Assembly (NCBI GenBank): GCA_965221605.1
Contig: CBDCSK010000014.1
Location: 26,666-90,665 of the forward strand
Length of the DNA stretch: 64,000 nucleotides
Source: Candidatus Aldehydirespirator sp.
Lineage (GTDB): Bacteria; Actinomycetota; Acidimicrobiia; Acidimicrobiales; Aldehydirespiratoraceae
Reading direction: 5' to 3'
Below are positions 1 through 64,000 of this stretch, piece by piece. The notes beneath the pieces are model-generated. The model was given only the letters and a program-made list of their open reading frames with translations. It was not told where the DNA came from and searched no databases. The number at the start of each line of letters is the position of its first letter. Position 1 is the stretch's first letter. The position numbers and the translations under genes are program-made.

Positions 1-855
1 TCGGCGGTGGACGTCGCTCTCCACGATCTAGTCGGCAAGCAACTCGGCCGGCCCGCCTACGAGCTTCTCGGCGGTGCCCGCGTCCCCCACGGATCGCCGT
101 ACGCCACCCTCTACGCGGGATCGGTCTCCGGGCGCAGCATCACCGAGATGATGAAGTGCCTTCTGTCGATGTGCGACCAGGCACTCGCGCTGGGGTACAT
201 GGCGATGAAGGTCGAGGTTCTCTTCGAGGACCTGGTCGACGACCACCAGCTGGTCCGCTGTGTCCACGAGGCCCGAGCGCACCTTGGGCCCGAGATCGTG
301 ATGATGCTCGACTTCGGCTATCGCTGGACCGACTGGCGAGACGCCCTCTGGGCGCTGCGCCGGATGGAGGACGCCGACCCCTACTTCGCCGAGGCGCCAC
401 TGCAGCACGACGACCTCGAGGGACATGCCCGGTTGGCGGAGCGGACCGATATCCGGGTCTGCGGGGCAGAGTTCGCAGCGACCAGGCACGAGTGCCGCGA
501 GTGGCTCGAGCGGGGCCGCGTGGACGTGATCCAACCCGATGTCGGGCGAGCCGGAGGCCTCACCGAGATGCGCCGGATCGCCCAGTTGGCTGCCGACCAC
601 GGCGCCCTGGTGATCCCCCACGCCTGGAAGACCGGCATCACCGCAGCCGCCTCCCGGCACTTCCAGGCCGCGTCCACCAACGTGCCGTACTACGAGATGT
701 GCGCCCCCGAGTTGAGCGGCGCCACCCTCCGCTCCGAGCTCGTCGCCCCCGAGCCTGTGGTGGTCGACGGGAAACTCGAGCTGCCGGACCGGCCCGGGCT
801 CGGAATCGACCTCGTGCCCGAGACGGTGGAGCGGTTCAGGGTGAAGACCGGGTGA
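1..855 (+). CDS. Enolase-superfamily (mandelate racemase/muconate lactonizing enzyme family) dehydratase, C-terminal part; the 5' end lies outside the window
   Basis: The frame is open from base 1 and stops at TGA 853-855. The sequence (...MMLDFGYRW...YFAEAPL...IRVCGAEF...DVIQPDVGRAGGLTE...HAWKTGI) looks like the metal-binding barrel domain of MR/MLE-type acid-sugar dehydratases. Confidence 0.8.
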   Translation, partial: SAVDVALHDLVGKQLGRPAYELLGGARVPHGSPYATLYAGSVSGRSITEMMKCLLSMCDQALALGYMAMKVEVLFEDLVDDHQLVRCVHEARAHLGPEIVMMLDFGYRWTDWRDALWALRRMEDADPYFAEAPLQHDDLEGHARLAERTDIRVCGAEFAATRHECREWLERGRVDVIQPDVGRAGGLTEMRRIAQLAADHGALVIPHAWKTGITAAASRHFQAASTNVPYYEMCAPELSGATLRSELVAPEPVVVDGKLELPDRPGLGIDLVPETVERFRVKTG

Positions 856-2012
856 CAACGCTCCGGGGCATAACCTTCGACCATCCCCGCGGCGTCGAGC
901 CCCTGCTGGCATCGGCTGAGGCCTTCGCCGCCCAGCGGGGAATCGAGATCTCCTGGAAGGCCCGGTCGCTGCAACGATTCGCCGACCAGCCCATCGACGA
1001 GTTGGCCGCCGACTACGACCTGTTGATCATCGACCACCCCTGGGTCGGGCAAGTGAGTGTCGAGGGATCCCTGCTGCCGCTGGACGACTACCTGTCAGAG
1101 GCCGAGATGAGCGATCTGCGGGCCGGCGGCGTGGGGCCCAGCTTCGAGTCCTACCGGTACCAGGGCAGGTTGTGGGCCGTCCCCGTCGATGTCGCCGCGC
1201 AGGTCAGCGCCTACCGGTCCGATCTGCTCAACGCCGCAGATGAGTCTCCCCCGTACACCTGGTCCGATGTCATCACCCTGGGCCGCCGACTGAGGGGGCG
1301 GGGCCAATGGCTCGGATTCCCGCTCATACCCGTGGACTGCATGATGAGCTTCATGTCCGCCTGCGTCGCCGAGGGCGAACCGCCGGGAGAGTCTCCCGAC
1401 GTGCTCGTATCTCGGCCTGTGGGCGAGCGGGCGCTGGCCCTGCTGGCCGAGTGCGCCGGATTGAGCCACCCCGAGACGCCCAGAGAGAATCCGATCAAGG
1501 TGCTGGACCGCATGTCCACCACCGGCGAAGTGGTCTACTGCCCGCTGCTGTTCGGCTACACCAACTACTCCCGCCCCGGGTTCCGACCCCACAAGGTGCG
1601 TTTCGATGTGGCTCCCTCCCACGACGGGACGCCGCTCGGGGGAATCCTCGGAGGCACGGGCCTGGGCGTGTCGGCGGGCACCGTCTCGCCGGATGAGGCA
1701 TGCGCCTACGCGGCCTTCGTCGGATCGAGCGCCTTCCAGGCGGGCCCCTACGTGGAGTGCGCGGGCCAGCCGGCCCACCTGTCAGCGTGGACCAGCCCTC
1801 GCGCCAACGACCTGACCGACGACTTCTTCTTGAGGACTCTGCCGTCGCTGTCGGTCGCCTACCTGCGCCCGAGATTCGATGGATTCTCGGTCGTGCAGGA
1901 CCGGAGTGGGGAGATCATCCACGACCACCTGTTCGGAGACCGGACCGTCCGTCAGACCCTCGACGACCTGGACCGGCTCTGGACCCAGCAGGTGGCCCTG
2001 GCACGAGCCTGA
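852..2012 (+). CDS. ABC-type solute-binding-protein-like protein with no visible signal peptide
   Basis: GTG at 852 overlaps the upstream stop (GTGA). The real part of ORF 156..2012 starts at VTTLRGITFDHPRG and continues with ...LLIIDHPWVG...YQGRLWAVPVDVAAQV, which resembles family-1 periplasmic binding proteins. The N-terminal 232 aa of the tracked ORF is Arg/Pro-rich out-of-frame overlap with the previous gene. Confidence 0.6.
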   Translation: MTTLRGITFDHPRGVEPLLASAEAFAAQRGIEISWKARSLQRFADQPIDELAADYDLLIIDHPWVGQVSVEGSLLPLDDYLSEAEMSDLRAGGVGPSFESYRYQGRLWAVPVDVAAQVSAYRSDLLNAADESPPYTWSDVITLGRRLRGRGQWLGFPLIPVDCMMSFMSACVAEGEPPGESPDVLVSRPVGERALALLAECAGLSHPETPRENPIKVLDRMSTTGEVVYCPLLFGYTNYSRPGFRPHKVRFDVAPSHDGTPLGGILGGTGLGVSAGTVSPDEACAYAAFVGSSAFQAGPYVECAGQPAHLSAWTSPRANDLTDDFFLRTLPSLSVAYLRPRFDGFSVVQDRSGEIIHDHLFGDRTVRQTLDDLDRLWTQQVALARA

Positions 2013-2081
2013 TCAGGCACACCCATTCGCTCGACCACCGCGTCCAGATCGAGATCCGGGGCATTCTGAGCCGTCATGGAG

Positions 2082-2966
2082 TCACTCCCATGTTTCGGCG
2101 CGGGGGACGTGTTCGACCGTCAGCGTAGTGCTGTGTGTCATTGACCTACCGGGGGCCAGTGTCGTCGTCATGCCCCTCTTCGACGCCCCCGCGAGGCCAT
2201 CGGAGTCGGCGCTGGAGGCCGGCTCCAGACCCAGACAGCGGGTTCGACCGTCCCAGGGCGGTTCGGGGTTCCAACCGTTCTCAAGCCAGTACCACAACGA
2301 TCGGAGGCTCTCCCCCGACCAGGACACCGACACCCTTAGGTCCTCCCGGCTGTAGGCAGTCGCCCGGCCCGCGCCACAGTCCACGACGGCGCCGAACCTC
2401 TGGGTTCCCGGCGCCGGCAGGCTTGACCAGTCACCCGGGTCCGAATCCCCGTCGAGCACCCGGCGCGGTCCCGGCGGAAGGTCCACCGGCGCCACGTCCC
2501 ACACGAACGCCGAGCCCAGGATAAGGTGCTCGACGGCGACGAACTCGAAGGGACTGTCCGTCGGATTGCCGATGGTGGTGACGATGGTCAATCGGTCCGA
2601 CGTGATCTGATGCGTCCGAACGACCGTGGCGCCACCCGAATCGAGGTAGCGCAGGCTCAGCCGGTCGAGCGCAGAGTCGACGACCTGCCACGCCGACAGC
2701 GCGGCGTCGCCGTGGTAGGGATGGCGGCGTCCGTTGTGCAGGCACGCCGGGCCGGCGTTCGGGAACAGCAGCGTCCACCCGCCCCGCCAGCCCCTTACCC
2801 ACGACTGGTCGTTGTGCCCCCGCTCGCTGGGGCTGGGCCTCCAGCCCGGTTGGAACAGGATCTCGCGCCCCTGAGCGTCCCGAACCGACAGCACGTCGGC
2901 ACCACCGCCGGGGTCGACTTCGGCCCGGAGGCCCCCGCTGGACAGGATCAGGGTCCGGTCGGTCAC
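2082..2966 (-). CDS. Aldose 1-epimerase (galactose mutarotase-like) family protein
   Basis: This is the C-terminal 294 codons of ORF 2082..4130. The start is GTG at 2964-2966 (VTDRTLILSSGGLRAEV), overlapping the upstream SDR stop (GTGA). The ...LLFPNAGPAC...HPYHGDAALSAW... pattern is typical of mutarotase-fold proteins. Confidence 0.65.
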   Translation of the reverse strand: MTDRTLILSSGGLRAEVDPGGGADVLSVRDAQGREILFQPGWRPSPSERGHNDQSWVRGWRGGWTLLFPNAGPACLHNGRRHPYHGDAALSAWQVVDSALDRLSLRYLDSGGATVVRTHQITSDRLTIVTTIGNPTDSPFEFVAVEHLILGSAFVWDVAPVDLPPGPRRVLDGDSDPGDWSSLPAPGTQRFGAVVDCGAGRATAYSREDLRVSVSWSGESLRSLWYWLENGWNPEPPWDGRTRCLGLEPASSADSDGLAGASKRGMTTTLAPGRSMTHSTTLTVEHVPRAETWE

Positions 2967-3745
2967 GGGCGCGGTGGACCGCCTCCCCTGACGGCTGCCG
3001 CGCCGTCGACCCGCAGGCTGACACCGGAGATGAACGAAGCCCGATCGCTGAGAAGGAACTCGACCGCGGCCGCTACCTCCGAGGGCTGGGCCATGCGCCC
3101 GAGCGGATGCAGGGCATCGAGTTCCCTCAACTGCGCCTCCCGGTCCTCGGGAAGCAGCAGCCCGTGGGTCATGGGAGTGTCGACCGCTCCGGGAAGCACG
3201 CTGTTGCAGCGGATCTGACTGGGCCCGTACTCCACCGCCACCTGCCTGGTGAGCGCCTCTACCCCGCCCTTGGCCGCCTGGTAGGCGAACGAGCCGTCGA
3301 AGCCGACCACGGCCTGGATGCTGCTGACATTCACGATCGCGCCGCGGCCACGGCGCCGGAAGCGGCGCACCGCGGTAGAGCACCCGAAGGCAACGCCCAG
3401 CAAGTCGACTTCGAGCACCCGGCGCAGGTCGGCCTCGGACACCTCGTGGGCGCTGGCGGGGACCTCGATGCCGGCATTGTTCACCCAGCCCGACAGGACG
3501 CCCATCGAGTCGGCCGCGTCGGCGGCGCGCTCGTGGGTCGACCACTGCGAGACATCGCCGGTTACGGGTGTGAAGCGCGGGCCGAGCCGTCCTGATGCCT
3601 CGCTGAGAGCCTCGGCATCGATGTCGACACCCACGACCCCCCAGCCCTGCCGCACACACTCCTCGACGATGGCCCGGCCGATGCCCGCTCCGGCGCCGGT
3701 GACCACAACTGCTGGCCGCGCTGAGTGTTGGGGCTCTTCGCTCAT
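2963..3745 (-). CDS. SDR-family oxidoreductase
   Basis: TGAGAGIG cofactor motif, NNAG, and S...YxxxK (FAYQAAKGG). Confidence 0.9.
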   Translation of the reverse strand: MSEEPQHSARPAVVVTGAGAGIGRAIVEECVRQGWGVVGVDIDAEALSEASGRLGPRFTPVTGDVSQWSTHERAADAADSMGVLSGWVNNAGIEVPASAHEVSEADLRRVLEVDLLGVAFGCSTAVRRFRRRGRGAIVNVSSIQAVVGFDGSFAYQAAKGGVEALTRQVAVEYGPSQIRCNSVLPGAVDTPMTHGLLLPEDREAQLRELDALHPLGRMAQPSEVAAAVEFLLSDRASFISGVSLRVDGAAAVRGGGPPRP

Positions 3746-3809
3746 GTGACCGCCAAGTCTTGCCTGGTACAGGTGCGGGCGGCCACGTCAGGCCGCGGTC
3801 CGTGTCAGG

Positions 3810-4628
3810 ATGGCTCGCGTGGACGTAGGCGCGACGGTCTTCTACAACGGCTTGGAGCAGGATGTCCGGCTCGATCACCCCGAGGACGTCGCGGTTCACC
3901 CGTCCGACGGCAGCGTGTGGTGCGGAGGCGAGGCCGGGCAGATCTACCGCATCGAGCCGGACGGGTCCAGTGCGACGCAGGTCGCTGATGTCGGCGGGTT
4001 CGTCCTGGGCATCGAGTTCCTCCAGGGCGGTGACTACCTGCTGGTCTGCGACACCGACAACCATTGCCTGCACCGGCTCGACGCACGAACAGGCACCGTT
4101 GTCGATCGGATCGATGAAGTCGGCGGCCACCGCTTCGAGGTTCCCAACTACGCGGTCGAGTTGCCGGGCGGCGAGGTGCTCGTGTCCGAGAGCGGCTCAC
4201 CCGACGTCGAGGGACCCGGTATCGCGCTCGTGCGAGCCGACGGCACGGGAGCGATGTGGCACGAGGGGCCGTTCGCCTTCGCCAACGGGATCGCCGTCGA
4301 TCCGACGGGCCGATGGCTGTACGTGGCCGAGACCTACGTCCGCAGGATCAGCCGTGTCAGCCTCACCGAGAGGGGGCGGCCGCCGGAGCCCGTGGTCGAC
4401 ACCGGGGACCGCCTTCCCGACGGAGTCACGTTCGGGCCCGACGGCCACCTCTACATCGCCTGCTACGAGCCGAGCACGATCCTTCGTTCGGTTGGCGACA
4501 CCCTCGAAGTTGTAGCCCACGATCCGACGGCTCACGTTCTCTGCCACCCGACCAACATCGCCTTCCGGGGAAGGCAGGCGTTCGTCGCGAATCTAGGGGC
4601 CTGGCACATCTCGACCTTCTCGGTCTAG
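3810..4628 (+). CDS. SMP-30/gluconolactonase/LRE-like beta-propeller protein
   Basis: Repeated propeller-like blades (...PEDVAVHPSDGSVW..., ...FANGIAVDPTGRWLYVAET..., ...PDGVTFGPDGHLYIA...). Confidence 0.75.
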   Translation: MARVDVGATVFYNGLEQDVRLDHPEDVAVHPSDGSVWCGGEAGQIYRIEPDGSSATQVADVGGFVLGIEFLQGGDYLLVCDTDNHCLHRLDARTGTVVDRIDEVGGHRFEVPNYAVELPGGEVLVSESGSPDVEGPGIALVRADGTGAMWHEGPFAFANGIAVDPTGRWLYVAETYVRRISRVSLTERGRPPEPVVDTGDRLPDGVTFGPDGHLYIACYEPSTILRSVGDTLEVVAHDPTAHVLCHPTNIAFRGRQAFVANLGAWHISTFSV

Positions 4629-4691
4629 CCGCCCGGATAAGAGCCAGCAGCGGCCCCAATAGACTTCAGCAGCAGACGACAGGGAGCAGCT

Positions 4692-5159
4692 ATGTCCGCC
4701 ACCGCCATCGAGGCTGCGGCCGCCATCCACCGGGGCGATGAGGAGTTGCCATGGGCGGACGCCGGCGGCGGCATCGAGCTCAAGGTGATGATGGTGCGCG
4801 AGGACGAGGGGCTGTGGATCCTGCGCAACCGGTTCGCGCCGGGCGTCGTCATCCAGACCCACCGCCACACCGGGCCGGTGTACGCCCACACTCTGAGCGG
4901 GGCCTGGAAGTACCTCGAGTATCCGGAGGTCAACCGGGCCGGGTCGTTCCTGTTCGAGCCGGCCGGGAGCGTCCACACGCTCACCACCCCGGCCGACAAC
5001 ACCGAGCCGACCGATGTCTGGTTCCAGATCCACGGCGTCAACCTCAACCTCGACGCCGACGGCAACGTGGAATCCATCACCGACGGGCCGGGCGTTCTGG
5101 CCGCCTACTACGCCCTCTGCGAGGCCCAGGGTCTGGCACGCCCGAACGTCGTCACATAG
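4692..5159 (+). CDS. Cupin-fold protein, 2,4'-dihydroxyacetophenone dioxygenase-like
   Basis: Cupin His cluster (QTHRHTGPVYAHTLSGAW...FEPAGSVHTL). The family assignment is from memory of this motif pattern. Confidence 0.6.
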   Translation: MSATAIEAAAAIHRGDEELPWADAGGGIELKVMMVREDEGLWILRNRFAPGVVIQTHRHTGPVYAHTLSGAWKYLEYPEVNRAGSFLFEPAGSVHTLTTPADNTEPTDVWFQIHGVNLNLDADGNVESITDGPGVLAAYYALCEAQGLARPNVVT

Positions 5160-5173
5160 AACGCCCGCCGGGG

Positions 5174-6067
5174 CTACAGGCCGAAGGTGCCGTCGAGGCG
5201 GGTCTTCCAGTTGCCCGACGCGATGGTCCCGCCGTCCACCGGGATGGACGTCCCGTTGACGAAGCCGGCCATGTCGGAGGCCAGGAACACGATCACGGCC
5301 GCGCACTCCTCCGCCGCTCCCATTCGCCGTAGCGGTGTGGGGAACGTGCCCTCGATGACGTGGGTCCCGCCCTCGGCGAGAGCCTCGTCGCCGGGTGTGG
5401 GCATCATGTCGGGAGCCACGCAGTTGACCCGGATGCCCCGGTGCCCGTACTCCACCGCCAGGGTCTTGGTGAACTGCTCCACCGCGGCCTTCATGGCCGC
5501 GTAGACCCCGAAGCCGGGGGCGGAGTGATAGGCCTCAACCGAGGTGACGTTGATGATGGCGCCGCCGTCGGACATGAGCGGCACGCCGTGGCGCACGCAG
5601 TTGGTGACGGTTGCGAAGTTCTCCCTGATCAGGGTGTGCTCACCCTTGGGCGACACGTCGGCGAAGCGGGCCTTGAAGGTGCCGCCCGCGTTGTTGACGA
5701 GAACGTCGATGGGGCCGAGTTCGCTATGGACCCGCTGTAGGAACGCAGCCACCGCGTCGTCGTCGCGGGCGTCGAGCACATCCGGCAGGCACCGCCGCCC
5801 GGCCCCCTCCACTCCAGCCACGGTCTCGGGCAGGAGCGTGGGGTCCATGTCGAACACGGCCACATCGGCGCCGAAGCGGGCCAGGGCCGCCGCGGTGGCC
5901 GCGCCGATCCCCCGGCCCGCGCCGGTCACGACCGCTACCCGGTCGGTGAGCAGGATGCTGTCTGGCGAGAGGATGTGCCAGTCCAGTGCGCTCCTACCGT
6001 CGACCGCGGCGGTTGCGTGGTCCGCGGCACCATCGGGGGTGCGCTCCACTGAGCCCGGCACGCTCAT
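5174..6067 (-). CDS. SDR-family oxidoreductase
   Basis: VAVVTGAGRGIG, NNAG, S...YAAMKAA. The chosen start, ATG 6065-6067, overlaps the res stop (ATGA). The upstream 106 codons of ORF 5174..6385 are Arg/Gly-rich and overlap res. Confidence 0.85.
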   Translation of the reverse strand: MSVPGSVERTPDGAADHATAAVDGRSALDWHILSPDSILLTDRVAVVTGAGRGIGAATAAALARFGADVAVFDMDPTLLPETVAGVEGAGRRCLPDVLDARDDDAVAAFLQRVHSELGPIDVLVNNAGGTFKARFADVSPKGEHTLIRENFATVTNCVRHGVPLMSDGGAIINVTSVEAYHSAPGFGVYAAMKAAVEQFTKTLAVEYGHRGIRVNCVAPDMMPTPGDEALAEGGTHVIEGTFPTPLRRMGAAEECAAVIVFLASDMAGFVNGTSIPVDGGTIASGNWKTRLDGTFGL

Positions 6068-8589
6068 GCCAGTAACGATCCGAACTGGTCCTCGCGGAAG
6101 ATGATCCTGAACCGGCCCTTGACCTCGCCGTTGTCGAGGTTGACCTCGCCGCACTCGTAGGCGCCCGTGCCGTTGAGCGAGGCCTCCAGCGTGGCAAAGA
6201 CCTTCGTCTTGTACTCCGTGTCGGGGTTGCCCTCCAGATGTCCGCCCTTGGTCTCGACCACGAGCAGGCGGGGCCTGCCGTCGCCGTTGCTGGACATTGC
6301 CACGAAGTCGGGCCATATGCGGTTCTGGTTCCAGCCTCGCAGGTAGTACTCGTGCTGCTGACGGACAGCGACCCGATGCCACCACTGGATCGCCGCGTGC
6401 TGGTCCACGTAGAAGGCGAAGTCCCTCTCAAGGCCGGTGTCGAACTGTTTCTCGAAGACCGGTTCGAACAGGCTGTTCTGCACCGGCTTGCCGAGCCGCT
6501 GCAGGGAGTGGTCGTTCGCAGCGACGGGCAGCGTGAACTCCTCCTGCATCCTGTAGTTGGGCTCGCTCGCCTCTAGGTCGAATCGGATGTCACCGGCCTT
6601 GAGCTTGCTGGTGAAGACCTGCTCGGCTTGGCGCTCGATCTCGTCCGCCACCCCCTCTCGGAGTCGGATCATCTGGTCGCGCCGCTGGGCGTAGATGTCA
6701 GCCCCGTTCAGTCCCATGCCGCGCAGCGACTCGATGAGGTCGTCGGCGATCCGAGCCGCCTGCCAGGCGTTCGGGACGAGGTCGGTGAGTTGGCGCGTCA
6801 CCCACGACAGCGTGATCTCGGGATCGGCGTCGATCAGCTGGCGGGTGGCGTCCGACACGCCGCTGCCGCCCAGGTCGACGGCGACCGTCTCCTCGAACAG
6901 GCCCGCACTAGCGCCAGTGGCGGCTCCCGGCGAAGGCGCGGTGATGCCGGCCCAGTCGATGTGGGGGAGGATGTGCCGCTGGTAGCTGAGATCGCGCCAG
7001 CCATCGCCGTGGCGGTGAAGGACCTTGGGGAGGAAGACGTCACGCTGCCGGAAGCGCTCGCGCCTTCGGATGGTCGTGACCTCCATATCGACGGCGTCGC
7101 TGCCGACGACATCGCGGTCGAGCCCGGTGAGCCCCTCGTGCTCCAGGCCGCTCTTGACCTGCATGACGGCGTCATCGACCTTGGTCTTCCAGCAGTGGAC
7201 GTAGCACTTGTCGAGGTCGGGCACCCCTGTCCAGCGAGCGTGCGGCTGGCGCATCACCCGGCCCATGAGTTGCGTGATTGCCCTCCTGCTGCTGGTGTTG
7301 TCGAGCATGACAAGGACGTAGGCGAAGGGGCAGTCCCAGCCTTCCATCAGGGCTGCCTTGGTGATTATCCACCGCACCGGCGAGTAGGGCGACAGAAGGT
7401 CGTGTCCCGCTATCTCGTCCTTCTCGGACGACTTGACGCGCACAGCCTCCGGTGCCTCCCCGAGGTGGTTCACCAAGTAGTCGCGCGCGTCCTCGGCGTG
7501 GATGCGGTCACCGCCCATCTGGGCCTGACCGGTCCGCTCGACCCGCACCACGGCGATGGGGCGGATGTAGCGGCCAGAACTTCCTTCGAGCACGATTGCG
7601 GCCGCCTGGAGGTCATTGAGCCTGTCGCAGGCTCGGGCGAGAGTGTCTCGCCACTCGCCGCCGCTGGTGGTGACCTCGACGGGAAGCTTGATCATCTGCT
7701 CCTTCTTGAGGTCCACGCCTGAGATGTCGACAAGCAGGTTGCTGATGTTGCGATTGGGTGTCGCCGTCAACTCGACCACGAGTCTCGGATCGAGCCGGTT
7801 GACGGCCCTAACGAACTCGGTGGCGCCGTTGCCGCCGTAGGCCTTGTGCGCCTCGTCGAGAATGACGACTGGACGCTGCATCTTGAACACGTTGAACAGG
7901 CTCTGCTTGACGGTCCCGTCGTCGTAGCACTCCAGGTCGGGGTTGTCCGCGAGCAGAGAATCGATGGCGGGCCCGTCGTCCTCTTTGGGGAACAGCGTCA
8001 TGTAGCGGCCCGAGTCCCTGAACATCCGCAGGAACTCCTTGCCCTTCTGCCGGTTGGCGGCCGGCAGCATCAGCAGCATGAGGCACAGGTAGTTCTCTAC
8101 GTCGCCGCGATCGATTCGATCCTCCTTCTCGAGCAGCTTGACACGCCCGCCGCTGGCGTGTTCGAGGAGTTGGCGGTAGGGGTGCTCGCGCGATCTGAAG
8201 GCAGCCTTGGTCTGGGCGTAAATGGCCCTCGATGGCACGATCCAGAGAACCAGTCCGGTCTGCATCCCAAGCCTCTCCAAGGCCGCCGCCCCCAGCAGCG
8301 TCTTGCCGCCGCCCGTCGGCACCTTGAAGCAGACGTGGGGGATGGGCCGACCAGCGTCGTCGTAGCGATCCACGTGCTCTCGGGCACCGGACTCGATCGC
8401 GCCATCCTCAACGAGTCGGTCCCAAGCCGCGCACGGGAAACTGCGAATACTCGCCGGGACGTCAAGGCCCGCCTGCTCCAGCGCGGCGATGCCCTCGTCG
8501 GACTTGATGCGAGCGTCGTCGAGCGTCTTCAACCAGCGGACGAACACCTCCAGCGTCCTGTGCTGGTATTCCTTGAGTTCGAGACGCAT
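6064..8589 (-). CDS. res: Type III restriction enzyme, Res subunit (SF2 helicase plus PD-(D/E)xK nuclease)
   Basis: Walker A KVPTGGGKTLLG, DEAH box VILDEAHKA, ELTATP, QLMGRVMRQ, and a C-terminal nuclease motif (PDFVAM...LLVVETKGG). Its start overlaps the mod stop by 1 nt (TGATG). Confidence 0.85.
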   Translation of the reverse strand: MRLELKEYQHRTLEVFVRWLKTLDDARIKSDEGIAALEQAGLDVPASIRSFPCAAWDRLVEDGAIESGAREHVDRYDDAGRPIPHVCFKVPTGGGKTLLGAAALERLGMQTGLVLWIVPSRAIYAQTKAAFRSREHPYRQLLEHASGGRVKLLEKEDRIDRGDVENYLCLMLLMLPAANRQKGKEFLRMFRDSGRYMTLFPKEDDGPAIDSLLADNPDLECYDDGTVKQSLFNVFKMQRPVVILDEAHKAYGGNGATEFVRAVNRLDPRLVVELTATPNRNISNLLVDISGVDLKKEQMIKLPVEVTTSGGEWRDTLARACDRLNDLQAAAIVLEGSSGRYIRPIAVVRVERTGQAQMGGDRIHAEDARDYLVNHLGEAPEAVRVKSSEKDEIAGHDLLSPYSPVRWIITKAALMEGWDCPFAYVLVMLDNTSSRRAITQLMGRVMRQPHARWTGVPDLDKCYVHCWKTKVDDAVMQVKSGLEHEGLTGLDRDVVGSDAVDMEVTTIRRRERFRQRDVFLPKVLHRHGDGWRDLSYQRHILPHIDWAGITAPSPGAATGASAGLFEETVAVDLGGSGVSDATRQLIDADPEITLSWVTRQLTDLVPNAWQAARIADDLIESLRGMGLNGADIYAQRRDQMIRLREGVADEIERQAEQVFTSKLKAGDIRFDLEASEPNYRMQEEFTLPVAANDHSLQRLGKPVQNSLFEPVFEKQFDTGLERDFAFYVDQHAAIQWWHRVAVRQQHEYYLRGWNQNRIWPDFVAMSSNGDGRPRLLVVETKGGHLEGNPDTEYKTKVFATLEASLNGTGAYECGEVNLDNGEVKGRFRIIFREDQFGSLLA

Positions 8590-10322
8590 CAGACCTGCTC
8601 CGACCGCCTGATCTCGAACGGCAGCCCGCCGAACATGATGTTGAGTTCGTTCAGGTCATCGAGCTCGATGTACTTTCCAGCCGCGAACACGACGGCCTGC
8701 TTCCGCTCCTGCCGGCAGATCTCAGCGATATCCTCGGCTCGCCCCTCGGTCAGGACCGCCTCGGTGCTGCGTAGCCAGTCAAGATCGGGCTGGTAGCGCA
8801 GATAGTAGTTGCGGCCCGAATCACTGTAGATCAGGCCGTGCTCGTCCAAGGGACGAAGGTCTGCCGGGCCGACAGACTGCCCTGTGGCGGTGTGCATAAG
8901 CCAGGCAGCGAGTTCCGCGAATTGCGGCAACGTATCGCCGCTGAGCATCCCCGAGGCTGTGACCGGAACACCACGAGTACTAAACGTGAACGATCCACCG
9001 AGCCCCTCGCGTAGTGCCTCATCCCGCGCATCGGGCACGCCCGAGATGACGCGTCGCACTCGCTCAGCCGTCACAGAATCGGCGTAGTCCTCACACTCCA
9101 CGAGGATGAACTTGCGGCTGCCGTCGTCCTGTTTATTCAAGGCCAGAACTGCATGAGCTGTAGTACCAGAACCTGCAAACGAGTCAAGGATGATGTCCTG
9201 ACCAGAGGTGACAATCTCAAGCAACCGCCGAATCACCCGCTCATCCTTCGGATACTCGAACGATGCCTCAGGTAGAATACGGACAAGTTCCTTGTGGGCT
9301 GCTCGCCGATCCTGATAGAATACGCTAGTCAGAACCTGCGAATCGGTCTCATTCAAGTACTTCTTGAGATTGGGCACCCTTGATTCATCTACACCAAAGT
9401 GAACGCGTCCCTGTTCAATCGCTTCCAGCATCTTGTTCCTGTCAGGAAACACCCACCCTCTCGCGGGAACCTTGACAGGTTTGCCAGTGGCAGGATGGAG
9501 TATCTCATAGGTGGGACCTCCTCCACCCGGCCAGGAGATGTCCGCGGCGAAGTAGACACCATTTGTATCGATCCAACGGTAGTGACGATGGGCGTAGGAC
9601 TCATGCTTCTTGTCAAGAGATGCGAACCACCGTTGCAAGTCATCCGATGCGCCAGATGAGTCTCCTTCGTGTTTCTTCCACGCTTCCGAAGCCACTTCGT
9701 TGATTTCGTCGACACCCTCCTTCATGGCGCGCCAGCGTGACTTGTTCTCGCGAATCAGATTCAATTGGCTAGCATAGCACAGAACATAGTCATGACCTAC
9801 GGAGATGAACCGTGCATCATTCTTGCCCGTTCCCTCCCAAACAAACGATCCAACGAAGTTCTCGGCACCGAAGATATCGTCCATTAGCATGCGTAGGTGG
9901 TGCTGTTCGTTGTCGTCGATGGAGACAAAAATCACGCCATCATCTGAGAGGAGTTCCCGCAGCAGTTGCAGGCGGGGCCACATCATTGAGAGCCACTTGT
10001 CATGGCGCTCCAAGTCCTCGCCGTCGATGGGCGCCTCGTCAGCGAACCACTGCTTGAGAATGGGGCCGTTGGCGTTGTCGTTGTAAGACCAGCCCTCGTT
10101 GCCAGTGTTGTAGGGCGGGTCGATGTAGATGCACTTCACCCGTCCGGCGTAGCGGGGCAGCAGGGCCTTGAGGGCGTGCAGGTTGTCGCCCTGAATGATG
10201 AGGTTGTCGTCATCAGGGCAGTCGCCGACGGACTTCTCGGGCTCGGGCACGAGGGGCCTGTAGGGCACCGTCAGGTGGTGCGCGTAAATGTGCCGTTTGC
10301 CCTTGAAATCAAGTGTTGGCAT
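8589..10322 (-). CDS. mod: Type III DNA methyltransferase, Mod subunit (beta-class N6A/N4C MTase)
   Basis: Motif IV (IYIDPPYNTGNEGW) precedes motif I (LDSFAGSGTTAHAV). ATG at 10320-10322 is preceded by GGGAG. The tracked ORF starts 18 nt upstream at a GTG. Confidence 0.85.
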   Translation of the reverse strand: MPTLDFKGKRHIYAHHLTVPYRPLVPEPEKSVGDCPDDDNLIIQGDNLHALKALLPRYAGRVKCIYIDPPYNTGNEGWSYNDNANGPILKQWFADEAPIDGEDLERHDKWLSMMWPRLQLLRELLSDDGVIFVSIDDNEQHHLRMLMDDIFGAENFVGSFVWEGTGKNDARFISVGHDYVLCYASQLNLIRENKSRWRAMKEGVDEINEVASEAWKKHEGDSSGASDDLQRWFASLDKKHESYAHRHYRWIDTNGVYFAADISWPGGGGPTYEILHPATGKPVKVPARGWVFPDRNKMLEAIEQGRVHFGVDESRVPNLKKYLNETDSQVLTSVFYQDRRAAHKELVRILPEASFEYPKDERVIRRLLEIVTSGQDIILDSFAGSGTTAHAVLALNKQDDGSRKFILVECEDYADSVTAERVRRVISGVPDARDEALREGLGGSFTFSTRGVPVTASGMLSGDTLPQFAELAAWLMHTATGQSVGPADLRPLDEHGLIYSDSGRNYYLRYQPDLDWLRSTEAVLTEGRAEDIAEICRQERKQAVVFAAGKYIELDDLNELNIMFGGLPFEIRRSEQV

Positions 10323-10340
10323 CGAAACTCCCTGTCGCAC

Positions 10341-10367
10341 CGCCTGCTGATCGCAACGTAGCAGGCG
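10341..10367 (-). promoter_or_regulatory. GC-rich hairpin between the ATPase stop and the mod start
   Basis: CGCCTGCT (10341-10348) and AGCAGGCG (10360-10367) form a perfect 8-bp stem with an 11-nt loop. There is no U-tract. It lies 19 nt upstream of the mod ATG. Confidence 0.3.
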
Positions 10368-10403
10368 GCTGAGACAAGACCGGGAACCCTCAACGGGAGG
10401 GGG

Positions 10404-12095
10404 TCAGGAGACGGCGGCGACCCCGCTGCGGTGCCGGTACTCCAATAGCGACGACCTTCCCTGCATGGCGATCACCCGCACGTCGGACTGGTTGCCGTAG
10501 GCGTCAACGAGGTGCAGTGGCACCCCGCCGACAGCGAAGCTGACCGGCTGCTGCCGGCCGCCGTCGACCGCGACATTCGTGGTGTAGAGATATGGCCGCT
10601 GTGAGTCGTCCAGAATCGGATTGAGGCGCCCATCGAGACCGGGCACGTAGCCCGTCCCGTCCGCGAAGATCACAGAACCCCCGTCGGCGACAGCCTCCAG
10701 TTGCACTTCGAGCGCCCCCTCGTCAGGCACCCATTCGTTCTCGACCGCCGCGCTGAGGCTGGCCGCCGCGACGAAGACCGTCATTGGAGTGTCGGTCGTG
10801 TACAGCTTGAGTTGCGCCACGCCTGTGCTGTCACTGCTGGCCCGCTGCCAGGTGTTGTTGGGGAAGAGCGCTAGGACATCCGCGCCGGCGACCGGATCGC
10901 CGCGGCATGTGACCCGGATCGAAGTCTCGGCGTCGAACCGGCTCAGAGCCTCGGCGAACTGATCGAGCGGCACGACGTCGCAGGCGTTTCGGGTCTGCGC
11001 CTCCGTGCCTGCGTATACGAGGGTCCTGGCGGCAACGTCCGGCACCGCCTTGGCTACGCGGTCGAACGACTGGAAGAAGCTCGAGACGACGGTTGCACCA
11101 GACTTGGCCTCGATGGCGTTGATGCCCCGCTCCGTCTCATAGAAGAGGTCGCACTCCAAGCCTCGCGAGTCGCGGAAGAACGAGAGCCGGGGATCGACGC
11201 CACGGTTGTAGCCATGCTTGATCGCCTCGCTCACCACGATGTTTTCGAAGAGCTGTCCCCGCAGCGGATGCGTCGCCACCTGCCCGGGGCTCTCGATCCC
11301 GAGCAAGTAGCTGGCGAGACCGACGTCGTGGAAGTAGAGCTTCGGCGACTTCACGAGCCGTTTGCGGATGTTCCTTGCGAATGGCGGCAGCAGGAACACG
11401 ATGTAGCTGCGCTCCAGCACAGTGAGCCACTGGCGAATCGTCGTGCGTGACACCCCGACATCGTCGCTGAGGGAGGTCAGAGACAGCAACTGCCCGACCC
11501 GCCCAGCGCACAGTGCGACGAACTGAGTGAACGCCGGCAGGTTCGCGACGCCGCCCATGCGCCGCACATCGCGCTCGACGTAGGTCTCGAAGTAGTCGCG
11601 CAGTGCTTGACGAGGTTCGAGCCGCTGATCGACGATTCGCGGATAGAAGCCGCTGAAGACGATGTCGCCGAGGGCTTCACCGGCTCCCGTGCGCCGTCGC
11701 TCTGAAAGCGAGAACGGCAGGAGACGCAACTGAGCGACCCGGCCTGCGAGCGACTCGCCCACCTCGGCCGCGAGCGCCAGGTTCTCGCTGCCGGTGAGGA
11801 CGTACAGCCCGTTGCCACCGCTGGCGTCGGCAGCCTCCTTCAGGTAGGCGAGCAGCGACGGAACGTGCTGGATCTCATCGATGACGGCAGGAACGCCGAT
11901 CTCGGCTAGGAAGCCGCGCGGATCGGACTCCGCATACGCACGAACATCGTGGGCATCGAGACTGCGGTAGGCGAGGCTGCTGAAGGCCGCCCGGCATAGC
12001 GTCGTCTTGCCCGCCTGTCGTGGCCCGGTCACGGTCACGAACGGGTACTGTCTGAACAGCTTCGTCAGGCGCCCGGTGATCTCACGCTCGATCAC
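10404..12095 (-). CDS. AAA+ ATPase (COG1373-like, AAA_14 + DUF4143 region) with a ~160-aa extra C-terminal domain
   Basis: Walker A VTGPRQAGKTTL, Walker B PAVIDEIQH, and a D...ExK-like motif (ECDLFYETERGINAIEAKSG). The C-terminal residues ~400-563 are beta-rich and I could not assign them. Confidence 0.75.
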   Translation of the reverse strand: MIEREITGRLTKLFRQYPFVTVTGPRQAGKTTLCRAAFSSLAYRSLDAHDVRAYAESDPRGFLAEIGVPAVIDEIQHVPSLLAYLKEAADASGGNGLYVLTGSENLALAAEVGESLAGRVAQLRLLPFSLSERRRTGAGEALGDIVFSGFYPRIVDQRLEPRQALRDYFETYVERDVRRMGGVANLPAFTQFVALCAGRVGQLLSLTSLSDDVGVSRTTIRQWLTVLERSYIVFLLPPFARNIRKRLVKSPKLYFHDVGLASYLLGIESPGQVATHPLRGQLFENIVVSEAIKHGYNRGVDPRLSFFRDSRGLECDLFYETERGINAIEAKSGATVVSSFFQSFDRVAKAVPDVAARTLVYAGTEAQTRNACDVVPLDQFAEALSRFDAETSIRVTCRGDPVAGADVLALFPNNTWQRASSDSTGVAQLKLYTTDTPMTVFVAAASLSAAVENEWVPDEGALEVQLEAVADGGSVIFADGTGYVPGLDGRLNPILDDSQRPYLYTTNVAVDGGRQQPVSFAVGGVPLHLVDAYGNQSDVRVIAMQGRSSLLEYRHRSGVAAVS

Positions 12096-12108
12096 ATTCT
12101 CACGGTAT

Positions 12109-12139
12109 CACAATCTGAAGTTAATGGTTGCAGATTGTG
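12109..12139. promoter_or_regulatory. Perfect 9-bp inverted repeat in the A/T-rich leader of the AAA+/DUF4143 gene
   Basis: CACAATCTG-N13-CAGATTGTG, located 14-44 bp upstream of the GTG start at 12095. Confidence 0.4.
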
Positions 12140-12234
12140 CACTACTGATCGTTATGTGAGGCAGGACGGAGGCGGGTGTCGCGGGGTGCCCTGAAGTAGG
12201 GTTGCCGGGCCGACAACCAGGAGGGCAGACCGGC

Positions 12235-13011
12235 ATGGGAGAGTTCGTTCGAGTCGAGGCCAGCGGGGGCGTGGCCACCATCCGGATCGACCGGCCCAAG
12301 ATGAACGCCATCAACCCGCAGATGCTCGCGGAGTTGACCGAGGCCGCCCACACCATCGCGGCCGACGGCGACGTGAGGGCCGCGGTGGTGTGGGGAGGGC
12401 CGAGGATCTTCGCGGCCGGGGCCGACATCGGAGGCTTCACCGGCCTCGACGCGGCGGGGGCCCAGGATCTGTCGCGCGTCTTCAACGACGCGTTCCTCGC
12501 GGTGGAGAACATGCCCCAGATCACGGTGTCGGCCGTGAACGGCTACGCGCTCGGCGGCGGCATGGAGCTGGCCATGGCCACCGACTTCAGGGTGGCCGCG
12601 GAGGACGCGGTGTTGGGTCAGCCCGAGATCCGCCTCGGGATCATCCCCGGCGGCGGGGGCACCCAGCGGCTTCCCCGTCTGGTGGGCGTCACCAGAGCAA
12701 AGGAGATCATCTACACGGGCCGCAACGTGCATCCGGACGAGGCCCTCGCCATCGGCCTCGTCTCCGCAGTGCATGCCCCCGAAGAGACCTACAACGCGGC
12801 GGTGGAGATGGCCGCGGGCTACGCCGCGGGACCGGCCGCGCTGCGCATGGCCAAGCAGGCGGTCATGGACGGCCTGGCCCTGTCGCTGGCCGACGCGGTG
12901 GCCTGCGAGACCGAGCAGTTCGGCGCCTGCTTCGACACCGAGGACGCCTCCATCGGCGTGGCCAGCTTCCTGGAGCAGGGCCCCGGCAAAGCCACCTTCA
13001 CCGGCCGCTGA
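12235..13011 (+). CDS. Enoyl-CoA hydratase/isomerase (crotonase) family protein
   Basis: [10 protein letters not shown] and [15 protein letters not shown] oxyanion-hole motifs. ATG 12235 is preceded by AGGAGGG. The tracked ORF starts at TTG 12202. Confidence 0.85.
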
Positions 13012-13057
13012 CCGCGGGGGATGCAGGCACCCCCGTCGAATCGGCCGCCAATTCCGC

Positions 13058-13879
13058 TTAGGCGACCTCGAGACGGTTCAGGCGGATCGCGGCCAGAGCC
13101 AGGCCCACGACGGATACCGCGGCCAGCACCACCAGCGCGGTGGTGGTCGTGTGGGCGTCGAAGCCGTAGTCGATCCCCCCGACTTGGCTGAGCACCGACC
13201 GGGTATAGCCCCTAAGCGACAGGCGGGCGGCGAACTCGCCCAGCCCCACGGCCAGGCCCTCCCACAGCAGCACGTAGCCGATACCCCAGATGATCGGCTT
13301 CTTGACGAGCAGGCCCAGCAGCACGAACAGCGCTGAGTAGGCGGCGGTGCCGAGGGCAGCCGCGGCCGCGGCGGCCAGGGCCAGGTCGGCGGACCCGGCG
13401 ACGCGGTCGGCCGCAAGCCAGCCGCCCACCGCGGACGGGATCACTGTCAAGGGCAGGGCCGCGGTGGCCGCGGCGGCTGCCGCCCCGGCCACTACCGGGG
13501 CGCGGCCCATGGGGCGCAGCCACAGATAGACCAGGGTGCCGTCCTCTCGGGTCTCGCCCAGCACCGACGAGCCGAACACCAGCGACACGATGGGCACGAT
13601 GATGATCAACCCGAAGCCGTCGGCGTAGCCGGCACCGTCCCTCAGCAAGTCGGCCGCGTCCTGATCGCCGCCGCCTGCGTTGAGACCCACCAGCCAGCCC
13701 ACCAGCATCATCAGCACCCCCAGGGCGCCCAGCGCGAAGATCTTCCCGGGGGTGAGGACCTGGCTGACCAGCACCCGGTACGTCAGTACCGCCGCTCGGA
13801 GGCTGGGCACATGCCGGCGAGTCTGGGGCGCGATCGGCGCAGTCATCGCTTCACAGTCCCGAAATGGGACGACTGACAA
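13058..13879 (-). CDS. ABC-2-type transporter permease
   Basis: Multi-TM hydrophobic protein immediately downstream of an ABC ATPase. The start is uncertain (ATG 13879, or the internal Met at 13846). Confidence 0.65.
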   Translation of the reverse strand: MSVVPFRDCEAMTAPIAPQTRRHVPSLRAAVLTYRVLVSQVLTPGKIFALGALGVLMMLVGWLVGLNAGGGDQDAADLLRDGAGYADGFGLIIIVPIVSLVFGSSVLGETREDGTLVYLWLRPMGRAPVVAGAAAAAATAALPLTVIPSAVGGWLAADRVAGSADLALAAAAAAALGTAAYSALFVLLGLLVKKPIIWGIGYVLLWEGLAVGLGEFAARLSLRGYTRSVLSQVGGIDYGFDAHTTTTALVVLAAVSVVGLALAAIRLNRLEVA

Positions 13880-13880
13880 G

Positions 13881-14882
13881 TCATCGCCTCTCCACCAGGT
13901 AGCGGAACACCGACTCGAGGTCCTCGTCCAGGGGGACGACCCGCGACAGGCGGGTTTCGAGGCGCTGCGCCAGCGGAGCGACCTCCCGGCCGAAACGGTC
14001 GACGTCGCGGGTGTCCACGACGATCGAGTCCCGGCCGACGCTCACGCCCACCGCGGTGCCCGACTCCACAAGGGCGGCCGCGAACTGCCGGGGCCGGTCC
14101 ACGGCGATGCGGATGCGGTGGGGGCGGTCGTCCATGAGCTCGCGCAGCTCGCGGTAGTCGCCGGTGGCGGCCAGGCGTCCTTGTGCGATCAGGAGGATCC
14201 GGGAACCGAGGCGGGCGACCTCCTCGAGGACGTGGCTCGACACCAGCACGCACCGGCCCTCGTCGCCCAGCCCGTGGAACAGCTCGATCATGCGGCGCCG
14301 CTGCACCGGGTCGAGCCCGGTGAGGGGCTCGTCGAGGATCAGCACCTCGGGGTCGTGCACCAGCGCGGCGGCCAGCTTCACCCGCTGGCGCATGCCCTTG
14401 GAGAAGCCCGACACCCGCTTGGAGTCGTCGGGGTCTAGGCCCACCACTCCGAGGGCCCGCCGGGCCGCGGGCTCCGGTTCGGCCACCGCTTCGGTGGCCG
14501 CGGCCAGTCTCACGAACTGCAAGGCGCTGAGCCGGTCGAACAGTCCGTCCTGCTGCGGGGCAAGGCCGATGCGGCCCCGGACGTCGCGGTCGCGGCGGGC
14601 GTCGGCGCCCAGCACCCGGACGGTGCCCTTGGTGGGCGGGGTCAGCCCGCACATCACCCTGAACAGGGTGGACTTGCCCGCGCCGTTGGGACCGAGCAGG
14701 GCGGTGACCCCGGCCCGAACCGAGAAGCTCACATCGGACACCGCCACGACGTCACCGAACACCTTCGACACGCCGTTCACCTCGACCATGGCCGAACCGT
14801 CGGGCGGCGGGGGCGGGGGCAGCGCTCCGGCCGGCGGGGACACCGGCGGTCCCGGCGGCGGCGTGGGCGGGCTGGTGCTCAT
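13881..14882 (-). CDS. ABC transporter ATP-binding protein with a Pro-rich N-terminal extension
   Basis: GPNGAGKST Walker A, an LSGG-like signature (FSKGMRQRV) and ILDEP. ATG 14880-14882 overlaps the upstream permease stop (ATGA). The N-terminus is STSPPTPPPGPPVSPPAGALPPPPPPDG. Confidence 0.85.
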   Translation of the reverse strand: MSTSPPTPPPGPPVSPPAGALPPPPPPDGSAMVEVNGVSKVFGDVVAVSDVSFSVRAGVTALLGPNGAGKSTLFRVMCGLTPPTKGTVRVLGADARRDRDVRGRIGLAPQQDGLFDRLSALQFVRLAAATEAVAEPEPAARRALGVVGLDPDDSKRVSGFSKGMRQRVKLAAALVHDPEVLILDEPLTGLDPVQRRRMIELFHGLGDEGRCVLVSSHVLEEVARLGSRILLIAQGRLAATGDYRELRELMDDRPHRIRIAVDRPRQFAAALVESGTAVGVSVGRDSIVVDTRDVDRFGREVAPLAQRLETRLSRVVPLDEDLESVFRYLVERR

Positions 14883-15844
14883 CGGCTCAGCGCCAGCCGC
14901 CGGTAGCGCCACCACACCACCGCCGAGCCCAGCGCCACCCAGGCGAAGTTGGCCGCCACCACGAACAGGGTGGACAACTGTTCCCGCCCGGCCCCGGGCT
15001 CGAACGCTTCGTCTTCGGCAGACTCCGGCGCGCCGAAGGGATCCAACCCCTCGACGCCGTAGATCCGGTTCTTGAATTCGTCGGAGATCCCTCCGAGGTC
15101 GAAGGCGTAGACCTGCTCGCTCATGTCGGCCGCCTCCACCAGCGCCAGCGTGGTGAAGCTGCTACCCCACAGCAGCACGACCACGCCGATGGTCGCGAAT
15201 AGCCGCCGGTCGGTAAGGCTCGCCGCAGCCAGGCTGGCCGCGGTGAACGCCGCAGAGATGGCCGCCCCGGCCAGGATGATGCGCACGAAGATCTTGATCC
15301 ACTCGATGAGCCCGTCGGGCCCCGAGCCTTCGATGGTGCGGGCCACCAGCAGGAACAGCACAGGCCCCATCGTGAGAACCGCCAGCGCGACCGCCACCGC
15401 CAGCGCCTTCGAAGCGAGATAGCTCCACCGCTGCAGCGGGGTCGACAGGTACAGCTGGAGCATCCCGTTGCGGCGGTCGGCCACCAGGATGTCGGGCACG
15501 ATGATGGCGCAGTAGAAGAACAGCGCCGTGGTGATGAAGCCGTAGTACTCGTGATAGTCGGGCAGGATCTCGTCCTCGATCATGTCGATGTCGAGCACCA
15601 CCGCGAGCCCCACGAAGACCACCGCCGGGACCAGCGCGATCACCACCGCGAGCCACGGCAGGATCTTGTGGCGGGCGGCCCGGCCCAGCCCGAGGGTGTG
15701 GCGCACCGAGTAGCGCACCACAGAGCGGATCGATCCGGGCAGCCCGGTGCGAGGTCCGTCGTATGACCGGTAGCCCCGGTCCATGATCTGAGCGGCCTCG
15801 CTGGCTGCAGCAGGGGTGGAGTTCGGTGCAGGAGTGTCGCTCAT
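14879..15844 (-). CDS. ABC-2-type transporter permease
   Basis: Six or so hydrophobic segments. It is translationally coupled on both sides (ATGA overlaps at 15841-15844 and 14879-14882). Confidence 0.7.
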   Translation of the reverse strand: MSDTPAPNSTPAAASEAAQIMDRGYRSYDGPRTGLPGSIRSVVRYSVRHTLGLGRAARHKILPWLAVVIALVPAVVFVGLAVVLDIDMIEDEILPDYHEYYGFITTALFFYCAIIVPDILVADRRNGMLQLYLSTPLQRWSYLASKALAVAVALAVLTMGPVLFLLVARTIEGSGPDGLIEWIKIFVRIILAGAAISAAFTAASLAAASLTDRRLFATIGVVVLLWGSSFTTLALVEAADMSEQVYAFDLGGISDEFKNRIYGVEGLDPFGAPESAEDEAFEPGAGREQLSTLFVVAANFAWVALGSAVVWWRYRRLALSR

Positions 15845-16833
15845 CGGGCCGCGTCCTCGAAGAGGTCCTCGAGCGTGCGGCGCCGGGTCTCAAGGCGGCG
15901 GATGCGGCCGCCGGCGGCCGCCACCGCATCGCGGGACCGGTCACAGAGTTCCTCGTAGTCCGCGCCCCGCAGCGCCAGTGTGGCCTCATGGCGGCGAACG
16001 TCGAGGCCGCCGGCCCGCAACGCGGCCTCCACCGCATCGACCGACCCGGCCGGCTCGGCCACGTCCACTAGTTCAAGGGTGATCCCGTCGCCTGCGCCGA
16101 CGAGATCGCTGATCGGCCCGCAGGCCACGAGGCGGCCCGCGTCCAAGGCCACGATGTTGTCGCACACCCGCTCCACCTCTTCGAGCTGGTGCGACGACAG
16201 CACCACGTTGATCGAGAAATCGCGGCTGATCTGGCCGATGAGGGTCAGCATCTCGCTGCGCTGCACCGGGTCGAGGCCGTCGGTGGGCTCGTCGAGCAGC
16301 ACCAGCTTGGGGTCCGAGGCGATGGCCTGGGCCAGCTTGACCCGCTGGCGCTGGCCGGTGGACATGGTGCCCAGCGTCCGGAGGCGCTCCTCCCCGAGCC
16401 CGACCAGCCACAGCGTGTCCGAGGCGCGGTTGCGGGCCTCGCCCCGGGGCAGGCCCTGCACCTCAGCGAGGTGGCGGACGAAGTCGACGGCCCGCATCTC
16501 GTCGGGTAGCACGTTGCGCTCGGGCGCGAACCCCACGCTGGCCCTGAGCCTGTGGCCCGCCCTCTGGGGGTCGTAGCCCAGCACGGTGAGCGATCCCGAG
16601 GTGGGGATGCGCAACCCCAACATGGCGTTGAGCAGCGTGGTCTTGCCCGCTCCGTTGGCGCCAACGAGCCCGGTTACGCCGGGCTGCATCTGGAGGTCCA
16701 GGCCGTCGAGGGCCACCGTGGGGCCGAAACGCTGGGTCAGCGCCTGCGTCTCGACGATGGTCACCCGCGGATCATACGACCGGCCCGTTGCATTGCCACC
16801 CTCGGCTAGCGGCCCCCTGGCCGGCTCATTCAC
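15841..16833 (-). CDS. ABC transporter ATP-binding protein
   Basis: GANGAGKTTL, MSTGQRQRVKLAQAI, LLDEPTDGLD. GTG start at 16831-16833. Confidence 0.85.
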   Translation of the reverse strand: MNEPARGPLAEGGNATGRSYDPRVTIVETQALTQRFGPTVALDGLDLQMQPGVTGLVGANGAGKTTLLNAMLGLRIPTSGSLTVLGYDPQRAGHRLRASVGFAPERNVLPDEMRAVDFVRHLAEVQGLPRGEARNRASDTLWLVGLGEERLRTLGTMSTGQRQRVKLAQAIASDPKLVLLDEPTDGLDPVQRSEMLTLIGQISRDFSINVVLSSHQLEEVERVCDNIVALDAGRLVACGPISDLVGAGDGITLELVDVAEPAGSVDAVEAALRAGGLDVRRHEATLALRGADYEELCDRSRDAVAAAGGRIRRLETRRRTLEDLFEDAAR

Positions 16834-16874
16834 GAGTCCACCGTGCCCTCAGGAGTGCCTTGGTCCAATCGGGG

Positions 16875-16908
16875 ATGTCCCTGATCTTGCCCCGACAACC
16901 AGGGACAT
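16875..16908. promoter_or_regulatory. 9-bp inverted repeat between the DUF418 gene end and the ABC operon start
   Basis: ATGTCCCTG-N16-CAGGGACAT. It could be a weak terminator for the upstream gene or an operator for the ABC operon. Confidence 0.25.
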
Positions 16909-16948
16909 ACTGGGGGGCACTCGCGCCTCTCTGCCCGGACGTGTGGCG

Positions 16949-18079
16949 CTAACCGGGCAGGCGGCGGTAGGTCGCAACCCGCCAGGCCCACTCAGCGGGG
17001 CCGTATCGATGCTTCGCCAACCATGCTTGTGACCACCACAGCTGCAGACCCCAGACGCCGACCATGAACAGGGCCAGCAGGCTGCGGCTCAGATCGGTGA
17101 AATCGAGCAGCCCGCGCAGGATGGCGATGCCGAGGATCGTCTGGGTGAGGTAGTTGGTGAGCGCCATCCTCCCCACCGCTCGGATCCGCCCGTTGAACGG
17201 CCGCTCCGAAGTCCTGCGATGCCAAAGGCTGATCAGGGCCGCGTAGCCGAAGACGATGGGAATCGTGGCGATCGTGTTCGGGATCGTTCCGATCAGGGCG
17301 ACGTCCGGTCCGAAGTCGTTGAGAGCCACGAAGCCGAAGCCGGCGGCGCTGAGGAGAAGACCGAGTCCGAGCCCCCATCGCGCTGATCTCAGGTAGGAGT
17401 CGTTGGACTTCTGGCCGGTGAGGAACCCCGACCTGTAGGCGGCCACACCGATCAACATCATCCCCAGCCCACGGAAGAAGAAGTCAGAGATGAACCACAG
17501 CCCCACGGCGTCGGACATGTCACCGGCCACGCCCCAGTACTCGCCCAATCCCTGCCCGTCGGCGTCGATGGTCGGCTGCAGCACGGCGGCACCGATCGCC
17601 GGCACGGCCACGGCGACCGCCCCGAGTGACAACAGCAGCCGGGTCGGCAGGTTGCGCATCGCGATCAGCAACGGCGAGCACGCCGCATAGAGGATCAGCA
17701 CGTCGCCGTCCCACAGCGCGGCGTGGGCGACTCCGATCAGCAGCAGCAGGAAGTTGCGCCACAGGCTGAAGAGCCCGGCGCGACGGCCTCTGGCGGCGGC
17801 CCGATCGGCGAACAGGACGATGCCGGCACCGAACAGCATCGAGAAGAGCCCCATGAACTTCTGATCGAAGAAGACCTCACCGAGTCCGCCGATGAGCCAG
17901 TCGAGCCAGTTCTGGGGGCTGGCGGCGTCGATGTTGAAGTAGGCGCCGGTCCCGAGTCCGTAGGACACGACGTTCATGGTCAGGATGCCGAGGACGGCGA
18001 TGCCCCGGATCGTGTCGAGGCTGGTGATCCTCTCCGAGCCCGGAGTCGGCCTCGCCGCGGCGCTCGTCGTGTCCGGCAT
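16949..18079 (-). CDS. DUF418/YeiB-like integral membrane protein
   Basis: The N-terminal LDTIRGIAVLGILTMN motif and about 9 hydrophobic segments are typical of the YeiB/DUF418 family. Confidence 0.65.
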   Translation of the reverse strand: MPDTTSAAARPTPGSERITSLDTIRGIAVLGILTMNVVSYGLGTGAYFNIDAASPQNWLDWLIGGLGEVFFDQKFMGLFSMLFGAGIVLFADRAAARGRRAGLFSLWRNFLLLLIGVAHAALWDGDVLILYAACSPLLIAMRNLPTRLLLSLGAVAVAVPAIGAAVLQPTIDADGQGLGEYWGVAGDMSDAVGLWFISDFFFRGLGMMLIGVAAYRSGFLTGQKSNDSYLRSARWGLGLGLLLSAAGFGFVALNDFGPDVALIGTIPNTIATIPIVFGYAALISLWHRRTSERPFNGRIRAVGRMALTNYLTQTILGIAILRGLLDFTDLSRSLLALFMVGVWGLQLWWSQAWLAKHRYGPAEWAWRVATYRRLPG

Positions 18080-18093
18080 GAAGGTCGAGGCTC

Positions 18094-18441
18094 TCAGAGG
18101 TCCAGATGCAACTGCAGGGCGTCGTCGACACGCGTCATGAGATCGACAGGTACTAGGCCGACGGTGCCTCCGACACTCTGCACATCGACCGCTCTGATCT
18201 GCTCGGCCTGTGCCTTGGAGTCCACGGCGAGCCCGGTCTCGGCCGCGGTAAGCAGCACCTGAAACGGGTGGATGAACTCTGTGTTCGAAGTGATCGGGAC
18301 GATTGTCACGACTCCACGCCCCAAGCGCGCCGCTGTGGTGTTGGCGCCGTCGTTGCTGACAATTACCCCCGGACGCGTGCGAGTCGCCTCAGCGCCCAGG
18401 ACAGGGTCCAGCCTGACTACCCGTATCTCACCCCTTCGCAT
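18094..18441 (-). CDS. mazF: MazF/PemK-family type II toxin (endoribonuclease)
   Basis: RRGEIRVVRLDPVLGAEATRTRPGVIVSND signature. Its start overlaps the antitoxin stop by 1 nt. Confidence 0.85.
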   Translation of the reverse strand: MRRGEIRVVRLDPVLGAEATRTRPGVIVSNDGANTTAARLGRGVVTIVPITSNTEFIHPFQVLLTAAETGLAVDSKAQAEQIRAVDVQSVGGTVGLVPVDLMTRVDDALQLHLDL

Positions 18442-18665
18442 TAGTCCTCGGCCAACCCGTCACCGACAACTGCGTCCCAGACCTTGTCCTCGCCGCTGTC
18501 TTCCCACTCTGCGAAGGCTTGCGCGTAGTGCTGTGACAGTTCGGAGGCCCGGAGGAGTCGTATCGCCCTGTGCAGGGTGGCCGACCGCGAGGCGATGCCG
18601 TGGGATCGCGCGTATTCGTCCAGGAACTCGACGTCGCTCTCGGGAATGCTCACACTGACCTTCAT
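18441..18665 (-). CDS. Ribbon-helix-helix (CopG/MazE9-like) antitoxin
   Basis: 74 aa, with an MKVSVSIPESDVEFLDEYA beta-strand/helix start and an acidic C-terminus. It lies directly upstream of mazF. Confidence 0.75.
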   Translation of the reverse strand: MKVSVSIPESDVEFLDEYARSHGIASRSATLHRAIRLLRASELSQHYAQAFAEWEDSGEDKVWDAVVGDGLAED

Positions 18666-18674
18666 GACGGAGAT

Positions 18675-18767
18675 GCTACCAAGGTAGCAACTCTGGTACT
18701 ACCTGACCGCCTACGACGCTGACCATCCGACGCTCGACCCGCGCGAGCAGTGATATCGTTAGATATC
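18675..18767. promoter_or_regulatory. Operator-like repeats in the divergent TA promoter region
   Basis: GCTACC-AA-GGTAGC (18675-18688) lies next to the RHH antitoxin start. Two GATATC palindromes (18752-18757 and 18762-18767) lie about 20 bp upstream of the vapB GTG. Confidence 0.4.
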
Positions 18768-18787
18768 TCTTACCCAGGGGAGCAGCG

Positions 18788-19009
18788 GTGACCGACATTC
18801 TCATTCGTGACGTTCCCGACGACGTGGTCGCGGCTATCGAGGCCAACGCCAGGAAGGCCGGCCTGTCGAGAGCCGAGTACCTGCGGAGGACGCTTGAGCG
18901 GGAACGCGCCGACCCTGCCGGCGAAGTGACCGTGGAGTCTCTCCGGCGCTTCAAAGAGACCTTCGCAGACCTGGCTGACCCCGACGTGATGCGGTCGGCC
19001 TGGTCATGA
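18788..19009 (+). CDS. vapB: VapB-type (RHH, FitA-like) antitoxin
   Basis: [34 protein letters not shown] is a typical RHH antitoxin N-terminus. There is a 4-bp ATGA overlap with vapC. Confidence 0.8.
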
Positions 19010-19422
19010 CCGCCTGGCTGATCGACAAATCAGCCCTGGTACGGCTCGACTCGAGTCCCGACGCCGCGGAGTGGGCATCGAGAATCCAACGCGGGCTGGT
19101 CCGTATCTCCACGGTTACCCGGCTGGAGACCGGGTTCTCGGCCCGCTCAGCCGAGGACCTCCGGCGCAGCTTCGCCGGACCGCCGCTCAGCGCCATGCCC
19201 GTCGAGTACCTCACCCCCGCCATAGAGGACCGTGCGCTCACGGTGCAACTTGCCTTGGCGCAGGTGGGCCACCACCGAGCGCCCTCGGTCCCCGATCTTC
19301 TGATCGCCGCGACCGCCGAAGGCGCTGGGCTGACCGTCCTGCACTTTGACAAGGACTTCCGACTCATTGCCGACGTCACCGGCCAGCCGCTAGAGCGTCT
19401 GGTCGTCCCCGACGATCCGTAA
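19006..19422 (+). CDS. vapC: VapC-type PIN-domain toxin
   Basis: PIN acidic residues in LIDKSAL, ...TRLE..., [10 protein letters not shown] and HFDKDF. Confidence 0.85.
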
Positions 19423-19503
19423 GGCTCACCGGATCAGGCCTCGTGACCGGTTCGCTTCTATCGTGGGCCTCGACCGCCACGTGACCACGCCGGGAAGAGT
19501 CCC

Positions 19504-20376
19504 ATGACCCAGCCCACGTACCAGCTCCACCACCTTTGCATCTTCGAGAAGCAGCCCCGCGACGCCATGTGGAACTGGCTGCGCTGGTACCACGCCATAC
19601 CCGCCTACTACTGGGAGGGTGTCGCTGACCTGCACCACACCGACGAAGGAGGGGTGGACTACACGTTCCTGGCCTGCGGCGGCCCGTTCCAGCTGCAGAT
19701 GGAGGCCCCGCCCTACCAGTTCGAGTACGAGCGCAACTGGTTCGCCCAGCACGACTCGGGCATCAACCACATCTGCTGGATCGTGCCCAGCGCCTACGAC
19801 ACCGTCGACCACCTCCAGTCCAACGGCGCCACCGTGGCCATGCCCTACGAGGAGTTCGGGGACACCTACCACGGCTTCGTGGCCATCGACCCCGAGGGTC
19901 GCTGGGTGGAGATCATGTCGTATCCGGGCGAGTTCAAGACCCCCGACGTGGAGTTCCGCCCGGTGGGGCATCCCGGCCTGCAGGCCCTGGGCGTGGTGCA
20001 GCTGTGCCGCGACCTCGACAGCCAGGTCGAGTGGTACACCGACGTTCTGGGCCAGCGGATCATCCTCGACGCCCGCAGCGGCAACGACGGCCTGGTGTAC
20101 CTGGCCGACCACACCTACGAGGGCCGCCAGTGCGTGAACGTGCTGGCCACCCCCAGCACCGAGGCCGAGCACGGCCTGATGGAGCGCCACGGGCCGGTGA
20201 TCTCCACCGTGCTGTACCAGGCCGGCGATGTGGACGCCGCCTGGCGCGACGCTGTGGCCGCCGGCTTCGGCGAGGTCGCTGCGCCCGCGCACGACGACCG
20301 CATCGGCGCCCGCACCGGTTACCTGCGAGAGCCCAGCGGCAACCTGGTGCAGGTACGCGAGCGACTGGCTGCATGA
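19504..20376 (+). CDS. Two-domain VOC (glyoxalase/bleomycin-resistance/extradiol dioxygenase) family protein
   Basis: Two repeats of the HHLCI.../HICWIV... and LGVVQL... beta-alpha-beta-beta-beta pattern. Confidence 0.65.
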   Translation: MTQPTYQLHHLCIFEKQPRDAMWNWLRWYHAIPAYYWEGVADLHHTDEGGVDYTFLACGGPFQLQMEAPPYQFEYERNWFAQHDSGINHICWIVPSAYDTVDHLQSNGATVAMPYEEFGDTYHGFVAIDPEGRWVEIMSYPGEFKTPDVEFRPVGHPGLQALGVVQLCRDLDSQVEWYTDVLGQRIILDARSGNDGLVYLADHTYEGRQCVNVLATPSTEAEHGLMERHGPVISTVLYQAGDVDAAWRDAVAAGFGEVAAPAHDDRIGARTGYLREPSGNLVQVRERLAA

Positions 20377-20846
20377 CCCTGAACATCAGGGGGATCCACC
20401 ACGCCGGAGTGGTGGTTCGCGATCTGGATGCCGCAGTCGCCTTCTACGGCACGCTGCTCGACATGGAGATCATCGCACGGGACCGGTGGCGGGATCCCGA
20501 CCCAAACGCCGACAGCGCGGTGGGACTGGTCGGATCCTCCGCCGACGGTGTGATGATGCGCGGATCGAGCAGCTACCTGGAGCTGTGGCAGTACCACGCC
20601 CCCGACCGGGAGGGCGACGATCCCGCCGATCGGGGCGCCCACGAGCTGGGGCTGCGCCACCTAGCCATCGAGGTGGACGACGTAGGCGCCGCCCTCGACC
20701 GGGTCGTCGAACTGGGCGGCAGCCGGATGGGAGAACCGCTGGACTACGGCCACGGCGGCGAGGCGGTCTACTGCCGGGACCCCTTCGGCACCATCATCGA
20801 GTTCATGTCGATCGGCTCGTCCGGCGAATCGCTCGACGAGTTGTAG
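20373..20846 (+). CDS. Single-domain VOC family protein
   Basis: The ATG overlaps the previous stop (ATGA). IHHAGVVVRDLDAAVAFY...LRHLAIEVDD...YCRDPFGTIIEF. Confidence 0.75.
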   Translation: MTLNIRGIHHAGVVVRDLDAAVAFYGTLLDMEIIARDRWRDPDPNADSAVGLVGSSADGVMMRGSSSYLELWQYHAPDREGDDPADRGAHELGLRHLAIEVDDVGAALDRVVELGGSRMGEPLDYGHGGEAVYCRDPFGTIIEFMSIGSSGESLDEL

Positions 20847-20855
20847 AGCGGCCTC

Positions 20856-21689
20856 TCAGCCCTCCATCAGGCGCATGGGGTCGCCCATGTCGTGGTAGCC
20901 GAGGTAGCCGCCGCCCACCGCTGAGGCGTCGTAGAGGGCGTAGCCCAGCAGTTCCTGGGCCCGCCGGGGCAGCCTGCGGGCCACCTCGGGCGGGATGTTC
21001 GTGTAGCTGTTCTCCACCGGCCGCAGCCAGCCGCAGCAGTAGCCGGTGGACAGGGCCCGCCGCCAGCGGTCGGCGGTTCGGTTGGCACCGCCGGCGTGCA
21101 GCGTGTCGCCCCGGAAGAACAGCGCCGAGCCGGCCGGCAGCGAGCAGGCGGCCACCTCTTCAGGAGCGGGCTGGCGACCGGGCTCCCAGCGGTGGCTGCC
21201 GAGCGCCACGAGCGTGCCTGCCATCTCGGGGGTGATGTCGACCAGAGCGGCGATGCTGTTGACGATCATCGGAGCGGCCGGGCGGGCAAAGTTCCAGGCG
21301 TCGTCATCCCGGTGGAACGGCTGGGCCGACTCCCCCGGACCGATGTCGATGACCTCGCCGTTGTTGAGGATGATCGTGGGGCTTATCGGGCCCATCACCG
21401 CCTCGGCGAAGCCGAGCAGGCGCTGGTCGAGCATGATCTCCACGAAGCTGGGTGCCTTGACGCACAGCGCGTGAAGCCGCCGGGTTCTCCTCCCCAGGAA
21501 CTCGTCGGACGTGTCAGAGCCCGAGTCGGTGCCGCCGTGGGAATCAAGCCACGGCTCCAGTTCGGCGTTGAACCGCCCCAGCAGGTCGCGCGAGAGCCAG
21601 CCGTCGACGATCACGCCACCGTCGCGCTCGTTGGCCTCGACGATGTCGTCCGCAGTGCAGTCGGCCGGCAGCCGCCCCATCTCAGCCAT
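20856..21689 (-). CDS. Phytanoyl-CoA dioxygenase (PhyH) family Fe(II)/2-oxoglutarate oxygenase
   Basis: HxD (PFHRDDD) and a distal His (DTLHAGGAN). The start is uncertain. The first Met of the ORF (21740) would overlap the divergent Ldh_2 ATG within CATG, so I chose the internal Met at 21689. Confidence 0.7.
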   Translation of the reverse strand: MAEMGRLPADCTADDIVEANERDGGVIVDGWLSRDLLGRFNAELEPWLDSHGGTDSGSDTSDEFLGRRTRRLHALCVKAPSFVEIMLDQRLLGFAEAVMGPISPTIILNNGEVIDIGPGESAQPFHRDDDAWNFARPAAPMIVNSIAALVDITPEMAGTLVALGSHRWEPGRQPAPEEVAACSLPAGSALFFRGDTLHAGGANRTADRWRRALSTGYCCGWLRPVENSYTNIPPEVARRLPRRAQELLGYALYDASAVGGGYLGYHDMGDPMRLMEG

Positions 21690-21738
21690 CAGACAGGTTT
21701 CTACAGTAGAGCGAGGGGCCGCGACGAAGGGAGCCGAC

Positions 21739-22881
21739 ATGAACGAGCCGAACCCCGCCGAGGGCGCTGCGATGCTCAGGGAGGACCCTGACTTCCTGGA
21801 GCACTGCTACCGCCGGGTGCTGGGCGAGTTGGGCTTCTCCGACGAGCACGCCGCGGTGGTCGCCGGCTGCGTGTCCGACGGGGACCGCAACGGCAAGCTC
21901 ACCCAGGGCATGGGCGTCTTCGAGATCCCGGTGCTGATGGCCCGCACCGGCACGATGGACGTCACCGCGGTGCCGGAGGTGGTGGACGAGGGGCCGACGT
22001 GGCTGGTGATCGACGCCCGCCGATCCTCGGGCCAGTGGGCGATCACGATGGCGACCGAAGCGGCGATCGCCAAGGCCCGCGAGCACGCCGTCGCCATCGC
22101 CTTCGTGCGGGACTTCAACGACGCGGGCGCCTTCGGGACCTATGTCCGGATGGCGGCCCGCGAGGGCATGCTGGCCATGGCCACCAACAACAGCCTGCCG
22201 CTGGTGTCGCCCTGGGGCGGCATGGAGAACGTCCTGTCGGGGGCGCCCTTCGCGGCGGCGGCACCGGGCGGCGAGCACCCGCCCATCACCTCCGACATCC
22301 AGGCCATCGAGGTCCACGACGGCAACCTCAGCGAGGCCTACTTCCAGGGCAAGCGGCTGCCGGGGCCCTTCCTGGTCGATCCAGACACGGGCGAGCTCAC
22401 CGACGATCCGGCCCCCTACTTCAAGCAGATGGAGGACTATGGCCGCATATCGGACTGCGAGGCACCGTCGGTGTTCGGCTCGCCCCGGCTGTACGCGTTC
22501 AACCTGTTCACCGAGATGCTGGCCGGGCTCATCAACCCCGGCGCCCGGTTGAGTCCCGAGATCGCGGGACCCCCGTCCTACTGGCTGGAGCCCCGCGACG
22601 AGGCCCTCACCGGCGGAGCCTGCGTGATCGTGATCGACCCGTCGCACTGGATGCCCGCCGGCGAGGCCGGGCGCAAGTCGGACCGGCTGGTCGAGGCGGT
22701 GAAGGGCGCCAGACGGCGCCCCGGAGTGGACGAGATCTTCCTGCCCGGCGAGCGGGGCTGGCGGGCGATGGCCTCGTCCGATCCGGTCGAGATCCTCCCC
22801 GCCCACTGGGACTCGTTCATGCAGATCCTCGAGAGCGTCGGCCTCGACATCGACACCCTCCGAGCCGAGTTCGCCGGTTAG
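21739..22881 (+). CDS. Ldh_2 (malate/L-lactate/ureidoglycolate dehydrogenase type 2) family oxidoreductase
   Basis: ATG 21739 is preceded by GAAGGGAG. The length and the pattern ...GKLTQGMGVFEIP...ATNNSLPLVSPWGG... fit the family as I remember it. Confidence 0.55.
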   Translation: MNEPNPAEGAAMLREDPDFLEHCYRRVLGELGFSDEHAAVVAGCVSDGDRNGKLTQGMGVFEIPVLMARTGTMDVTAVPEVVDEGPTWLVIDARRSSGQWAITMATEAAIAKAREHAVAIAFVRDFNDAGAFGTYVRMAAREGMLAMATNNSLPLVSPWGGMENVLSGAPFAAAAPGGEHPPITSDIQAIEVHDGNLSEAYFQGKRLPGPFLVDPDTGELTDDPAPYFKQMEDYGRISDCEAPSVFGSPRLYAFNLFTEMLAGLINPGARLSPEIAGPPSYWLEPRDEALTGGACVIVIDPSHWMPAGEAGRKSDRLVEAVKGARRRPGVDEIFLPGERGWRAMASSDPVEILPAHWDSFMQILESVGLDIDTLRAEFAG

Positions 22882-22908
22882 CGCTGCAGCCGCTATGAAG
22901 GTCCGGTA

Positions 22909-23901
22909 ATGGGGTTCCGGTTCGACCATGTGGGCTTCCTGGCCCCGGACGTGGACTACAGCTTCGGCGTCTACCGGGCTCTGGGCTGCGAGGTGACCGA
23001 GCGGACCTACCGCCGGGGCTCCCACGACGTGGCCTACGGGGGTGCGGGAACCGACGTGCTGCTCGAGTTCCAGGGCCCGCCCCTGCTGGCCGAGTCCGAG
23101 GAGTACCTGAGGAGCCAGCCCTGGAGCATCGAGCGGGTGGCGCTGGTGTGCGAGGACGTGGAGGCGGCCTACGCCCGGCTCATGACCGCCGGGGTGCCGT
23201 CGGCCTGGGCTCCGGAGCCGTTCATCGTCGACGGTGTGACCCTGGCCGTGGCCGCGGGGGTGTGGTCGCCCGAGGGGCTCATGATCGATCTGGTCGAACA
23301 CCGCGACGTGGCCGTCCCCCGGCCTGCCCGGGGCCCCCGGGAGGACCTGGCCCTGCACCACGTGTGCTGTGTGACCTCCGATCTGGCCCGGGCCGAGGCC
23401 TTCTGGATCGAGCACTTCGGGCTGGTCAAGACCTACGACTTCACCGCACCGCTTCCCGGCGGCGGCACCCAGGGTTTCGTGATGTTGAGCGACCCGTTCT
23501 TCGACGCCGCCGGCCACGAGTTCAGCCTCGAGATCATCGGTGGCGCCTTCGACACCATCGACGGCCCGGTGTTCGAGCGACGGGGAAGCTGCTACGACCA
23601 CATTTGCTTCACCACCGGCGACGTGGCCGGCACCTGGCAGCGGGCAGTGGACCGGGGCGTGGAGCCGCTGAGCGAACCGGCCTACTACCCCGAGTACGAC
23701 AGCACCATCGCCTGGCTCTACGACGCCGACGGCACCCACATCGAGCTGATGAGCCCGGTGCCGGCGGACCTGATGGTCGACGCCCATCGCCGCGGCCACT
23801 GCGACAACCATTGGGTGGACGACTGGCAGCGCAACGCGGCGGTGCTCCCCCGCCGGGGCGACACTGCCTTGCAGATGCACAGGACCGAGCGGCAACAATG
23901 A
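22909..23901 (+). CDS. Two-domain VOC family protein
   Basis: FDHVGFLAPDVD... and LHHVCCVTSDL... repeats; ...YDHICFTT...THIELM. Confidence 0.65.
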   Translation: MGFRFDHVGFLAPDVDYSFGVYRALGCEVTERTYRRGSHDVAYGGAGTDVLLEFQGPPLLAESEEYLRSQPWSIERVALVCEDVEAAYARLMTAGVPSAWAPEPFIVDGVTLAVAAGVWSPEGLMIDLVEHRDVAVPRPARGPREDLALHHVCCVTSDLARAEAFWIEHFGLVKTYDFTAPLPGGGTQGFVMLSDPFFDAAGHEFSLEIIGGAFDTIDGPVFERRGSCYDHICFTTGDVAGTWQRAVDRGVEPLSEPAYYPEYDSTIAWLYDADGTHIELMSPVPADLMVDAHRRGHCDNHWVDDWQRNAAVLPRRGDTALQMHRTERQQ

Positions 23902-23938
23902 ATGCCGACACCGCTCGACCCGAGGGAGGCCGCCGCGT

Positions 23939-24973
23939 ATGAAGGCTGCCATCTACGACGCCCCCGGCCTGCCGCTGCGCATTTGCGAAGTGCCCGATCC
24001 CCGACCCGGCCCCGGTCAGGCCGTCATCAGGGTGTCGGCCTGCGGGGTCTGCGGCTCGGACCTGCACGCCACCACCCCCGAGGGTGATCTGGCCCGCCGG
24101 GGCGCGGTGCTCGGCCACGAGGTCACCGGCGAGATCGTCGAGATAGGCCCCGATCCGGTCGGGGACTGGGCGGTGGGCGACCGGGTCTACGCCATCCCCC
24201 TCGGATCCTGCGGGCGTTGCCCCCATTGCCGGCTCGACCGCCCCGAGGACTGCCCGAACCAGGTGAACTTCGGAGCACTCGGCCCCGACGAGCCCGACGG
24301 CGCCTACGCCGAGCACATGACGGTGTCGCTGTCGGACCTGCTGGCCGTTCCCGACGGCGTCGGCATGGATGTGGCCGCATTGTGCGAGCCGCTGGCCACC
24401 GGGCTGATGTGCGTCCGCCAGGCCCGTCTGGAGATAGGTCACCGGGTGCTGATCATGGGCGCCGGCCCGATCGGGCTGGCCGCCACCATCTGGGCCCGGT
24501 TCCTGGGCACTCGCCGGGTGGTGGTGTCCGAACGGGTCGCGCACCGCCGGGAACTGGCTCTGCGCCTCGGGGCGACCGACACCATCGACGCGGGCTCGGG
24601 CATCGATGTCGCTGAACAATTCGCCGAGCTGACCGGCGCGGAGCCCGACGCGGTGATCGAGGCGGTGGGGCGACCGGGAATGCTCGATGCGGCCATCGCG
24701 GCGGTCCGCCCCCATGGGACGGTGGTGACCGGCGGCGTGTGCATGGAGCCCGACTCCTTCGACCACCTGCAGGCCTATGCGAAGGAACCACAGATCCGCA
24801 CGGCCCGCGTCTACACCAAGGACGAGAACCGGTTCATCCTGGAGATGATCGAGGCCGGACGCATCGACCCCACGCCGATGATCTCCCACCGCATCGGGCT
24901 CGACGCCCTGCCGGCCGCCTTCGAGGCGCTGCGGACACCCACCGACCAGTGCAAGGTCATGGTGATGCCGTAG
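23939..24973 (+). CDS. Zinc-dependent alcohol dehydrogenase (MDR) family
   Basis: ACGVCGSDLH, GHEVTGEIVEIG, CGRCPHC and GAGPIGL. Confidence 0.85.
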   Translation: MKAAIYDAPGLPLRICEVPDPRPGPGQAVIRVSACGVCGSDLHATTPEGDLARRGAVLGHEVTGEIVEIGPDPVGDWAVGDRVYAIPLGSCGRCPHCRLDRPEDCPNQVNFGALGPDEPDGAYAEHMTVSLSDLLAVPDGVGMDVAALCEPLATGLMCVRQARLEIGHRVLIMGAGPIGLAATIWARFLGTRRVVVSERVAHRRELALRLGATDTIDAGSGIDVAEQFAELTGAEPDAVIEAVGRPGMLDAAIAAVRPHGTVVTGGVCMEPDSFDHLQAYAKEPQIRTARVYTKDENRFILEMIEAGRIDPTPMISHRIGLDALPAAFEALRTPTDQCKVMVMP

Positions 24974-25010
24974 TGGACCAGCAACGCTGGCACACTCCGG
25001 AGCAACCGCG

Positions 25011-26669
25011 GTGACCGTCGAGCGGGGCAGCTCAGAGGGCCAGTGGCTCACCTGGCTGGAGCGCATCAGCGCCGACGGCCCCAGCGCCGACCCCGAGGCG
25101 CTGGAGATCTGGGGCTACACCGACCGGCCCAGCTACGCCCCGGGCGAGACGGTGGGCCTGCACGTCTCCACCACCGCACCGGTGTGGGGCTTCGAGGTGT
25201 GGCGCGACGGGCATTCCTTCCAGAGGGTGCACGAGCAGGGCGGCCTGGTCGGCGCTCACCATCCGATCGGTGACGACGTCGTCGCGATGGGCTGCGGCTG
25301 GCCCCAGGGTGCCTCCTTCGAGATCCCGGCGGGCTGGGCCTCGGGCGGCTACATCGTGGTGCTGCGGGCCGAGCGGGACGGCCGCGAGGTCACCCAGGAC
25401 GCCTTCTTCGTGCTGCGGGCCGCGGTGCCGGGGCAACGCTCGAAGCTGGCCATGGTGGCCACCACCTACACCTGGCAGGAGTACAACGACTGGGGCGGGG
25501 GCTGCGGGTACTTCTCCGACGAGTACGTCGACCACACCGCCCACCCGCTGGAGGTGCGCGAGAAGAGCTTCAAACCCCGCCTCAGCTTCCACCGGCCGTG
25601 GTCGCGGGGCCTCATTCGCACCCCGGTCGGCGCTCCCCGCATCGCCCAGCCGCCCCCGCCGGTGGGCGCGGCCGTGGGGGTCCCGGCCGCGGACTGGGCC
25701 ATCAGCAACGGCTACTCGGTGTGGACGGTGGCCTCGGGCTGGGCCCGTTACGACGCCCTGACGTTCCGGTGGCTGGAGGCCAACGGCTATGAGCCCGAGC
25801 TGCTGTCGCAGTGGGACCTCGACCGCGACCCCGGCGTGCTCGACTCCTACGAGGCGGTGGTCACCACCGGCCACGACGAGTACTGGACGGCCGCAGGCAG
25901 AAGCGTCCTCGACCGGTTCATCGAGCGGGGCGGCGGCTACGCCCGTTTGGGCGGCAACATCGTGTGGCAGGTGCGCATGGAGGACGGCCTGAGCACCCAG
26001 GTGTGCCACAAGTACGCGGCCCACGCCGACCCGGAGCGCCACAGCGACGACCTCGACCGGCGCACCGGCGCATTCGAGGCCCACTACATCGACCGGCCCC
26101 CGGTGACCACCTTCGGCGCCAACGGCTTCCGGGGCGTGTACTCCCGCATGGCGGGCCTGTCGCCGCGGGGGGCGGGCGGGTTCATCGTGTACCGGCCCGG
26201 CCACTGGGCCTTCGACGGGGCCGACGTGTACTACGGCGACGTCCTGGGCGGCGACATCCCGCTCGTGGGCTACGAGACCGACGGCGTCGCCTACACGTTC
26301 CACCGGGGCCTCCCCTATCCCACCGGCGAGGACGGCGCCCCTGAGCACCTAGAGATCCTGGCCCTCACGCCGGTGACGCTCGAGGAGGAGGACCACGGCC
26401 AGGCCGGCAACCTGATCTCGATCGCCGACGGCGACCTGGCCTTCGCGGCCGAGGCCCTCTTCGCCGAGGACACCCCCGAGAACCGCGACCGCATCCGTCG
26501 CGGCAGCGCGGTCATCACCGCCATGTCCAAGGGCGCAGGCGAGGTCTTCTGCGCGGGAACCACCGAGTGGTGCCACGCCCTGGCGGTGGGCGACACCCAG
26601 GTCGAGATCATCACCCGCAACGTCCTCGACCGCTTCCTGACTGAACACACCCTCGTAAGTCCCGAGTAG
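25011..26669 (+). CDS. N,N-dimethylformamidase large (beta) subunit-like protein
   Basis: LAMVATTYTWQEYNDWGG and the overall ~550-aa architecture resemble what I recall of the DMFase beta-subunit family. This was not verified by a search. Confidence 0.5.
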   Translation: MTVERGSSEGQWLTWLERISADGPSADPEALEIWGYTDRPSYAPGETVGLHVSTTAPVWGFEVWRDGHSFQRVHEQGGLVGAHHPIGDDVVAMGCGWPQGASFEIPAGWASGGYIVVLRAERDGREVTQDAFFVLRAAVPGQRSKLAMVATTYTWQEYNDWGGGCGYFSDEYVDHTAHPLEVREKSFKPRLSFHRPWSRGLIRTPVGAPRIAQPPPPVGAAVGVPAADWAISNGYSVWTVASGWARYDALTFRWLEANGYEPELLSQWDLDRDPGVLDSYEAVVTTGHDEYWTAAGRSVLDRFIERGGGYARLGGNIVWQVRMEDGLSTQVCHKYAAHADPERHSDDLDRRTGAFEAHYIDRPPVTTFGANGFRGVYSRMAGLSPRGAGGFIVYRPGHWAFDGADVYYGDVLGGDIPLVGYETDGVAYTFHRGLPYPTGEDGAPEHLEILALTPVTLEEEDHGQAGNLISIADGDLAFAAEALFAEDTPENRDRIRRGSAVITAMSKGAGEVFCAGTTEWCHALAVGDTQVEIITRNVLDRFLTEHTLVSPE

Positions 26670-26767
26670 GAACGCTCGAATATCCCGAGTGCCGTCTCGG
26701 TGCTGAGGTTGCCGCAGTGCACCCACCATCAACCGCTCACAAGCGTCGCCGCCCGCGGGGCGGGCCG

Positions 26768-26790
26768 GTGTAATCACAATGTGATTACAC
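26768..26790. promoter_or_regulatory. Perfect 11-bp inverted repeat; likely MazE operator
   Basis: GTGTAATCACA-A-TGTGATTACAC, ending 29 bp upstream of the mazE ATG (26819). GGGGAGG (Shine-Dalgarno-like) lies in between. Confidence 0.55.
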
Positions 26791-26818
26791 TGATGGTCTC
26801 TACTTCGGGGAGGCAGCG

Positions 26819-27088
26819 ATGGAAACGAAGCTGGTGAAGGTCGGCAACTCGAAGGGCGTCCGCCTGCCCAAAGCGCTGTTGGAGGAAGCCGGGCTCGACG
26901 ACTTGGTGACGCTTCGGATCGTCGAGGGTGGCCTGCTCGTCGAGCCGCGGTCGGCCGTTAGAACCGGCTGGTCCGAGGCCGCACGGTCGGGCAGCGAACG
27001 AGGCGACGACACGGACGGCGATCTGTGGCCGCAGACGCGATTCGACGACGCTGAATGGGAATGGGAGCGGCCAGGGGCTGAAGCGTGA
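26819..27088 (+). CDS. mazE: AbrB/MazE/SpoVT-family antitoxin
   Basis: KLVKVGNSKGVRLPKALLEEAGL swapped-hairpin motif and an acidic tail. GTGA overlap with mazF. Confidence 0.85.
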   Translation: METKLVKVGNSKGVRLPKALLEEAGLDDLVTLRIVEGGLLVEPRSAVRTGWSEAARSGSERGDDTDGDLWPQTRFDDAEWEWERPGAEA

Positions 27089-27411
27089 CGACACCGGCAC
27101 GCGGCGAGGTGCACCTGTGCGTGCTGGATCCGACCATCGGTACGGAGATCCGCAAGACCCGGCCCGTGCTGGTGGTGTCCCCCGACGAGTTGAACGAGCA
27201 TTGGCGCAGCTGCCTGGTCGCACCGATGACCACCGGAAGCCACCCCTACCCGTTCCGGGTCTCATGCACCTTCGACGGAACCAACGGCCACATCGTCGTC
27301 GATCAGATCCGCGCCGTCGACAAGACTCGGCTGATTCGACATCTCGGGCGCCTCTCGCCGTCAACGATGACGCAGGTCCTGGCAGTGGCCCGCGAGATGT
27401 TCGCAGAGTGA
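27085..27411 (+). CDS. mazF: MazF/PemK-family toxin
   Basis: ARGEVHLCVLDPTIGTEIRKTRPVLVVSPDE signature. Confidence 0.85.
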   Translation: MTTPARGEVHLCVLDPTIGTEIRKTRPVLVVSPDELNEHWRSCLVAPMTTGSHPYPFRVSCTFDGTNGHIVVDQIRAVDKTRLIRHLGRLSPSTMTQVLAVAREMFAE

Positions 27412-27455
27412 GACAGCGCCATGGACCATTCGCGGTCGCCTGCTCGCTCAGCCTG

Positions 27456-28547
27456 CTAGAGCACGAAACGCCGACGGAGCCAGTCGGCCAGCAGCGGGTC
27501 GACGATCCCCATCTGCTTGCCTCGTCGGGTCAGAACGCCCTTGCCGATGAGCGACGTCGCGGCGTCGCGTGCTGTGGCCGGCGGCAGGTCGAGCAGTTCG
27601 GCCGCCCGCCCGTAGATGCTGTCACCTGCGGCGATGGCCCTCAGGGTGCGCCTCTGACCTGAGGGCAGCAGCTCGAAAATGCGCTCGGAGGCAGCGTCGG
27701 TGCTGTTGCGAACCTCGGCCAGCGCCGCTTCCCAGACGGCGAGGTCAGCAGCCACCCCAGGCTCGGTCAGTCGCCAGACGGCGTCGGCGAGCTGCATGGC
27801 CCGCTGGGGGTGGCCGCCGGCCAGGGCCACCAAACGGCCTGCCGCGTCTCCAACGTCACGACCGGTTCGGGCGAACCCCGCCTCGATGATTCTCAGCACA
27901 GCCTCATCGCCGAGGGGACCGATCTCGATGAGGTCGGCCTGAGCGAAGAAGGGCTGGGACTGCTCACTGAACAGGGTCCGCATCGTCGACGGCTCGGACC
28001 CCGCGAAGACGATGCCAAGCGACTGGTAATGGTGCTGCAGCGCGGTCCTCAGCACCCCGGCGCCGCCTTCGACGCCGGCGATTCCTGAGAACTCGTCGAT
28101 GACTACGAAGATGTCGTGACGAGCAGCAGCCCTGGCCAGCACGTCGAGCATCGACCTCAGGGCCGGCACCGGGTCTGCTCTGCGACGGGGGCTTCGGGTC
28201 AGCTCCACGCTCAGCACACCGATCGAGAGCGAGACCGTCGCCGCGATCGAGTCGAGAGCCCGCCGCGCCGGACCGACCACGCCCGCCAGGCCCCGATCGA
28301 AGGCGGCTGCCAGATCAGCCATCGAAGCCATCTGGTACAGGTCGATCCACACCGGCTGGGGGCCGACAGCCTCGAGGTCTGCCGCCACCCGCTTGAGCAG
28401 GCTGGTCTTGCCGTAGCGGCGAGGCCCGACCAGAGCGGTGAGCCGCCGATCCGATATGCGCTGCGCGATGTCGATGGCCAGGTTCTCGCGTCCGGACACC
28501 TGCTCGGGCCGCAGCGGCCCGTGGTAGGGGAACGGGCTAGCGCTCAC
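27456..28547 (-). CDS. AAA ATPase (archaeal-ATPase/COG1672-like) with a C-terminal winged-helix region
   Basis: Walker A LVGPRRYGKTSLL and Walker B IFVVIDEFSGI. The C-terminal ...LPSGQRRTLRAIAAG...ATSLIGKGVLTR is wHTH-like. GTG start at 28545-28547. Confidence 0.7.
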   Translation of the reverse strand: MSASPFPYHGPLRPEQVSGRENLAIDIAQRISDRRLTALVGPRRYGKTSLLKRVAADLEAVGPQPVWIDLYQMASMADLAAAFDRGLAGVVGPARRALDSIAATVSLSIGVLSVELTRSPRRRADPVPALRSMLDVLARAAARHDIFVVIDEFSGIAGVEGGAGVLRTALQHHYQSLGIVFAGSEPSTMRTLFSEQSQPFFAQADLIEIGPLGDEAVLRIIEAGFARTGRDVGDAAGRLVALAGGHPQRAMQLADAVWRLTEPGVAADLAVWEAALAEVRNSTDAASERIFELLPSGQRRTLRAIAAGDSIYGRAAELLDLPPATARDAATSLIGKGVLTRRGKQMGIVDPLLADWLRRRFVL

Positions 28548-28558
28548 CGCGCCCAGTA

Positions 28559-28601
28559 TACTCGGGAAACCCGAGTAGAAAATACTCGAAAAAACCGAGT
28601 A
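28559..28601. promoter_or_regulatory. Two tandem palindromes (TACTCG...CGAGTA) upstream of the AAA ATPase gene
   Basis: TACTCGGG-AAA-CCCGAGTA (28559-28577) and TACTCG-N7-CGAGTA (28583-28601) lie 12-54 bp upstream of the start codon, in an A-rich stretch. Confidence 0.5.
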
Positions 28602-28813
28602 CAGGCCGTCAGTGCTCAGAGTTGGTCGAAGAGGCTGGGATGCGCACCTGTCATTCGATGATGGCGGCGCCGTCGCGGATGGAGCCGCCGATGGCGGCCT
28701 CGATCATCTCGATGCTCATGCCGGCGCCGAGCCCGCCGTCGACCCAATGGAGGCACCGGGTCGAACCGGGCTGCTGGACCGCCGGCGAGGCGCCGCTGGC
28801 GGAACTGCTGGCC

Positions 28814-28841
28814 GTATATACGTCCGTACAAGATTATATAC
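28814..28841. promoter_or_regulatory. Inverted repeat/A+T-rich box upstream of vapB
   Basis: GTATATA-N14-TATATAC, ending 9 bp before the GTG at 28850. Confidence 0.4.
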
Positions 28842-28849
28842 TGATTGTC

Positions 28850-29044
28850 GTGAGCAAGCACCTTGTAGACATCGACGAAGAGGCCCTCCATGCGGCCCGC
28901 GCAGAACTGGGGACTGACACAATCAAAGCAACAGTCAATGCTGCGCTCCGGGCCGCGGGCTCTCCTCGGGCCCCGCGGGTGGCCGCTGCCCTCGACCTGC
29001 TGGCCGACGCCGAACTGGCCGACCGTGAGAACGCATGGCGCTGA
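28850..29044 (+). CDS. vapB: VapB-family antitoxin (short, 64 aa)
   Basis: VSKHLVDIDEEALHAARAELGTDTIKATVNAALR matches the mycobacterial-type 'type II antitoxin VapB' N-terminus. It overlaps vapC by 10 nt. The upstream part of ORF 28622..29044 has no protein-like composition. Confidence 0.7.
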   Translation: MSKHLVDIDEEALHAARAELGTDTIKATVNAALRAAGSPRAPRVAAALDLLADAELADRENAWR

Positions 29045-29448
29045 CTCACCTGCTCGACACCAGCGTGCTGACTCGCCTCGCGCGACCCTCCATAAGGGCG
29101 GCAGTAGAGCCGCTCGCCGCTGAAGGCCGCGCCGCCCGGGCGGGGATCACCGACCTGGAGATCGGATTCTCGGCCCGGAACGCCGACGAGTGGGACAGGC
29201 TCGCCAGCAGCCTGTCGGAACTGCAACTGGTTGAGACCACCTCCGAACACCTGCGTCGGGCGCGCCAGACCCAGCGCATGCTGGCCGGGCAGGGTCTCCA
29301 GGGGCGCAAGATCCCCGACCTGCTGATCGCGGCTGCCGCTGAGCAGGAGCAACTCACTCTGCTGCACTACGACGCCGACTTCGATTTCATCGCCGCAGCA
29401 ACCGGCCAGAAGTGCGAGTGGATCGTGCCACGAGGATCCGTGGACTAG
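29035..29448 (+). CDS. vapC: VapC-type PIN-domain toxin
   Basis: LLDTSVL, ...TDLEIG..., PDLLIAAAAE and HYDADFD. Confidence 0.85.
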   Translation: MALTHLLDTSVLTRLARPSIRAAVEPLAAEGRAARAGITDLEIGFSARNADEWDRLASSLSELQLVETTSEHLRRARQTQRMLAGQGLQGRKIPDLLIAAAAEQEQLTLLHYDADFDFIAAATGQKCEWIVPRGSVD

Positions 29449-29700
29449 ATACTTCCGCCGCAGGCAGAGCCTGGCCCGACCCGACAAGGGGCCGGCACCC
29501 GACCTGCTGCTCAACCAACCTACGCGGTGTCGGCGCTCTACTACGTCCTTGAGTTCACGCGGTGGCCCCGATAGGCCCAAGTGGCCGCGGTGAGCATGAC
29601 CGCTGTGGCCGCGGCCCAGGCCCGGGCCATGCAAGCCGAACTCACCAGCACAGCGCGCCTCCCGGGCCGCCGCGGCATCAGCCGCCGGCAGGCTGTCCTC

Positions 29701-30822
29701 TCACTCCTGGGGTAGCAGGTAGATCTTGCCGCACTCCTTGGCTAGGGCGATCTCGAAGGCCTCGCCGGCCCGGCTCATGGGGAACGTGTGGGTGACGATG
29801 GTGTCGATCCAGCCCTGCACTCGCGGGTCACAGAGCATCCGCAGCAGGCCGTCGCGGTCGCGGAAGCGCACGTCGTGGCCGCCGGTCCAGTTGATGTGGC
29901 GCTCCATCAGGTCGTTGAGGATGCTCAGCGAGTAGAGCACCGAGCCCTCGTCGTGGCCCAGCGAGTACATCGTGCCGTAGCGGCGCAGCCCGGCCATGCA
30001 CCGGTCGAGGTAGTAGGGCACGCCGGCGCACTCGAAGGCCACGTCGGCGCCCTGCCGCCCGCCCGTGAGGGCGTGGACCTGCTCGAGCCAGTCTCCGTCG
30101 TCGGGGTCGATGATGTGCTGCACCCCCAGCCGGCGGCACAGCTCCATGCGGTACGGGTGCCGGCCCAGCACCACCACCATGGCCCCTCGGTACAGGGCAT
30201 TCACGATCGCGCCCAAGCCGATGAAGCCGACCGCGCCGATGAGCACCACGTCGCCCGGGCGCACGCCGGCCTCCTCGGCTGCGGTATAGGTGCAGCCCAG
30301 CAGGCAGTTGGCCGCCGCCGCGTGATGGAACGACAAGGCGTCGGGGATCAGCTGGACCATGTGCTCGGGCGCCAGCCGGTACTGCACCATGGCGAAACCG
30401 CCCGAGGCGCTGCCGTTGACCTTCTCGATGCCCAGCAGGCCCGCGGTGATGTCCTGGGGGGCCATCCCCTCCTCGTAGGACTCGTACGGGATGCCCAGGC
30501 AGTGCGTGGGCGACAGCCCCTGGGTGCACACGAAGCACTCACCGCAGGCGTTGGCCTGGTAGACGATCACCCGGTCGCCGACATCGAACCGCGATCCCGG
30601 CTGCGTCTCCACGATGGTGCCGACCCCCTCGTGGCCGAGGTGCTCGGGGCTGTCGTGCCACTCGAACTGGTGGTCGCGGTAGATGCGGCCCTCGTTGCAC
30701 ACCGGCGCCACCGCCACCTCGACGATCACGAAACCGGGCACAGCCACCGGGTACGGCTTGGTCGCCAGAGCCGCGGTGCGGGGCTCGGGGATGGTCAGAA
30801 CGGTGTTGGTCCTGTCGGGCAT
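29701..30822 (-). CDS. Zinc-dependent alcohol dehydrogenase (MDR) family
   Basis: GHEGVGTIVE, CGECFVCTQG and GAVGFIGLG. It lies 5 bp downstream of livF on the same strand. Confidence 0.85.
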   Translation of the reverse strand: MPDRTNTVLTIPEPRTAALATKPYPVAVPGFVIVEVAVAPVCNEGRIYRDHQFEWHDSPEHLGHEGVGTIVETQPGSRFDVGDRVIVYQANACGECFVCTQGLSPTHCLGIPYESYEEGMAPQDITAGLLGIEKVNGSASGGFAMVQYRLAPEHMVQLIPDALSFHHAAAANCLLGCTYTAAEEAGVRPGDVVLIGAVGFIGLGAIVNALYRGAMVVVLGRHPYRMELCRRLGVQHIIDPDDGDWLEQVHALTGGRQGADVAFECAGVPYYLDRCMAGLRRYGTMYSLGHDEGSVLYSLSILNDLMERHINWTGGHDVRFRDRDGLLRMLCDPRVQGWIDTIVTHTFPMSRAGEAFEIALAKECGKIYLLPQE

Positions 30823-30827
30823 GGCGA

Positions 30828-31550
30828 TCAGTCCTCCAGTGATTCGACACCCAGGTAGCTGGCGTCGAGCAGGGCACGGTCGGCCAGCAGGTCCGAGGCG
30901 GCTCCCTGCATCACCAGGTCGCCGTGGTTGAGCACGTAGCCCCGGTCGGACACCTCCAGGGCCAGGTCCACATGCTGTTCCACCAGCAGCACCCCGGCGC
31001 CGGTCTCATCGGCGATGCGGCGCACCACCGGCATCAGCTCCTCGTAGATGACGGGGGCCAGGCCCAGGCTCATCTCGTCGACCATCATCAGCTTGGGCTC
31101 GGCCACGATGGCCCGGCCGAGGACAAGCATCTGCTGCTCGCCGCCGCTGAGCAGCCCGCCCCGGCGGTTCATCAACGGGCCGAGGGCGGGGAAGAAGTCG
31201 ACGGCCCGGTCGATGTCGACCTTGCCGCTGGTCTTGGCCAGCTGGAGGTTCTCGCGCACGGTCAGCTGGTACAACAGGCCCCGGTTCTCAGGCACGTGGA
31301 TCACGCCCCAGCGGGCCACCCGGTGGGCCTGGCGCAGCCGCGGCACCGGCCGGCCCATGATGGCCACCGAGCCGTTCAGGATCTGGCCCATGCCCGAGAT
31401 CGTCATCAATGTGGTGGTCTTGCCCGCACCGTTGGGACCCAGCAAGGCCACCACCTCGCCCGCGTCGAGGTGCAGGCTCAGGCCGCGAACCACGGCCACG
31501 CCGTCGTAGCCGGTGTCGAGGTTCTCGATGGTCAGGAGACGCTCGCTCAT
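30828..31550 (-). CDS. livF: Branched-chain amino-acid ABC transporter ATP-binding protein (LivF-type)
   Basis: GPNGAGKTTT, LSGGEQQMLVLGRA, MVDEMSLGLAP. Confidence 0.85.
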   Translation of the reverse strand: MSERLLTIENLDTGYDGVAVVRGLSLHLDAGEVVALLGPNGAGKTTTLMTISGMGQILNGSVAIMGRPVPRLRQAHRVARWGVIHVPENRGLLYQLTVRENLQLAKTSGKVDIDRAVDFFPALGPLMNRRGGLLSGGEQQMLVLGRAIVAEPKLMMVDEMSLGLAPVIYEELMPVVRRIADETGAGVLLVEQHVDLALEVSDRGYVLNHGDLVMQGAASDLLADRALLDASYLGVESLED

Positions 31551-32308
31551 GACTCGGCCCCGCTATGGCCCAGGTAGGCCGCGATGACCTCTGGATCGTT
31601 GCGCATCTCGTCCGGGGTACCCGAGGCCGTCAACTGGCCGAACACCAGCATGTGGATGTAGTCGCACACGTTGAGCACCAGACCCATGTCGTGGTCTACC
31701 AGCAGCATGGTGTAGCCCTGATCCACAAGGTGCCTCAGCTGGGTGCCGAACCATTCGGTCTCGGCTTTGTCGAGACCGGCCGCGGGCTCGTCCAGCAGCA
31801 GGATCTTGGACGACTCCGCCACCAGGGCCCGCCCGACTCCCACCAGCTTGCGCTGCCCCTGGGACAGCTCGCGGGGCTGGCGCTCGGCGATGTCGCCCAG
31901 ATTGAGCAGGTCGAGCACCTCGTCGACGCGGTCGGCGCGCTGGCGGGGCCGCCAGTAGTCGAGCAGCGCGGAGCCCATCGTGAGGCGGCGGCTGGCCACG
32001 TCGAGGTTGGATCGCACCGTGATGTCGTCGAAGAGCTCGAGCGTCTGCCAGGTGCGGGTGAGTCCGTCGTGGGACAGCACATGGGGCGAGCGTCCGAAGA
32101 CCTCCTCGCCTTCGAGAAGCACCGACCCCACCGAGTTGTTGGGCAGGAAGCCGGTGATGGCATCGATGAAGGTGGTCTTGCCCGCCCCGTTGGGACCGAT
32201 CAGTCCGGTCAGCCGGCCCCGGCGGCACTCCAGCGACACCTCGTTGACGGCCAGCAGGCCGCCGAAGCGCACTGTGAGCCCGCTGGTGGCGAGAACGGTG
32301 TCAGACAT
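31547..32308 (-). CDS. livG: Branched-chain amino-acid ABC transporter ATP-binding protein (LivG-type)
   Basis: GPNGAGKTTF, LSQGQRKLVGVGRAL, LLDEPAAGL. Confidence 0.85.
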   Translation of the reverse strand: MSDTVLATSGLTVRFGGLLAVNEVSLECRRGRLTGLIGPNGAGKTTFIDAITGFLPNNSVGSVLLEGEEVFGRSPHVLSHDGLTRTWQTLELFDDITVRSNLDVASRRLTMGSALLDYWRPRQRADRVDEVLDLLNLGDIAERQPRELSQGQRKLVGVGRALVAESSKILLLDEPAAGLDKAETEWFGTQLRHLVDQGYTMLLVDHDMGLVLNVCDYIHMLVFGQLTASGTPDEMRNDPEVIAAYLGHSGAES

Positions 32309-34448
32309 CGGCGGCCTCCGTCACCCGGCGGCCCCATCGGCGGCCCAGCCACCGGCCCATCTGGTGGAACTGCCTGCGCTGGAATCCGTCGATGCCCTCG
32401 TTGTTGTAGACGGCGGTGCCGATCAGGAAGAACCCGGCCACATAGGCGGTGTAGGGCCCCACGTCGATGAACCACTCGTTGGTGACGACGATGCCGATCC
32501 CCTCCGAGAACAGCGTCCCCGCGGTGATGGCCCCGCCGATGGTGCTGATGCCGCCGAGGTAGGCGAAGGCGAGCACGGTCAACGAGGCAAAGATCCCGAA
32601 CGTGTCGGTGCCGTAGGTGCCCACGTTGAACGCGATGAGCGCACCGCCCAGAGCGGCGAAGACACTCGATATGGCGAACGCCGACAGCTTGATGGCGGCC
32701 ACGTTGACCCCGGCCGCGGCGGCGGCCCGCTCGTTGGCCCGCACGGCCAGCATCTGCTCGCCCAGGCGCGACCGTCGCAGCCGCATCACCGACACGCAGC
32801 ACAGCGCGCCCACCACCAGCAGGAACAGCCCGTACCCGCCGGTGGGGATCTTGCCGTCGCCGAAGATGAAGTCGCTGTTGGGCCCGAACTCGATGCCGAA
32901 CAGCACCGGCGGGTCGGTCGTCTTGACGCCCCGGTCGAGACCGAACCATCCGGGGCGCGAGAAGAAGATCTCACCCATGGCCAGTCCGCTGGCCAGCGTG
33001 ACGATGGCCAGGCTGGCACCCCGGGTCCGCAACGACGGGATGGCTGCGATCAGACCGAACCCGACACCGGCTGCCACCGCCAGCGGCAACGAGATGAACA
33101 GGGGCATCCCAGCCTGGGTGCCGAAGGAAGCCACCGAGAAGGCACCGATCCCGGCCAGGGCCATCTGCATCAGCGATATCTGGCCCACGTAGCCGGTCAC
33201 CACCACCAGCGACAGGGCCAGGATCACCCCGATCATGGAGTTCTGCATGCCGGCGCGGTACTGGAAGGGCGCGAACACCGTCAGCCAGAACGCCACCGCC
33301 AGCAGGACCCCGTACCCGACCATCCGGCCGCGGGTGATCCGGGGGACGTACGCCTCGGGCAGCCGCTCCACCGTGAGCGCGCCCCGCGACGGCAGCGACT
33401 CGCCCCGGGCCACCATGGCCAGCGCAATCACAACGAAGGGCAGAGCCCTGCGGATCCCGATGTCTGGTATCCAGTCCCACTCCAACTCCAGGCGGAAGAG
33501 CTCCTGGTCGACGACGCCCAGCATCAGGCCCGCGGCCGCGGCGATCACGAACGACGACATCCGTCCGATGAGCGCCGCTCCCAGCGAGGAGATGAGCAGC
33601 ACGGTGAAGAAGTTCGGGGTCACGCCGGTGATGGGCGCCACCAGGATCCCCACCAGACCGGCCAGCACCGAGGCCATCACCCAGCTGACGCCCGCCTGGA
33701 AGTCGGCGTTGAAGCCCAGCAGCGTGGTGAACCGTTCGTTCTCGGCTCCGGCCCGGGTGGCGATCCCGAAGCGGGTGAAGCGGAACAGCACCCACAACGC
33801 GGCGGTGATGACGATGACGGTGCCCAGCACCCAGAGGCGGTCCTGGCCGACCCGTGCCCCCAGGATGTCGACCGGATCGTCGGGGAAGATCGGCTCGGTC
33901 GCCTTGGCCCGTGCCCCGAAGCGCAGCACCACCGCGGCCTGCAGGAACAGCATGATCCCGACCGATGCGATCACCTTGGCCAGCACCGGGGCGTATCGCA
34001 GGGGGCGGAAGATGGCGAAGTGGGCGATGAGCCCGAGCACGGCGGCGGTGGCCAGCGCGATCAGCAGCGCGGGGGCCTTGCCCATCGAGTCGCCCAGGCT
34101 GATGAAGGTCGGGAAGTCGACTATCTCGATTCCTGCGATGCCCTCGATGGGTGCCAGCGGGTTGGGTATCGGCGGCACGGGGTACTGGCCGTCGCCGACC
34201 AGCGACACGTACACGTAGGTCACGTAGGTGGCGATGGCGCCGTGCCCGAAGTTGATGACCCCCGACGCCCGGAAGGCCACCACCAGCCCGATGGCCAGCG
34301 CGGCGATGATGGCGCCGGAACCGAGGCCGAACAGCACCGGGTCGAAGAACAGCTCCCTGCGGAGCCCGGCGCCGATGATCCATGCGAGCGCGAGAGCGCC
34401 GAGAACGGCAGCGCTGATCCGCTCGGCTGGAGACAGTCTGGCGATCAC
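32301..34448 (-). CDS. Fused LivH/LivM-type branched-chain amino-acid ABC permease (715 aa)
   Basis: There are two permease halves in one ORF: an N-terminal LivH-like INFGHGA motif and a C-terminal LivM-like half with GYVGQISLMQMA. Confidence 0.8.
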   Translation of the reverse strand: MIARLSPAERISAAVLGALALAWIIGAGLRRELFFDPVLFGLGSGAIIAALAIGLVVAFRASGVINFGHGAIATYVTYVYVSLVGDGQYPVPPIPNPLAPIEGIAGIEIVDFPTFISLGDSMGKAPALLIALATAAVLGLIAHFAIFRPLRYAPVLAKVIASVGIMLFLQAAVVLRFGARAKATEPIFPDDPVDILGARVGQDRLWVLGTVIVITAALWVLFRFTRFGIATRAGAENERFTTLLGFNADFQAGVSWVMASVLAGLVGILVAPITGVTPNFFTVLLISSLGAALIGRMSSFVIAAAAGLMLGVVDQELFRLELEWDWIPDIGIRRALPFVVIALAMVARGESLPSRGALTVERLPEAYVPRITRGRMVGYGVLLAVAFWLTVFAPFQYRAGMQNSMIGVILALSLVVVTGYVGQISLMQMALAGIGAFSVASFGTQAGMPLFISLPLAVAAGVGFGLIAAIPSLRTRGASLAIVTLASGLAMGEIFFSRPGWFGLDRGVKTTDPPVLFGIEFGPNSDFIFGDGKIPTGGYGLFLLVVGALCCVSVMRLRRSRLGEQMLAVRANERAAAAAGVNVAAIKLSAFAISSVFAALGGALIAFNVGTYGTDTFGIFASLTVLAFAYLGGISTIGGAITAGTLFSEGIGIVVTNEWFIDVGPYTAYVAGFFLIGTAVYNNEGIDGFQRRQFHQMGRWLGRRWGRRVTEAADV

Positions 34449-34533
34449 AAGGCCCCCTGCTGAGACGAGCCTAGCCGGGCCCTCGATGGGGCCCGGCTCG
34501 ACTCGACCTCAATGAGCGTGGGGGTGCGGCGGG

Positions 34534-35932
34534 TCAGCCCAGCAGGAAGTTGAGCTCCGAGAAGTCCAGGAAGGTGAACCCGTCGGGAGCCGTCATCTGC
34601 CCGCCCGCGATGGTGACCATCAACGGAGAGGTGTTGCAGGCACCGAGCCACGGATCCGGGCCCGGGCAACTCAAATCGGGGAAGCCGGGAACATCGCTGC
34701 TGGAGTAGGTGCTGAGCGCGGCCAGCACAGACTCGGTGGTTGCGTCGGCGCCGCCGCCTGCGATGAGCAGGTCCCTGGCGATGACCGCTTGACCCAGCGC
34801 CCAGCCGCCGAGGCCGGCAGCCTGCACGCCCGCGCCGCCGTAGGTGTCCAGCACACGGTTGATCTCGTCGATCTCCGCGCCCCCGTCGACCGTGGGAGCG
34901 CTCGACACGATCGGGCCGGCCCAGCCGTCCAGCTCGCCCGACTCGACAAGATCCTGGCTCAGGCACAGATCGTTGCCGAAGAGGTGGCCCTCGTATCCGA
35001 CCGTCTCCACGCCATTGGCAGCCGCGGTGCACTGAGCGCCGTCGGCCAGGACGAACAGCCAGCCCTCGTTGCCGGTGTCGGCCGCGGACACCGGCCCGGT
35101 CAGGTCAGGCTCGAACCCCAGATAGATGGTCTCGGTGATCGTGATCCCGTTGCTCTCGCCGATGGCGTACAGCGCCGGTTCGAACGGTGCGATGGCCGGG
35201 TCGTCGGCCAGGAACAGCGACATGGTGGAGACATCGCGCTGATTCTTGGCGAACACGAAGAAGACCTGGGCCAGGCCGGGCAGACCGGGATCGAAGTTGT
35301 AGAGGTTGGGGGTGAGGTAGTCGATGAAGTCGTTGCCCAGTCCGAGGTTCGCCTTGCCGGCCTCGGCCAGGATGGTGCCCGACGCGATGCTGTTGGACAG
35401 GAAGCCGCTGTTGATGACCACGTGGATGTCGTCGGCGTTCACGAACTCGTTGGCGCAGGCAATGTGGGACTCCACCGCGTCGCCCGCACCGCAGACCTCC
35501 AACTCGATGGGGTGCCCGTTCACGCCGCCCAGCTCGGCGTTGAAGTAGTCGACGTAGGCCTGTACCACCGCGGGCACCTCGGGGAACGCCATGAGCTCCT
35601 CGACCTGGGCGATCAGCCCGATCTTGACCGGCTCCATCGACTCGTCGGCCATCATGGAATCGGACTCCTCCATGGGCTCCTCGGCCGGCTCCTCCCATGG
35701 GCTCCTCAGCGGGCTCCTCCATAGGCTCCTCCATGGACTCCTCGGCCGGCTCCTCCATGGGCTCCTCAGCGGGCTCCTCCATGGGCTCCTCGGCCGGTTC
35801 CTCCGCAGGCGCCGCCGGTGCAGGCTCATCCACGGCAGGAGCGTCATCCTCGTCGTCGCCGCAGGCCGCGGCGACGAGGGCGAAAGCAAGCAGGACTGCA
35901 GCCAGCACCCTCCAGCTGGACTTGGGACTCAT
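34534..35932 (-). pseudogene. Liv-type amino-acid-binding lipoprotein, frameshifted as sequenced
   Basis: AAGGAGG precedes ATG 35930-35932. The signal peptide and lipobox (MSPKSSWRVLAAVLLAFALVAAAC) and the acidic repeats are in one frame. The mature binding domain (ORF 34534..35889) is in another. The frames switch at ATGGGAGGAG, which is CCC 34694+1000 on the plus strand (35694-35696), where the other repeat copies read ATGGAGGAG. Confidence 0.8.
35665..35803 (-). repeat. In-gene tandem repeats encoding an acidic (E-E-P-A/M) linker
   Basis: Encodes EEPAEEPMEEPAEEPMEEPAEESMEEPMEEPAEEPM(E)EPAEEPMEE. The DNA shows near-identical 24-bp units (GAGGAGCCCATGGAGGAGCCCGCT...). Confidence 0.85.
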
Positions 35933-36100
35933 GGTGTGTTCCTCCTTCGCGCCAGGGCACGCGTGTTGTCGGGAGACTTTGATACCCGGATTGTACATAT
36001 GTTGGCAAGTCAGGTCTGGAAGCGCTAGTTCTGTCTGCTCAACCGTGAGGCCAGCCATAGATTCTGTGCCGAATCGGACTAGCAACCTGCGCTTCCTAGA

Positions 36101-37084
36101 ATGACCAACAGCAACGGCCCGGAGCATCTCGGCGACCTCGCCTACGATCACGCCATCATGGCGGAGTTGGACGGCATCGACCGTGCCCTGATCGACGGTC
36201 TGGTGGCCGACGGCCGGGCCAGCTACGCCGCCCTCGCCCGGCGCATCGACATGTCGCAGGCCGCGGTGAAGGCTCGGGTCATACGGCTCCTCGACAGCGG
36301 CGTCATCCACATTCTCGGACGCATCGACCCCCGCGCCCTCGGCTACGGCGAGTTCGCCTACTGCCTGATCGATGTGGAAGGCCCGGTCGCGCCGGTCGCC
36401 GAGCGGCTGGCCGGGATGGACGAGGCCGCCTTCGTGCTGATCCTAGCCGGCGCCCGCGGGCTGTTCGTCGAGTTCCGGGCCAGCGACGCCCAGCATCTGG
36501 GCGATGCCATCGAGCGGGCCCGGTCCGACCCTCAGGTACGGGGCATCGACGCCTCCTCGCTGGTGGCCTACGTGAAGCAGGACTGGTCGCAATCGGGCCG
36601 CGACACCGAGACCCGCGACCACCGGCTCGGCGCCCGCCGGCGCAACGTCGACGCCACCGACATCAAGCTCCTCGAGCGGCTGGCCGCCAACGGAAGGGCC
36701 ACGTTCGCCGAGATGGCCGAGGCTGCGGGAATGTCCCACGCGGCCACCCGCGAGCGGGTGCTGGCCCTCATGGCCGCAGGCGTGGTGACCGTCCAGACCA
36801 TCGTGAGTCCCGGAGTGCTCGGCGTCAACGGCTACGCCGGTCTCATGATCGACGTCGACGGGCGGGCTGGACCAGTAGCCAACACGATCGCGGCGATAAC
36901 GGACGTAACCCTGGTCGCGCTCGTGCTCGGGCGCTTCGATGTGCTTGCCGAGGCCAGGTACCGGGACGAGGCCCACCTGGCCGAACTGCTCGACCGCGTC
37001 CGCGCCGTGGACGGCGTGCGGCAGGTCGAGGCGTTCGTGTACCTGGTGGAGGTCAAGGAGTCCATGACCGCCGGCCTCACATGA
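36101..37084 (+). CDS. Tandem (duplicated) Lrp/AsnC-family transcriptional regulator
   Basis: There are two HTH + RAM units: LDGIDRALIDGLVADGRASYAALARRIDMSQAAVKARV... and VDATDIKLLERLAANGRATFAEMAEAAGMSHAATRERV... Confidence 0.8.
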   Translation: MTNSNGPEHLGDLAYDHAIMAELDGIDRALIDGLVADGRASYAALARRIDMSQAAVKARVIRLLDSGVIHILGRIDPRALGYGEFAYCLIDVEGPVAPVAERLAGMDEAAFVLILAGARGLFVEFRASDAQHLGDAIERARSDPQVRGIDASSLVAYVKQDWSQSGRDTETRDHRLGARRRNVDATDIKLLERLAANGRATFAEMAEAAGMSHAATRERVLALMAAGVVTVQTIVSPGVLGVNGYAGLMIDVDGRAGPVANTIAAITDVTLVALVLGRFDVLAEARYRDEAHLAELLDRVRAVDGVRQVEAFVYLVEVKESMTAGLT

Positions 37085-37091
37085 CCAGCGC

Positions 37092-37934
37092 TTAGGGCAG
37101 CACGCCTCCGTCGATGGGGATCAGGGCGCCGTTGATGTAGGCGGCGGCCGGTGACGCCAGGAACACCACCAGCTGGGCCACCTCATCGGCGGTGCCCCAC
37201 CGGCCCAGCGGCACCTCCGAGACCAGCATCTCGCCGGCCTCGTCGTCCGTGACGCCGGCCAGGTCGGCGACCAGCCTGCGGTTGGCCACCGCCATCTGGG
37301 TGTCGATAGGACCGGGGCACACCCCCACGCAGCGGATCCCGTCGCGGCCGTGCTCCTTGGCGATGAGCTTGGTCATGGCAACCAGACCGAACTTGGTGAC
37401 GTTGTAGGCCCCGTACCCGGGATCGGACACCAGTCCTCCGATCGACACGTTGTTGACGATCACGCCCGGCCGGCCTCGATCATCGGGCCCAGCGCCAGCA
37501 GCGCCATCCGCCGAGAGCCCATGACGTTCACCTGCCACGACAGGTTCCACTGCTGCTCGGTCTGGTCGACGAAACGGCCCACCCCGGTAGTGGCGCCGGC
37601 GTTGTTGAACAGGATGTCGAGCGACCCCAGATCCTGGAGCGTGCGCTCGACCACCGACTCGGCCTGAGCCTGGTCGGTGACGTCCAGCGGGGCCGCGAAG
37701 CTCCTGGCTCCGTACTGGTCGCGCAGCTCCGCGGCCAGCGCCTCCAGCGCGGCCAGATCGTCGCCCCAAGCCGTGGGTGGGATCCTGGCGCAGCTCGGGC
37801 CGGTCGCGGGCCAGGTCGGTGACGACCACGTCGGCGCCGGCCTCGGCCAGCCGCCGCGCGGTCGCCTCGCCCATCCCCCCGGCTCGGCCCGCGCCGGTGA
37901 CCAGCGCCACCTGACCAGCCAGCGCTCCCGTCAC
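37092..37934 (-). pseudogene. SDR-family oxidoreductase with two compensating frameshifts
   Basis: The N-terminus (GQVALVTGAGRAGGMG) and C-terminus (GVIVNNVSIGG...YGAYNVTKFG) are in the frame of ORF 37092..37934, but its middle ~100 aa is Arg/Gly junk. The real middle (AWGDDLAALEAL...DVTDQAQAESVVERTLQDLGSLDILFNNAGATTG...MIEAGRA) is in the frame of ORF 37460..37654. Confidence 0.75.
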
Positions 37935-38761
37935 GGCGCGGCCTCGGCCTCGGAGGGATCGGATAGGTCCGCGGCCAGCCGCCCCATCACCTCATGGCTG
38001 TAGCCGAGGGGGATGCCGTCGTGACAGCCGACGAGCGAGCCGGTGAGGGTCGCGCTGGCGTCGCTGACCAAGAAGTGGAACACCGGCGCCATCTCCGATG
38101 CCTTGCGGAACACGCCGTTGGCGGTCATGCGCCTGATCAGCTCGAGGTCCGGCGCCGACTCCGCGCCCATCTCGCTCTCCACGATGCCGGGCAGCACCGC
38201 GTTGACCCGGACCTGGCGCGGTCCCAGCTCCAGGGCCCACACCCGCACCAGGTGGTCGAGGGCGGCCTTGGACGCGGCGTAGGCGGCCATGCCCGGCGCC
38301 GCCACGGAACCCGCCGGCGAACTGGTCACGATGACCGACCCGTGGTCGCGCACCATGCCTGCTCCATGACGGAGGGCCCGCACCACTCCCAGGGCGTTGA
38401 TGTCGATCACCCGCTGGAACACGTCCATGTCGAGGTCCTCGACCTCACCGTGGTACTCGTCGATGCCGGCGTTGAGGATCAGCGCGTCCAGAGCCTCGAA
38501 ACGCTCGGACACGGCCCCGAAAGCCCGCTCGACCGAGGCGTCGTCGGCCACATCCATCGTCACGAAGGAGGCTCCGATGCCGTCAGCGATCGCGCTGCCT
38601 TCGGGCCGCCGGCCACAGATCACCACCCGGGCGCCGCATTCGACCAGATGTGCCGCCACTGCCAGGCCGATCCCGGCCGTTCCACCGGTGACGATCACCC
38701 TGCGGCCGCTCACGTCGAAGACATCGGCCGTGGTCGTTCGCGCTGTGCTTGTCTCGGTCAT
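37931..38761 (-). CDS. SDR-family oxidoreductase
   Basis: VIVTGGTAGIGLA, LNAG, S...YAASKAA. Its stop overlaps the next SDR's GTG (GTGA). Confidence 0.85.
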   Translation of the reverse strand: MTETSTARTTTADVFDVSGRRVIVTGGTAGIGLAVAAHLVECGARVVICGRRPEGSAIADGIGASFVTMDVADDASVERAFGAVSERFEALDALILNAGIDEYHGEVEDLDMDVFQRVIDINALGVVRALRHGAGMVRDHGSVIVTSSPAGSVAAPGMAAYAASKAALDHLVRVWALELGPRQVRVNAVLPGIVESEMGAESAPDLELIRRMTANGVFRKASEMAPVFHFLVSDASATLTGSLVGCHDGIPLGYSHEVMGRLAADLSDPSEAEAAP

Positions 38762-38892
38762 GAGCTAACACTAGTCATTGAAACTCGCGCCGTCTGCGGG
38801 ATGCAGATATGGAATCACAGGCGTACGACGTGATACACAAGCGTTTCCTACCCTAGAGTGTCGCCGTCGGCGGCTCACAGAGGAGCAAGAGG

Positions 38893-40008
38893 ATGCGGCA
38901 GATCCTGGACCCGGCGGGAAAACTCGTGGGACCGGTCCCTGATCTCGACGACGGCCAGCTGGTCGACATGTTCCGCATGCTGCTCACCACCCGGATGGCC
39001 GACGAGAAGCTCCTCAACCTCCAGCGGCAGGGACGCATGCCGGCCTACTACCAGGTGAGCGGCCAGGAAGGCCCACGTAGGAGCGGCGCTGGCGCTGCGG
39101 GAGACGGACTGGCTCTTCACCGCATACCGCGAGCTGGGCATGTGGCTGGCCCGGGGCATGAGCCCCATCGCCGCGCTCGGGCTGTGGATGGGCGTGCCCG
39201 ACGATGACGACCTCTGGGACGTCAACCGCTACCGGGTGACCAAGCTCAACGCCACTATCGGCACCCATCTGCCCCACGCGGTGGGCTTCGGATACGCCGA
39301 GCGCCTTCGGGAGCGCGACACCGTGGCCATGGTGGTGTTCGGCGACGGCGCCACCTCGGAGTCCGACTTCCACGCAGCCATGAACTTCGCCGGAGTGTGG
39401 AAGACCCCCACGGTGTTCCTGTGCCAGAACAACCAGGTGGCCCAGTCGACCACCATCGACAAGCAGACCGCAGCGGCCACCCTGGCCGCCAAAGCCGACG
39501 GCTACGGGTTCACCGGCGTGCGCGTCGACGGCATGGACCCGCTGGCCATGTACCACACCGCCCGCGAGGCGGTAGAGCGGGCCGCAGCCGGCGACGGCCC
39601 GACCCTCATCGAGATGCTCACGTACCGGTTCGCACCCCATTCCACCTACGACGGGACCCCGGTGTACCGCACCACCGACGAGGAGGCCCGGTGGCGCGAG
39701 CAGGATCCCATCACCCGGATGAGGTCCTTCCTGGTGAACAAGGGGACTGTGGGAGGCCGACCAGGAAGACGACATGCGGGCCGGGATCTCAGCCGAGCTC
39801 GAGGCCTTCGTCGACCAGCTGGAGGGCAGGGCCGGAGTGTCGCGCGACTACTCGCCCCGGCAGCTGTTCGCCCGGGCTCCGGCCTCTCTCGCCGAGCAGT
39901 TGCACCGTGAGCAGCACGACGCCGGCGAGCCCGTCACCACGCTGGGCCCTCAGGAGGCTTGGGCGGTCGAGCCCGACCCGTCACCCACCGGCGAGACCCG
40001 CCGGCTAG
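38893..40008 (+). pseudogene. 2-oxoacid (pyruvate/branched-chain) dehydrogenase E1 alpha subunit, at least two frameshifts as sequenced
   Basis: Frame 1 reads MRQILDP...YYQVSGQEG. Frame 2 reads AHVGAALALRETDWLF...GDGATSESDFHAAMNFAGVWKTPTVFLCQNN (TPP motif)...FLVNKG. Frame 3 reads LWEADQEDDMRAGISAELE... The switches are at GG 39070-39071 (the conserved GQEA motif reads GQEG+1) and GGGG 39742-39745. The 3' end is uncertain. Confidence 0.75.
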
Positions 40009-40010
40009 AC

Positions 40011-40973
40011 ATGACCGAGGCCCTCAAGCTGACACTGCACTCGGCCTTCGAGCGGGACCGGTCGCTGGTGATCCTGGGCGAGGACGTGGGCGTGGAGGGC
40101 GGGGTGTTCCGCATCACCGAGGGAATGCTCGAGCGCTTCGGCGCGGACCGGGTGATCGACACCCCCCTGTGCGAGACCGGCATCATGGGCACCGCGGTGG
40201 GGATGGCGATGGCCGGGCTGAGGCCGATCGCCGAGATCGAGTTCGCGGGCTTCGTCTACCCCGCCTTCGACCAGCTCATCGGCCATGTGGCCCGTATCCG
40301 GTGGCGCTACCGGGGCCATCTGACCGCGCCGGTGGTGGCCCGGTTGCCGGTGGGCACCAACCTCGACAACCTCGAGTTCCACACCGACTCCCCCGAGTCG
40401 TTCCTCACCCACGCGCCCGGGCTGGTGGTGGTGTACCCCTCCAACCCCTACGACGCCAAGGGCCTGATGGAGTCGGCCCTGTGCAGCGAGGATCCGGTGG
40501 TGTTCCTGGAGCCCATCTCGCTGTACCGCGGCCTGAAGCAGGACGTCCCCGTCGAGCCCTACCGGATCGGCTTCGGGCGGGCCAGCGTGGCGCGCGACGG
40601 AACCGACGTGACGGTGGTGTCGTGGGGACCGCCGGTGCGCGAGGCGCTGAAGGCGGCTGAGGCCCTGGCCGCGGAGGGGGTGTCGGCCGAGGTGGTCGAC
40701 CTGCGGACCCTGTATCCATGGGATCGAGAGACGGTGCTGGCCAGCGTGGAGAGGACGGGACGGCTGGTGGTGGCCCATGAGGCCCACACCACCAGCGGGT
40801 TCGGGGCCGAGATCCTGGCCGCGGTCAGCGAGCTGGGCCTCTACTCGCTGGAAGCGCCGCCGGTGAGGGTGGCCCACATGGACGTGTTCTGGGGTCCCAC
40901 GCAGCTGGAGCGCTACTCCATGATCACCGCCGACCGCATCGCCGCCGGCGTACGCCGCGCCCTCGCGGGCTGA
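40011..40973 (+). CDS. 2-oxoacid dehydrogenase E1 beta subunit
   Basis: MTEALKLTLHSAFERDRSLVILGEDVG...RVIDTPLCETGIMGTAVGMAMAGLRPI... In the sequence as given, this frame is open upstream into the E1 alpha C-terminus. Confidence 0.85.
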   Translation: MTEALKLTLHSAFERDRSLVILGEDVGVEGGVFRITEGMLERFGADRVIDTPLCETGIMGTAVGMAMAGLRPIAEIEFAGFVYPAFDQLIGHVARIRWRYRGHLTAPVVARLPVGTNLDNLEFHTDSPESFLTHAPGLVVVYPSNPYDAKGLMESALCSEDPVVFLEPISLYRGLKQDVPVEPYRIGFGRASVARDGTDVTVVSWGPPVREALKAAEALAAEGVSAEVVDLRTLYPWDRETVLASVERTGRLVVAHEAHTTSGFGAEILAAVSELGLYSLEAPPVRVAHMDVFWGPTQLERYSMITADRIAAGVRRALAG

Positions 40974-40974
40974 T

Positions 40975-42150
40975 ATGGCCAGCGTCTTCAAGCTCCCTTC
41001 CGTGGGCGACACCATGGTCGAGGGCGAGATCGTGGAGTGGCTGGTAGCCGTCGGCGACACCGTGGAGCTCGACCAGCCCATCTGCTCGGTCGAGACCGAC
41101 AAGTCGGTGGTGGAGATGACCACCCCCTACCGGGGAACGGTTCTGGCACTCGGAGGTGAGCCCGGCGACGTCATCGAAGTGGGCGAGACCCTCATCGTGG
41201 TCGGCGAGCCCGGGGAGGAGGTCCCCACCGAGGACGAACCGGTCCCCACGGCCGGAGCCGCCGGTTCCGCTGGAACTCCGCCCCCGGTACCGGCCCCGGC
41301 GCCCACGCCGCCCCAACCAGCCGCTCCGGGCTCGGTCAAGGCGGTGCCGAAGGCCCGCAAGCTGGCCAGGGAGTTGGGCATCGACCTGGCCGCCGTGGCC
41401 GGTACCGGATCGGGCGGCTCCATCACCGTCGCCGACGTCGAAGCCGCAGCCGCCCTAGCCCCGGCCGCAGGTGGTAGCCGGCGCGAGCGCCTGTCGGCCA
41501 TCCGGCGCTCCATCGCCCGCCACATGACCGAATCGATGCAGATCCCGCAGTTCACGTCGATGGTGGACGTGGACGCCAGCGGTCTGCTGGAGACCCGGGC
41601 CGCCGCGTCCGCTGCGACCGGCTCACGGGTGCCCCTCGATGCCCTGCTGGCGGCCAGGCTGGTGCCGGTGCTGCGAGACCATCCCGTGATGAACGCCCGC
41701 CTCGACGGTGAGGAGATCGAGTACTTCGACCGCTACGACATCGGCGTGGCCGTCGACACCCCCGACGGGTTGGTGGTGCCGGTGGTGCGGGGCGCCGATA
41801 CCCACTCGCTGCCGGAGCTGTCAGCCGAGGTCCTGCGGCTGGCTGCCGCGGCCCGCGACCGCACCGTGGCCCCCAACGAGCTCACCGGGCCGACCGCCAC
41901 CGTCAACAACGTGGGCGCGGTCGGGCTGCTGGCCGGCACACCGATGCTGCCGGTCGGAACCAGCATGATCGCCGCATTCGGCATGGCCCGCCCGGTGGTG
42001 CGTCTGCGGGACGGCGCCGCGGTGGAGGTCCCGACCATGACGGTGTCGGCCACGTTCGACCACCGCATCATCGACGGCGGCGCCAGCGGCCGGTTCCTGG
42101 CCCAACTCAAGCAGGCGATTGAGCGGACGACCTCCACCGAAGTGAGCTGA
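40975..42150 (+). CDS. Dihydrolipoamide acyltransferase (E2)
   Basis: Lipoyl domain (SVETDKSVVEM), Pro/Ala linker, subunit-binding domain (AVPKARKLARELGIDL) and the catalytic DHRIIDG. Confidence 0.9.
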   Translation: MASVFKLPSVGDTMVEGEIVEWLVAVGDTVELDQPICSVETDKSVVEMTTPYRGTVLALGGEPGDVIEVGETLIVVGEPGEEVPTEDEPVPTAGAAGSAGTPPPVPAPAPTPPQPAAPGSVKAVPKARKLARELGIDLAAVAGTGSGGSITVADVEAAAALAPAAGGSRRERLSAIRRSIARHMTESMQIPQFTSMVDVDASGLLETRAAASAATGSRVPLDALLAARLVPVLRDHPVMNARLDGEEIEYFDRYDIGVAVDTPDGLVVPVVRGADTHSLPELSAEVLRLAAAARDRTVAPNELTGPTATVNNVGAVGLLAGTPMLPVGTSMIAAFGMARPVVRLRDGAAVEVPTMTVSATFDHRIIDGGASGRFLAQLKQAIERTTSTEVS

Positions 42151-42298
42151 TCGCCGAACCCGGAATCGGGACCACCACGGTGTGCACCCAGAAGGCTCCG
42201 GGACTCTCAGGGCAAAGTAAGGGAAATCCCCGGTTGGGGAGGGTCGGGCCGGTCGTAGAGTCCCGCCTGAGCCTTCCCGCCAGCGCTTAGGAGAACCT

Positions 42299-43048
42299 GT
42301 GACTTCCTCCCCCACCCAGGCCGTGGCCACCGCCGCCCGGGCCGTGGCCGCCTCCAAGATCTACGGCTCCGGCGACACCGAGGTGCGGGCCCTCGACGCC
42401 ATCGACGTGGGCTTCGAGCAGGGCCGCTTCACCGCCATCATGGGACCCTCGGGATCCGGCAAGTCCACCCTGATGCACTGCATGGCCGGGCTCGACAGCG
42501 TCACCTCCGGCCAGGTGATCATCGGCGACACCGACCTCACCACGCTGTCGGAGAAGGACCTCACGCTGCTGCGCCGAGACAACGTGGGCTTCGTGTTCCA
42601 GGCCTACAACCTGGTGCCCACCCTCACCGCCATCGAGAACATCACCCTGCCGATGGACCTCGCCGGCTCCAAGGGTGACACCGCCTGGGTCGACGAGGTG
42701 GTGGGCGCCACCGGGCTCGCCGACCGCACCAAGCACCGCCCCAACGAGCTGTCGGGAGGCCAGCAGCAGCGGGTGGCGGTGGCCCGGGCCCTGGCCGGCA
42801 GGCCCCAGATCATCTTCGCCGACGAGCCCACCGGCAACGTCGACTCCAACACCGCGGCCGAGATCCTCGGCTTCATGCGCAGCGCGGTCGACCAGATGGG
42901 CCAGACCATCGTGATGGTCACCCACGACCCGGTGGCCGCCTCCTACGCCGACCGGGTCGTGTTCCTGGTGGACGGCAAGATCGTGGACGAACTGGAGGAT
43001 CCCACACCCCAGGGCATCCGGGACCACATGACCCGGCTCGGCGCCTAG
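42299..43048 (+). CDS. MacB/LolD-type ABC transporter ATP-binding protein
   Basis: GPSGSGKSTL, LSGGQQQRVAVARAL, FADEPTGNVD. GTG start. Confidence 0.9.
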   Translation: MTSSPTQAVATAARAVAASKIYGSGDTEVRALDAIDVGFEQGRFTAIMGPSGSGKSTLMHCMAGLDSVTSGQVIIGDTDLTTLSEKDLTLLRRDNVGFVFQAYNLVPTLTAIENITLPMDLAGSKGDTAWVDEVVGATGLADRTKHRPNELSGGQQQRVAVARALAGRPQIIFADEPTGNVDSNTAAEILGFMRSAVDQMGQTIVMVTHDPVAASYADRVVFLVDGKIVDELEDPTPQGIRDHMTRLGA

Positions 43049-43051
43049 CCG

Positions 43052-43075
43052 CCCCCCCCCCCCCCCCCCCCCCCC
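43052..43075 (+). repeat. Perfect C24 homopolymer in the ATPase-permease intergenic spacer
   Basis: I counted 24 consecutive C directly. This is cross-checked by the antisense ORF translations: a run of 7 Gly codons plus flanking partial codons accounts for exactly 24 G. Confidence 0.95.
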
Positions 43076-43124
43076 GGCCCGCCACCCGGCCCCACCCTCC
43101 AACACTCCCGAAGAGGATCCCGAC

Positions 43125-45701
43125 ATGTTTCGTCTGGCCCTGAAGTCGCTGCTCGCCCACAAGCTCCGCTTCGCGTTCACTGCGTTGGCGATCGTCCTGG
43201 GCGTGGCCTTCGTGGTGTCGGCGTTCGTGACGGCCGACTCGCTGCGCTCCACGTTCGACGACCTCGCTGCCGACATCAACACCGGCACCGACTTCACCGT
43301 GCGGGGGGCCCTGCCCTTCGGCGACATCACCCAGGCGAGTCCTCCGCCGGTGGACGACAGCCTGCTCGACGACGTCCGGGCCGTGTCGGGAGTGCAGTCG
43401 GCCGAGGGCGGGTTCTTCGTCGACGGTGTGATTCCCGTGGACGGATCCGGGGAGTCCCCGACCACGCTGGGAGGACCCAGAGCCGGCACCAACTGGACCG
43501 CAGACCCGACGCTGTCGCAGTTCTTCCTGATCGACGGCGAATGGCCGCGGGGACCGACGCAGTTCGCCATCGACGTCGTGACCTTCGCCGACTACGACTT
43601 CGAGCTGGGCCGCGACTACCAGGTGGTCACGCCCATCGGGCCCCGCACCTTCACCCTCACCGGCACCATGCAGTTCGGCTTTCCCGAGAACGCCGGGATC
43701 GGCGCGGTGTTCTCCGTGTTCGACACCCCCACCGCCCAGCAGGTCCTCGGCATGGAGGGCAAGTTCAACGAGATCGCGGTGCGGGCCGAGCCGGCCGCCG
43801 ACATCTCGCAGGTTCAGGACCGGATCACGGCGGTGCTGCCGGCGGGAACCGAGGTCATCACGTCCGAGGAGGCGGCCGAAGAGTTCGGCGACGCCTTCGA
43901 GAGCTTCATCGGACCGTTCCAGACGATCCTTCTGGTGTTCGCCTTCATCGTGCTGTTCGTGAGCGCGTTCATCATCTCCAACACCTTCAACATCGTCCTC
44001 GGCCAGCGGGTGCGGGAGCTGTCGCTCCTGCGGGCGCTGGGAGCCACTCCCCGCCAGGTGCGCCGCACGGTGCTGATCGAGTCGCTGGTGATCGGCGCCA
44101 CGGCCGCGTCAGCAGGCATCGGGCTCGGGATGCTCGGAGCGATCGGGCTCGAGGCGCTGCTGTCCGCGTTCGGCGCGTCCCTGCCCGACGGGCCTCTGCC
44201 GCTGCGGGCACGCACCGTGGCTTGGGCGTTCGCGGTGGGCGTCGGCTTCACGGTGGTGGCCTCGCTGGTGCCGGCCGCGAAGGCGTCGCGGATCTCGCCG
44301 GTGGCCGGGCTCGGCGAGCAGAGCGGCGACGACGGCGGGCACGGCCGCTTGTGGCGGGTGATCGCGGGCGCCGGTCTCGCCGCTATGGGACTGATCCTGA
44401 TCGGCCGGGGGCTGTTCGCCGACTTCGACTCCACCACCGCGCAGCTGTTGTCGCTGGGAATAGGGGCGGCGGTGGTGTTCGTGGCGGTGGCGGTGCTCAG
44501 CCCGCTCATCGCCGGGCCGACCGTGGCCACCCTGGCCCGCCCGTTGCCATGGATCCTCCGCACACCTGGCCGGCTGGCCCGCGACAACGCAGCCCGCAGC
44601 CCCCGGCGGACTGCGGCCACCGCGGTGGCTCTGACCATCGGCCTTGCCCTGGTGGCCATGGTGCTGGTGGTGGGCCAGTCCCTCAAAGACACCTTCAGCG
44701 AAAGCCTGAGCGACGCGGTGGCAGCCGACTATGTGATCAGCACCGACACGTTCTCCGGGGTGCCCGAGACTCTGGCCGCCGACCTGCGGAGCGCCGGAGC
44801 GGCTGCGGCGGTCCCCCTCGACGAGTACCCCGCGCAGGTCCTCAGCCCGGTCGCTCCGGGACGCATCGACGACGCCGAACTGACGGTCACCGACCTCGAC
44901 GCCATCGACGAGGTCGCCAACCTGGGCGTGATCGACGGCACCCTCGAGGGTCTCGATCCGATGTCGGCACTGCTGGTCGCCAGCGACACCGCCGACGACT
45001 GGGGCCTGGAGGTCGGGGATCAGGTGAGTGTCAATCTGACCAGTGGCGAGACCCTGGCCGTGACGGTCGGCGCCGTGTTCGACCAGACCCGGCCGCCCTT
45101 CTGGGACGAGTGGATCATCGACGAGTCGCTCCACAAGCTGACGGCGGGCGCCGACCGATTCGACCAATGGGTGGCCGTCAACGTCGAAGGGGACGATCCG
45201 GCGGCGTCTCGGGCCCTGCTCGACGAGGTGCTCAGCGCGTACCCGCAGGCGACGCTGGAGGACCGTCAAGAGTTCCAGGCGTCGCTCGAGTCGAACCTCA
45301 ACACGTTGCTGGCCCTGGTGAACGTGTTCCTGCTGTTCGCGCTCGTGGTGGCTCTGGTCGGCATCGTGAACACCCTGACGTTGTCGGTGTTCGAGCGCAC
45401 CCGAGAGATCGGGCTGCTGAGGGCGGTCGGCATGACCCGGCGCCAGCTGCGCCGGGCGATCCGCTGGGAGGCCGCCGCCATCTCGCTCTACGGCGCCCTG
45501 GTCGGGGTCGTGCTGGGACTGGGCTTCGGGGTGGCCCTGTCGGTGGCTATCCCCGACGACGCCATCGACCGGGTCTCGGTGCCCGTCGGTCAGATCCTCG
45601 GCCTGGTGGTGGTGACCGTGGCCTTCGGGCTGCTGGCGGCGGTGTTCCCGTCGTACCGGGCGGGCCGCATGAACGTCCTAGAAGCGATAGCGGCGGACTG
45701 A
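43125..45701 (+). CDS. FtsX/MacB-type ABC transporter permease with two FtsX domains (858 aa)
   Basis: N-terminal TM (LRFAFTALAIVLGVAFVV), two four-TM FtsX bundles (...REIGLLRAVGMTRRQL...) and large extracytoplasmic domains. Confidence 0.85.
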   Translation: MFRLALKSLLAHKLRFAFTALAIVLGVAFVVSAFVTADSLRSTFDDLAADINTGTDFTVRGALPFGDITQASPPPVDDSLLDDVRAVSGVQSAEGGFFVDGVIPVDGSGESPTTLGGPRAGTNWTADPTLSQFFLIDGEWPRGPTQFAIDVVTFADYDFELGRDYQVVTPIGPRTFTLTGTMQFGFPENAGIGAVFSVFDTPTAQQVLGMEGKFNEIAVRAEPAADISQVQDRITAVLPAGTEVITSEEAAEEFGDAFESFIGPFQTILLVFAFIVLFVSAFIISNTFNIVLGQRVRELSLLRALGATPRQVRRTVLIESLVIGATAASAGIGLGMLGAIGLEALLSAFGASLPDGPLPLRARTVAWAFAVGVGFTVVASLVPAAKASRISPVAGLGEQSGDDGGHGRLWRVIAGAGLAAMGLILIGRGLFADFDSTTAQLLSLGIGAAVVFVAVAVLSPLIAGPTVATLARPLPWILRTPGRLARDNAARSPRRTAATAVALTIGLALVAMVLVVGQSLKDTFSESLSDAVAADYVISTDTFSGVPETLAADLRSAGAAAAVPLDEYPAQVLSPVAPGRIDDAELTVTDLDAIDEVANLGVIDGTLEGLDPMSALLVASDTADDWGLEVGDQVSVNLTSGETLAVTVGAVFDQTRPPFWDEWIIDESLHKLTAGADRFDQWVAVNVEGDDPAASRALLDEVLSAYPQATLEDRQEFQASLESNLNTLLALVNVFLLFALVVALVGIVNTLTLSVFERTREIGLLRAVGMTRRQLRRAIRWEAAAISLYGALVGVVLGLGFGVALSVAIPDDAIDRVSVPVGQILGLVVVTVAFGLLAAVFPSYRAGRMNVLEAIAAD

Positions 45702-45723
45702 CGGCAGGCGCGAGGGTCCGGAG

Positions 45724-48306
45724 ATGTTCAAGCTCGCCCTCCGCAGCCTGATCGACAAGAAGCTGCGCTTCGCGCTGACCACCCTCGTGGTGGTCATCGG
45801 CGTGATGTTCGTGGTGGGCTCGTTCACGCTCACCGACAGCCTGCGGTCCACGTTCGCGGGGCTTGCCCGGGACATCGCCCAGGGCGCCGACCTGACGGTG
45901 CGGGCAGACCAGTCCTTCGGCGGCGACTTCGACCGGGCAGCGGTGCCGGAGGCGGTGGGCGAGCAGGTGTTGGGCGTCGAGGGAGTCGACCGGATCCAGC
46001 CTGAGCTGGGCACCCTGAACGTGTTCATCATCGACGGCGAGGGCAACCCGATCAGGCCTCCGGGCCCACCGGCGCTGGGCTTCAGCTTCAACCCGGGCAC
46101 GTTCTTCATCACCGAGGGCAGGCAGCCCGCCGAGCCCGGCGAGTTCGCAACCGACACCTCGACCGCGGCCGACAACGGGCTGCTCGTCGGCGAGACCTAC
46201 GAGATCAACGGCCCCATCTCCGCCGAGCCCTTCGTGCTGGTCGGCGTGTTCAACTTCGGGGCCCCCGACTCCCACACCGGCCTGGGCCAGACCATGGCCG
46301 CCTTCGAGCTCGACGAGGCCCAGCGCTTCTTCGGCATGGAGGACGGCTACCAGGCGATCAGTGTGCTGGTGTCGCCCGGCTCCGAGGTGTCCGAGGTGCA
46401 GGACCGGCTGGAAGCCGAACTGGGCGACGACTACCGCGTGATCACTCAGGAGGTGGACGCGGCCGAGCAGGAGGAGGACTTCAACCAGGTCGTCGACATC
46501 TTCAACACGATCCTGCTGGTGTTCGCGTTCATCGCGGTGTTCGTGGCCGCCTTCATCATCAACAACACGTTCCAGATCATCGTGGGCCAGCGGGTGCGAG
46601 AGATCGGGCTGTGGCGGGCCATCGGAGCGACACCGAGGCAGGTGAGCCGGTCGGTGATCACCGAGTCGGCCATCGTGGGCGTCGTCGCCACGGTCATCGG
46701 GATCGGCCTCGGCCTCGTGCTGGCCCTCGTGCTGCGGGCCATCCTCGACCTGATCGGCTTCCCGCTCCCACCGGGACCACTGACGCTGCAGCCTCGCACC
46801 GTCGGGCTGGCGATGCTCGTGGGCCTGGGCGTGACGATGATCTCCTCGATCGCACCCGCGCTCAGGGCCCGCAAGATCTCCCCGGTGGCCGCTCTGGCCC
46901 ACGACTTCCAGTTGGACCCCACGAGCCTGCGACGTCGCCTGATCGCGGGCGGGGCGGTGTTCGCGGCCGGCGTGGTCGCGCTGGCCGCCGGCATGACGGC
47001 CGGGCTGGACACCACCGCCACCTTCGTTCTGCTGGGGATCGGAGCCGTACTCGCCTTCATCGGCATCAACACCGTAAGCCCGGCCTTCGCCCGGCCGGCG
47101 GCGTCGGCGCTGGGTCGCCCGGTGAAGTCGCTGTTCGGCATGCCGGGCCGCTTGGGCCGCGACAACGCCGCCCGGAACCCCCGGCGGACTGCCTCGACCG
47201 CCGGTGCGCTCCTGATCGGCCTCGCTCTGATGGGGCTGGCCGCGGTGGTCGGCGAGTCCGTCAAGAAGACGTTCGTCAACATCATCGAGAACGCGGTGGA
47301 GGCCGACTACTTCATCCGGTCGGCCGAGACCGGCTTCGGCCCCCCGCCCGGCTTCCCGGCCCGGCTGGCCGACGACATCGAGGCGCTGGACGAGATCGAG
47401 AGCGTGATGCGGATCCAGTTCTCCTTCGGCGGGCTGAGCGTCGACGGGGAGCCCCGGGACATCGTGGCCGCCGACATGGCCCTGGCCGACGACCACTTCG
47501 ACGGCCGGGTGAGCTCGGGCGACATGGCCGCCGGCGATCCGCTCACCGCTCTGGCCCTGCACAGCGACTCGGCCGCGAGCCTGGGTGTCGGCGTGGGCGA
47601 CACCCTCGAAGCCACCTTTCCCGACAACCAGACCGAGACCCTCACCGTGGTGGCCATCTACGAGGACGCCGCCATCTACGGCAACTGGCTGATCGACGGC
47701 GCCCTGTGGGACCGCCACTTCAACCGCAACGACCTCGCCTTCGCCAGCGCCCGCATCGCCGGTCTCGACAGCGCGGCCGACGAGTTCGAGCAGGCCGCGC
47801 TGCAGGATCGCAGCCGGGCAGCCATCGAGGGCGTGCTCGACCGCTATCCCACCGTGAAGGTCGAGAACCAGGCCGAGTTCCGCCAGGCCCAGGAGTCCCA
47901 GCTCACGGCGTTGATCAGGGTGATCCAGGTTCTCATAGGCCTGTCGTTCGTCATCGCGCTGATCGGCATCATCAACACGTTGAGCCTGTCGGTGTTCGAG
48001 CGCATCCACGAGATCGGTCTGCTGCGCTCGGTGGGCATGACCCGGAAGCAGCTGCGGCGCTCGATCTACTGCGAGGCGCTGATCGTGGCCGTATTCGGCG
48101 GGCTGCTCGGGGTGACGGTGGGCACCGTGTTCGGCGTGGCGACCACGCTGGCGCTGCCGGAGTCGTTCGTGCAGACGGTGGCGGTGCCGTGGCTGGACCT
48201 CGTGGTCTTCGTGGCCATCTCGGCGGTCGCGGGCCTGCTGGCCGCCATCCTCCCCGCGGTGCGGGCCGGTCGCATGAACATCCTCGACGCCATCGCCCAC
48301 GAGTAG
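45724..48306 (+). CDS. FtsX/MacB-type ABC transporter permease, paralog of the previous gene (860 aa)
   Basis: Same architecture and collinear motifs (MFKLALRSLIDKKLRF..., ...HEIGLLRSVGMTRKQL...). Confidence 0.85.
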   Translation: MFKLALRSLIDKKLRFALTTLVVVIGVMFVVGSFTLTDSLRSTFAGLARDIAQGADLTVRADQSFGGDFDRAAVPEAVGEQVLGVEGVDRIQPELGTLNVFIIDGEGNPIRPPGPPALGFSFNPGTFFITEGRQPAEPGEFATDTSTAADNGLLVGETYEINGPISAEPFVLVGVFNFGAPDSHTGLGQTMAAFELDEAQRFFGMEDGYQAISVLVSPGSEVSEVQDRLEAELGDDYRVITQEVDAAEQEEDFNQVVDIFNTILLVFAFIAVFVAAFIINNTFQIIVGQRVREIGLWRAIGATPRQVSRSVITESAIVGVVATVIGIGLGLVLALVLRAILDLIGFPLPPGPLTLQPRTVGLAMLVGLGVTMISSIAPALRARKISPVAALAHDFQLDPTSLRRRLIAGGAVFAAGVVALAAGMTAGLDTTATFVLLGIGAVLAFIGINTVSPAFARPAASALGRPVKSLFGMPGRLGRDNAARNPRRTASTAGALLIGLALMGLAAVVGESVKKTFVNIIENAVEADYFIRSAETGFGPPPGFPARLADDIEALDEIESVMRIQFSFGGLSVDGEPRDIVAADMALADDHFDGRVSSGDMAAGDPLTALALHSDSAASLGVGVGDTLEATFPDNQTETLTVVAIYEDAAIYGNWLIDGALWDRHFNRNDLAFASARIAGLDSAADEFEQAALQDRSRAAIEGVLDRYPTVKVENQAEFRQAQESQLTALIRVIQVLIGLSFVIALIGIINTLSLSVFERIHEIGLLRSVGMTRKQLRRSIYCEALIVAVFGGLLGVTVGTVFGVATTLALPESFVQTVAVPWLDLVVFVAISAVAGLLAAILPAVRAGRMNILDAIAHE

Positions 48307-48340
48307 GGCCGAGCCGGCCGGGGCCCCTTCACCGACCGCT

Positions 48341-49540
48341 CTACGAGTAGCGGTCGAAGAGGGCTTCGAGCTGCTCGCAGATGTAGTCCATGTGCTCGGG
48401 ACCGAGGCCGTGGTGTATGGGCAGCGACAGAGACCTGTCCATCATCCGGTCGCAGTTCGGTAGGCCCCCGGCCGGGGCCCGGTGCTCAATGGCCGCGAAG
48501 CCGGGCTGGCGCAGGATGTTGCCGGTCCACACCATCCGGGTGGGCACGCCCCTCTCGGCCAGGAACTCCTGGGCCTGGGTGCGGGTGAACGGGGCGCCGG
48601 GAATGATCTCGAAGCAGAACCGCATCCAGGTGGTGTCGGTCTCCGGCGTGGTGCGGCCCCGAGTCACGCCCGGCCGGTCTGCCATGAGGTCGTCCAGGCG
48701 GCGCCAGTTGGCTCGGCGGCGGGCGTTGAAGCCCTCCAGTTTGTCGAGCTGCACCAGTCCGTAGGCCGCGCTGAGCTCGTTGGGCTCGAAGTTGTAGCCG
48801 ATGGAGTCGAACACGAACACCAGGTCGTACGGGGTGCCGTCGGCCAGGGCCGAGAACCGGTCCTGCCGGCCCTGGCGCGAGCCGTAGAGGTACGACTCGC
48901 TGCGGCGTCCCCAGCGGCGCAGCGAGAGGGCCAGGTCGTAGTCGTCGGGGTCGTCGATGCCGACCAGCCCTCCGGTGCCGCCCGCGGTCATGGCGTGGGA
49001 GCGGGCGAAGCTGGTGACGCCGATGTGGCTGCGCTCGCCGGTGCGCCGCCCCCGCTGGTAGCTGTCGAGCACGTCGCAGGAGTCCTCCACCACCGCCAGC
49101 CCACCGGCGTCGGCCGCCGCTCGCAGCCGGTCCCAGTCGGGGCAGTTGCCGCACAGGTTGGGGGCCAGGATCGCCCTGGTCCGGGGCCCGATCATGGCCT
49201 GCACCGCGTCGGCGTCGATCTGGTAGGTGTCGGCGGTGACATCGGCGAACACGGGCACTATCCCCGACTGGACCATGGGCGCGATGTCGGTCGAGAACGT
49301 GAGCGGCGAGGTGATGATCTCGTCGCCGGGATCGAGGCCGAGCAGGTCGATGGCTATGCGCAGCGCCGACGATCCCGAGTTCACCATCAGCCCGAACCGC
49401 TTCGACAGCTTGGCCGCGACCCGCTCCTCCAGCGCCAGGGTCGCGTCGGCGATGTCGAGGGTCGGGTTGTCCCGCATGACTGCGGCAACCGCCTCGATCT
49501 CCCGCTCGTCGTGCACAGCCCCCGCCGGCGGCAGCTTCAT
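48341..49540 (-). CDS. DegT/DnrJ/EryC1/StrS-fold enzyme, RfbH/ColD-like (His at the Schiff-base Lys position)
   Basis: Fold-type-I pattern (NSGSSALRIA...VFADV...EDSCD...) and SFARSHAMTAGGTGG, where aminotransferases of this family carry SF..xK..T.GEGG. Confidence 0.65.
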   Translation of the reverse strand: MKLPPAGAVHDEREIEAVAAVMRDNPTLDIADATLALEERVAAKLSKRFGLMVNSGSSALRIAIDLLGLDPGDEIITSPLTFSTDIAPMVQSGIVPVFADVTADTYQIDADAVQAMIGPRTRAILAPNLCGNCPDWDRLRAAADAGGLAVVEDSCDVLDSYQRGRRTGERSHIGVTSFARSHAMTAGGTGGLVGIDDPDDYDLALSLRRWGRRSESYLYGSRQGRQDRFSALADGTPYDLVFVFDSIGYNFEPNELSAAYGLVQLDKLEGFNARRRANWRRLDDLMADRPGVTRGRTTPETDTTWMRFCFEIIPGAPFTRTQAQEFLAERGVPTRMVWTGNILRQPGFAAIEHRAPAGGLPNCDRMMDRSLSLPIHHGLGPEHMDYICEQLEALFDRYS

Positions 49541-49673
49541 GGTGGGCCTCCTTTAGACGTCACGGCCGACCCAACGAGCACGCTACGCGACGGCGCGGGC
49601 CACGACCGGGCAGGCGGCGTCAGCAGCTCGCCCGAGGCCGTATCGCTCGGGGAGCAAGGCGCGTTCAGGCCGA

Positions 49674-51077
49674 TCACGCTGCCTGCTCCGCCGACGGCGC
49701 CGGGAGCTCCAGTTGCTCGATGTCCTCCACCACGCGCATTGTGACGCCGTTCGCGCTCATGCAGAGGAGAATCTCCGCACCCGGTCCGACGCCCCGCTCC
49801 ACTAGCCATTTCCGGGCCCGGCCCACTTCCACGTTGCCGGCCGGGTTCGTTGTGCGCCAGATGACACTCACCTGATACGACGGCGAACCGTTTAAGGGCA
49901 CCATCAGACTGTCGTCCGGGCGGATCCCGTTCGCCCAGGCGATGTGGCGGTTGCCCGTGAAGGAATAGCCCCTGAGATTCTCTGCGGTCACGACATGCCG
50001 CTCACCCCAGCCTGCCCGAGTGCGGATGGCGCCGGCGACCGTCGCAGGCGGTCTTGGGATGAAGACGGGACCGCGAGCGAAGCGCACGGAGTCCCCAACG
50101 ACATCGAAGATCGACAGACGCAGGCATGTCCTGATTGACGACTCTGACACCCCGAAATTCCTGGTGAACTCCTCGATGATCGAGGCCCTGCTGGCGACGC
50201 CGCTGCCGCGCACGATCCACTTGATGATCTGGTTGGCGATGCCCTCGTACTTCTCATGCCCCCACTCCCGGAGCGCGATCCTGAAGTGCTTGTCGATGCG
50301 CGCCAACTCCGGATTCCGAAGGTTCTTGATCGAGGCCGCGGTGCCGTAGCCGATGGCCTCCACCAACTCGGCAGGCGTCATCGGTCTACCCACCAGACGC
50401 AGGACCCGCTCAGCCTTCTCCTCGAGCCCGCCGTCCCAGCGGACCAGCCACCCTTCCCCTATGTAGCGCCAGGCACCGGTACTCATCATGAAGGCGAGCA
50501 GTGCCTCGGGATCCCTGATGCCGGCCAGGGCGTCGGCAAGGTCCGCGATCTTGAGCACCCACTCGCTGCCTACAGCATCGTCGATGATCCTCTGCAAGTC
50601 AGCTCTCGTCCGACGATCGCCCAGCAGCAACTCGCCGCTGTAGACATGGCCGGCAATCCACCGCATGAACTCGAACTGGCTTGCACCGAGCCGCCTCACC
50701 CACTGCTGGACCGCGTCACCCTCGACAAGCGCGACCTGCCCAAGATCAGCCCTGAGCAGTCCCGCCGTCCATCCGATGATCCTGAACCGGTCGCTTTCCA
50801 ACCGATCGCGGATTAGCGACGTGTCTCGAACGACACGCATGCGCACCGCCTCCGTGGTGACGCCCCGCTCCCGGCCCAGGCTCGCGAGGGTGGGAGGGTC
50901 CCGTTGAAACTCACGGATAGCCAGCAGGTCCGGATCGAACGCCAGCGACAGGAGCTCCCCCGTGAGATGCGCGAGCGATGCCGTCTCGTGGGCCAACAGC
51001 CGGTGCCACGCTTCCCCAACGGTCGAATCTTGCGGGTTCTCGTGCAGCACAGCGCGCTGCGGCTCAACTGCGGTCAT
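49674..51077 (-). CDS. Multi-HTH protein of unknown function (sigma-70 region-4-like HTH plus two winged-helix/HARE-like modules plus a C-terminal beta-rich domain)
   Basis: PPTLASLGRERGVTTEAVRMRVVRDTSLIRDRL resembles sigma region 4. AERVLRLVGRPMTPAELVEAIGYG...FRIALREWG resembles HARE-type wHTH. A strong GGAGGAGG lies before the ATG. Confidence 0.5.
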   Translation of the reverse strand: MTAVEPQRAVLHENPQDSTVGEAWHRLLAHETASLAHLTGELLSLAFDPDLLAIREFQRDPPTLASLGRERGVTTEAVRMRVVRDTSLIRDRLESDRFRIIGWTAGLLRADLGQVALVEGDAVQQWVRRLGASQFEFMRWIAGHVYSGELLLGDRRTRADLQRIIDDAVGSEWVLKIADLADALAGIRDPEALLAFMMSTGAWRYIGEGWLVRWDGGLEEKAERVLRLVGRPMTPAELVEAIGYGTAASIKNLRNPELARIDKHFRIALREWGHEKYEGIANQIIKWIVRGSGVASRASIIEEFTRNFGVSESSIRTCLRLSIFDVVGDSVRFARGPVFIPRPPATVAGAIRTRAGWGERHVVTAENLRGYSFTGNRHIAWANGIRPDDSLMVPLNGSPSYQVSVIWRTTNPAGNVEVGRARKWLVERGVGPGAEILLCMSANGVTMRVVEDIEQLELPAPSAEQAA

Positions 51078-51175
51078 CCCGGGCCTCCTCCGGTCAACGG
51101 TGATTGGCTGGGGCGGCCGCGAGGGCTGCTCCGAGGCCCCCGGCCGAGCGTGCTGGCTCGGCTCGGCGGCTGGTT

Positions 51176-51209
51176 ACATTCAGCGGCTAGTCACATTCGG
51201 CGACTAGTC
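51176..51209. repeat. Tandem 17-bp direct repeat in the divergent intergenic region
   Basis: ACATTCAGCGGCTAGTC / ACATTCGGCGACTAGTC (2 mismatches), inside a visibly A/T-richer 370-bp spacer. Confidence 0.8.
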
Positions 51210-51449
51210 CAACTTATCTTACGATATCAACCATTCCAAATCAGCCCATCACACCCTCGAGTCTGGGCCCGTGCATTGGCACAGACTAGGCGCGACGGAC
51301 GCTGGAACGCGAATGCCCCGAACTCATCGCCTCGCATGACGAGACAGCCGGTCGAGTGGTTGGTACTCCCTAGGGAATGAACTCGCCACAACCCCTTATG
51401 CTCTCGGACGCTGGGGCACCGCTCGCGATCCCCGGCCGCACGAGCGGGA

Positions 51450-52985
51450 GTGGATACGGTGCTGAGGATGGATGAAGTCGAAGTTGGTCACCCGTGGGAG
51501 CCGATCACAGCCTTGACTGACGACGACCGCGCCGCAGCCAGCGAAGAACTGCCTGCGCTTGCTCGGACATGGAACCAGGTCCGTGCCACGCTTGATCGCC
51601 AGCAGGTAGACAACTTCAATGAACTCCTGAAGCGGCAGTGGGCGATCGAGACCGGGATCATTGAGCGCCTCTACACGCTCGACCGAGGTACGACAGAGGT
51701 TCTCATCAAGCACGGCATAGACGCATCTTTGATCGCGAGCGATGCCACGGATCAGCCACCCGAACTAGTCGCTGGGATCATCCGGGATCATGCCGAGGCG
51801 GTCGACTGGCTGTTCGACGCGGTAACCAGCGAGCGTCCTCTGTCCACCTCCTTCATGAAGCAACTGCACCAGTTCATGACGCGCAAGCAGGTCTATACGA
51901 CCGGTATCGACATGTTCGGCAGAAAGCACGAGATTGAGTTGAGGCACGGCGAGTTCAAGGCCCGTCCCAACAATCCCGTGCGCCCCGACGGCAAGCTCCA
52001 CGAATACTGCCCACCTGAGCACGTAGATGCCGAGATGGACCGGCTGATCGAGATGCACCGCCAACACACGGAGGCGGACACAGCCCCCGACGTGAGCGCG
52101 GCGTGGCTCCATCACCGTTTCGCACAGATCCATCCCTTCCAAGACGGCAACGGGCGGATCGCTAGAGCCATCGCGTCGCTAGTGCTCATCGGAGCCGGGT
52201 GGTTCCCCCTAGTCGTTACCCGTGACGATCGGGCCAGGTACATCAGCGCTCTCGAGCAAGCGGACGATGACGACCTGATTCCACTGATACACCTCGTAGC
52301 GGAACTCCAGCGAAAGTGGTTCGTTCGCGCTGTCTCGATCGCCGAGGACGTACGGCGAGAGTCACTCCACTTGGAGCAGATGCTCGATGTCATCGGCGAA
52401 ATGTTCGGTGCGGAGTCAGCGCCGGCTCAGTCGGAGTTGCGCCAAGCCCTTGAGACGGCCGAGCAGGTGTGGATCCAAGCCCGCAACCGCTTCGACGAGT
52501 TGCGGGAGCAGTTGGAGCAGCGCTTGGGGTTCTCCAACGGAAGGCGCGTGTGGTGCGACTACGGAACGGACGACGACGCACGGCGGCGCACATGGAATCG
52601 ATATCAGGTAGTCGAGACTGCCCGCAGTCTCGACTACTACGCCAACACACGAGTCCACCACGAATGGGTTCGCTTGGGAATTCAGACTGAGCACGGCCGT
52701 TCCGAGATACTGACCTCGTTCCACGGGATCGGAACGGAGTATCGGGGACTTGTCGGCGTGTCGATGTGCTTCTACCGGCGCCAACAACCCGAGGCCACTG
52801 AGGACCACCCTGAGGGCGCGGCTGATATGACTCTCCAGCAGCAGATCATCGAGTTGCAGCCTGTGTCGGAAGATGTCTTCCAAATCAACTACGAGGAGCC
52901 CTTAGAGTCTGTGGAACGACGGTTCCACGGATGGCTGGAACGTGCTGTCGTTCTAGCTCTCGACCAGTGGCGCCGAGGCGAGTGA
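51450..52985 (+). CDS. Fic-domain protein (canonical AMPylation motif) with a ~230-aa uncharacterized C-terminal region
   Basis: HPFQDGNGRIARAI matches HxFx(D/E)GNGRxxR exactly. The start is uncertain (GTG 51450 or ATG 51468). Confidence 0.8.
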   Translation: MDTVLRMDEVEVGHPWEPITALTDDDRAAASEELPALARTWNQVRATLDRQQVDNFNELLKRQWAIETGIIERLYTLDRGTTEVLIKHGIDASLIASDATDQPPELVAGIIRDHAEAVDWLFDAVTSERPLSTSFMKQLHQFMTRKQVYTTGIDMFGRKHEIELRHGEFKARPNNPVRPDGKLHEYCPPEHVDAEMDRLIEMHRQHTEADTAPDVSAAWLHHRFAQIHPFQDGNGRIARAIASLVLIGAGWFPLVVTRDDRARYISALEQADDDDLIPLIHLVAELQRKWFVRAVSIAEDVRRESLHLEQMLDVIGEMFGAESAPAQSELRQALETAEQVWIQARNRFDELREQLEQRLGFSNGRRVWCDYGTDDDARRRTWNRYQVVETARSLDYYANTRVHHEWVRLGIQTEHGRSEILTSFHGIGTEYRGLVGVSMCFYRRQQPEATEDHPEGAADMTLQQQIIELQPVSEDVFQINYEEPLESVERRFHGWLERAVVLALDQWRRGE

Positions 52986-52997
52986 GCGAACCCGCGA

Positions 52998-57632
<4,635 letters not shown>

Positions 57633-57690
57633 GCCGCCACCGTACCGACCCCCTGCGACACCCGCCCGGCCAGGCCCCTACAGTGGCCCC

Positions 57691-58638
57691 ATGACTCATC
57701 CTTTCCGTTTCGGCGTCGAGCTGAAGCTGCCGCTGCCCGGCCTGACGTGGCCCCAGACCGCCAAGAAGGTCGAGGACCTCGGCTTCTCCAACCTCGTGAT
57801 GCCCGACCATTTCGACGAGCAGCTGGCGGTGGGCCCGGGGCTGGCCGCCGCGGCCGCCGCCACCACCAACCTGCGTTTCGGCGCCTTCGTGTACGGCAAC
57901 GACTACCGCCATCCGGTGATGACGGCCAAGGAGGTGGCCACCCTCGACGTACTGTCGGGCGGGCGGATGGACCTCGGGCTCGGAGCGGGCTGGAAGCGGG
58001 TCGACTACGACGAGGGCGGCTTGGAGTACGACCCGCCGGGCGTGCGCGTCGACCGCATGGTCGAGTCCCTCCACATAATCCGCGCCCTCTTCGAGGACGG
58101 ACCGGTCACCTTCGAGGGCGAGCACTACACCATCCGCGGCCTCGAGGGCCTGCCCAAGCCGGTGCAGTCGCCGGTGCCGGTGGCCATCGGCGGGGGCGGG
58201 CCCCGGATGCTCCGCCTCGCCGGCCGCCACGCCGACATCGTGGGCGTGAACGCCAACCTGCGCTCGGGCGAGATCGGGCTCGATGCCATGAACGACGTGC
58301 TCGGTGCTGATCGCTTCGACACCAAGCTCGAATGGGTGAGGTCCGGCGCCGGCGACCGCTTCGACCAGCTGGTGCTCAATGTGCTGATCGCCGCGTGGCA
58401 GGTCACCGGCGGCGGCCGGGCCACCACCGAGGCCCTGGAAGCCACCGCATCCATGTTCGGCCAGCCCGTCGAGGTGGTCGCCGATGTCCCGCTGCTGCTC
58501 ATCGGCTCGCCGGCCGAGATCGCCGACACCCTCCGCCGGCGGCGGGAGCGGTGGGGCTTCAGTTACATGATCCTGGGCGCCGCCAACACCGACGTCGAGG
58601 CCTTCGCCCCGGTGATCGCCGAGCTGGACGGCGAGTAG
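57691..58638 (+). CDS. LLM-class (luciferase-like) F420-dependent oxidoreductase
   Basis: MTHPFRFGV...VMPDHF...LDVLSGGRMDLGLGAGW... The ATG at 57691 is in frame inside ORF 57442..58638. Confidence 0.7.
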   Translation: MTHPFRFGVELKLPLPGLTWPQTAKKVEDLGFSNLVMPDHFDEQLAVGPGLAAAAAATTNLRFGAFVYGNDYRHPVMTAKEVATLDVLSGGRMDLGLGAGWKRVDYDEGGLEYDPPGVRVDRMVESLHIIRALFEDGPVTFEGEHYTIRGLEGLPKPVQSPVPVAIGGGGPRMLRLAGRHADIVGVNANLRSGEIGLDAMNDVLGADRFDTKLEWVRSGAGDRFDQLVLNVLIAAWQVTGGGRATTEALEATASMFGQPVEVVADVPLLLIGSPAEIADTLRRRRERWGFSYMILGAANTDVEAFAPVIAELDGE

Positions 58639-58678
58639 CCCCGCCCTCACCTGCTCTCGTTTGTTCTATGGTGGAGCC

Positions 58679-59380
58679 ATGACGTCGACCACGGCTGAGG
58701 CGACGGCCTACGAGTCGCCCGAGTGGCATCCCGCCTTCGAGGAGTACTGCGAGACGATCTTCGAGTTGGCCGAGGACGACCTGGAGGTGATCCAGGCCCG
58801 CATCGCCGACCGGCTGGAGATCTCCCGCCCGGCGGTCTCCGAGATGATCCGCCGGATGCAGGCCGAGGGCCTCGTGGAGGAGGGCCGCGGCACGATCCAG
58901 CTCACCGCCCGGGGCCACTCGCTGGCCGAGACGGTCGTGCGACGACACCGGCTGGCCGAGTGCTTCCTAACCGAGATCCTGGGCCTCTCCTGGGCGGAGG
59001 CCCACCAGGAGGCGGGCAAGTGGGAGCACATCATCTCCCCCGCGGTGGAGCAGGCCATGATGCGGGTGCTGGAACAGCCGACCACCTGCCCCCACGGCAA
59101 CCCCATCCCCGGCTCCGGGTACGAGGCGCCCGAGATGGTGACGCTGGACAACCTCGAGGTGGGGCGGGGCTTCACCGTGCAGCGCATCCCCGAGGAGCTG
59201 GAGTTCCAGCCGGGGATGCTCGAGTTCCTCGAGCAGGCCAGAGTGACGCCCGGATCGATGGGCACTGTCACCGCCCGCTCCCCCGACGGCACCGTCACCC
59301 TCGACGTCGAGGGCGGGCCGGTCGGGCTGAGCGACTACGCCACCTCTCGCATCCTCGTCAGCGCAACACCAGCCGGCTGA
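58679..59380 (+). CDS. DtxR/IdeR-family metal-dependent transcriptional regulator
   Basis: HTH (IADRLEISRPAVSEMIRRM), metal sites (RRHRLAECFL, WEHIISP, CPHGNPIP) and a C-terminal FeoA/SH3-like domain. ATG 58679 is chosen over TTG 58661. Confidence 0.85.
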   Translation: MTSTTAEATAYESPEWHPAFEEYCETIFELAEDDLEVIQARIADRLEISRPAVSEMIRRMQAEGLVEEGRGTIQLTARGHSLAETVVRRHRLAECFLTEILGLSWAEAHQEAGKWEHIISPAVEQAMMRVLEQPTTCPHGNPIPGSGYEAPEMVTLDNLEVGRGFTVQRIPEELEFQPGMLEFLEQARVTPGSMGTVTARSPDGTVTLDVEGGPVGLSDYATSRILVSATPAG

Positions 59381-59431
59381 ACAGGGGAACTTCCCTCGGC
59401 GATCTCGGAGGCGGGACAGTCCGCGACCGGC

Positions 59432-60847
59432 TCAGCCTCCGGGAACGAGATGGAACAGCACGCGAGTGCCCCCCGCGAGTTCCTCGCGCTGGCGGACATC
59501 GAAGCGCAGCGCTGCTTGCGCCTCAATAGCAGCGAGTGTGTACGCGTCGTGGGTGCCGGTCCGCTTGTTGCCCTTCAGCCTCCGCACCATCGGATCGGTC
59601 TCGGTCGGCACCTCCAGCACCACCTCGGTGTCGAGATCCGCGAGGAAGTCGAGAATCGATTCCGTCGGCACGTTGTGCGTCAGTGCCAGGTGGTGGATCA
59701 CCGCGAGGGCGAGCACCAGATCCGGCGACGAACGCATGCCGATGACGGGTCGCTCCATGTTCCGCCATCCGATGCCCGGTGTGGGGTCGGCGAAGTTCAT
59801 GACCAGCGGAACGATGACGTGGCTGCCGTCTTCACGCAGTGTCCGGTAGAGACGATCGACTACGTGGCCATCGGAATCCATGGCTAGGACGACATCGGCG
59901 TTGCCGGCCGCGATCCGGCTGAACATGCCGTCGTTAGCGCCCACATCCCACACCTGCGATCGGCGGCGTTGACCGACGACGCGCTCCACGAACTGGATCT
60001 TGGCGGTCACTTCCTCGGGCGCGTAATGGCTCCGCTCGGAGTATCCGTCCCAGGCCGACCGACCGTCGTGCCAGCGCAGCTCGCCGACCAGCTTGAGCAG
60101 ACGGTCGACGAGGCTGACGTAGATCCGGGTGTCGTAGCCCGCCCGCTTGAGGCTCTCGACGGCGGCCGCGGAGCCACCGGTGAACCGCGCGTCGGCTCGG
60201 GCGTGCAGCCACACGTGGGGTATCAGGCCTCGGCTGCCGCGGCGGCGACCCTGCAGCACCCGCCGAGCATGCTGCGGGGTAATGCCGTCGATTGCGCCTC
60301 GCATCCAAGGCTGGTGCGGGAGGTCCTTGTACGCGGTGAACATGAGCGGGTACAGGAACATCTGGCAGAACTGGCGATAGCCCCACCAAGGCTCGCCGAT
60401 CCTGTAGGGCTCGAACGAGCCGATGTCGATGAAGATCGGCCGCGGGCCCACGAACTGGACGTTGTAGGGCGTGGCGTCCTTGATCGTGAGGCCCTCGTCT
60501 ATGGCGGCCCGAACCAGCCTCAGGGTGAGACTGGCTGCATCCTGAAGCATCGAGAACGACCACTCGTGGGGGTAGGTGACCACGGGGACCGCCTCGTGCT
60601 CAAGCACCAGCGCCCATTCGGACCCGTCCGGCGCCGCCGCCTCGACCATCTCGGTCGCCACCAGGTCCCCCGCCTCCAGCGCCTCGGAATAGAAGCGAGT
60701 GTCGCGCAGTGCGTGGAAGTCTCCTGCCGCCTTCTCGCCCAAGCCGCGCAACACGCGGGAGCCTCCCCGCCAAACCCGGGAGCCCGGATCACGGAACGAT
60801 CCGGCGTCGTATCGGGTTGACGGCGAGCCCGAGCTCGACCCCGTCAC
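59432..60847 (-). CDS. Class I SAM-dependent methyltransferase with a large N-terminal domain (NoeA-like)
   Basis: Motif I-like VWDVGANDGMFS and post-I LAMDSD. The N-terminal ~270 aa is unassigned. Confidence 0.6.
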   Translation of the reverse strand: MTGSSSGSPSTRYDAGSFRDPGSRVWRGGSRVLRGLGEKAAGDFHALRDTRFYSEALEAGDLVATEMVEAAAPDGSEWALVLEHEAVPVVTYPHEWSFSMLQDAASLTLRLVRAAIDEGLTIKDATPYNVQFVGPRPIFIDIGSFEPYRIGEPWWGYRQFCQMFLYPLMFTAYKDLPHQPWMRGAIDGITPQHARRVLQGRRRGSRGLIPHVWLHARADARFTGGSAAAVESLKRAGYDTRIYVSLVDRLLKLVGELRWHDGRSAWDGYSERSHYAPEEVTAKIQFVERVVGQRRRSQVWDVGANDGMFSRIAAGNADVVLAMDSDGHVVDRLYRTLREDGSHVIVPLVMNFADPTPGIGWRNMERPVIGMRSSPDLVLALAVIHHLALTHNVPTESILDFLADLDTEVVLEVPTETDPMVRRLKGNKRTGTHDAYTLAAIEAQAALRFDVRQREELAGGTRVLFHLVPGG

Positions 60848-61026
60848 AGCGTCGTTTCGTCCGACTCGCTGGGAGCCTCGCTCTCGCCACGGGTTCGCCG
60901 ATCGAGCCTCCCGATCCTGATCCTGGCCAGGACAGCCCGCGCCGCGACGGCCATTCCGGCACCGCCTGCTGCGATCGCTCCGATAATGGCACTACCCGAC
61001 GCCGGGTCGAGATAGCCGATGATCAT
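60844..61026 (-). CDS. Small membrane protein (60 aa)
   Basis: MIIGYLDPASGSAIIGAIAAGGAGMAVAA is a hydrophobic segment followed by a charged tail. Its stop overlaps the methyltransferase ATG by 4 nt. Confidence 0.45.
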   Translation of the reverse strand: MIIGYLDPASGSAIIGAIAAGGAGMAVAARAVLARIRIGRLDRRTRGESEAPSESDETTL

Positions 61027-61088
61027 CGCCGCCCCAATCTCCCGGCGGCCACGATACCAACTGGTGAAGGCGGGTACAGAATGAAGCC

Positions 61089-63695
61089 GTGTCCGTAGCG
61101 GGATGGCGGCTGCTTCACCTCCTCGTTCTAGCCACTCTGGCCTTCACCCAGCCACTTCTGAGCGTGCTCGGCGAGAACCCGACCTTCTTCGTCGCGCACT
61201 CGACGTCACCCGGCCATTTGATCGCCTTTGTGCTAATCGTCTCCCTCGTCCCGGCAGCCGTGCTCGGCACCCTGATGCTCGCTGGCCATGCCGTCTCGGC
61301 CGGGTTGGGAGAACGCATCTTCTGTGTCTCGATGACCGTGCTGGCCTTCGTCTTCATCCTTCAGGTGGTGGACACGATGCCCGGACCGCCGGTGGCCGTC
61401 GCGGTCGTGGCCGGCGCCGTCAGCTACGGCCTGATGATCCTGTACTCGACGCAGCGACCGGTGCGATCGGCGGTGTCGGTGATGGCCGTGTTCCCATTGG
61501 CCGTTGTGGCCCTGTTCCTGTTCCGTTCACCGGCCAGCAGCATCGCGTTTCCCGACGATGTCGAGGCGGTGGCCCTCGATGACCTGCTGGGAGCGGACTT
61601 CGCCACGGGGAACCTCGACAGCAAGAACCCGTCACCAGCCGGCACCGCCAACAGCAATGACGCAGGCGCCGGCTCCCCGGCCACCACACCCACCCAGCGG
61701 GCGCCCACGGCAACCGGGCCCGCGGCTGTCCCGGGAGCTGAAGCACAGCCGGCCTCGATGGTCGATCGCCTGAACGAGCGATTCCCGCCGATCTACGTCC
61801 TTGTGCTCGATGAGTTCCCGTGGGCCTCGCTACTCGACGAGGGCGGACGGATCGACAGGGTTCGCTATCCGAGTTTTGCTCGGCTCGGCGCGACAGCCCA
61901 CGTCTTCTCCAACGCCACCACGGTGGCATTCACCACCGAGCAGGCAGTGCCCGCCCTGTTGACGGGCACGCTCGAAGCTCAACCCGCCCCGGTGTACTCG
62001 CTGTACCCCGACAACCTGTTCACGCTGCTGGGTGGGGTGTACGACGTGACGGTGTCAGATCCTCTAGTCGACTTGTGCCCGCCGCCGGTGTGCGATGGCT
62101 CGCCTCCAGTGCAGATCCTCGAACTGATTGCAGCCGACGAGGCGACACGCTCCGCCCAACCGGCAGCCACAACCACCCCCACCACGACCGCCTCGACAAC
62201 GACCACAACCACCCCCACCACGACCGCCTCCCAGGTGACGGTGCCGGCCGCAAGCGAGGCCAGGAGCGGGCGGGGCGGATCACTGTCGCGGTTGCTGAAG
62301 GACGCCGCCATCGTGCTCGCGCATCTCGCGGTTCCCGAAGGAGTGGACTTCGGACTCCCATCCATCGGTTCTACGTGGGGCAACTTCGGACTGGAACCGG
62401 TCGCCCGGGACCTCACCGTGGAGGCTTCCCAGCACGGCACCTCAGCCGCGCCCGAAGCCTCCCCTCCCACAACCGCCGCAGCCACACCGGCAAGCACGAC
62501 CGCAGCCACCACCACAACCTCCTCCACCACCACCACGACCGCAGCCACCACCCCAGCACCGCCTGCGGAGGATCCCCTGGCAGAGCTGCTGACAGGATCG
62601 GGATCGGGATCAGAAGCGGCCTCTGATCCGGTCGACCCGCAGCGCCTCGCGCAGGAGCGCACGGCCTTCCTCGACAGCCTGATCACCATCGACACGCGGG
62701 TCGCCGACCTTCGGGCCGCGGTCGCGGCCCTGACAGAGAGCGAACTGCCCCGCCTTCACTACCTCCACGCCCTGCTGCCCCACGTGCCCTGGCGATTCAG
62801 GCCCGACGGCTCGACCTACGCGGACATCGAGCTTCCCGGGTACTTCTCCAAATGGGACGACGACCCAGCCATCGCCCACTTCGGGCAGCAGCGGCACCTG
62901 CTGCAACTCGGCTTGGTCGACCGCTTGCTGGGGGAGTACCTCGACCGGCTGGAGGCAATCGGCGACTTCGATCGGGCCATTGTCATCGTGACCGCCGACC
63001 ACGGAATCTCCTTCGTGCCCGGCGAGCGATCCCGCGGGATCGGCGAGGCCAACACGGCGGGAATCGCCAACGTGCCGTTGCTCTACAAGGAACCGGGCCA
63101 ACGATCAGGCACGGTCCAACCCCAGCCCGTGGAACTCATCGACGTCGTCCCGACCCTCGCGGCCAAGCTCGGACTGGATCCGCCGTGGGCATTCGACGGC
63201 CACAACCTCTTCGCGGTGGCGGACCCGACCCGGGATCGCCGGGTGCGGGGCCCCTACGGCATGGTCGACGTTCCCGGCGACCTAGGCGCCATCGTGGATG
63301 CGCGTGCCGCCAGCATGCACGGCGTCTTTGGCGACGGCACCTCGGGCAGCCTCTACGGACTCGGCGGCGCCCACGACCTGATCGGCACGCCGACGCTTGA
63401 CCGGACGATCAGCCCATCCGAGCACTGTTGGACCCTGGAACGACCGCTCACGACCCCAGAGGCCAGCGGTGCGGTCGGATTCGTGTACGGGCGGATCAAC
63501 GTCACCGCCGGTGCGGGGATTGCGGTGGCTGTCTCGGTCGACGGAGTGGTTGCAGGGACGGCCCGGTCCTACCGGGACGGGTCGATCGAGCGTGTCTACG
63601 CCATCGGTGATCCGCAGTACTGGAAGACCAGCGAGCCTCTGGTGGAACTCCACGAGATCGTGGAAGGACGGCTCGCACCCATCGGCCGCTGTTGA
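61089..63695 (+). CDS. Membrane-anchored sulfatase/alkaline-phosphatase-superfamily protein with Thr/Pro-rich inserts
   Basis: About 5 N-terminal TM segments, then IYVLVLDEF...TTEQAVPALLTG...IVIVTADHGISF (metal/nucleophile motifs of the superfamily). GTG start. Confidence 0.65.
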   Translation: MSVAGWRLLHLLVLATLAFTQPLLSVLGENPTFFVAHSTSPGHLIAFVLIVSLVPAAVLGTLMLAGHAVSAGLGERIFCVSMTVLAFVFILQVVDTMPGPPVAVAVVAGAVSYGLMILYSTQRPVRSAVSVMAVFPLAVVALFLFRSPASSIAFPDDVEAVALDDLLGADFATGNLDSKNPSPAGTANSNDAGAGSPATTPTQRAPTATGPAAVPGAEAQPASMVDRLNERFPPIYVLVLDEFPWASLLDEGGRIDRVRYPSFARLGATAHVFSNATTVAFTTEQAVPALLTGTLEAQPAPVYSLYPDNLFTLLGGVYDVTVSDPLVDLCPPPVCDGSPPVQILELIAADEATRSAQPAATTTPTTTASTTTTTTPTTTASQVTVPAASEARSGRGGSLSRLLKDAAIVLAHLAVPEGVDFGLPSIGSTWGNFGLEPVARDLTVEASQHGTSAAPEASPPTTAAATPASTTAATTTTSSTTTTTAATTPAPPAEDPLAELLTGSGSGSEAASDPVDPQRLAQERTAFLDSLITIDTRVADLRAAVAALTESELPRLHYLHALLPHVPWRFRPDGSTYADIELPGYFSKWDDDPAIAHFGQQRHLLQLGLVDRLLGEYLDRLEAIGDFDRAIVIVTADHGISFVPGERSRGIGEANTAGIANVPLLYKEPGQRSGTVQPQPVELIDVVPTLAAKLGLDPPWAFDGHNLFAVADPTRDRRVRGPYGMVDVPGDLGAIVDARAASMHGVFGDGTSGSLYGLGGAHDLIGTPTLDRTISPSEHCWTLERPLTTPEASGAVGFVYGRINVTAGAGIAVAVSVDGVVAGTARSYRDGSIERVYAIGDPQYWKTSEPLVELHEIVEGRLAPIGRC
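62167..62230 (+). repeat. Perfect 28-bp direct repeat (36-bp period) encoding TTTPTTTAS
   Basis: CCACAACCACCCCCACCACGACCGCCTC occurs at 62167-62194 and again at 62203-62230. Confidence 0.85.
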
Positions 63696-63738
63696 AGCCG
63701 CGCCCCACCCCTGCCGCGACCGACTCCGGCAGCACATT

Positions 63739-63768
63739 GGGGCTGCGCTCGCCTTTGGGCGCAGCCCC
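63739..63768 (+). terminator. Intrinsic-terminator-like hairpin after the sulfatase-like gene
   Basis: GGGGCTGCGC-N10-GCGCAGCCCC (perfect 10-bp stem), followed by TCCTTCTGTG. It starts 44 nt after the stop codon. Confidence 0.55.
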
Positions 63769-63852
63769 TCCTTCTGTGATACTTTGATGTGATCAAAGTG
63801 AGCCCAGCCTTCGACGGCTCATCGCCGAAGGCTGCCTGAACAGGGGGACCCC

Positions 63853-64000
63853 ATGACCGCCAACCAATTCTCCAGACGCACGTTCCTGGGAGGAACCGCC
63901 GCCGGGGCGGGGCTGCTGCTGGGCGGCAGCACCCTCATCACGGCGTGCTCCGGTTCCGAGCCCGCGCCCGTCGCCCTCACGCCGGTGAACTTCCACCTGA
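63853..64000 (+). CDS. Tat-signal lipoprotein, N-terminal fragment (continues beyond the window)
   Basis: AGGGGGA precedes the ATG. MTANQFSRRTFLGGTAAGAGLLLGGSTLITAC has a twin-arginine motif and a lipobox Cys. The frame is open to the window end. Confidence 0.65.
   Translation, partial: MTANQFSRRTFLGGTAAGAGLLLGGSTLITACSGSEPAPVALTPVNFHL

What the first reader, a model, noticed from the sequence alone, without database searches (positions are those of the whole stretch)
10404..12095. Over-long AAA+/DUF4143 ATPase with a nuclease-like motif and an unassigned C-terminal domain, co-oriented directly upstream of Type III mod-res
Residues 1-400 look like the widespread COG1373 ATPase: Walker A GPRQAGKTT, Walker B VIDEIQ, then ECDLF...AIEAKSG, a D...ExK pattern compatible with a restriction-endonuclease-like fold. 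Typical family members end there. This one continues for about 160 aa of beta-rich sequence (IRVTCRGDPVAGADVLALFPNN...GTGYVPGLDGRLNPILDD...VRVIAMQGRSSLLEYR) that I cannot place. It lies 81 bp upstream of mod on the same strand and has its own palindromic leader. It could be a third, NTPase-nuclease component working with the R-M system, or an independent defence gene in the same islet. This is my leading candidate for an undescribed system in the window.
Basis: partly seen in the sequence, partly recalled or inferred. Interest (0 to 1): 0.7.

Follow-up and report, generated by a model that had tools for sequence, protein, structure and literature searches.

The report
Stand-alone ATPase-nuclease with uncatalogued binding tail
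This gene is a self-contained member of a very common but unproven candidate anti-phage family, not a third part of the neighbouring restriction system, and its extra 180-residue tail belongs to a large, uncatalogued family of beta-domain modules that other bacteria attach to many classic immune "killer" domains.

Summary
The ORF is real: 10404-12095, minus strand, 563 aa. Residues 1-380 are a complete PDC-S01/COG1373 protein (AAA_14 ATPase, wHTH, PD-(D/E)xK nuclease). PDC-S01 is a catalogued but unvalidated defence candidate.

The Type III mod-res link is incidental. Sister genomes keep the ATPase intact in the same chromosomal slot, while the R-M cassette there is truncated, a relic or absent. 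Paralogous copies in other slots lack it too.

The "palindromic leader" is a conserved dyad. It sits on the promoter of a probably leaderless gene and travels with the gene, so it is most likely an auto-operator.

The tail is the interesting part. It models confidently (pLDDT 95) as a transthyretin-like sandwich plus a highly conserved ~95-aa beta domain. The second domain has no match in Pfam, NCBIfam, PADLOC, PDB or BFVD.

The tail family has at least 864 clusters at 50% identity. It is fused elsewhere to TIR, SEFIR, caspase, trypsin, Lit-like peptidase, kinase, PIN, Fic, Schlafen-ATPase or 2-TM heads. About 14% of members look exported.

Best reading: the tail is an add-on ligand/target-recognition module on a stand-alone ATPase-nuclease. 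The ligand and the defence function are unproven.

The parts
10404..12095 (-). Complete CDS, 563 aa: PDC-S01-type ATPase-wHTH-nuclease core plus a two-domain beta tail
   Evidence: ORF list. Pfam and PADLOC matches. 42 full-length homolog clusters at 62-100% identity.
11700..12044 (-). AAA_14 P-loop ATPase domain (res 18-132). Walker A GPRQAGKTT lies at 12000-12026 (K30). Walker B VIDEIQ lies at 11868-11885 (D73, E74).
   Evidence: Pfam PF13173, E 1.4e-23. Motifs conserved in divergent paralogs.
11388..11501 (-). Winged-HTH region (res ~199-236, GVSRTTIRQWLTVLERSY) inside DUF4143
   Evidence: Weak GntR HTH hit at residues 199-234 and PADLOC mad1 HTH hit at 201-224. Conserved across paralogs.
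11097..11576 (-). DUF4143 (res 174-333). The PD-(D/E)xK nuclease motif (E284, D316, E329-x-K331) lies at 11103-11246.
   Evidence: Pfam PF13635, E 3.6e-46. Translation. Conservation. DUF4143 is listed as a PD-(D/E)XK family in PMC3424549.
10698..10931 (-). Tail subdomain 1 (res ~389-466): transthyretin-like / CarboxypepD_reg-like beta sandwich
   Evidence: AF2 model m4f5ce9ed8093, pLDDT 95.4. Foldseek local matches to 5aq0 (TMt 0.80, rmsd 2.7) and 9hfj (TMt 0.76, rmsd 2.7). PF13620 hits in 33 of 82 relatives.
10428..10697 (-). Tail subdomain 2 (res ~467-556): highly conserved ~95-aa beta domain with no database match. The signature TGYVPGLDGRLNPILDDSQRPYLYTTN lies at 10575-10655.
   Evidence: AF2 model m49729aeb45a1, pLDDT 90.5. 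Foldseek: PDB best E 0.13 with TM <= 0.30; BFVD best E 0.058. PDB profile search found nothing. Invariant G/N/P/R/D/Y columns. Translation.
12109..12139 (.). Dyad-symmetric operator-like element CACAATCTG-N13-CAGATTGTG, at -14 to -44 relative to the start codon
   Evidence: the repeat finder. Unique in the window with 0 expected. Recognisable upstream of 19 of 21 ATPase-tail orthologs, including those at unrelated loci (the exceptions are L034, degenerate, and L067, which has its own palindrome), and in 0 of the other loci held at that point.
12102..12107 (-). -10-like hexamer TACCGT (TAnnnT), exactly 6 nt before the GTG start. This implies a leaderless transcript.
   Evidence: TAnnnT at -12..-7 in 15 of the 17 sequences scored, and shifted by 1 nt in the other two. 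Same spacing seen in L002, L004 and L088.
10340..10368 (-). GC-rich hairpin (CCGCCUGCU...AGCAGGCGG) in the 81-nt ATPase-to-mod spacer, with no U tract
   Evidence: RNA fold -39 kcal/mol, z -2.4. The 3' part of the spacer and the RBS are conserved in L001, where they precede adh_short instead of mod.
8589..10322 (-). Type III mod. A neighbour, not part of the unit.
   Evidence: PADLOC MTase_III, E 1.5e-163; Pfam N6_N4_Mtase.
6064..8589 (-). Type III res. A neighbour, not part of the unit.
   Evidence: PADLOC REase_III, E 7.7e-194; Pfam ResIII.
5973..10319 (.). Presence/absence block carrying mod-res (4.35 kb, GC 0.52-0.65 against 0.69-0.72 in the flanks)
   Evidence: blastn synteny with L001, L007, L008 and L009. 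Composition profile.

Best explanation
The gene is an autonomous, single-gene unit. It encodes a COG1373/PDC-S01-type protein: an AAA+ ATPase, a winged HTH and a PD-(D/E)xK nuclease. A two-domain beta tail has been added to its C-terminus.

Shown:
- The core is complete and its catalytic motifs are intact.
- The gene carries its own conserved dyad element directly over the -35/spacer region of a TAnnnT promoter. That promoter is placed for a leaderless mRNA.
- The gene persists under purifying selection whether or not the adjacent Type III R-M is present.
- The tail is optional within the clade. Relatives carry tail A, an unrelated tail B, or no tail.
- The tail belongs to a large family of modules attached elsewhere to immune-type effector heads.

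Inferred:
- The protein represses its own promoter through its wHTH.
- The ATPase-nuclease acts on foreign nucleic acid.
- The tail is a recognition module. Its invariant Gly/Arg/Asn/Asp/Tyr cluster in subdomain 2 would bind a conserved ligand or target, and that binding would gate or direct the ATPase-nuclease. This parallels the role of C-terminal sensor domains in single-chain defence proteins.
- The R-M cassette is an independent tenant of the same intergenic slot.
For: Core identity.

Independence from the R-M:
- The synteny series runs from intact to truncated to relic to absent.
- GC drops across mod-res.
- No Mod or Res homolog lies within +/-8 kb in the other 19 ATPase-tail loci.
- Four of four contig look-ups show solitary genes among housekeeping genes.

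Selection: dN/dS is 0.07-0.21 for the core and 0.11-0.33 for the tail.

Operator and leaderless promoter:
- A different allele at the same slot (L088) carries a different palindrome at the same position.
- Recognition-helix variants track operator variants (IRQW/IREW with TGCACAATCTG; VRHW with GTGCAATCTGAAA; IRNW with TTGCAATACGCAAC).

Tail as a module:
- At least 864 50%-identity clusters; 557 genomic stretches; 563 proteins.
- Partners are TIR_2, TIR, ThsB-like TIR, CAP12-type TIR, SEFIR, Peptidase_C14, Trypsin_2, M48/U49, Pkinase, PIN_8, PIN_12, Fic, SLFN_AlbA_2-HATPase_c_4, AAA_14-DUF4143 and 2-TM segments.
- All PADLOC hits fall in those heads and never in the tail.
- Tail-less forms are nested among tailed ones on the core tree.
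- L004 (tailed) and L088 (tail-less) are alleles in 96-98% identical flanks.
- On a Sinorhizobium plasmid, a TIR-tail gene lies among other TIR genes, an AbiEii toxin and a UvrD helicase.
Against: - PDC-S01 has no experimental validation. The one representative tested gave no protection against T4, T5 or T7 in E. coli (bioRxiv 10.1101/2024.09.26.614923).
- Most ATPase-tail copies sit among housekeeping genes in long-conserved slots rather than in obvious defence islands.
- About 14% of non-fragment tail proteins have a signal peptide or anchor (trypsin, M48/U49, dockerin, a caspase), often with 2-3 tail copies. The tail is therefore a general binding module, not exclusively a cytoplasmic immune sensor.
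- The very high conservation of subdomain 2 across phyla is unlike sensors that track variable phage proteins.
- Auto-repression rests on position, co-travel and a few co-varying alleles only.
Confidence: 0.6

Rival explanations
1. Three-component Type III R-M. The ATPase-nuclease works with Mod and Res as an accessory motor or nuclease and is co-transcribed with them.
For: Same strand and only 81 nt upstream of mod. No canonical terminator was detected in the spacer. An R-M cassette or its remnants occur after the ATPase in three related sequences: the window, L008 and L007.
Against: The R-M is decaying or absent in L001, L007, L008 and L009, while the ATPase is intact and constrained. No R-M lies next to the gene in any other slot. 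The spacer and RBS preceding mod here precede adh_short in L001. GC content marks mod-res as a separate acquisition. Mod and Res match full-length canonical two-gene Type III models.
Confidence: 0.04
2. Not a defence gene. On this reading it is a resident ATP-dependent DNA-binding regulator or a genome-maintenance or selfish 'addiction-like' gene of the COG1373 family. The tail would sense a cellular metabolite.
For: Long-conserved chromosomal slots among housekeeping genes (miaA|gene|dapF; ETF/UDG|gene; DAO-GCV_T|gene|DAO-GCV_T). An autoregulatory-looking operator. One PDC-S01 member gave a negative phage test. Subdomain 2 is extremely conserved, as expected for an invariant small-molecule ligand.
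Against: The catalytic nuclease and ATPase motifs are conserved. Alleles are replaced within 96-98% identical flanks, and the tail varies between present, absent and swapped, which is typical of conflict genes. PDC-S01 paralogs cluster near one another (12 loci). The tail keeps company with TIR, caspase, Lit-like, PIN and Schlafen heads.
Confidence: 0.2
3. The tail is a host- or matrix-binding (adhesin/lectin-like) module of sponge symbionts, in the sense of eukaryote-like proteins. Tail-bearing proteins would act on the sponge host rather than on phages.
For: The top 80 genomic hits come from sponge-symbiont lineages across at least 10 phyla at 49-60% identity, implying exchange within that habitat. 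Subdomain 1 is an Ig/transthyretin-like fold common in surface proteins. Some members carry signal peptides or dockerin. TIR and SEFIR are also host-signalling folds. Sponge symbionts are enriched in eukaryote-like proteins (PMC11706023).
Against: The window protein and about 77% of non-fragment members have no export signal and have cytoplasmic heads such as AAA+ nuclease, Schlafen-ATPase, Fic and PIN. The 2-TM forms place the tail in the cytoplasm by the positive-inside rule (sequences). Members also occur in a soil Sinorhizobium plasmid defence island and in Chitinophagaceae. The habitat signal may reflect ranking by similarity to a sponge-symbiont query.
Confidence: 0.08
4. The tail is an assembly or oligomerisation domain, or an autoinhibitory plug, rather than a ligand sensor. 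It would only bring effector heads together.
For: It is fused to heads that act as oligomers (TIR, caspase, 2-TM, AAA+). Extra subdomain-2 copies and tandem tails occur in some proteins. The tail is acidic (pI 4.5) next to a basic core (pI 8.3), which is compatible with intramolecular masking of the DNA-binding surface.
Against: An invariant polar/glycine cluster (G, R, N, P, D, R, Y, Y, N) looks more like a pocket than an interface. Exported protease fusions suggest target binding. No multimer modelling was possible.
Confidence: 0.12

Closest known systems
PDC-S01 (PADLOC phage-defence candidate; COG1373; Pfam AAA_14 + DUF4143)
   Same: Residues 1-380 align end-to-end with model PDLC04790 (E 1e-92). 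The protein has a P-loop ATPase, a wHTH and a PD-(D/E)xK nuclease, and it is a single-gene unit (PMC12988326).
   Different: It carries about 180 extra C-terminal residues that none of the seven matching PDC-S01 models, nor any other PADLOC model, aligns to. The family itself is unvalidated, and one tested member was inactive against T4, T5 and T7.
Single-chain 'effector + C-terminal sensor' defence proteins (for example bSEFIR, ThsB-type TIR proteins, SpbK, CapRel-like and DSR2-like logic; the last two are named from general knowledge)
   Same: In relatives of the tail, validated-type heads (bSEFIR profile positions 36-190 of 412; ThsB, PDC-S66 and SpbK TIR domains) are followed by this tail where their own C-terminal region would be. 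That is the architecture of a variable effector plus a shared recognition domain.
   Different: No trigger is known. The tail is far more conserved than typical phage-protein sensors, and some members are exported.
Transthyretin-like / carboxypeptidase regulatory-like domain (Pfam PF13620; PDB 5aq0, 9hfj)
   Same: Tail subdomain 1 superposes at rmsd 2.7 A with TMt 0.76-0.80. 33 of 82 relatives reach PF13620.
   Different: The window sequence itself gives no PF13620 hit at E <= 0.1. The fold explains only the first half of the tail.
Type III restriction-modification (EcoP1I/EcoP15I-type Mod + Res)
   Same: Adjacent and co-oriented here. Mod and Res are canonical and full length.
   Different: Type III systems are two-gene systems. 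Synteny shows the ATPase is not linked to them.
Schlafen/AlbA_2-HATPase_c_4 modules of Argonaute-associated (Aga 'PNTD1-PNTD2') proteins
   Same: The commonest host of the tail (54 of 59 non-ATPase loci) is this module. It matches the PADLOC Aga and pAgo models in the head region. Like PDC-S01, it is an NTPase-type nucleic-acid-directed head.
   Different: It is a different protein family from the window's core, and no Argonaute lies nearby.

Membership tests
PDC-S01 / COG1373 (AAA_14-DUF4143) | P-loop AAA_14 domain with intact Walker A and Walker B | tested here: met
   PF13173, E 1.4e-23. GPRQAGKTT and VIDEIQ are conserved across paralogs.
PDC-S01 / COG1373 (AAA_14-DUF4143) | DUF4143 with a wHTH and a PD-(D/E)xK motif | tested here: met
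   PF13635, E 3.6e-46, covering profile positions 1-160 of 160. E284, D316 and E329xK331 are conserved.
PDC-S01 / COG1373 (AAA_14-DUF4143) | Near full-length match to a PADLOC PDC-S01 model | tested here: met
   PDLC04790, E 1e-92, profile positions 11-417 of 422.
PDC-S01 / COG1373 (AAA_14-DUF4143) | Single-gene organisation with no obligate partner | tested here: met
   No conserved neighbour across 84 loci. Solitary.
PDC-S01 / COG1373 (AAA_14-DUF4143) | Anti-phage activity | not testable with these tools
   Only literature is available. The family is unvalidated (PMC12988326), and one member was negative against T4, T5 and T7.
Accessory subunit of a Type III R-M system | Conserved co-occurrence with mod and res among relatives | tested here: not met
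   R-M is intact only in the window, truncated in L008, a relic in L007, absent in L001 and L009, and absent from all other slots.
Accessory subunit of a Type III R-M system | Co-transcription or physical interaction with Mod/Res | not testable with these tools
   The spacer has a GC hairpin without a U tract. The consensus scans found nothing either way.
CarboxypepD_reg / transthyretin-like fold (tail subdomain 1) | Pfam PF13620 match above threshold in this protein | tested here: not met
   No PF13620 hit for the window tail at E <= 0.1, although 33 of 82 relatives hit it.
CarboxypepD_reg / transthyretin-like fold (tail subdomain 1) | Structural superposition on solved members | tested here: met
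   5aq0 with TMt 0.80 and rmsd 2.7; 9hfj with TMt 0.76 and rmsd 2.7.
Uncatalogued 'GRLNPILD' tail family (defined here) | Sandwich plus conserved beta domain with the signature G-T-G-x-x-P-G-x-x-G-R-L-N-P-I-L-D ... R-x-Y-x-Y-x-x-N ... D-x-x-G ... G-x-S-S-L-x-E-Y | tested here: met
   The window tail carries all invariant and near-invariant columns. Profile hits reach E down to 1e-116.
Uncatalogued 'GRLNPILD' tail family (defined here) | Any existing database model or solved structure for subdomain 2 | tested here: not met
   Nothing in Pfam, NCBIfam or PADLOC. Nothing in the PDB sequence profile search. Foldseek best E was 0.13 in PDB and 0.058 in BFVD. AlphaFold DB was not available.

The most novel reading that the evidence does not exclude
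The tail, and especially its ~95-aa subdomain 2, is a previously unrecognised trigger-recognition domain with a fold that has no solved relative. It would bind one conserved invader- or damage-derived ligand and couple that signal to at least a dozen effector chemistries: PDC-S01 ATPase-nuclease, Schlafen-ATPase, TIR, SEFIR, caspase, trypsin, Lit-like peptidase, kinase, PIN, Fic and 2-TM pore. It would have been exchanged horizontally as a shared sensor toolkit, notably among sponge-microbiome bacteria of many phyla. In the window gene it would give the first handle on what activates the very abundant but functionally opaque PDC-S01 family.
Probability: 0.35. Interest if true: 0.78.

Novelty: new variant of a known kind. 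Interest (0 to 1): 0.58.

Why it matters
PDC-S01/COG1373 is reported as the fourth most common defence-candidate family in prokaryotes, yet it has no known trigger, mechanism or validated phenotype. Three features found here are experimentally tractable handles on that family:
- a clade in which the same core carries tail A, tail B or no tail;
- allele swaps inside near-identical flanks;
- a co-travelling operator.

Separately, the tail defines a large uncatalogued domain family. It has at least 864 clusters at 50% identity and 557 genomic stretches among 185,579 species genomes. It marks hundreds of TIR, SEFIR, caspase, Schlafen, Lit-like and other proteins as sharing one recognition module. 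Finding its ligand would explain all of them at once.

The finding also corrects an attractive but wrong inference, namely that adjacency to an R-M system implies a joint system.

Tried and rejected
- **Whole-tail Foldseek hits.** Matches to teneurin, the SlaB S-layer protein and DUF3823 (E 4e-4 to 1e-3) were rejected. Their rmsd is 13-19 A over more than 200 columns. Only the ~85-residue transthyretin-like matches are geometrically sound.
- **Beta-propeller idea.** Residues 471-512 gave weak phmmer matches to designed 'Cake' and 'Scone' beta-propellers (E 0.01-0.75). This suggested that subdomain 2 might be two propeller blades. It was rejected because Foldseek of subdomain 2 finds no propeller.
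- **APAZ/Argonaute link.** PADLOC hits to Aga_SIR2-PNTD and pAgo models for tail-family proteins suggested such a link. Per-protein scans show that the hits lie in the Schlafen-HATPase_c_4 head, not in the tail.
- **Second-messenger receptor idea** (Cap15-, STING- or SAVED-like). No cyclase or other conserved partner gene lies near tail genes.
- **Known RNA leader.** Rfam gave nothing above noise.
- **Promoter and terminator consensus scans.** The sigma-70 scan and the intrinsic-terminator scan found nothing informative in this high-GC DNA.
- **Viral origin or anti-defence mimic.** There were no matches in IMG/VR or in INPHARED phages.
- **Exact-protein contig look-up for P0001** failed. Cluster look-up gave no names.
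- **Literature.** Searches for DUF4143, PDC-S01, HATPase_c_4/AlbA_2 and the symbiont genera found no description of the tail.
- **Tail B** of the sister clade has no Pfam hit and was not pursued.
Full report
**1. Observation**

It has a GTG start and encodes 563 aa.
- Pfam finds AAA_14 at residues 18-132 and DUF4143 at residues 174-333.
- The PADLOC model PDC-S01 (PDLC04790) aligns residues 1-380 to profile positions 11-417 of 422, with E 1e-92.
- Walker A (GPRQAGKTT, K30), Walker B (VIDEIQ), a sensor-1-like LTGS, a wHTH (GVSRTTIRQWLTVLERSY) and nuclease residues E284, D316 and E329-x-K331 are conserved. This holds even in a 44%-identical Rhodothermales homolog and in a more distant paralog.
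- The last ~180 residues match nothing in Pfam, PADLOC or NCBIfam.
- Mod (8589-10322) and Res (6064-8589) follow on the same strand and are canonical full-length Type III genes. The spacer is exactly 81 nt.
- The upstream inverted repeat CACAATCTG-N13-CAGATTGTG lies at 12109-12139 and is unique in the window.

**2. The gene is independent of the R-M system**

The 86%-identical ortholog P0004 (locus L001) lies in the same slot, between enoyl-CoA hydratase and a short-chain dehydrogenase.
- DNA alignment shows that window 10320-13011 and 4710-5972 are collinear with L001. The 4.35-kb block 5973-10319 is missing there.
- The leader and RBS that precede the mod ATG in the window precede the dehydrogenase ATG in L001.
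- The same slot in other Acidimicrobiia MAGs shows every intermediate. L008 keeps only res codons 181-841 (86% identity) and has no mod. L007 keeps a 43-codon res relic. L009 has nothing.
- The mod-res block has lower GC (0.52-0.65) than its flanks (0.69-0.72).
- The ATPase-tail gene is intact in all of these sequences. Against the window, dN/dS is 0.07-0.21 for the core and 0.11-0.33 for the two tail subdomains. One exception, 0.65 against L007, rests on very few substitutions.
- Copies in other chromosomal slots have no Mod or Res homolog within 8 kb: miaA|gene|dapF, UDG|gene, DAO-GCV_T|gene|DAO-GCV_T, and others.
- A PADLOC scan of 70 flanking proteins from ten loci found four extra PDC-S01 paralogs and scattered, mostly generic hits. 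No Type III genes appeared among the listed families.

The three-component R-M idea is therefore not supported. The R-M cassette is a separate tenant of the slot and is being lost in sister lineages.

**3. Transcription signals**

The dyad TGCACAATCTG-N(7-17)-CAGATTGTGCA is recognisable upstream of 19 of 21 ATPase-tail orthologs, including those at unrelated loci. The exceptions are L034, where it is degenerate, and L067, which has its own palindrome. It is found nowhere else in the other loci held at that point.
- A TAnnnT hexamer lies exactly 6 nt before the start codon in 15 of the 17 sequences scored, and is shifted by 1 nt in the other two. This leaves no room for a Shine-Dalgarno sequence. 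By general knowledge, it is the usual actinobacterial arrangement for a leaderless mRNA.
- In the window the hexamer is TACCGT at 12102-12107, and the dyad spans -14 to -44. The "palindromic leader" is thus more likely a promoter-overlapping operator than a transcribed leader.
- L004 carries the tailed form and L088 the tail-less form at one slot. Their flanks are 98.4% and 96.5% identical, but their genes are only 79% identical. Each allele has its own palindrome at the same position; in L088 it is TTGCAATACGCAAC-N5-GTTGCGTATTGCA.
- Recognition-helix variants of the wHTH track the operator variants.
- No regulator gene co-travels with the unit. Autoregulation by the protein's own wHTH is therefore the most economical inference, but it is not shown.
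- The ATPase-to-mod spacer holds a GC hairpin at 10340-10368 (-39 kcal/mol, z -2.4) without a U tract. Co-transcription with mod cannot be settled in silico. Rfam finds nothing.

**4. The tail**

With a 31-sequence alignment, AlphaFold2 models the last 178 residues at pLDDT 95.4 and pTM 0.89 as two all-beta subdomains.
- Subdomain 1 (residues ~389-466) superposes on transthyretin-like / carboxypeptidase-regulatory sandwiches: 5aq0 and 9hfj, rmsd 2.7 A, TMt 0.76-0.80.
- Subdomain 2 (residues ~467-556) was modelled alone at pLDDT 90.5. It has no significant neighbour in the PDB (best E 0.13, TM <= 0.30) or in BFVD (best E 0.058). A PDB sequence-profile search also found nothing.
- Subdomain 2 carries the most conserved sequence of the whole protein: TGYVPGLDGRLNPILDDSQRPYLYTTN at 10575-10655. 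G, R, N, P, D, R, Y and N columns are invariant or nearly so across phyla.
- The tail is acidic (pI 4.5) and the core is basic (pI 8.3).

**5. The tail is a mobile module with a telling set of partners**

An exhaustive profile search finds 864 representatives at 50% identity with E <= 1e-3, and 565 with E <= 1e-10. A scan of one genome per species finds 557 confirmed stretches. A third search finds 563 proteins, and every name given by a source is "hypothetical protein".

Pfam partners of tail-bearing proteins:
- CarboxypepD_reg, which is the tail's own first half;
- SLFN_AlbA_2 plus HATPase_c_4;
- TIR_2, TIR, ThsB_TIR and CAP12-type TIR;
- SEFIR and DUF4062;
- Peptidase_C14, Trypsin_2 and Peptidase_M48 with Peptidase_U49 (Lit-like);
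- Pkinase, PIN_8, PIN_12 and Fic;
- AAA_14-DUF4143.

PADLOC hits in these proteins always fall in the head and never in the tail. The heads matched are PDC-S66, ThsB, SpbK, bSEFIR, caspase, the PD-T4-6 and mad6 kinases, RT-protease-type trypsin, the Aga/pAgo PNTD module and PDC-S01.

Further observations on the family:
- Among the 80 best genomic loci, 17 hosts are AAA_14-DUF4143. Sixteen are Acidimicrobiia and one is Rhodothermales, with a core only 44% identical. Of the 59 other hosts scanned, 54 are Schlafen-HATPase_c_4 proteins.
- The module is usually C-terminal. Some proteins carry an extra subdomain 2 or two to three tandem tails.
- One MAG can hold several tail genes with different heads, for example L007 with L055 and L056, or L008 with L079.
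- The 80 best loci come from at least ten phyla whose names are typical sponge-symbiont lineages, at 49-60% tail identity. The window's relatives belong to the Aldehydirespiratoraceae and Poriferisodalaceae. These families have sponge-symbiotic clades reported as enriched in defence genes (PMC11706023).
- This habitat signal may partly reflect ranking by similarity to the query. Members also occur in Chitinophagaceae. Another lies on a Sinorhizobium chiapasense plasmid, where a 734-aa TIR-tail gene sits among other TIR genes, an AbiEii toxin gene and a UvrD helicase gene.
- No phage or viral contig carries the module.

**6. A caveat that limits the "immune sensor" reading**

I classified 168 non-fragment tail proteins with a simple hydrophobicity heuristic.
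- 129 have soluble heads with no hydrophobic N-terminus.
- 24 have signal-peptide- or anchor-like N-termini. These are trypsin, M48/U49, dockerin and one caspase, often with two or three tails. P0319, for example, has a textbook signal peptide.
- 9 have two or more N-terminal TM segments.
- 6 have a C-terminal TM segment.

The safe statement is that the tail is a recognition or binding module used mostly in cytoplasmic conflict-type proteins but also in exported proteases. The ligand is unknown.

**7. Variation within the ATPase clade**

Of the 120 closest relatives, 42 carry this tail and 31 carry an unrelated ~180-aa "tail B" with no Pfam match. A further 46 have no tail, and one carries a frameshifted tail B. 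Tail-less forms are nested inside both tailed clades on a core tree. The tail is therefore an optional accessory to a core that is complete without it. This fits an input or specificity module better than an essential catalytic part.

**8. What is known about the core**

DUF4143/COG1373 is listed as a PD-(D/E)XK family of unknown function (PMC3424549). PDC-S01 is described as the fourth most common defence candidate in prokaryotes, an ATPase fused to a PD-(D/E)XK domain, with validation pending (PMC12988326). The one representative tested in E. coli gave no protection against T7, T5 or T4 (bioRxiv 10.1101/2024.09.26.614923). No solved structure matches the core by sequence.

**9. Most likely mechanism**

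Shown:
- The core is intact and complete.
- The gene has its own promoter and operator.
- The gene is independent of the R-M.
- The tail is optional and modular, and it keeps effector-type company.

Inferred:
- The protein binds its own operator through the wHTH and keeps its expression low.
- The AAA+ module drives DNA engagement, and the PD-(D/E)xK domain cleaves foreign nucleic acid.
- Tail subdomain 2 binds a conserved ligand or target and gates or directs this activity.

Confidence by claim:
- about 0.9 that the gene is not an R-M component;
- about 0.75 that the dyad is a promoter operator;
- about 0.5 that the tail is a ligand or target recognition module controlling the head;
- about 0.5-0.6 that the biological role is defence against mobile elements.

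**10. Novelty and verdict**

The core is an already catalogued candidate, and the R-M association is incidental. The new element is the tail. It belongs to a large domain family absent from Pfam (2025 copy), NCBIfam, PADLOC v2, PDB and BFVD. Its second half has no detectable structural relative, and its fusion partners read like a catalogue of prokaryotic immune effectors. I rate the finding as a new variant of a known kind, of moderate to good interest.

Noticed in passing
window 18094-18665 (-) and 18788-19422 (+): Two type II toxin-antitoxin pairs lie about 6 kb from the ATPase. One is a PemK/MazF toxin with an RHH antitoxin. The other is a FitA-like RHH antitoxin with a PIN (VapC-like) toxin. 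Together with the R-M and the PDC-S01 gene they form a loose defence/addiction neighbourhood, interrupted by ABC-transporter genes.
   Followed up: partly
L008:8588-10954 and L007:8597-8725: These are decaying remnants of the same Type III res gene, directly after the orthologous ATPase. L008 has res residues 181-841 with no mod. L007 has a 43-codon C-terminal relic. Together they give a natural time series of R-M loss at one slot.
   Followed up: yes
P0050, P0052, P0069 and 28 other relatives; locus L087:6001-7749: A sister clade of the same ATPase core (65-70% identical) carries a different ~180-aa C-terminal domain, 'tail B'. It begins VAAFVSERKG...DAAYLGHIRPTL and has no Pfam match. It may be a second uncatalogued accessory module. 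Its locus has HicB, PIN and MazE genes nearby.
   Followed up: partly
L004:10001-11692 versus L088:6001-7188: Two genomes with 96-98% identical flanks hold alleles of the ATPase that are only 79% identical. One allele has the tail and one lacks it, and each has a different upstream palindrome. This looks like cassette replacement by recombination in conserved flanks.
   Followed up: partly
L024, L043, L050, L061, L072, L074, L081, L085 (for example L050:2391-4964): In eight loci from different phyla, the Schlafen-HATPase_c_4-tail gene lies next to an ~857-aa N6_Mtase/Eco57I-like (Type IIG-like) gene. This suggests a horizontally transferred two-gene block.
   Followed up: partly
window 10428-10697 versus L007: Between the window and L007, synonymous divergence of tail subdomain 2 is only 0.08, against 0.47 in the core of the same gene. 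This hints at a recent recombination tract covering the 3' end of the gene and the slot junction.
   Followed up: no
P0151, P0153, P0154, P0152, P0156, P0319 and others: Some family members carry an extra stand-alone copy of subdomain 2 or two to three tandem tails. These are mostly signal-peptide-bearing trypsin or M48/Lit-like peptidases. Subdomain 2 therefore behaves as an independent repeatable unit.
   Followed up: partly
L089 (Sinorhizobium chiapasense ITTG S70 plasmid pSchITTGS70c, record 30926-47390): This plasmid region from a cultured strain holds five annotated TIR-domain genes. One of them is a 734-aa TIR-tail protein (WP_331375610.1). An AbiEii toxin gene, a UvrD-like helicase gene and a DUF429 gene lie in the same region. 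It is a tractable entry point for experiments on the tail.
   Followed up: partly
window 9000-10000: GC falls to 0.52-0.55 within the central part of mod, against about 0.70 for the genome. This is the strongest compositional anomaly in the region. I assume, without checking, that this part encodes the target-recognition region.
   Followed up: no
L013:10861-12201 and 11 other loci: A second, divergent AAA_14-DUF4143 paralog (~446 aa, no tail) lies within 4 kb of the tail-bearing gene in 12 of 84 loci. The tail-bearing gene is either an ATPase-tail or a Schlafen-tail type. Members of this family tend to cluster.
   Followed up: partly

Follow-up and report, generated by a model that had tools for sequence, protein, structure and literature searches.

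A singleton 24-nt poly(C) tract between the ATPase and permease genes of an ABC transporter operon in a Candidatus Aldehydirespirator genome: either a recent, unstable repeat or a fault of the assembly

The intercistronic spacer of an ABC transporter operon in Candidatus Aldehydirespirator sp. contains a perfect run of 24 C residues, and the questions raised are whether the run is present in the organism's DNA and, if so, whether it serves the operon. In the window (the whole 64,000-nt stretch of contig CBDCSK010000014.1 analysed here) the run occupies positions 43052–43075 of the + strand, is uninterrupted, and reads as G24 on the operon's template strand. The ATPase stop codon (TAG, 43046–43048) is followed by CCG and then by C24, so that the tract starts 3 nt past the stop, and the permease ATG at 43125 lies 49–50 nt beyond the tract. 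On the + strand the order is GGCGCC, TAG, CCG, C24, GGCCCGCCACCCGGCCCCACCCTCCAACACTCCC, GAAGAGGA, TCCCGAC and ATG, with GGCCCGCCACC as the sequence 3' of the C run. The permease Shine-Dalgarno sequence GAAGAGGA (43110–43117, +) stands 7 nt 5' of the ATG and is kept in close relatives; it is unaltered by the tract, and both flanking reading frames are untouched. The length, the coordinates and the spacing to the TAG and the ATG were all as described in the initial annotation of this DNA.

The gene upstream of the tract (42299–43048, +) encodes an intact 249-aa ABC transporter ATP-binding protein of the MacB/LolD/FtsE type (Pfam ABC_tran, 8e-32), with its stop codon at the same position as in orthologues and with matches to NCBIfam DarD, YbbA, MacB and LolD that were all under the family cut-offs. 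The tract is followed by two duplicated FtsX-type permease genes of the same operon, the first of 858 aa (43125–45701, +, intact) and the second of 860 aa (45724–48306, +), each encoding two MacB_PCD and two FtsX domains. The genes were placed by NCBIfam near the MacB, LolCDE, FtsEX, YbbP and ADOP families, every cut-off being missed, and with the ABC_tran, MacB_PCD and FtsX domains the earlier label of MacB-like ATPase and permease is a fair one. Genes for 2-oxoacid dehydrogenase E1 and E2 lie upstream of the ATPase gene. This upstream neighbourhood varies between strains, with E1/E2 in most and a ParE/Phd toxin–antitoxin pair in one (L043, 673–1187). Two paralogous operons of one ATPase and two permeases were seen in MAG CBDBEL01 (L001, L030), the permeases of the two copies having 97% and 77% aa identity to the permease of the window.

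The tract was first compared with what base composition would produce. The window has 68.6% GC and 35% C, and from p(C)=0.35, p(G)=0.336 and the run-length counts of the window, about 7e-7 runs of at least 24 C or G were expected by chance in 64 kb. The other homopolymers reach at most 6 nt (C6 seven times, G6 five times), with no run of 7–23 nt, so that C24 is the only such run in the window. The orthologous DNA of relatives, 307 kb in all, had a homopolymer maximum of 8 nt, and over 371 kb of DNA from the lineage, C24 aside, no homopolymer exceeded 8 nt. In exceeding the length expected from base composition (24 against a maximum of 6) C24 resembles phase-variable simple-sequence repeats. 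The proposal that such a run does not arise by chance was thereby upheld, as was the concern over slippage, since a run this long would be expected to change in length during replication.

Orthologous loci were collected in two ways. With the permease as query, species-representative genomes yielded 32 true orthologous loci, all in Acidimicrobiia MAGs, many of them Candidatus Aldehydirespirator, many sponge-derived, and complete long-read chromosomes included; protein searches and contig look-ups added 13 locus records, partly overlapping, for a total of 45. A tract was found at the orthologous site in 0 of the 45, the closest relative (95–98.7% nt identity) included. Comparison of orthologous loci had been proposed in the initial annotation as a check on the tract, and it came out against conservation: because no orthologous locus carries the tract, a conserved regulatory role for C24 is excluded.

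The sequence that stands in place of the tract was read from the same loci. The closest relative (L042/L044, an ENA scaffold) reads TAGCCG GACACCTT CGGCCC at the site, and in all close relatives a GACACCTT-like sequence forms the tip of a small hairpin just past the stop codon, about a dozen of them having GCCGGA-NNNN-TYCGGC, a 6-bp hairpin. A remnant of this hairpin can be aligned in the window at 43048–43078 (+), where the stem GCCG (43048–43051)/CGGC (43075–43078) is kept and the relatives' apical GA-CACC-TT (inner GA, 4-nt loop, TT) gives way to the C run. Thus 8 nt are swapped for 23 C (23–24 C in place), a net gain of 15 nt, and the spacer measures 76 nt in the window versus 60–61 nt in close relatives. 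The flanks equal those of the orthologues base for base, on the left up to GCCG and on the right from CGGCCCGCC, and on the side of the first permease no gap was found against the nearest relative across 4 kb. As aligned, the change is a replacement rather than a simple expansion of an existing run, and pure slippage does not account for it because the GA and TT that flank the loop are gone. At exactly the site of the tract the loop of one relative (L005) is CCCC, a possible seed. Loss to the tract of a functional, conserved hairpin was also considered and is treated as weak: among relatives 92% of cells of the hairpin are able to pair, two-sided covariation was sought there and none was found, so that its function is without statistical support, and spacer folding energies were no better than those of shuffles.

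The reading that we favour, and to which we give about even credence, is that the tract is a real, evolutionarily very young, strain-specific C:G homopolymeric repeat and not a conserved regulatory element. When the incidental and the selected forms are taken together, a real tract is somewhat favoured overall. C24 would have arisen in the C-containing tip of the small hairpin just past the ATPase stop, and replication slippage would then go on changing its length. Since the run is prone to slippage, tract length probably differs within the population, and 24 would be only a nominal figure.

The strongest rival, which we regard as a substantial though lesser possibility, is that the organism's DNA has an ordinary 61-nt spacer and that the C run is a sequencing or assembly error, introduced by a faulty backbone read left unpolished (low local long-read coverage), a mis-closed gap or a similar consensus error. 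It is consistent with a tract that is a singleton among the orthologous loci, that replaces 8 heterogeneous bases instead of extending an existing run, and that lies in a GC-rich, structure-prone site; bacterial homopolymers longer than 10 nt are moreover rare (PMC9262707). The independent assembly of the closest relative also broke within the same spacer. In that short-read scaffold a 100-N gap lies inside the ATPase–permease spacer (L042, 2863–2962; same scaffold as L044), bordered on both sides by CGGCCCCCACCC, and the spacer is therefore hard to assemble.

Further evidence for this rival came from four ±1 homopolymer frameshifts located 3–6 kb upstream of the tract, in short C, G or A runs of two genes. 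The SDR gene (37092–37934, –) has indels at 37465 (C4 to C3) and 37764 (C3 to C4), which leave about 100 codons out of frame, the NNAG motif included. The gene for a fused E1 alpha-beta 2-oxoacid dehydrogenase (38893–40973, +) has gained one A or G at 39069/70, and its G3 has become G4 at 39742–5. Both genes are intact in L044 and L045, where the fused E1 has 692 aa. In the two genes 67/99 and 45/58 substitutions (68–78%) fall on the third base of codons read in the original frame, and on account of this bias old pseudogenes were rejected as the explanation and the frameshifts are either consensus errors or extremely recent. They look like consensus errors in this comparison, and if so the homopolymer calls of the assembly are unreliable there. 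Long-read assemblies are known to be marked by homopolymer indels that frameshift genes (PMC9262707). The problem is local and the assembly not poor overall, since some 50 further genes of the window have their full length.

Against an artefact, no known consensus error of Illumina, HiFi or nanopore data puts a perfect 24-nt run between colinear flanks, long-read errors mostly shorten homopolymers and seldom create them, and the full-length genes of the window count on the same side, as do the intact ATPase and permease genes and the intact Shine-Dalgarno sequence beside the tract. No strain switch was found at the tract: L042/L044 is the nearest relative on both sides (97.6% left, 97.3% right), and for this reason the idea that two strains had been joined there into a chimera was rejected. 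If the assembly is from long reads, the length of a real run would be unreliable and its borders blurred, which softens the argument from replacement.

Two-colour Illumina poly-G calls had been named in the initial annotation as an example of how an artefact might arise, and they resemble the tract in giving a long one-strand G run in a metagenome-derived assembly. Such poly-G tails are terminal and degenerate, standing at the ends of reads or contigs and decaying to mixed sequence, unlike C24, which is perfect, sharply bounded, internal to a 689,646-bp contig and held between colinear flanks. They cannot give an internal bounded run because the assembly path must both enter and leave it, and this part of the suggestion fits poorly, whereas another consensus or assembly artefact is kept as a serious rival in view of the nearby frameshifts.

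Public records were searched for a second copy of the locus. The proteins of the window are on record on that one 689,646-bp contig only, and exact-protein look-ups of the ATPase and permease returned no record in other assemblies. A scan of JGI metagenomes for either spacer allele (flanks plus a gap of 8–38 nt) gave 0 matches, and a second one, in which at least 12 C had to come after the conserved ATPase 3' end, gave 2 matches, both unrelated and due to chance; one of the two (L047) is a typical contig-end poly-C artefact with a degenerate run.

Predicted RNA and DNA properties of the tract were then considered. Tuning of an internal promoter, one of the roles first suggested, was not borne out, as no promoter-like site was found in 42000–44000 and no TANNNT between C24 and the permease ATG. 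Rfam covariance models gave 0 matches in the window at gathering score, and in 42900–43250 only a chance match (E=1). In the RNA of the spacer the tract is predicted to be wholly unpaired in both the MFE and the centroid structures (z-score –0.39).

A second suggested role, that of a poly(C) RNA element bound by a protein, is best made concrete as a candidate loading site for Rho. Poly(C) is the best RNA cofactor for Rho ATPase, that of M. tuberculosis included (PMC4167861). What defines Rut sites is a bias of C>G together with low structure (PMC13650167). The tract resembles Rut sites in that about 76 nt of untranslated spacer RNA has C far in excess of G and is predicted to be unstructured; the skew of C over G extends over some 70–80 nt (C56/G12) with little predicted structure, and the RNA of the tract falls in the gap from one gene's stop codon to the following start codon, where by rut criteria it would not be covered by ribosomes. 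It differs from natural rut sites, which are heterogeneous C-rich sequences, in being a homopolymer, and it has a good Shine-Dalgarno sequence 35 nt downstream of C24, because of which ribosomes may shield the spacer RNA. The window itself contains no gene for Rho.

A roadblock formed by a G-quadruplex on the template strand, also among the suggested roles, is plausible from the sequence. G24 allows the arrangement 5-1-5-1-5-1-5, and adjoining it at 43078–43097 (–) is a G-quadruplex-type motif read as GGG-T-GGGG-CC-GGG-TGGC-GGG (GGGTGGGGCCGGGTGGCGGG, minus strand), which is ancestral and present in close relatives. With the gquad model of ViennaRNA both G24 and GGGTGGGGCCGGGTGGCGGG were predicted to form G-quadruplexes, and the motif was predicted in the L001-type spacer too. 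G-quadruplex motifs on the template strand act as obstacles to transcription or replication in bacteria, as known from E. coli reporter studies and the Neisseria pilE G4. The tract is like these in that G24 could form a multi-tetrad intramolecular quadruplex with a canonical G3+N1-4 motif alongside; it is unlike them in that here the structure is a prediction from sequence, and the neighbouring ancestral motif occurs without the tract in all close relatives.

If the tract is the young repeat that we favour, the mRNA would be lengthened by an untranslated stretch of about 60 nt, unstructured, very high in C and low in G, a preferred substrate for Rho loading, and the template strand would gain G24 beside the existing G-quadruplex motif. 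Rho loading and a quadruplex would act in the same way, in that transcripts of the ATPase gene would outnumber those that extend into the two permease genes (polarity), to an extent that would vary with tract length. We infer such reduced read-through into the permease genes from these predicted properties.

A further rival, which we consider unlikely, holds that the tract is under selection as a contingency locus. Such a phase-variable poly(C) would change in length reversibly and thereby switch or tune permease expression, by way of promoter spacing, Rho-dependent polarity or a G-quadruplex roadblock, and would give heritable heterogeneity of the exporter in the symbiont population. The tract is far beyond chance length and lies 50–73 nt upstream of a start codon; in a survey of Bordetella, 21–80 nt upstream were the positions likeliest to affect expression, and the products here are cell-envelope proteins, a class typically under phase variation (PMC1891110). 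The C-richness of the spacer is also conserved across the genus, so that composition may matter. Contingency loci are, however, normally shared and length-polymorphic among strains, and here a tract of any length is absent from all 45 orthologous loci, a strain at 96–98% identity among them; the variation seen among strains at the site is one of presence and absence, with a single assembly of the strain that has the run. C24 also lies outside any reading frame and any recognisable promoter, being intergenic, 3 nt past a stop codon and with no promoter-like element, and no second such tract occurs in 64 kb.

Known homopolymeric tracts give the scale for this comparison. C/G tracts occur in Bordetella at 67% GC (PMC1891110), and in M. 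avium subsp. paratuberculosis, a high-GC actinobacterium, hypervariable mononucleotide G runs reach 21 bp (PMC4415927). Like the Bordetella fim poly(C), the Campylobacter poly(G) and SSR loci 1 and 2 of M. avium subsp. paratuberculosis, C24 is a pure C:G run, and like the Bordetella and M. avium tracts it exceeds compositional expectation and stands, in a genome of high GC, in an intergenic position 5' of an envelope-protein gene (PMC1891110, PMC4415927). Presence or absence between close relatives is a further likeness to hypermutable tracts. At 24 nt it is longer than the 9–21 nt reported for the tracts of Bordetella, Campylobacter and M. avium subsp. paratuberculosis, and it is unlike them in being found at no length in related strains, in lying off any recognisable promoter or reading frame, and in having replaced unrelated sequence instead of growing from a run.

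The most specific proposal is that the tract is a newborn hypermutable poly(C) acting as a length-tunable intercistronic attenuator, by Rho loading and/or G-quadruplex formation, that sets the ATPase:permease ratio of a MacB-type exporter. We consider it very unlikely. If it were true, the tract would be a contingency locus working via polarity, and not via frame or promoter spacing, in an uncultured actinobacterial sponge symbiont.

Composition was examined over the whole spacer. Of the 76 nt of the ATPase–permease spacer (43049–43124, +), 52 are C (68%) and 11 are G (14%), and 43032–43109 has the strongest C>G skew of any 78 nt in the window on either strand. The 30 parsable orthologous spacers are all C-rich (median 51% C, 23% G), even where they cannot be aligned, and the other same-strand spacers of the window have 27–41% C, except for one 22-nt spacer at 59% C. 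A C-rich composition of the operon spacer thus seems to be maintained, with the tract exaggerating a property that the spacer already had, and the conserved C-richness may be a compositional feature that affects permease expression. In many spacers a CCCTCC-like motif was seen 20–30 nt 5' of the start codon, able to pair with the Shine-Dalgarno sequence; such anti-Shine-Dalgarno-like CCCTCC occurs in 22 of the 27 distinct spacers, as is expected because the spacers are C-rich. The second and third strongest C skews of the window (62155–62535) correspond to Thr/Pro/Ala-rich linkers (TTTPTTTASTTTTTTPTTTAS and similar) within an 868-aa membrane sulfatase-like protein (61089–63695), and are coding, not regulatory.

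Other repeats and accessory genes of the window were recorded separately. A tandem array with a period of 12/24/36 nt (CTCCTCCATGGG-like) lies at 35661–35804 in the N-terminal region of the gene for a Peripla_BP_6 solute-binding protein (34534–35889, –) and is about 90 nt longer than in L045. A 17-nt tandem repeat, GCGGCTAGTCACATTCA (51166–51209, 2.6 copies), is intergenic and precedes the gene for a Fic-domain protein (51450–52985; PADLOC SoFic/PDC-S04-like), which is followed by a 1544-aa Lhr-type helicase gene (52998–57632). The region 6064–12095 (–) holds a complete type III restriction-modification pair (Res, 6064–8589; Mod, 8589–10340), beside which stands an AAA_14/DUF4143 ATPase (10404–12095, –; PADLOC candidate PDC-S01); the mod gene (8589–10340) showed no repeat tract. 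The lower GC at 6–12 kb (0.59–0.65) suggests that this region is an acquired defence island. Two PIN-domain toxin genes and a pair of small overlapping genes, probably toxin–antitoxin, were noted at 19006–19422, 29035–29448 and 26819–27411.

The tract is ordinary in kind, non-conserved and known from a single assembly, and is to be read as an unstable repeat of recent origin or else as an error of assembly. If it is an artefact, it is a quality flag for this MAG, alongside the four nearby homopolymer frameshifts. If it is real, few C:G homopolymers seen in bacteria of high GC would be as long, and it would offer a natural test of the effects on expression of poly(C) RNA, through Rho loading, and of template G runs within an operon in an unculturable lineage. 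The more general lead is the C-rich composition of the ATPase–permease spacer, which is conserved across the genus.
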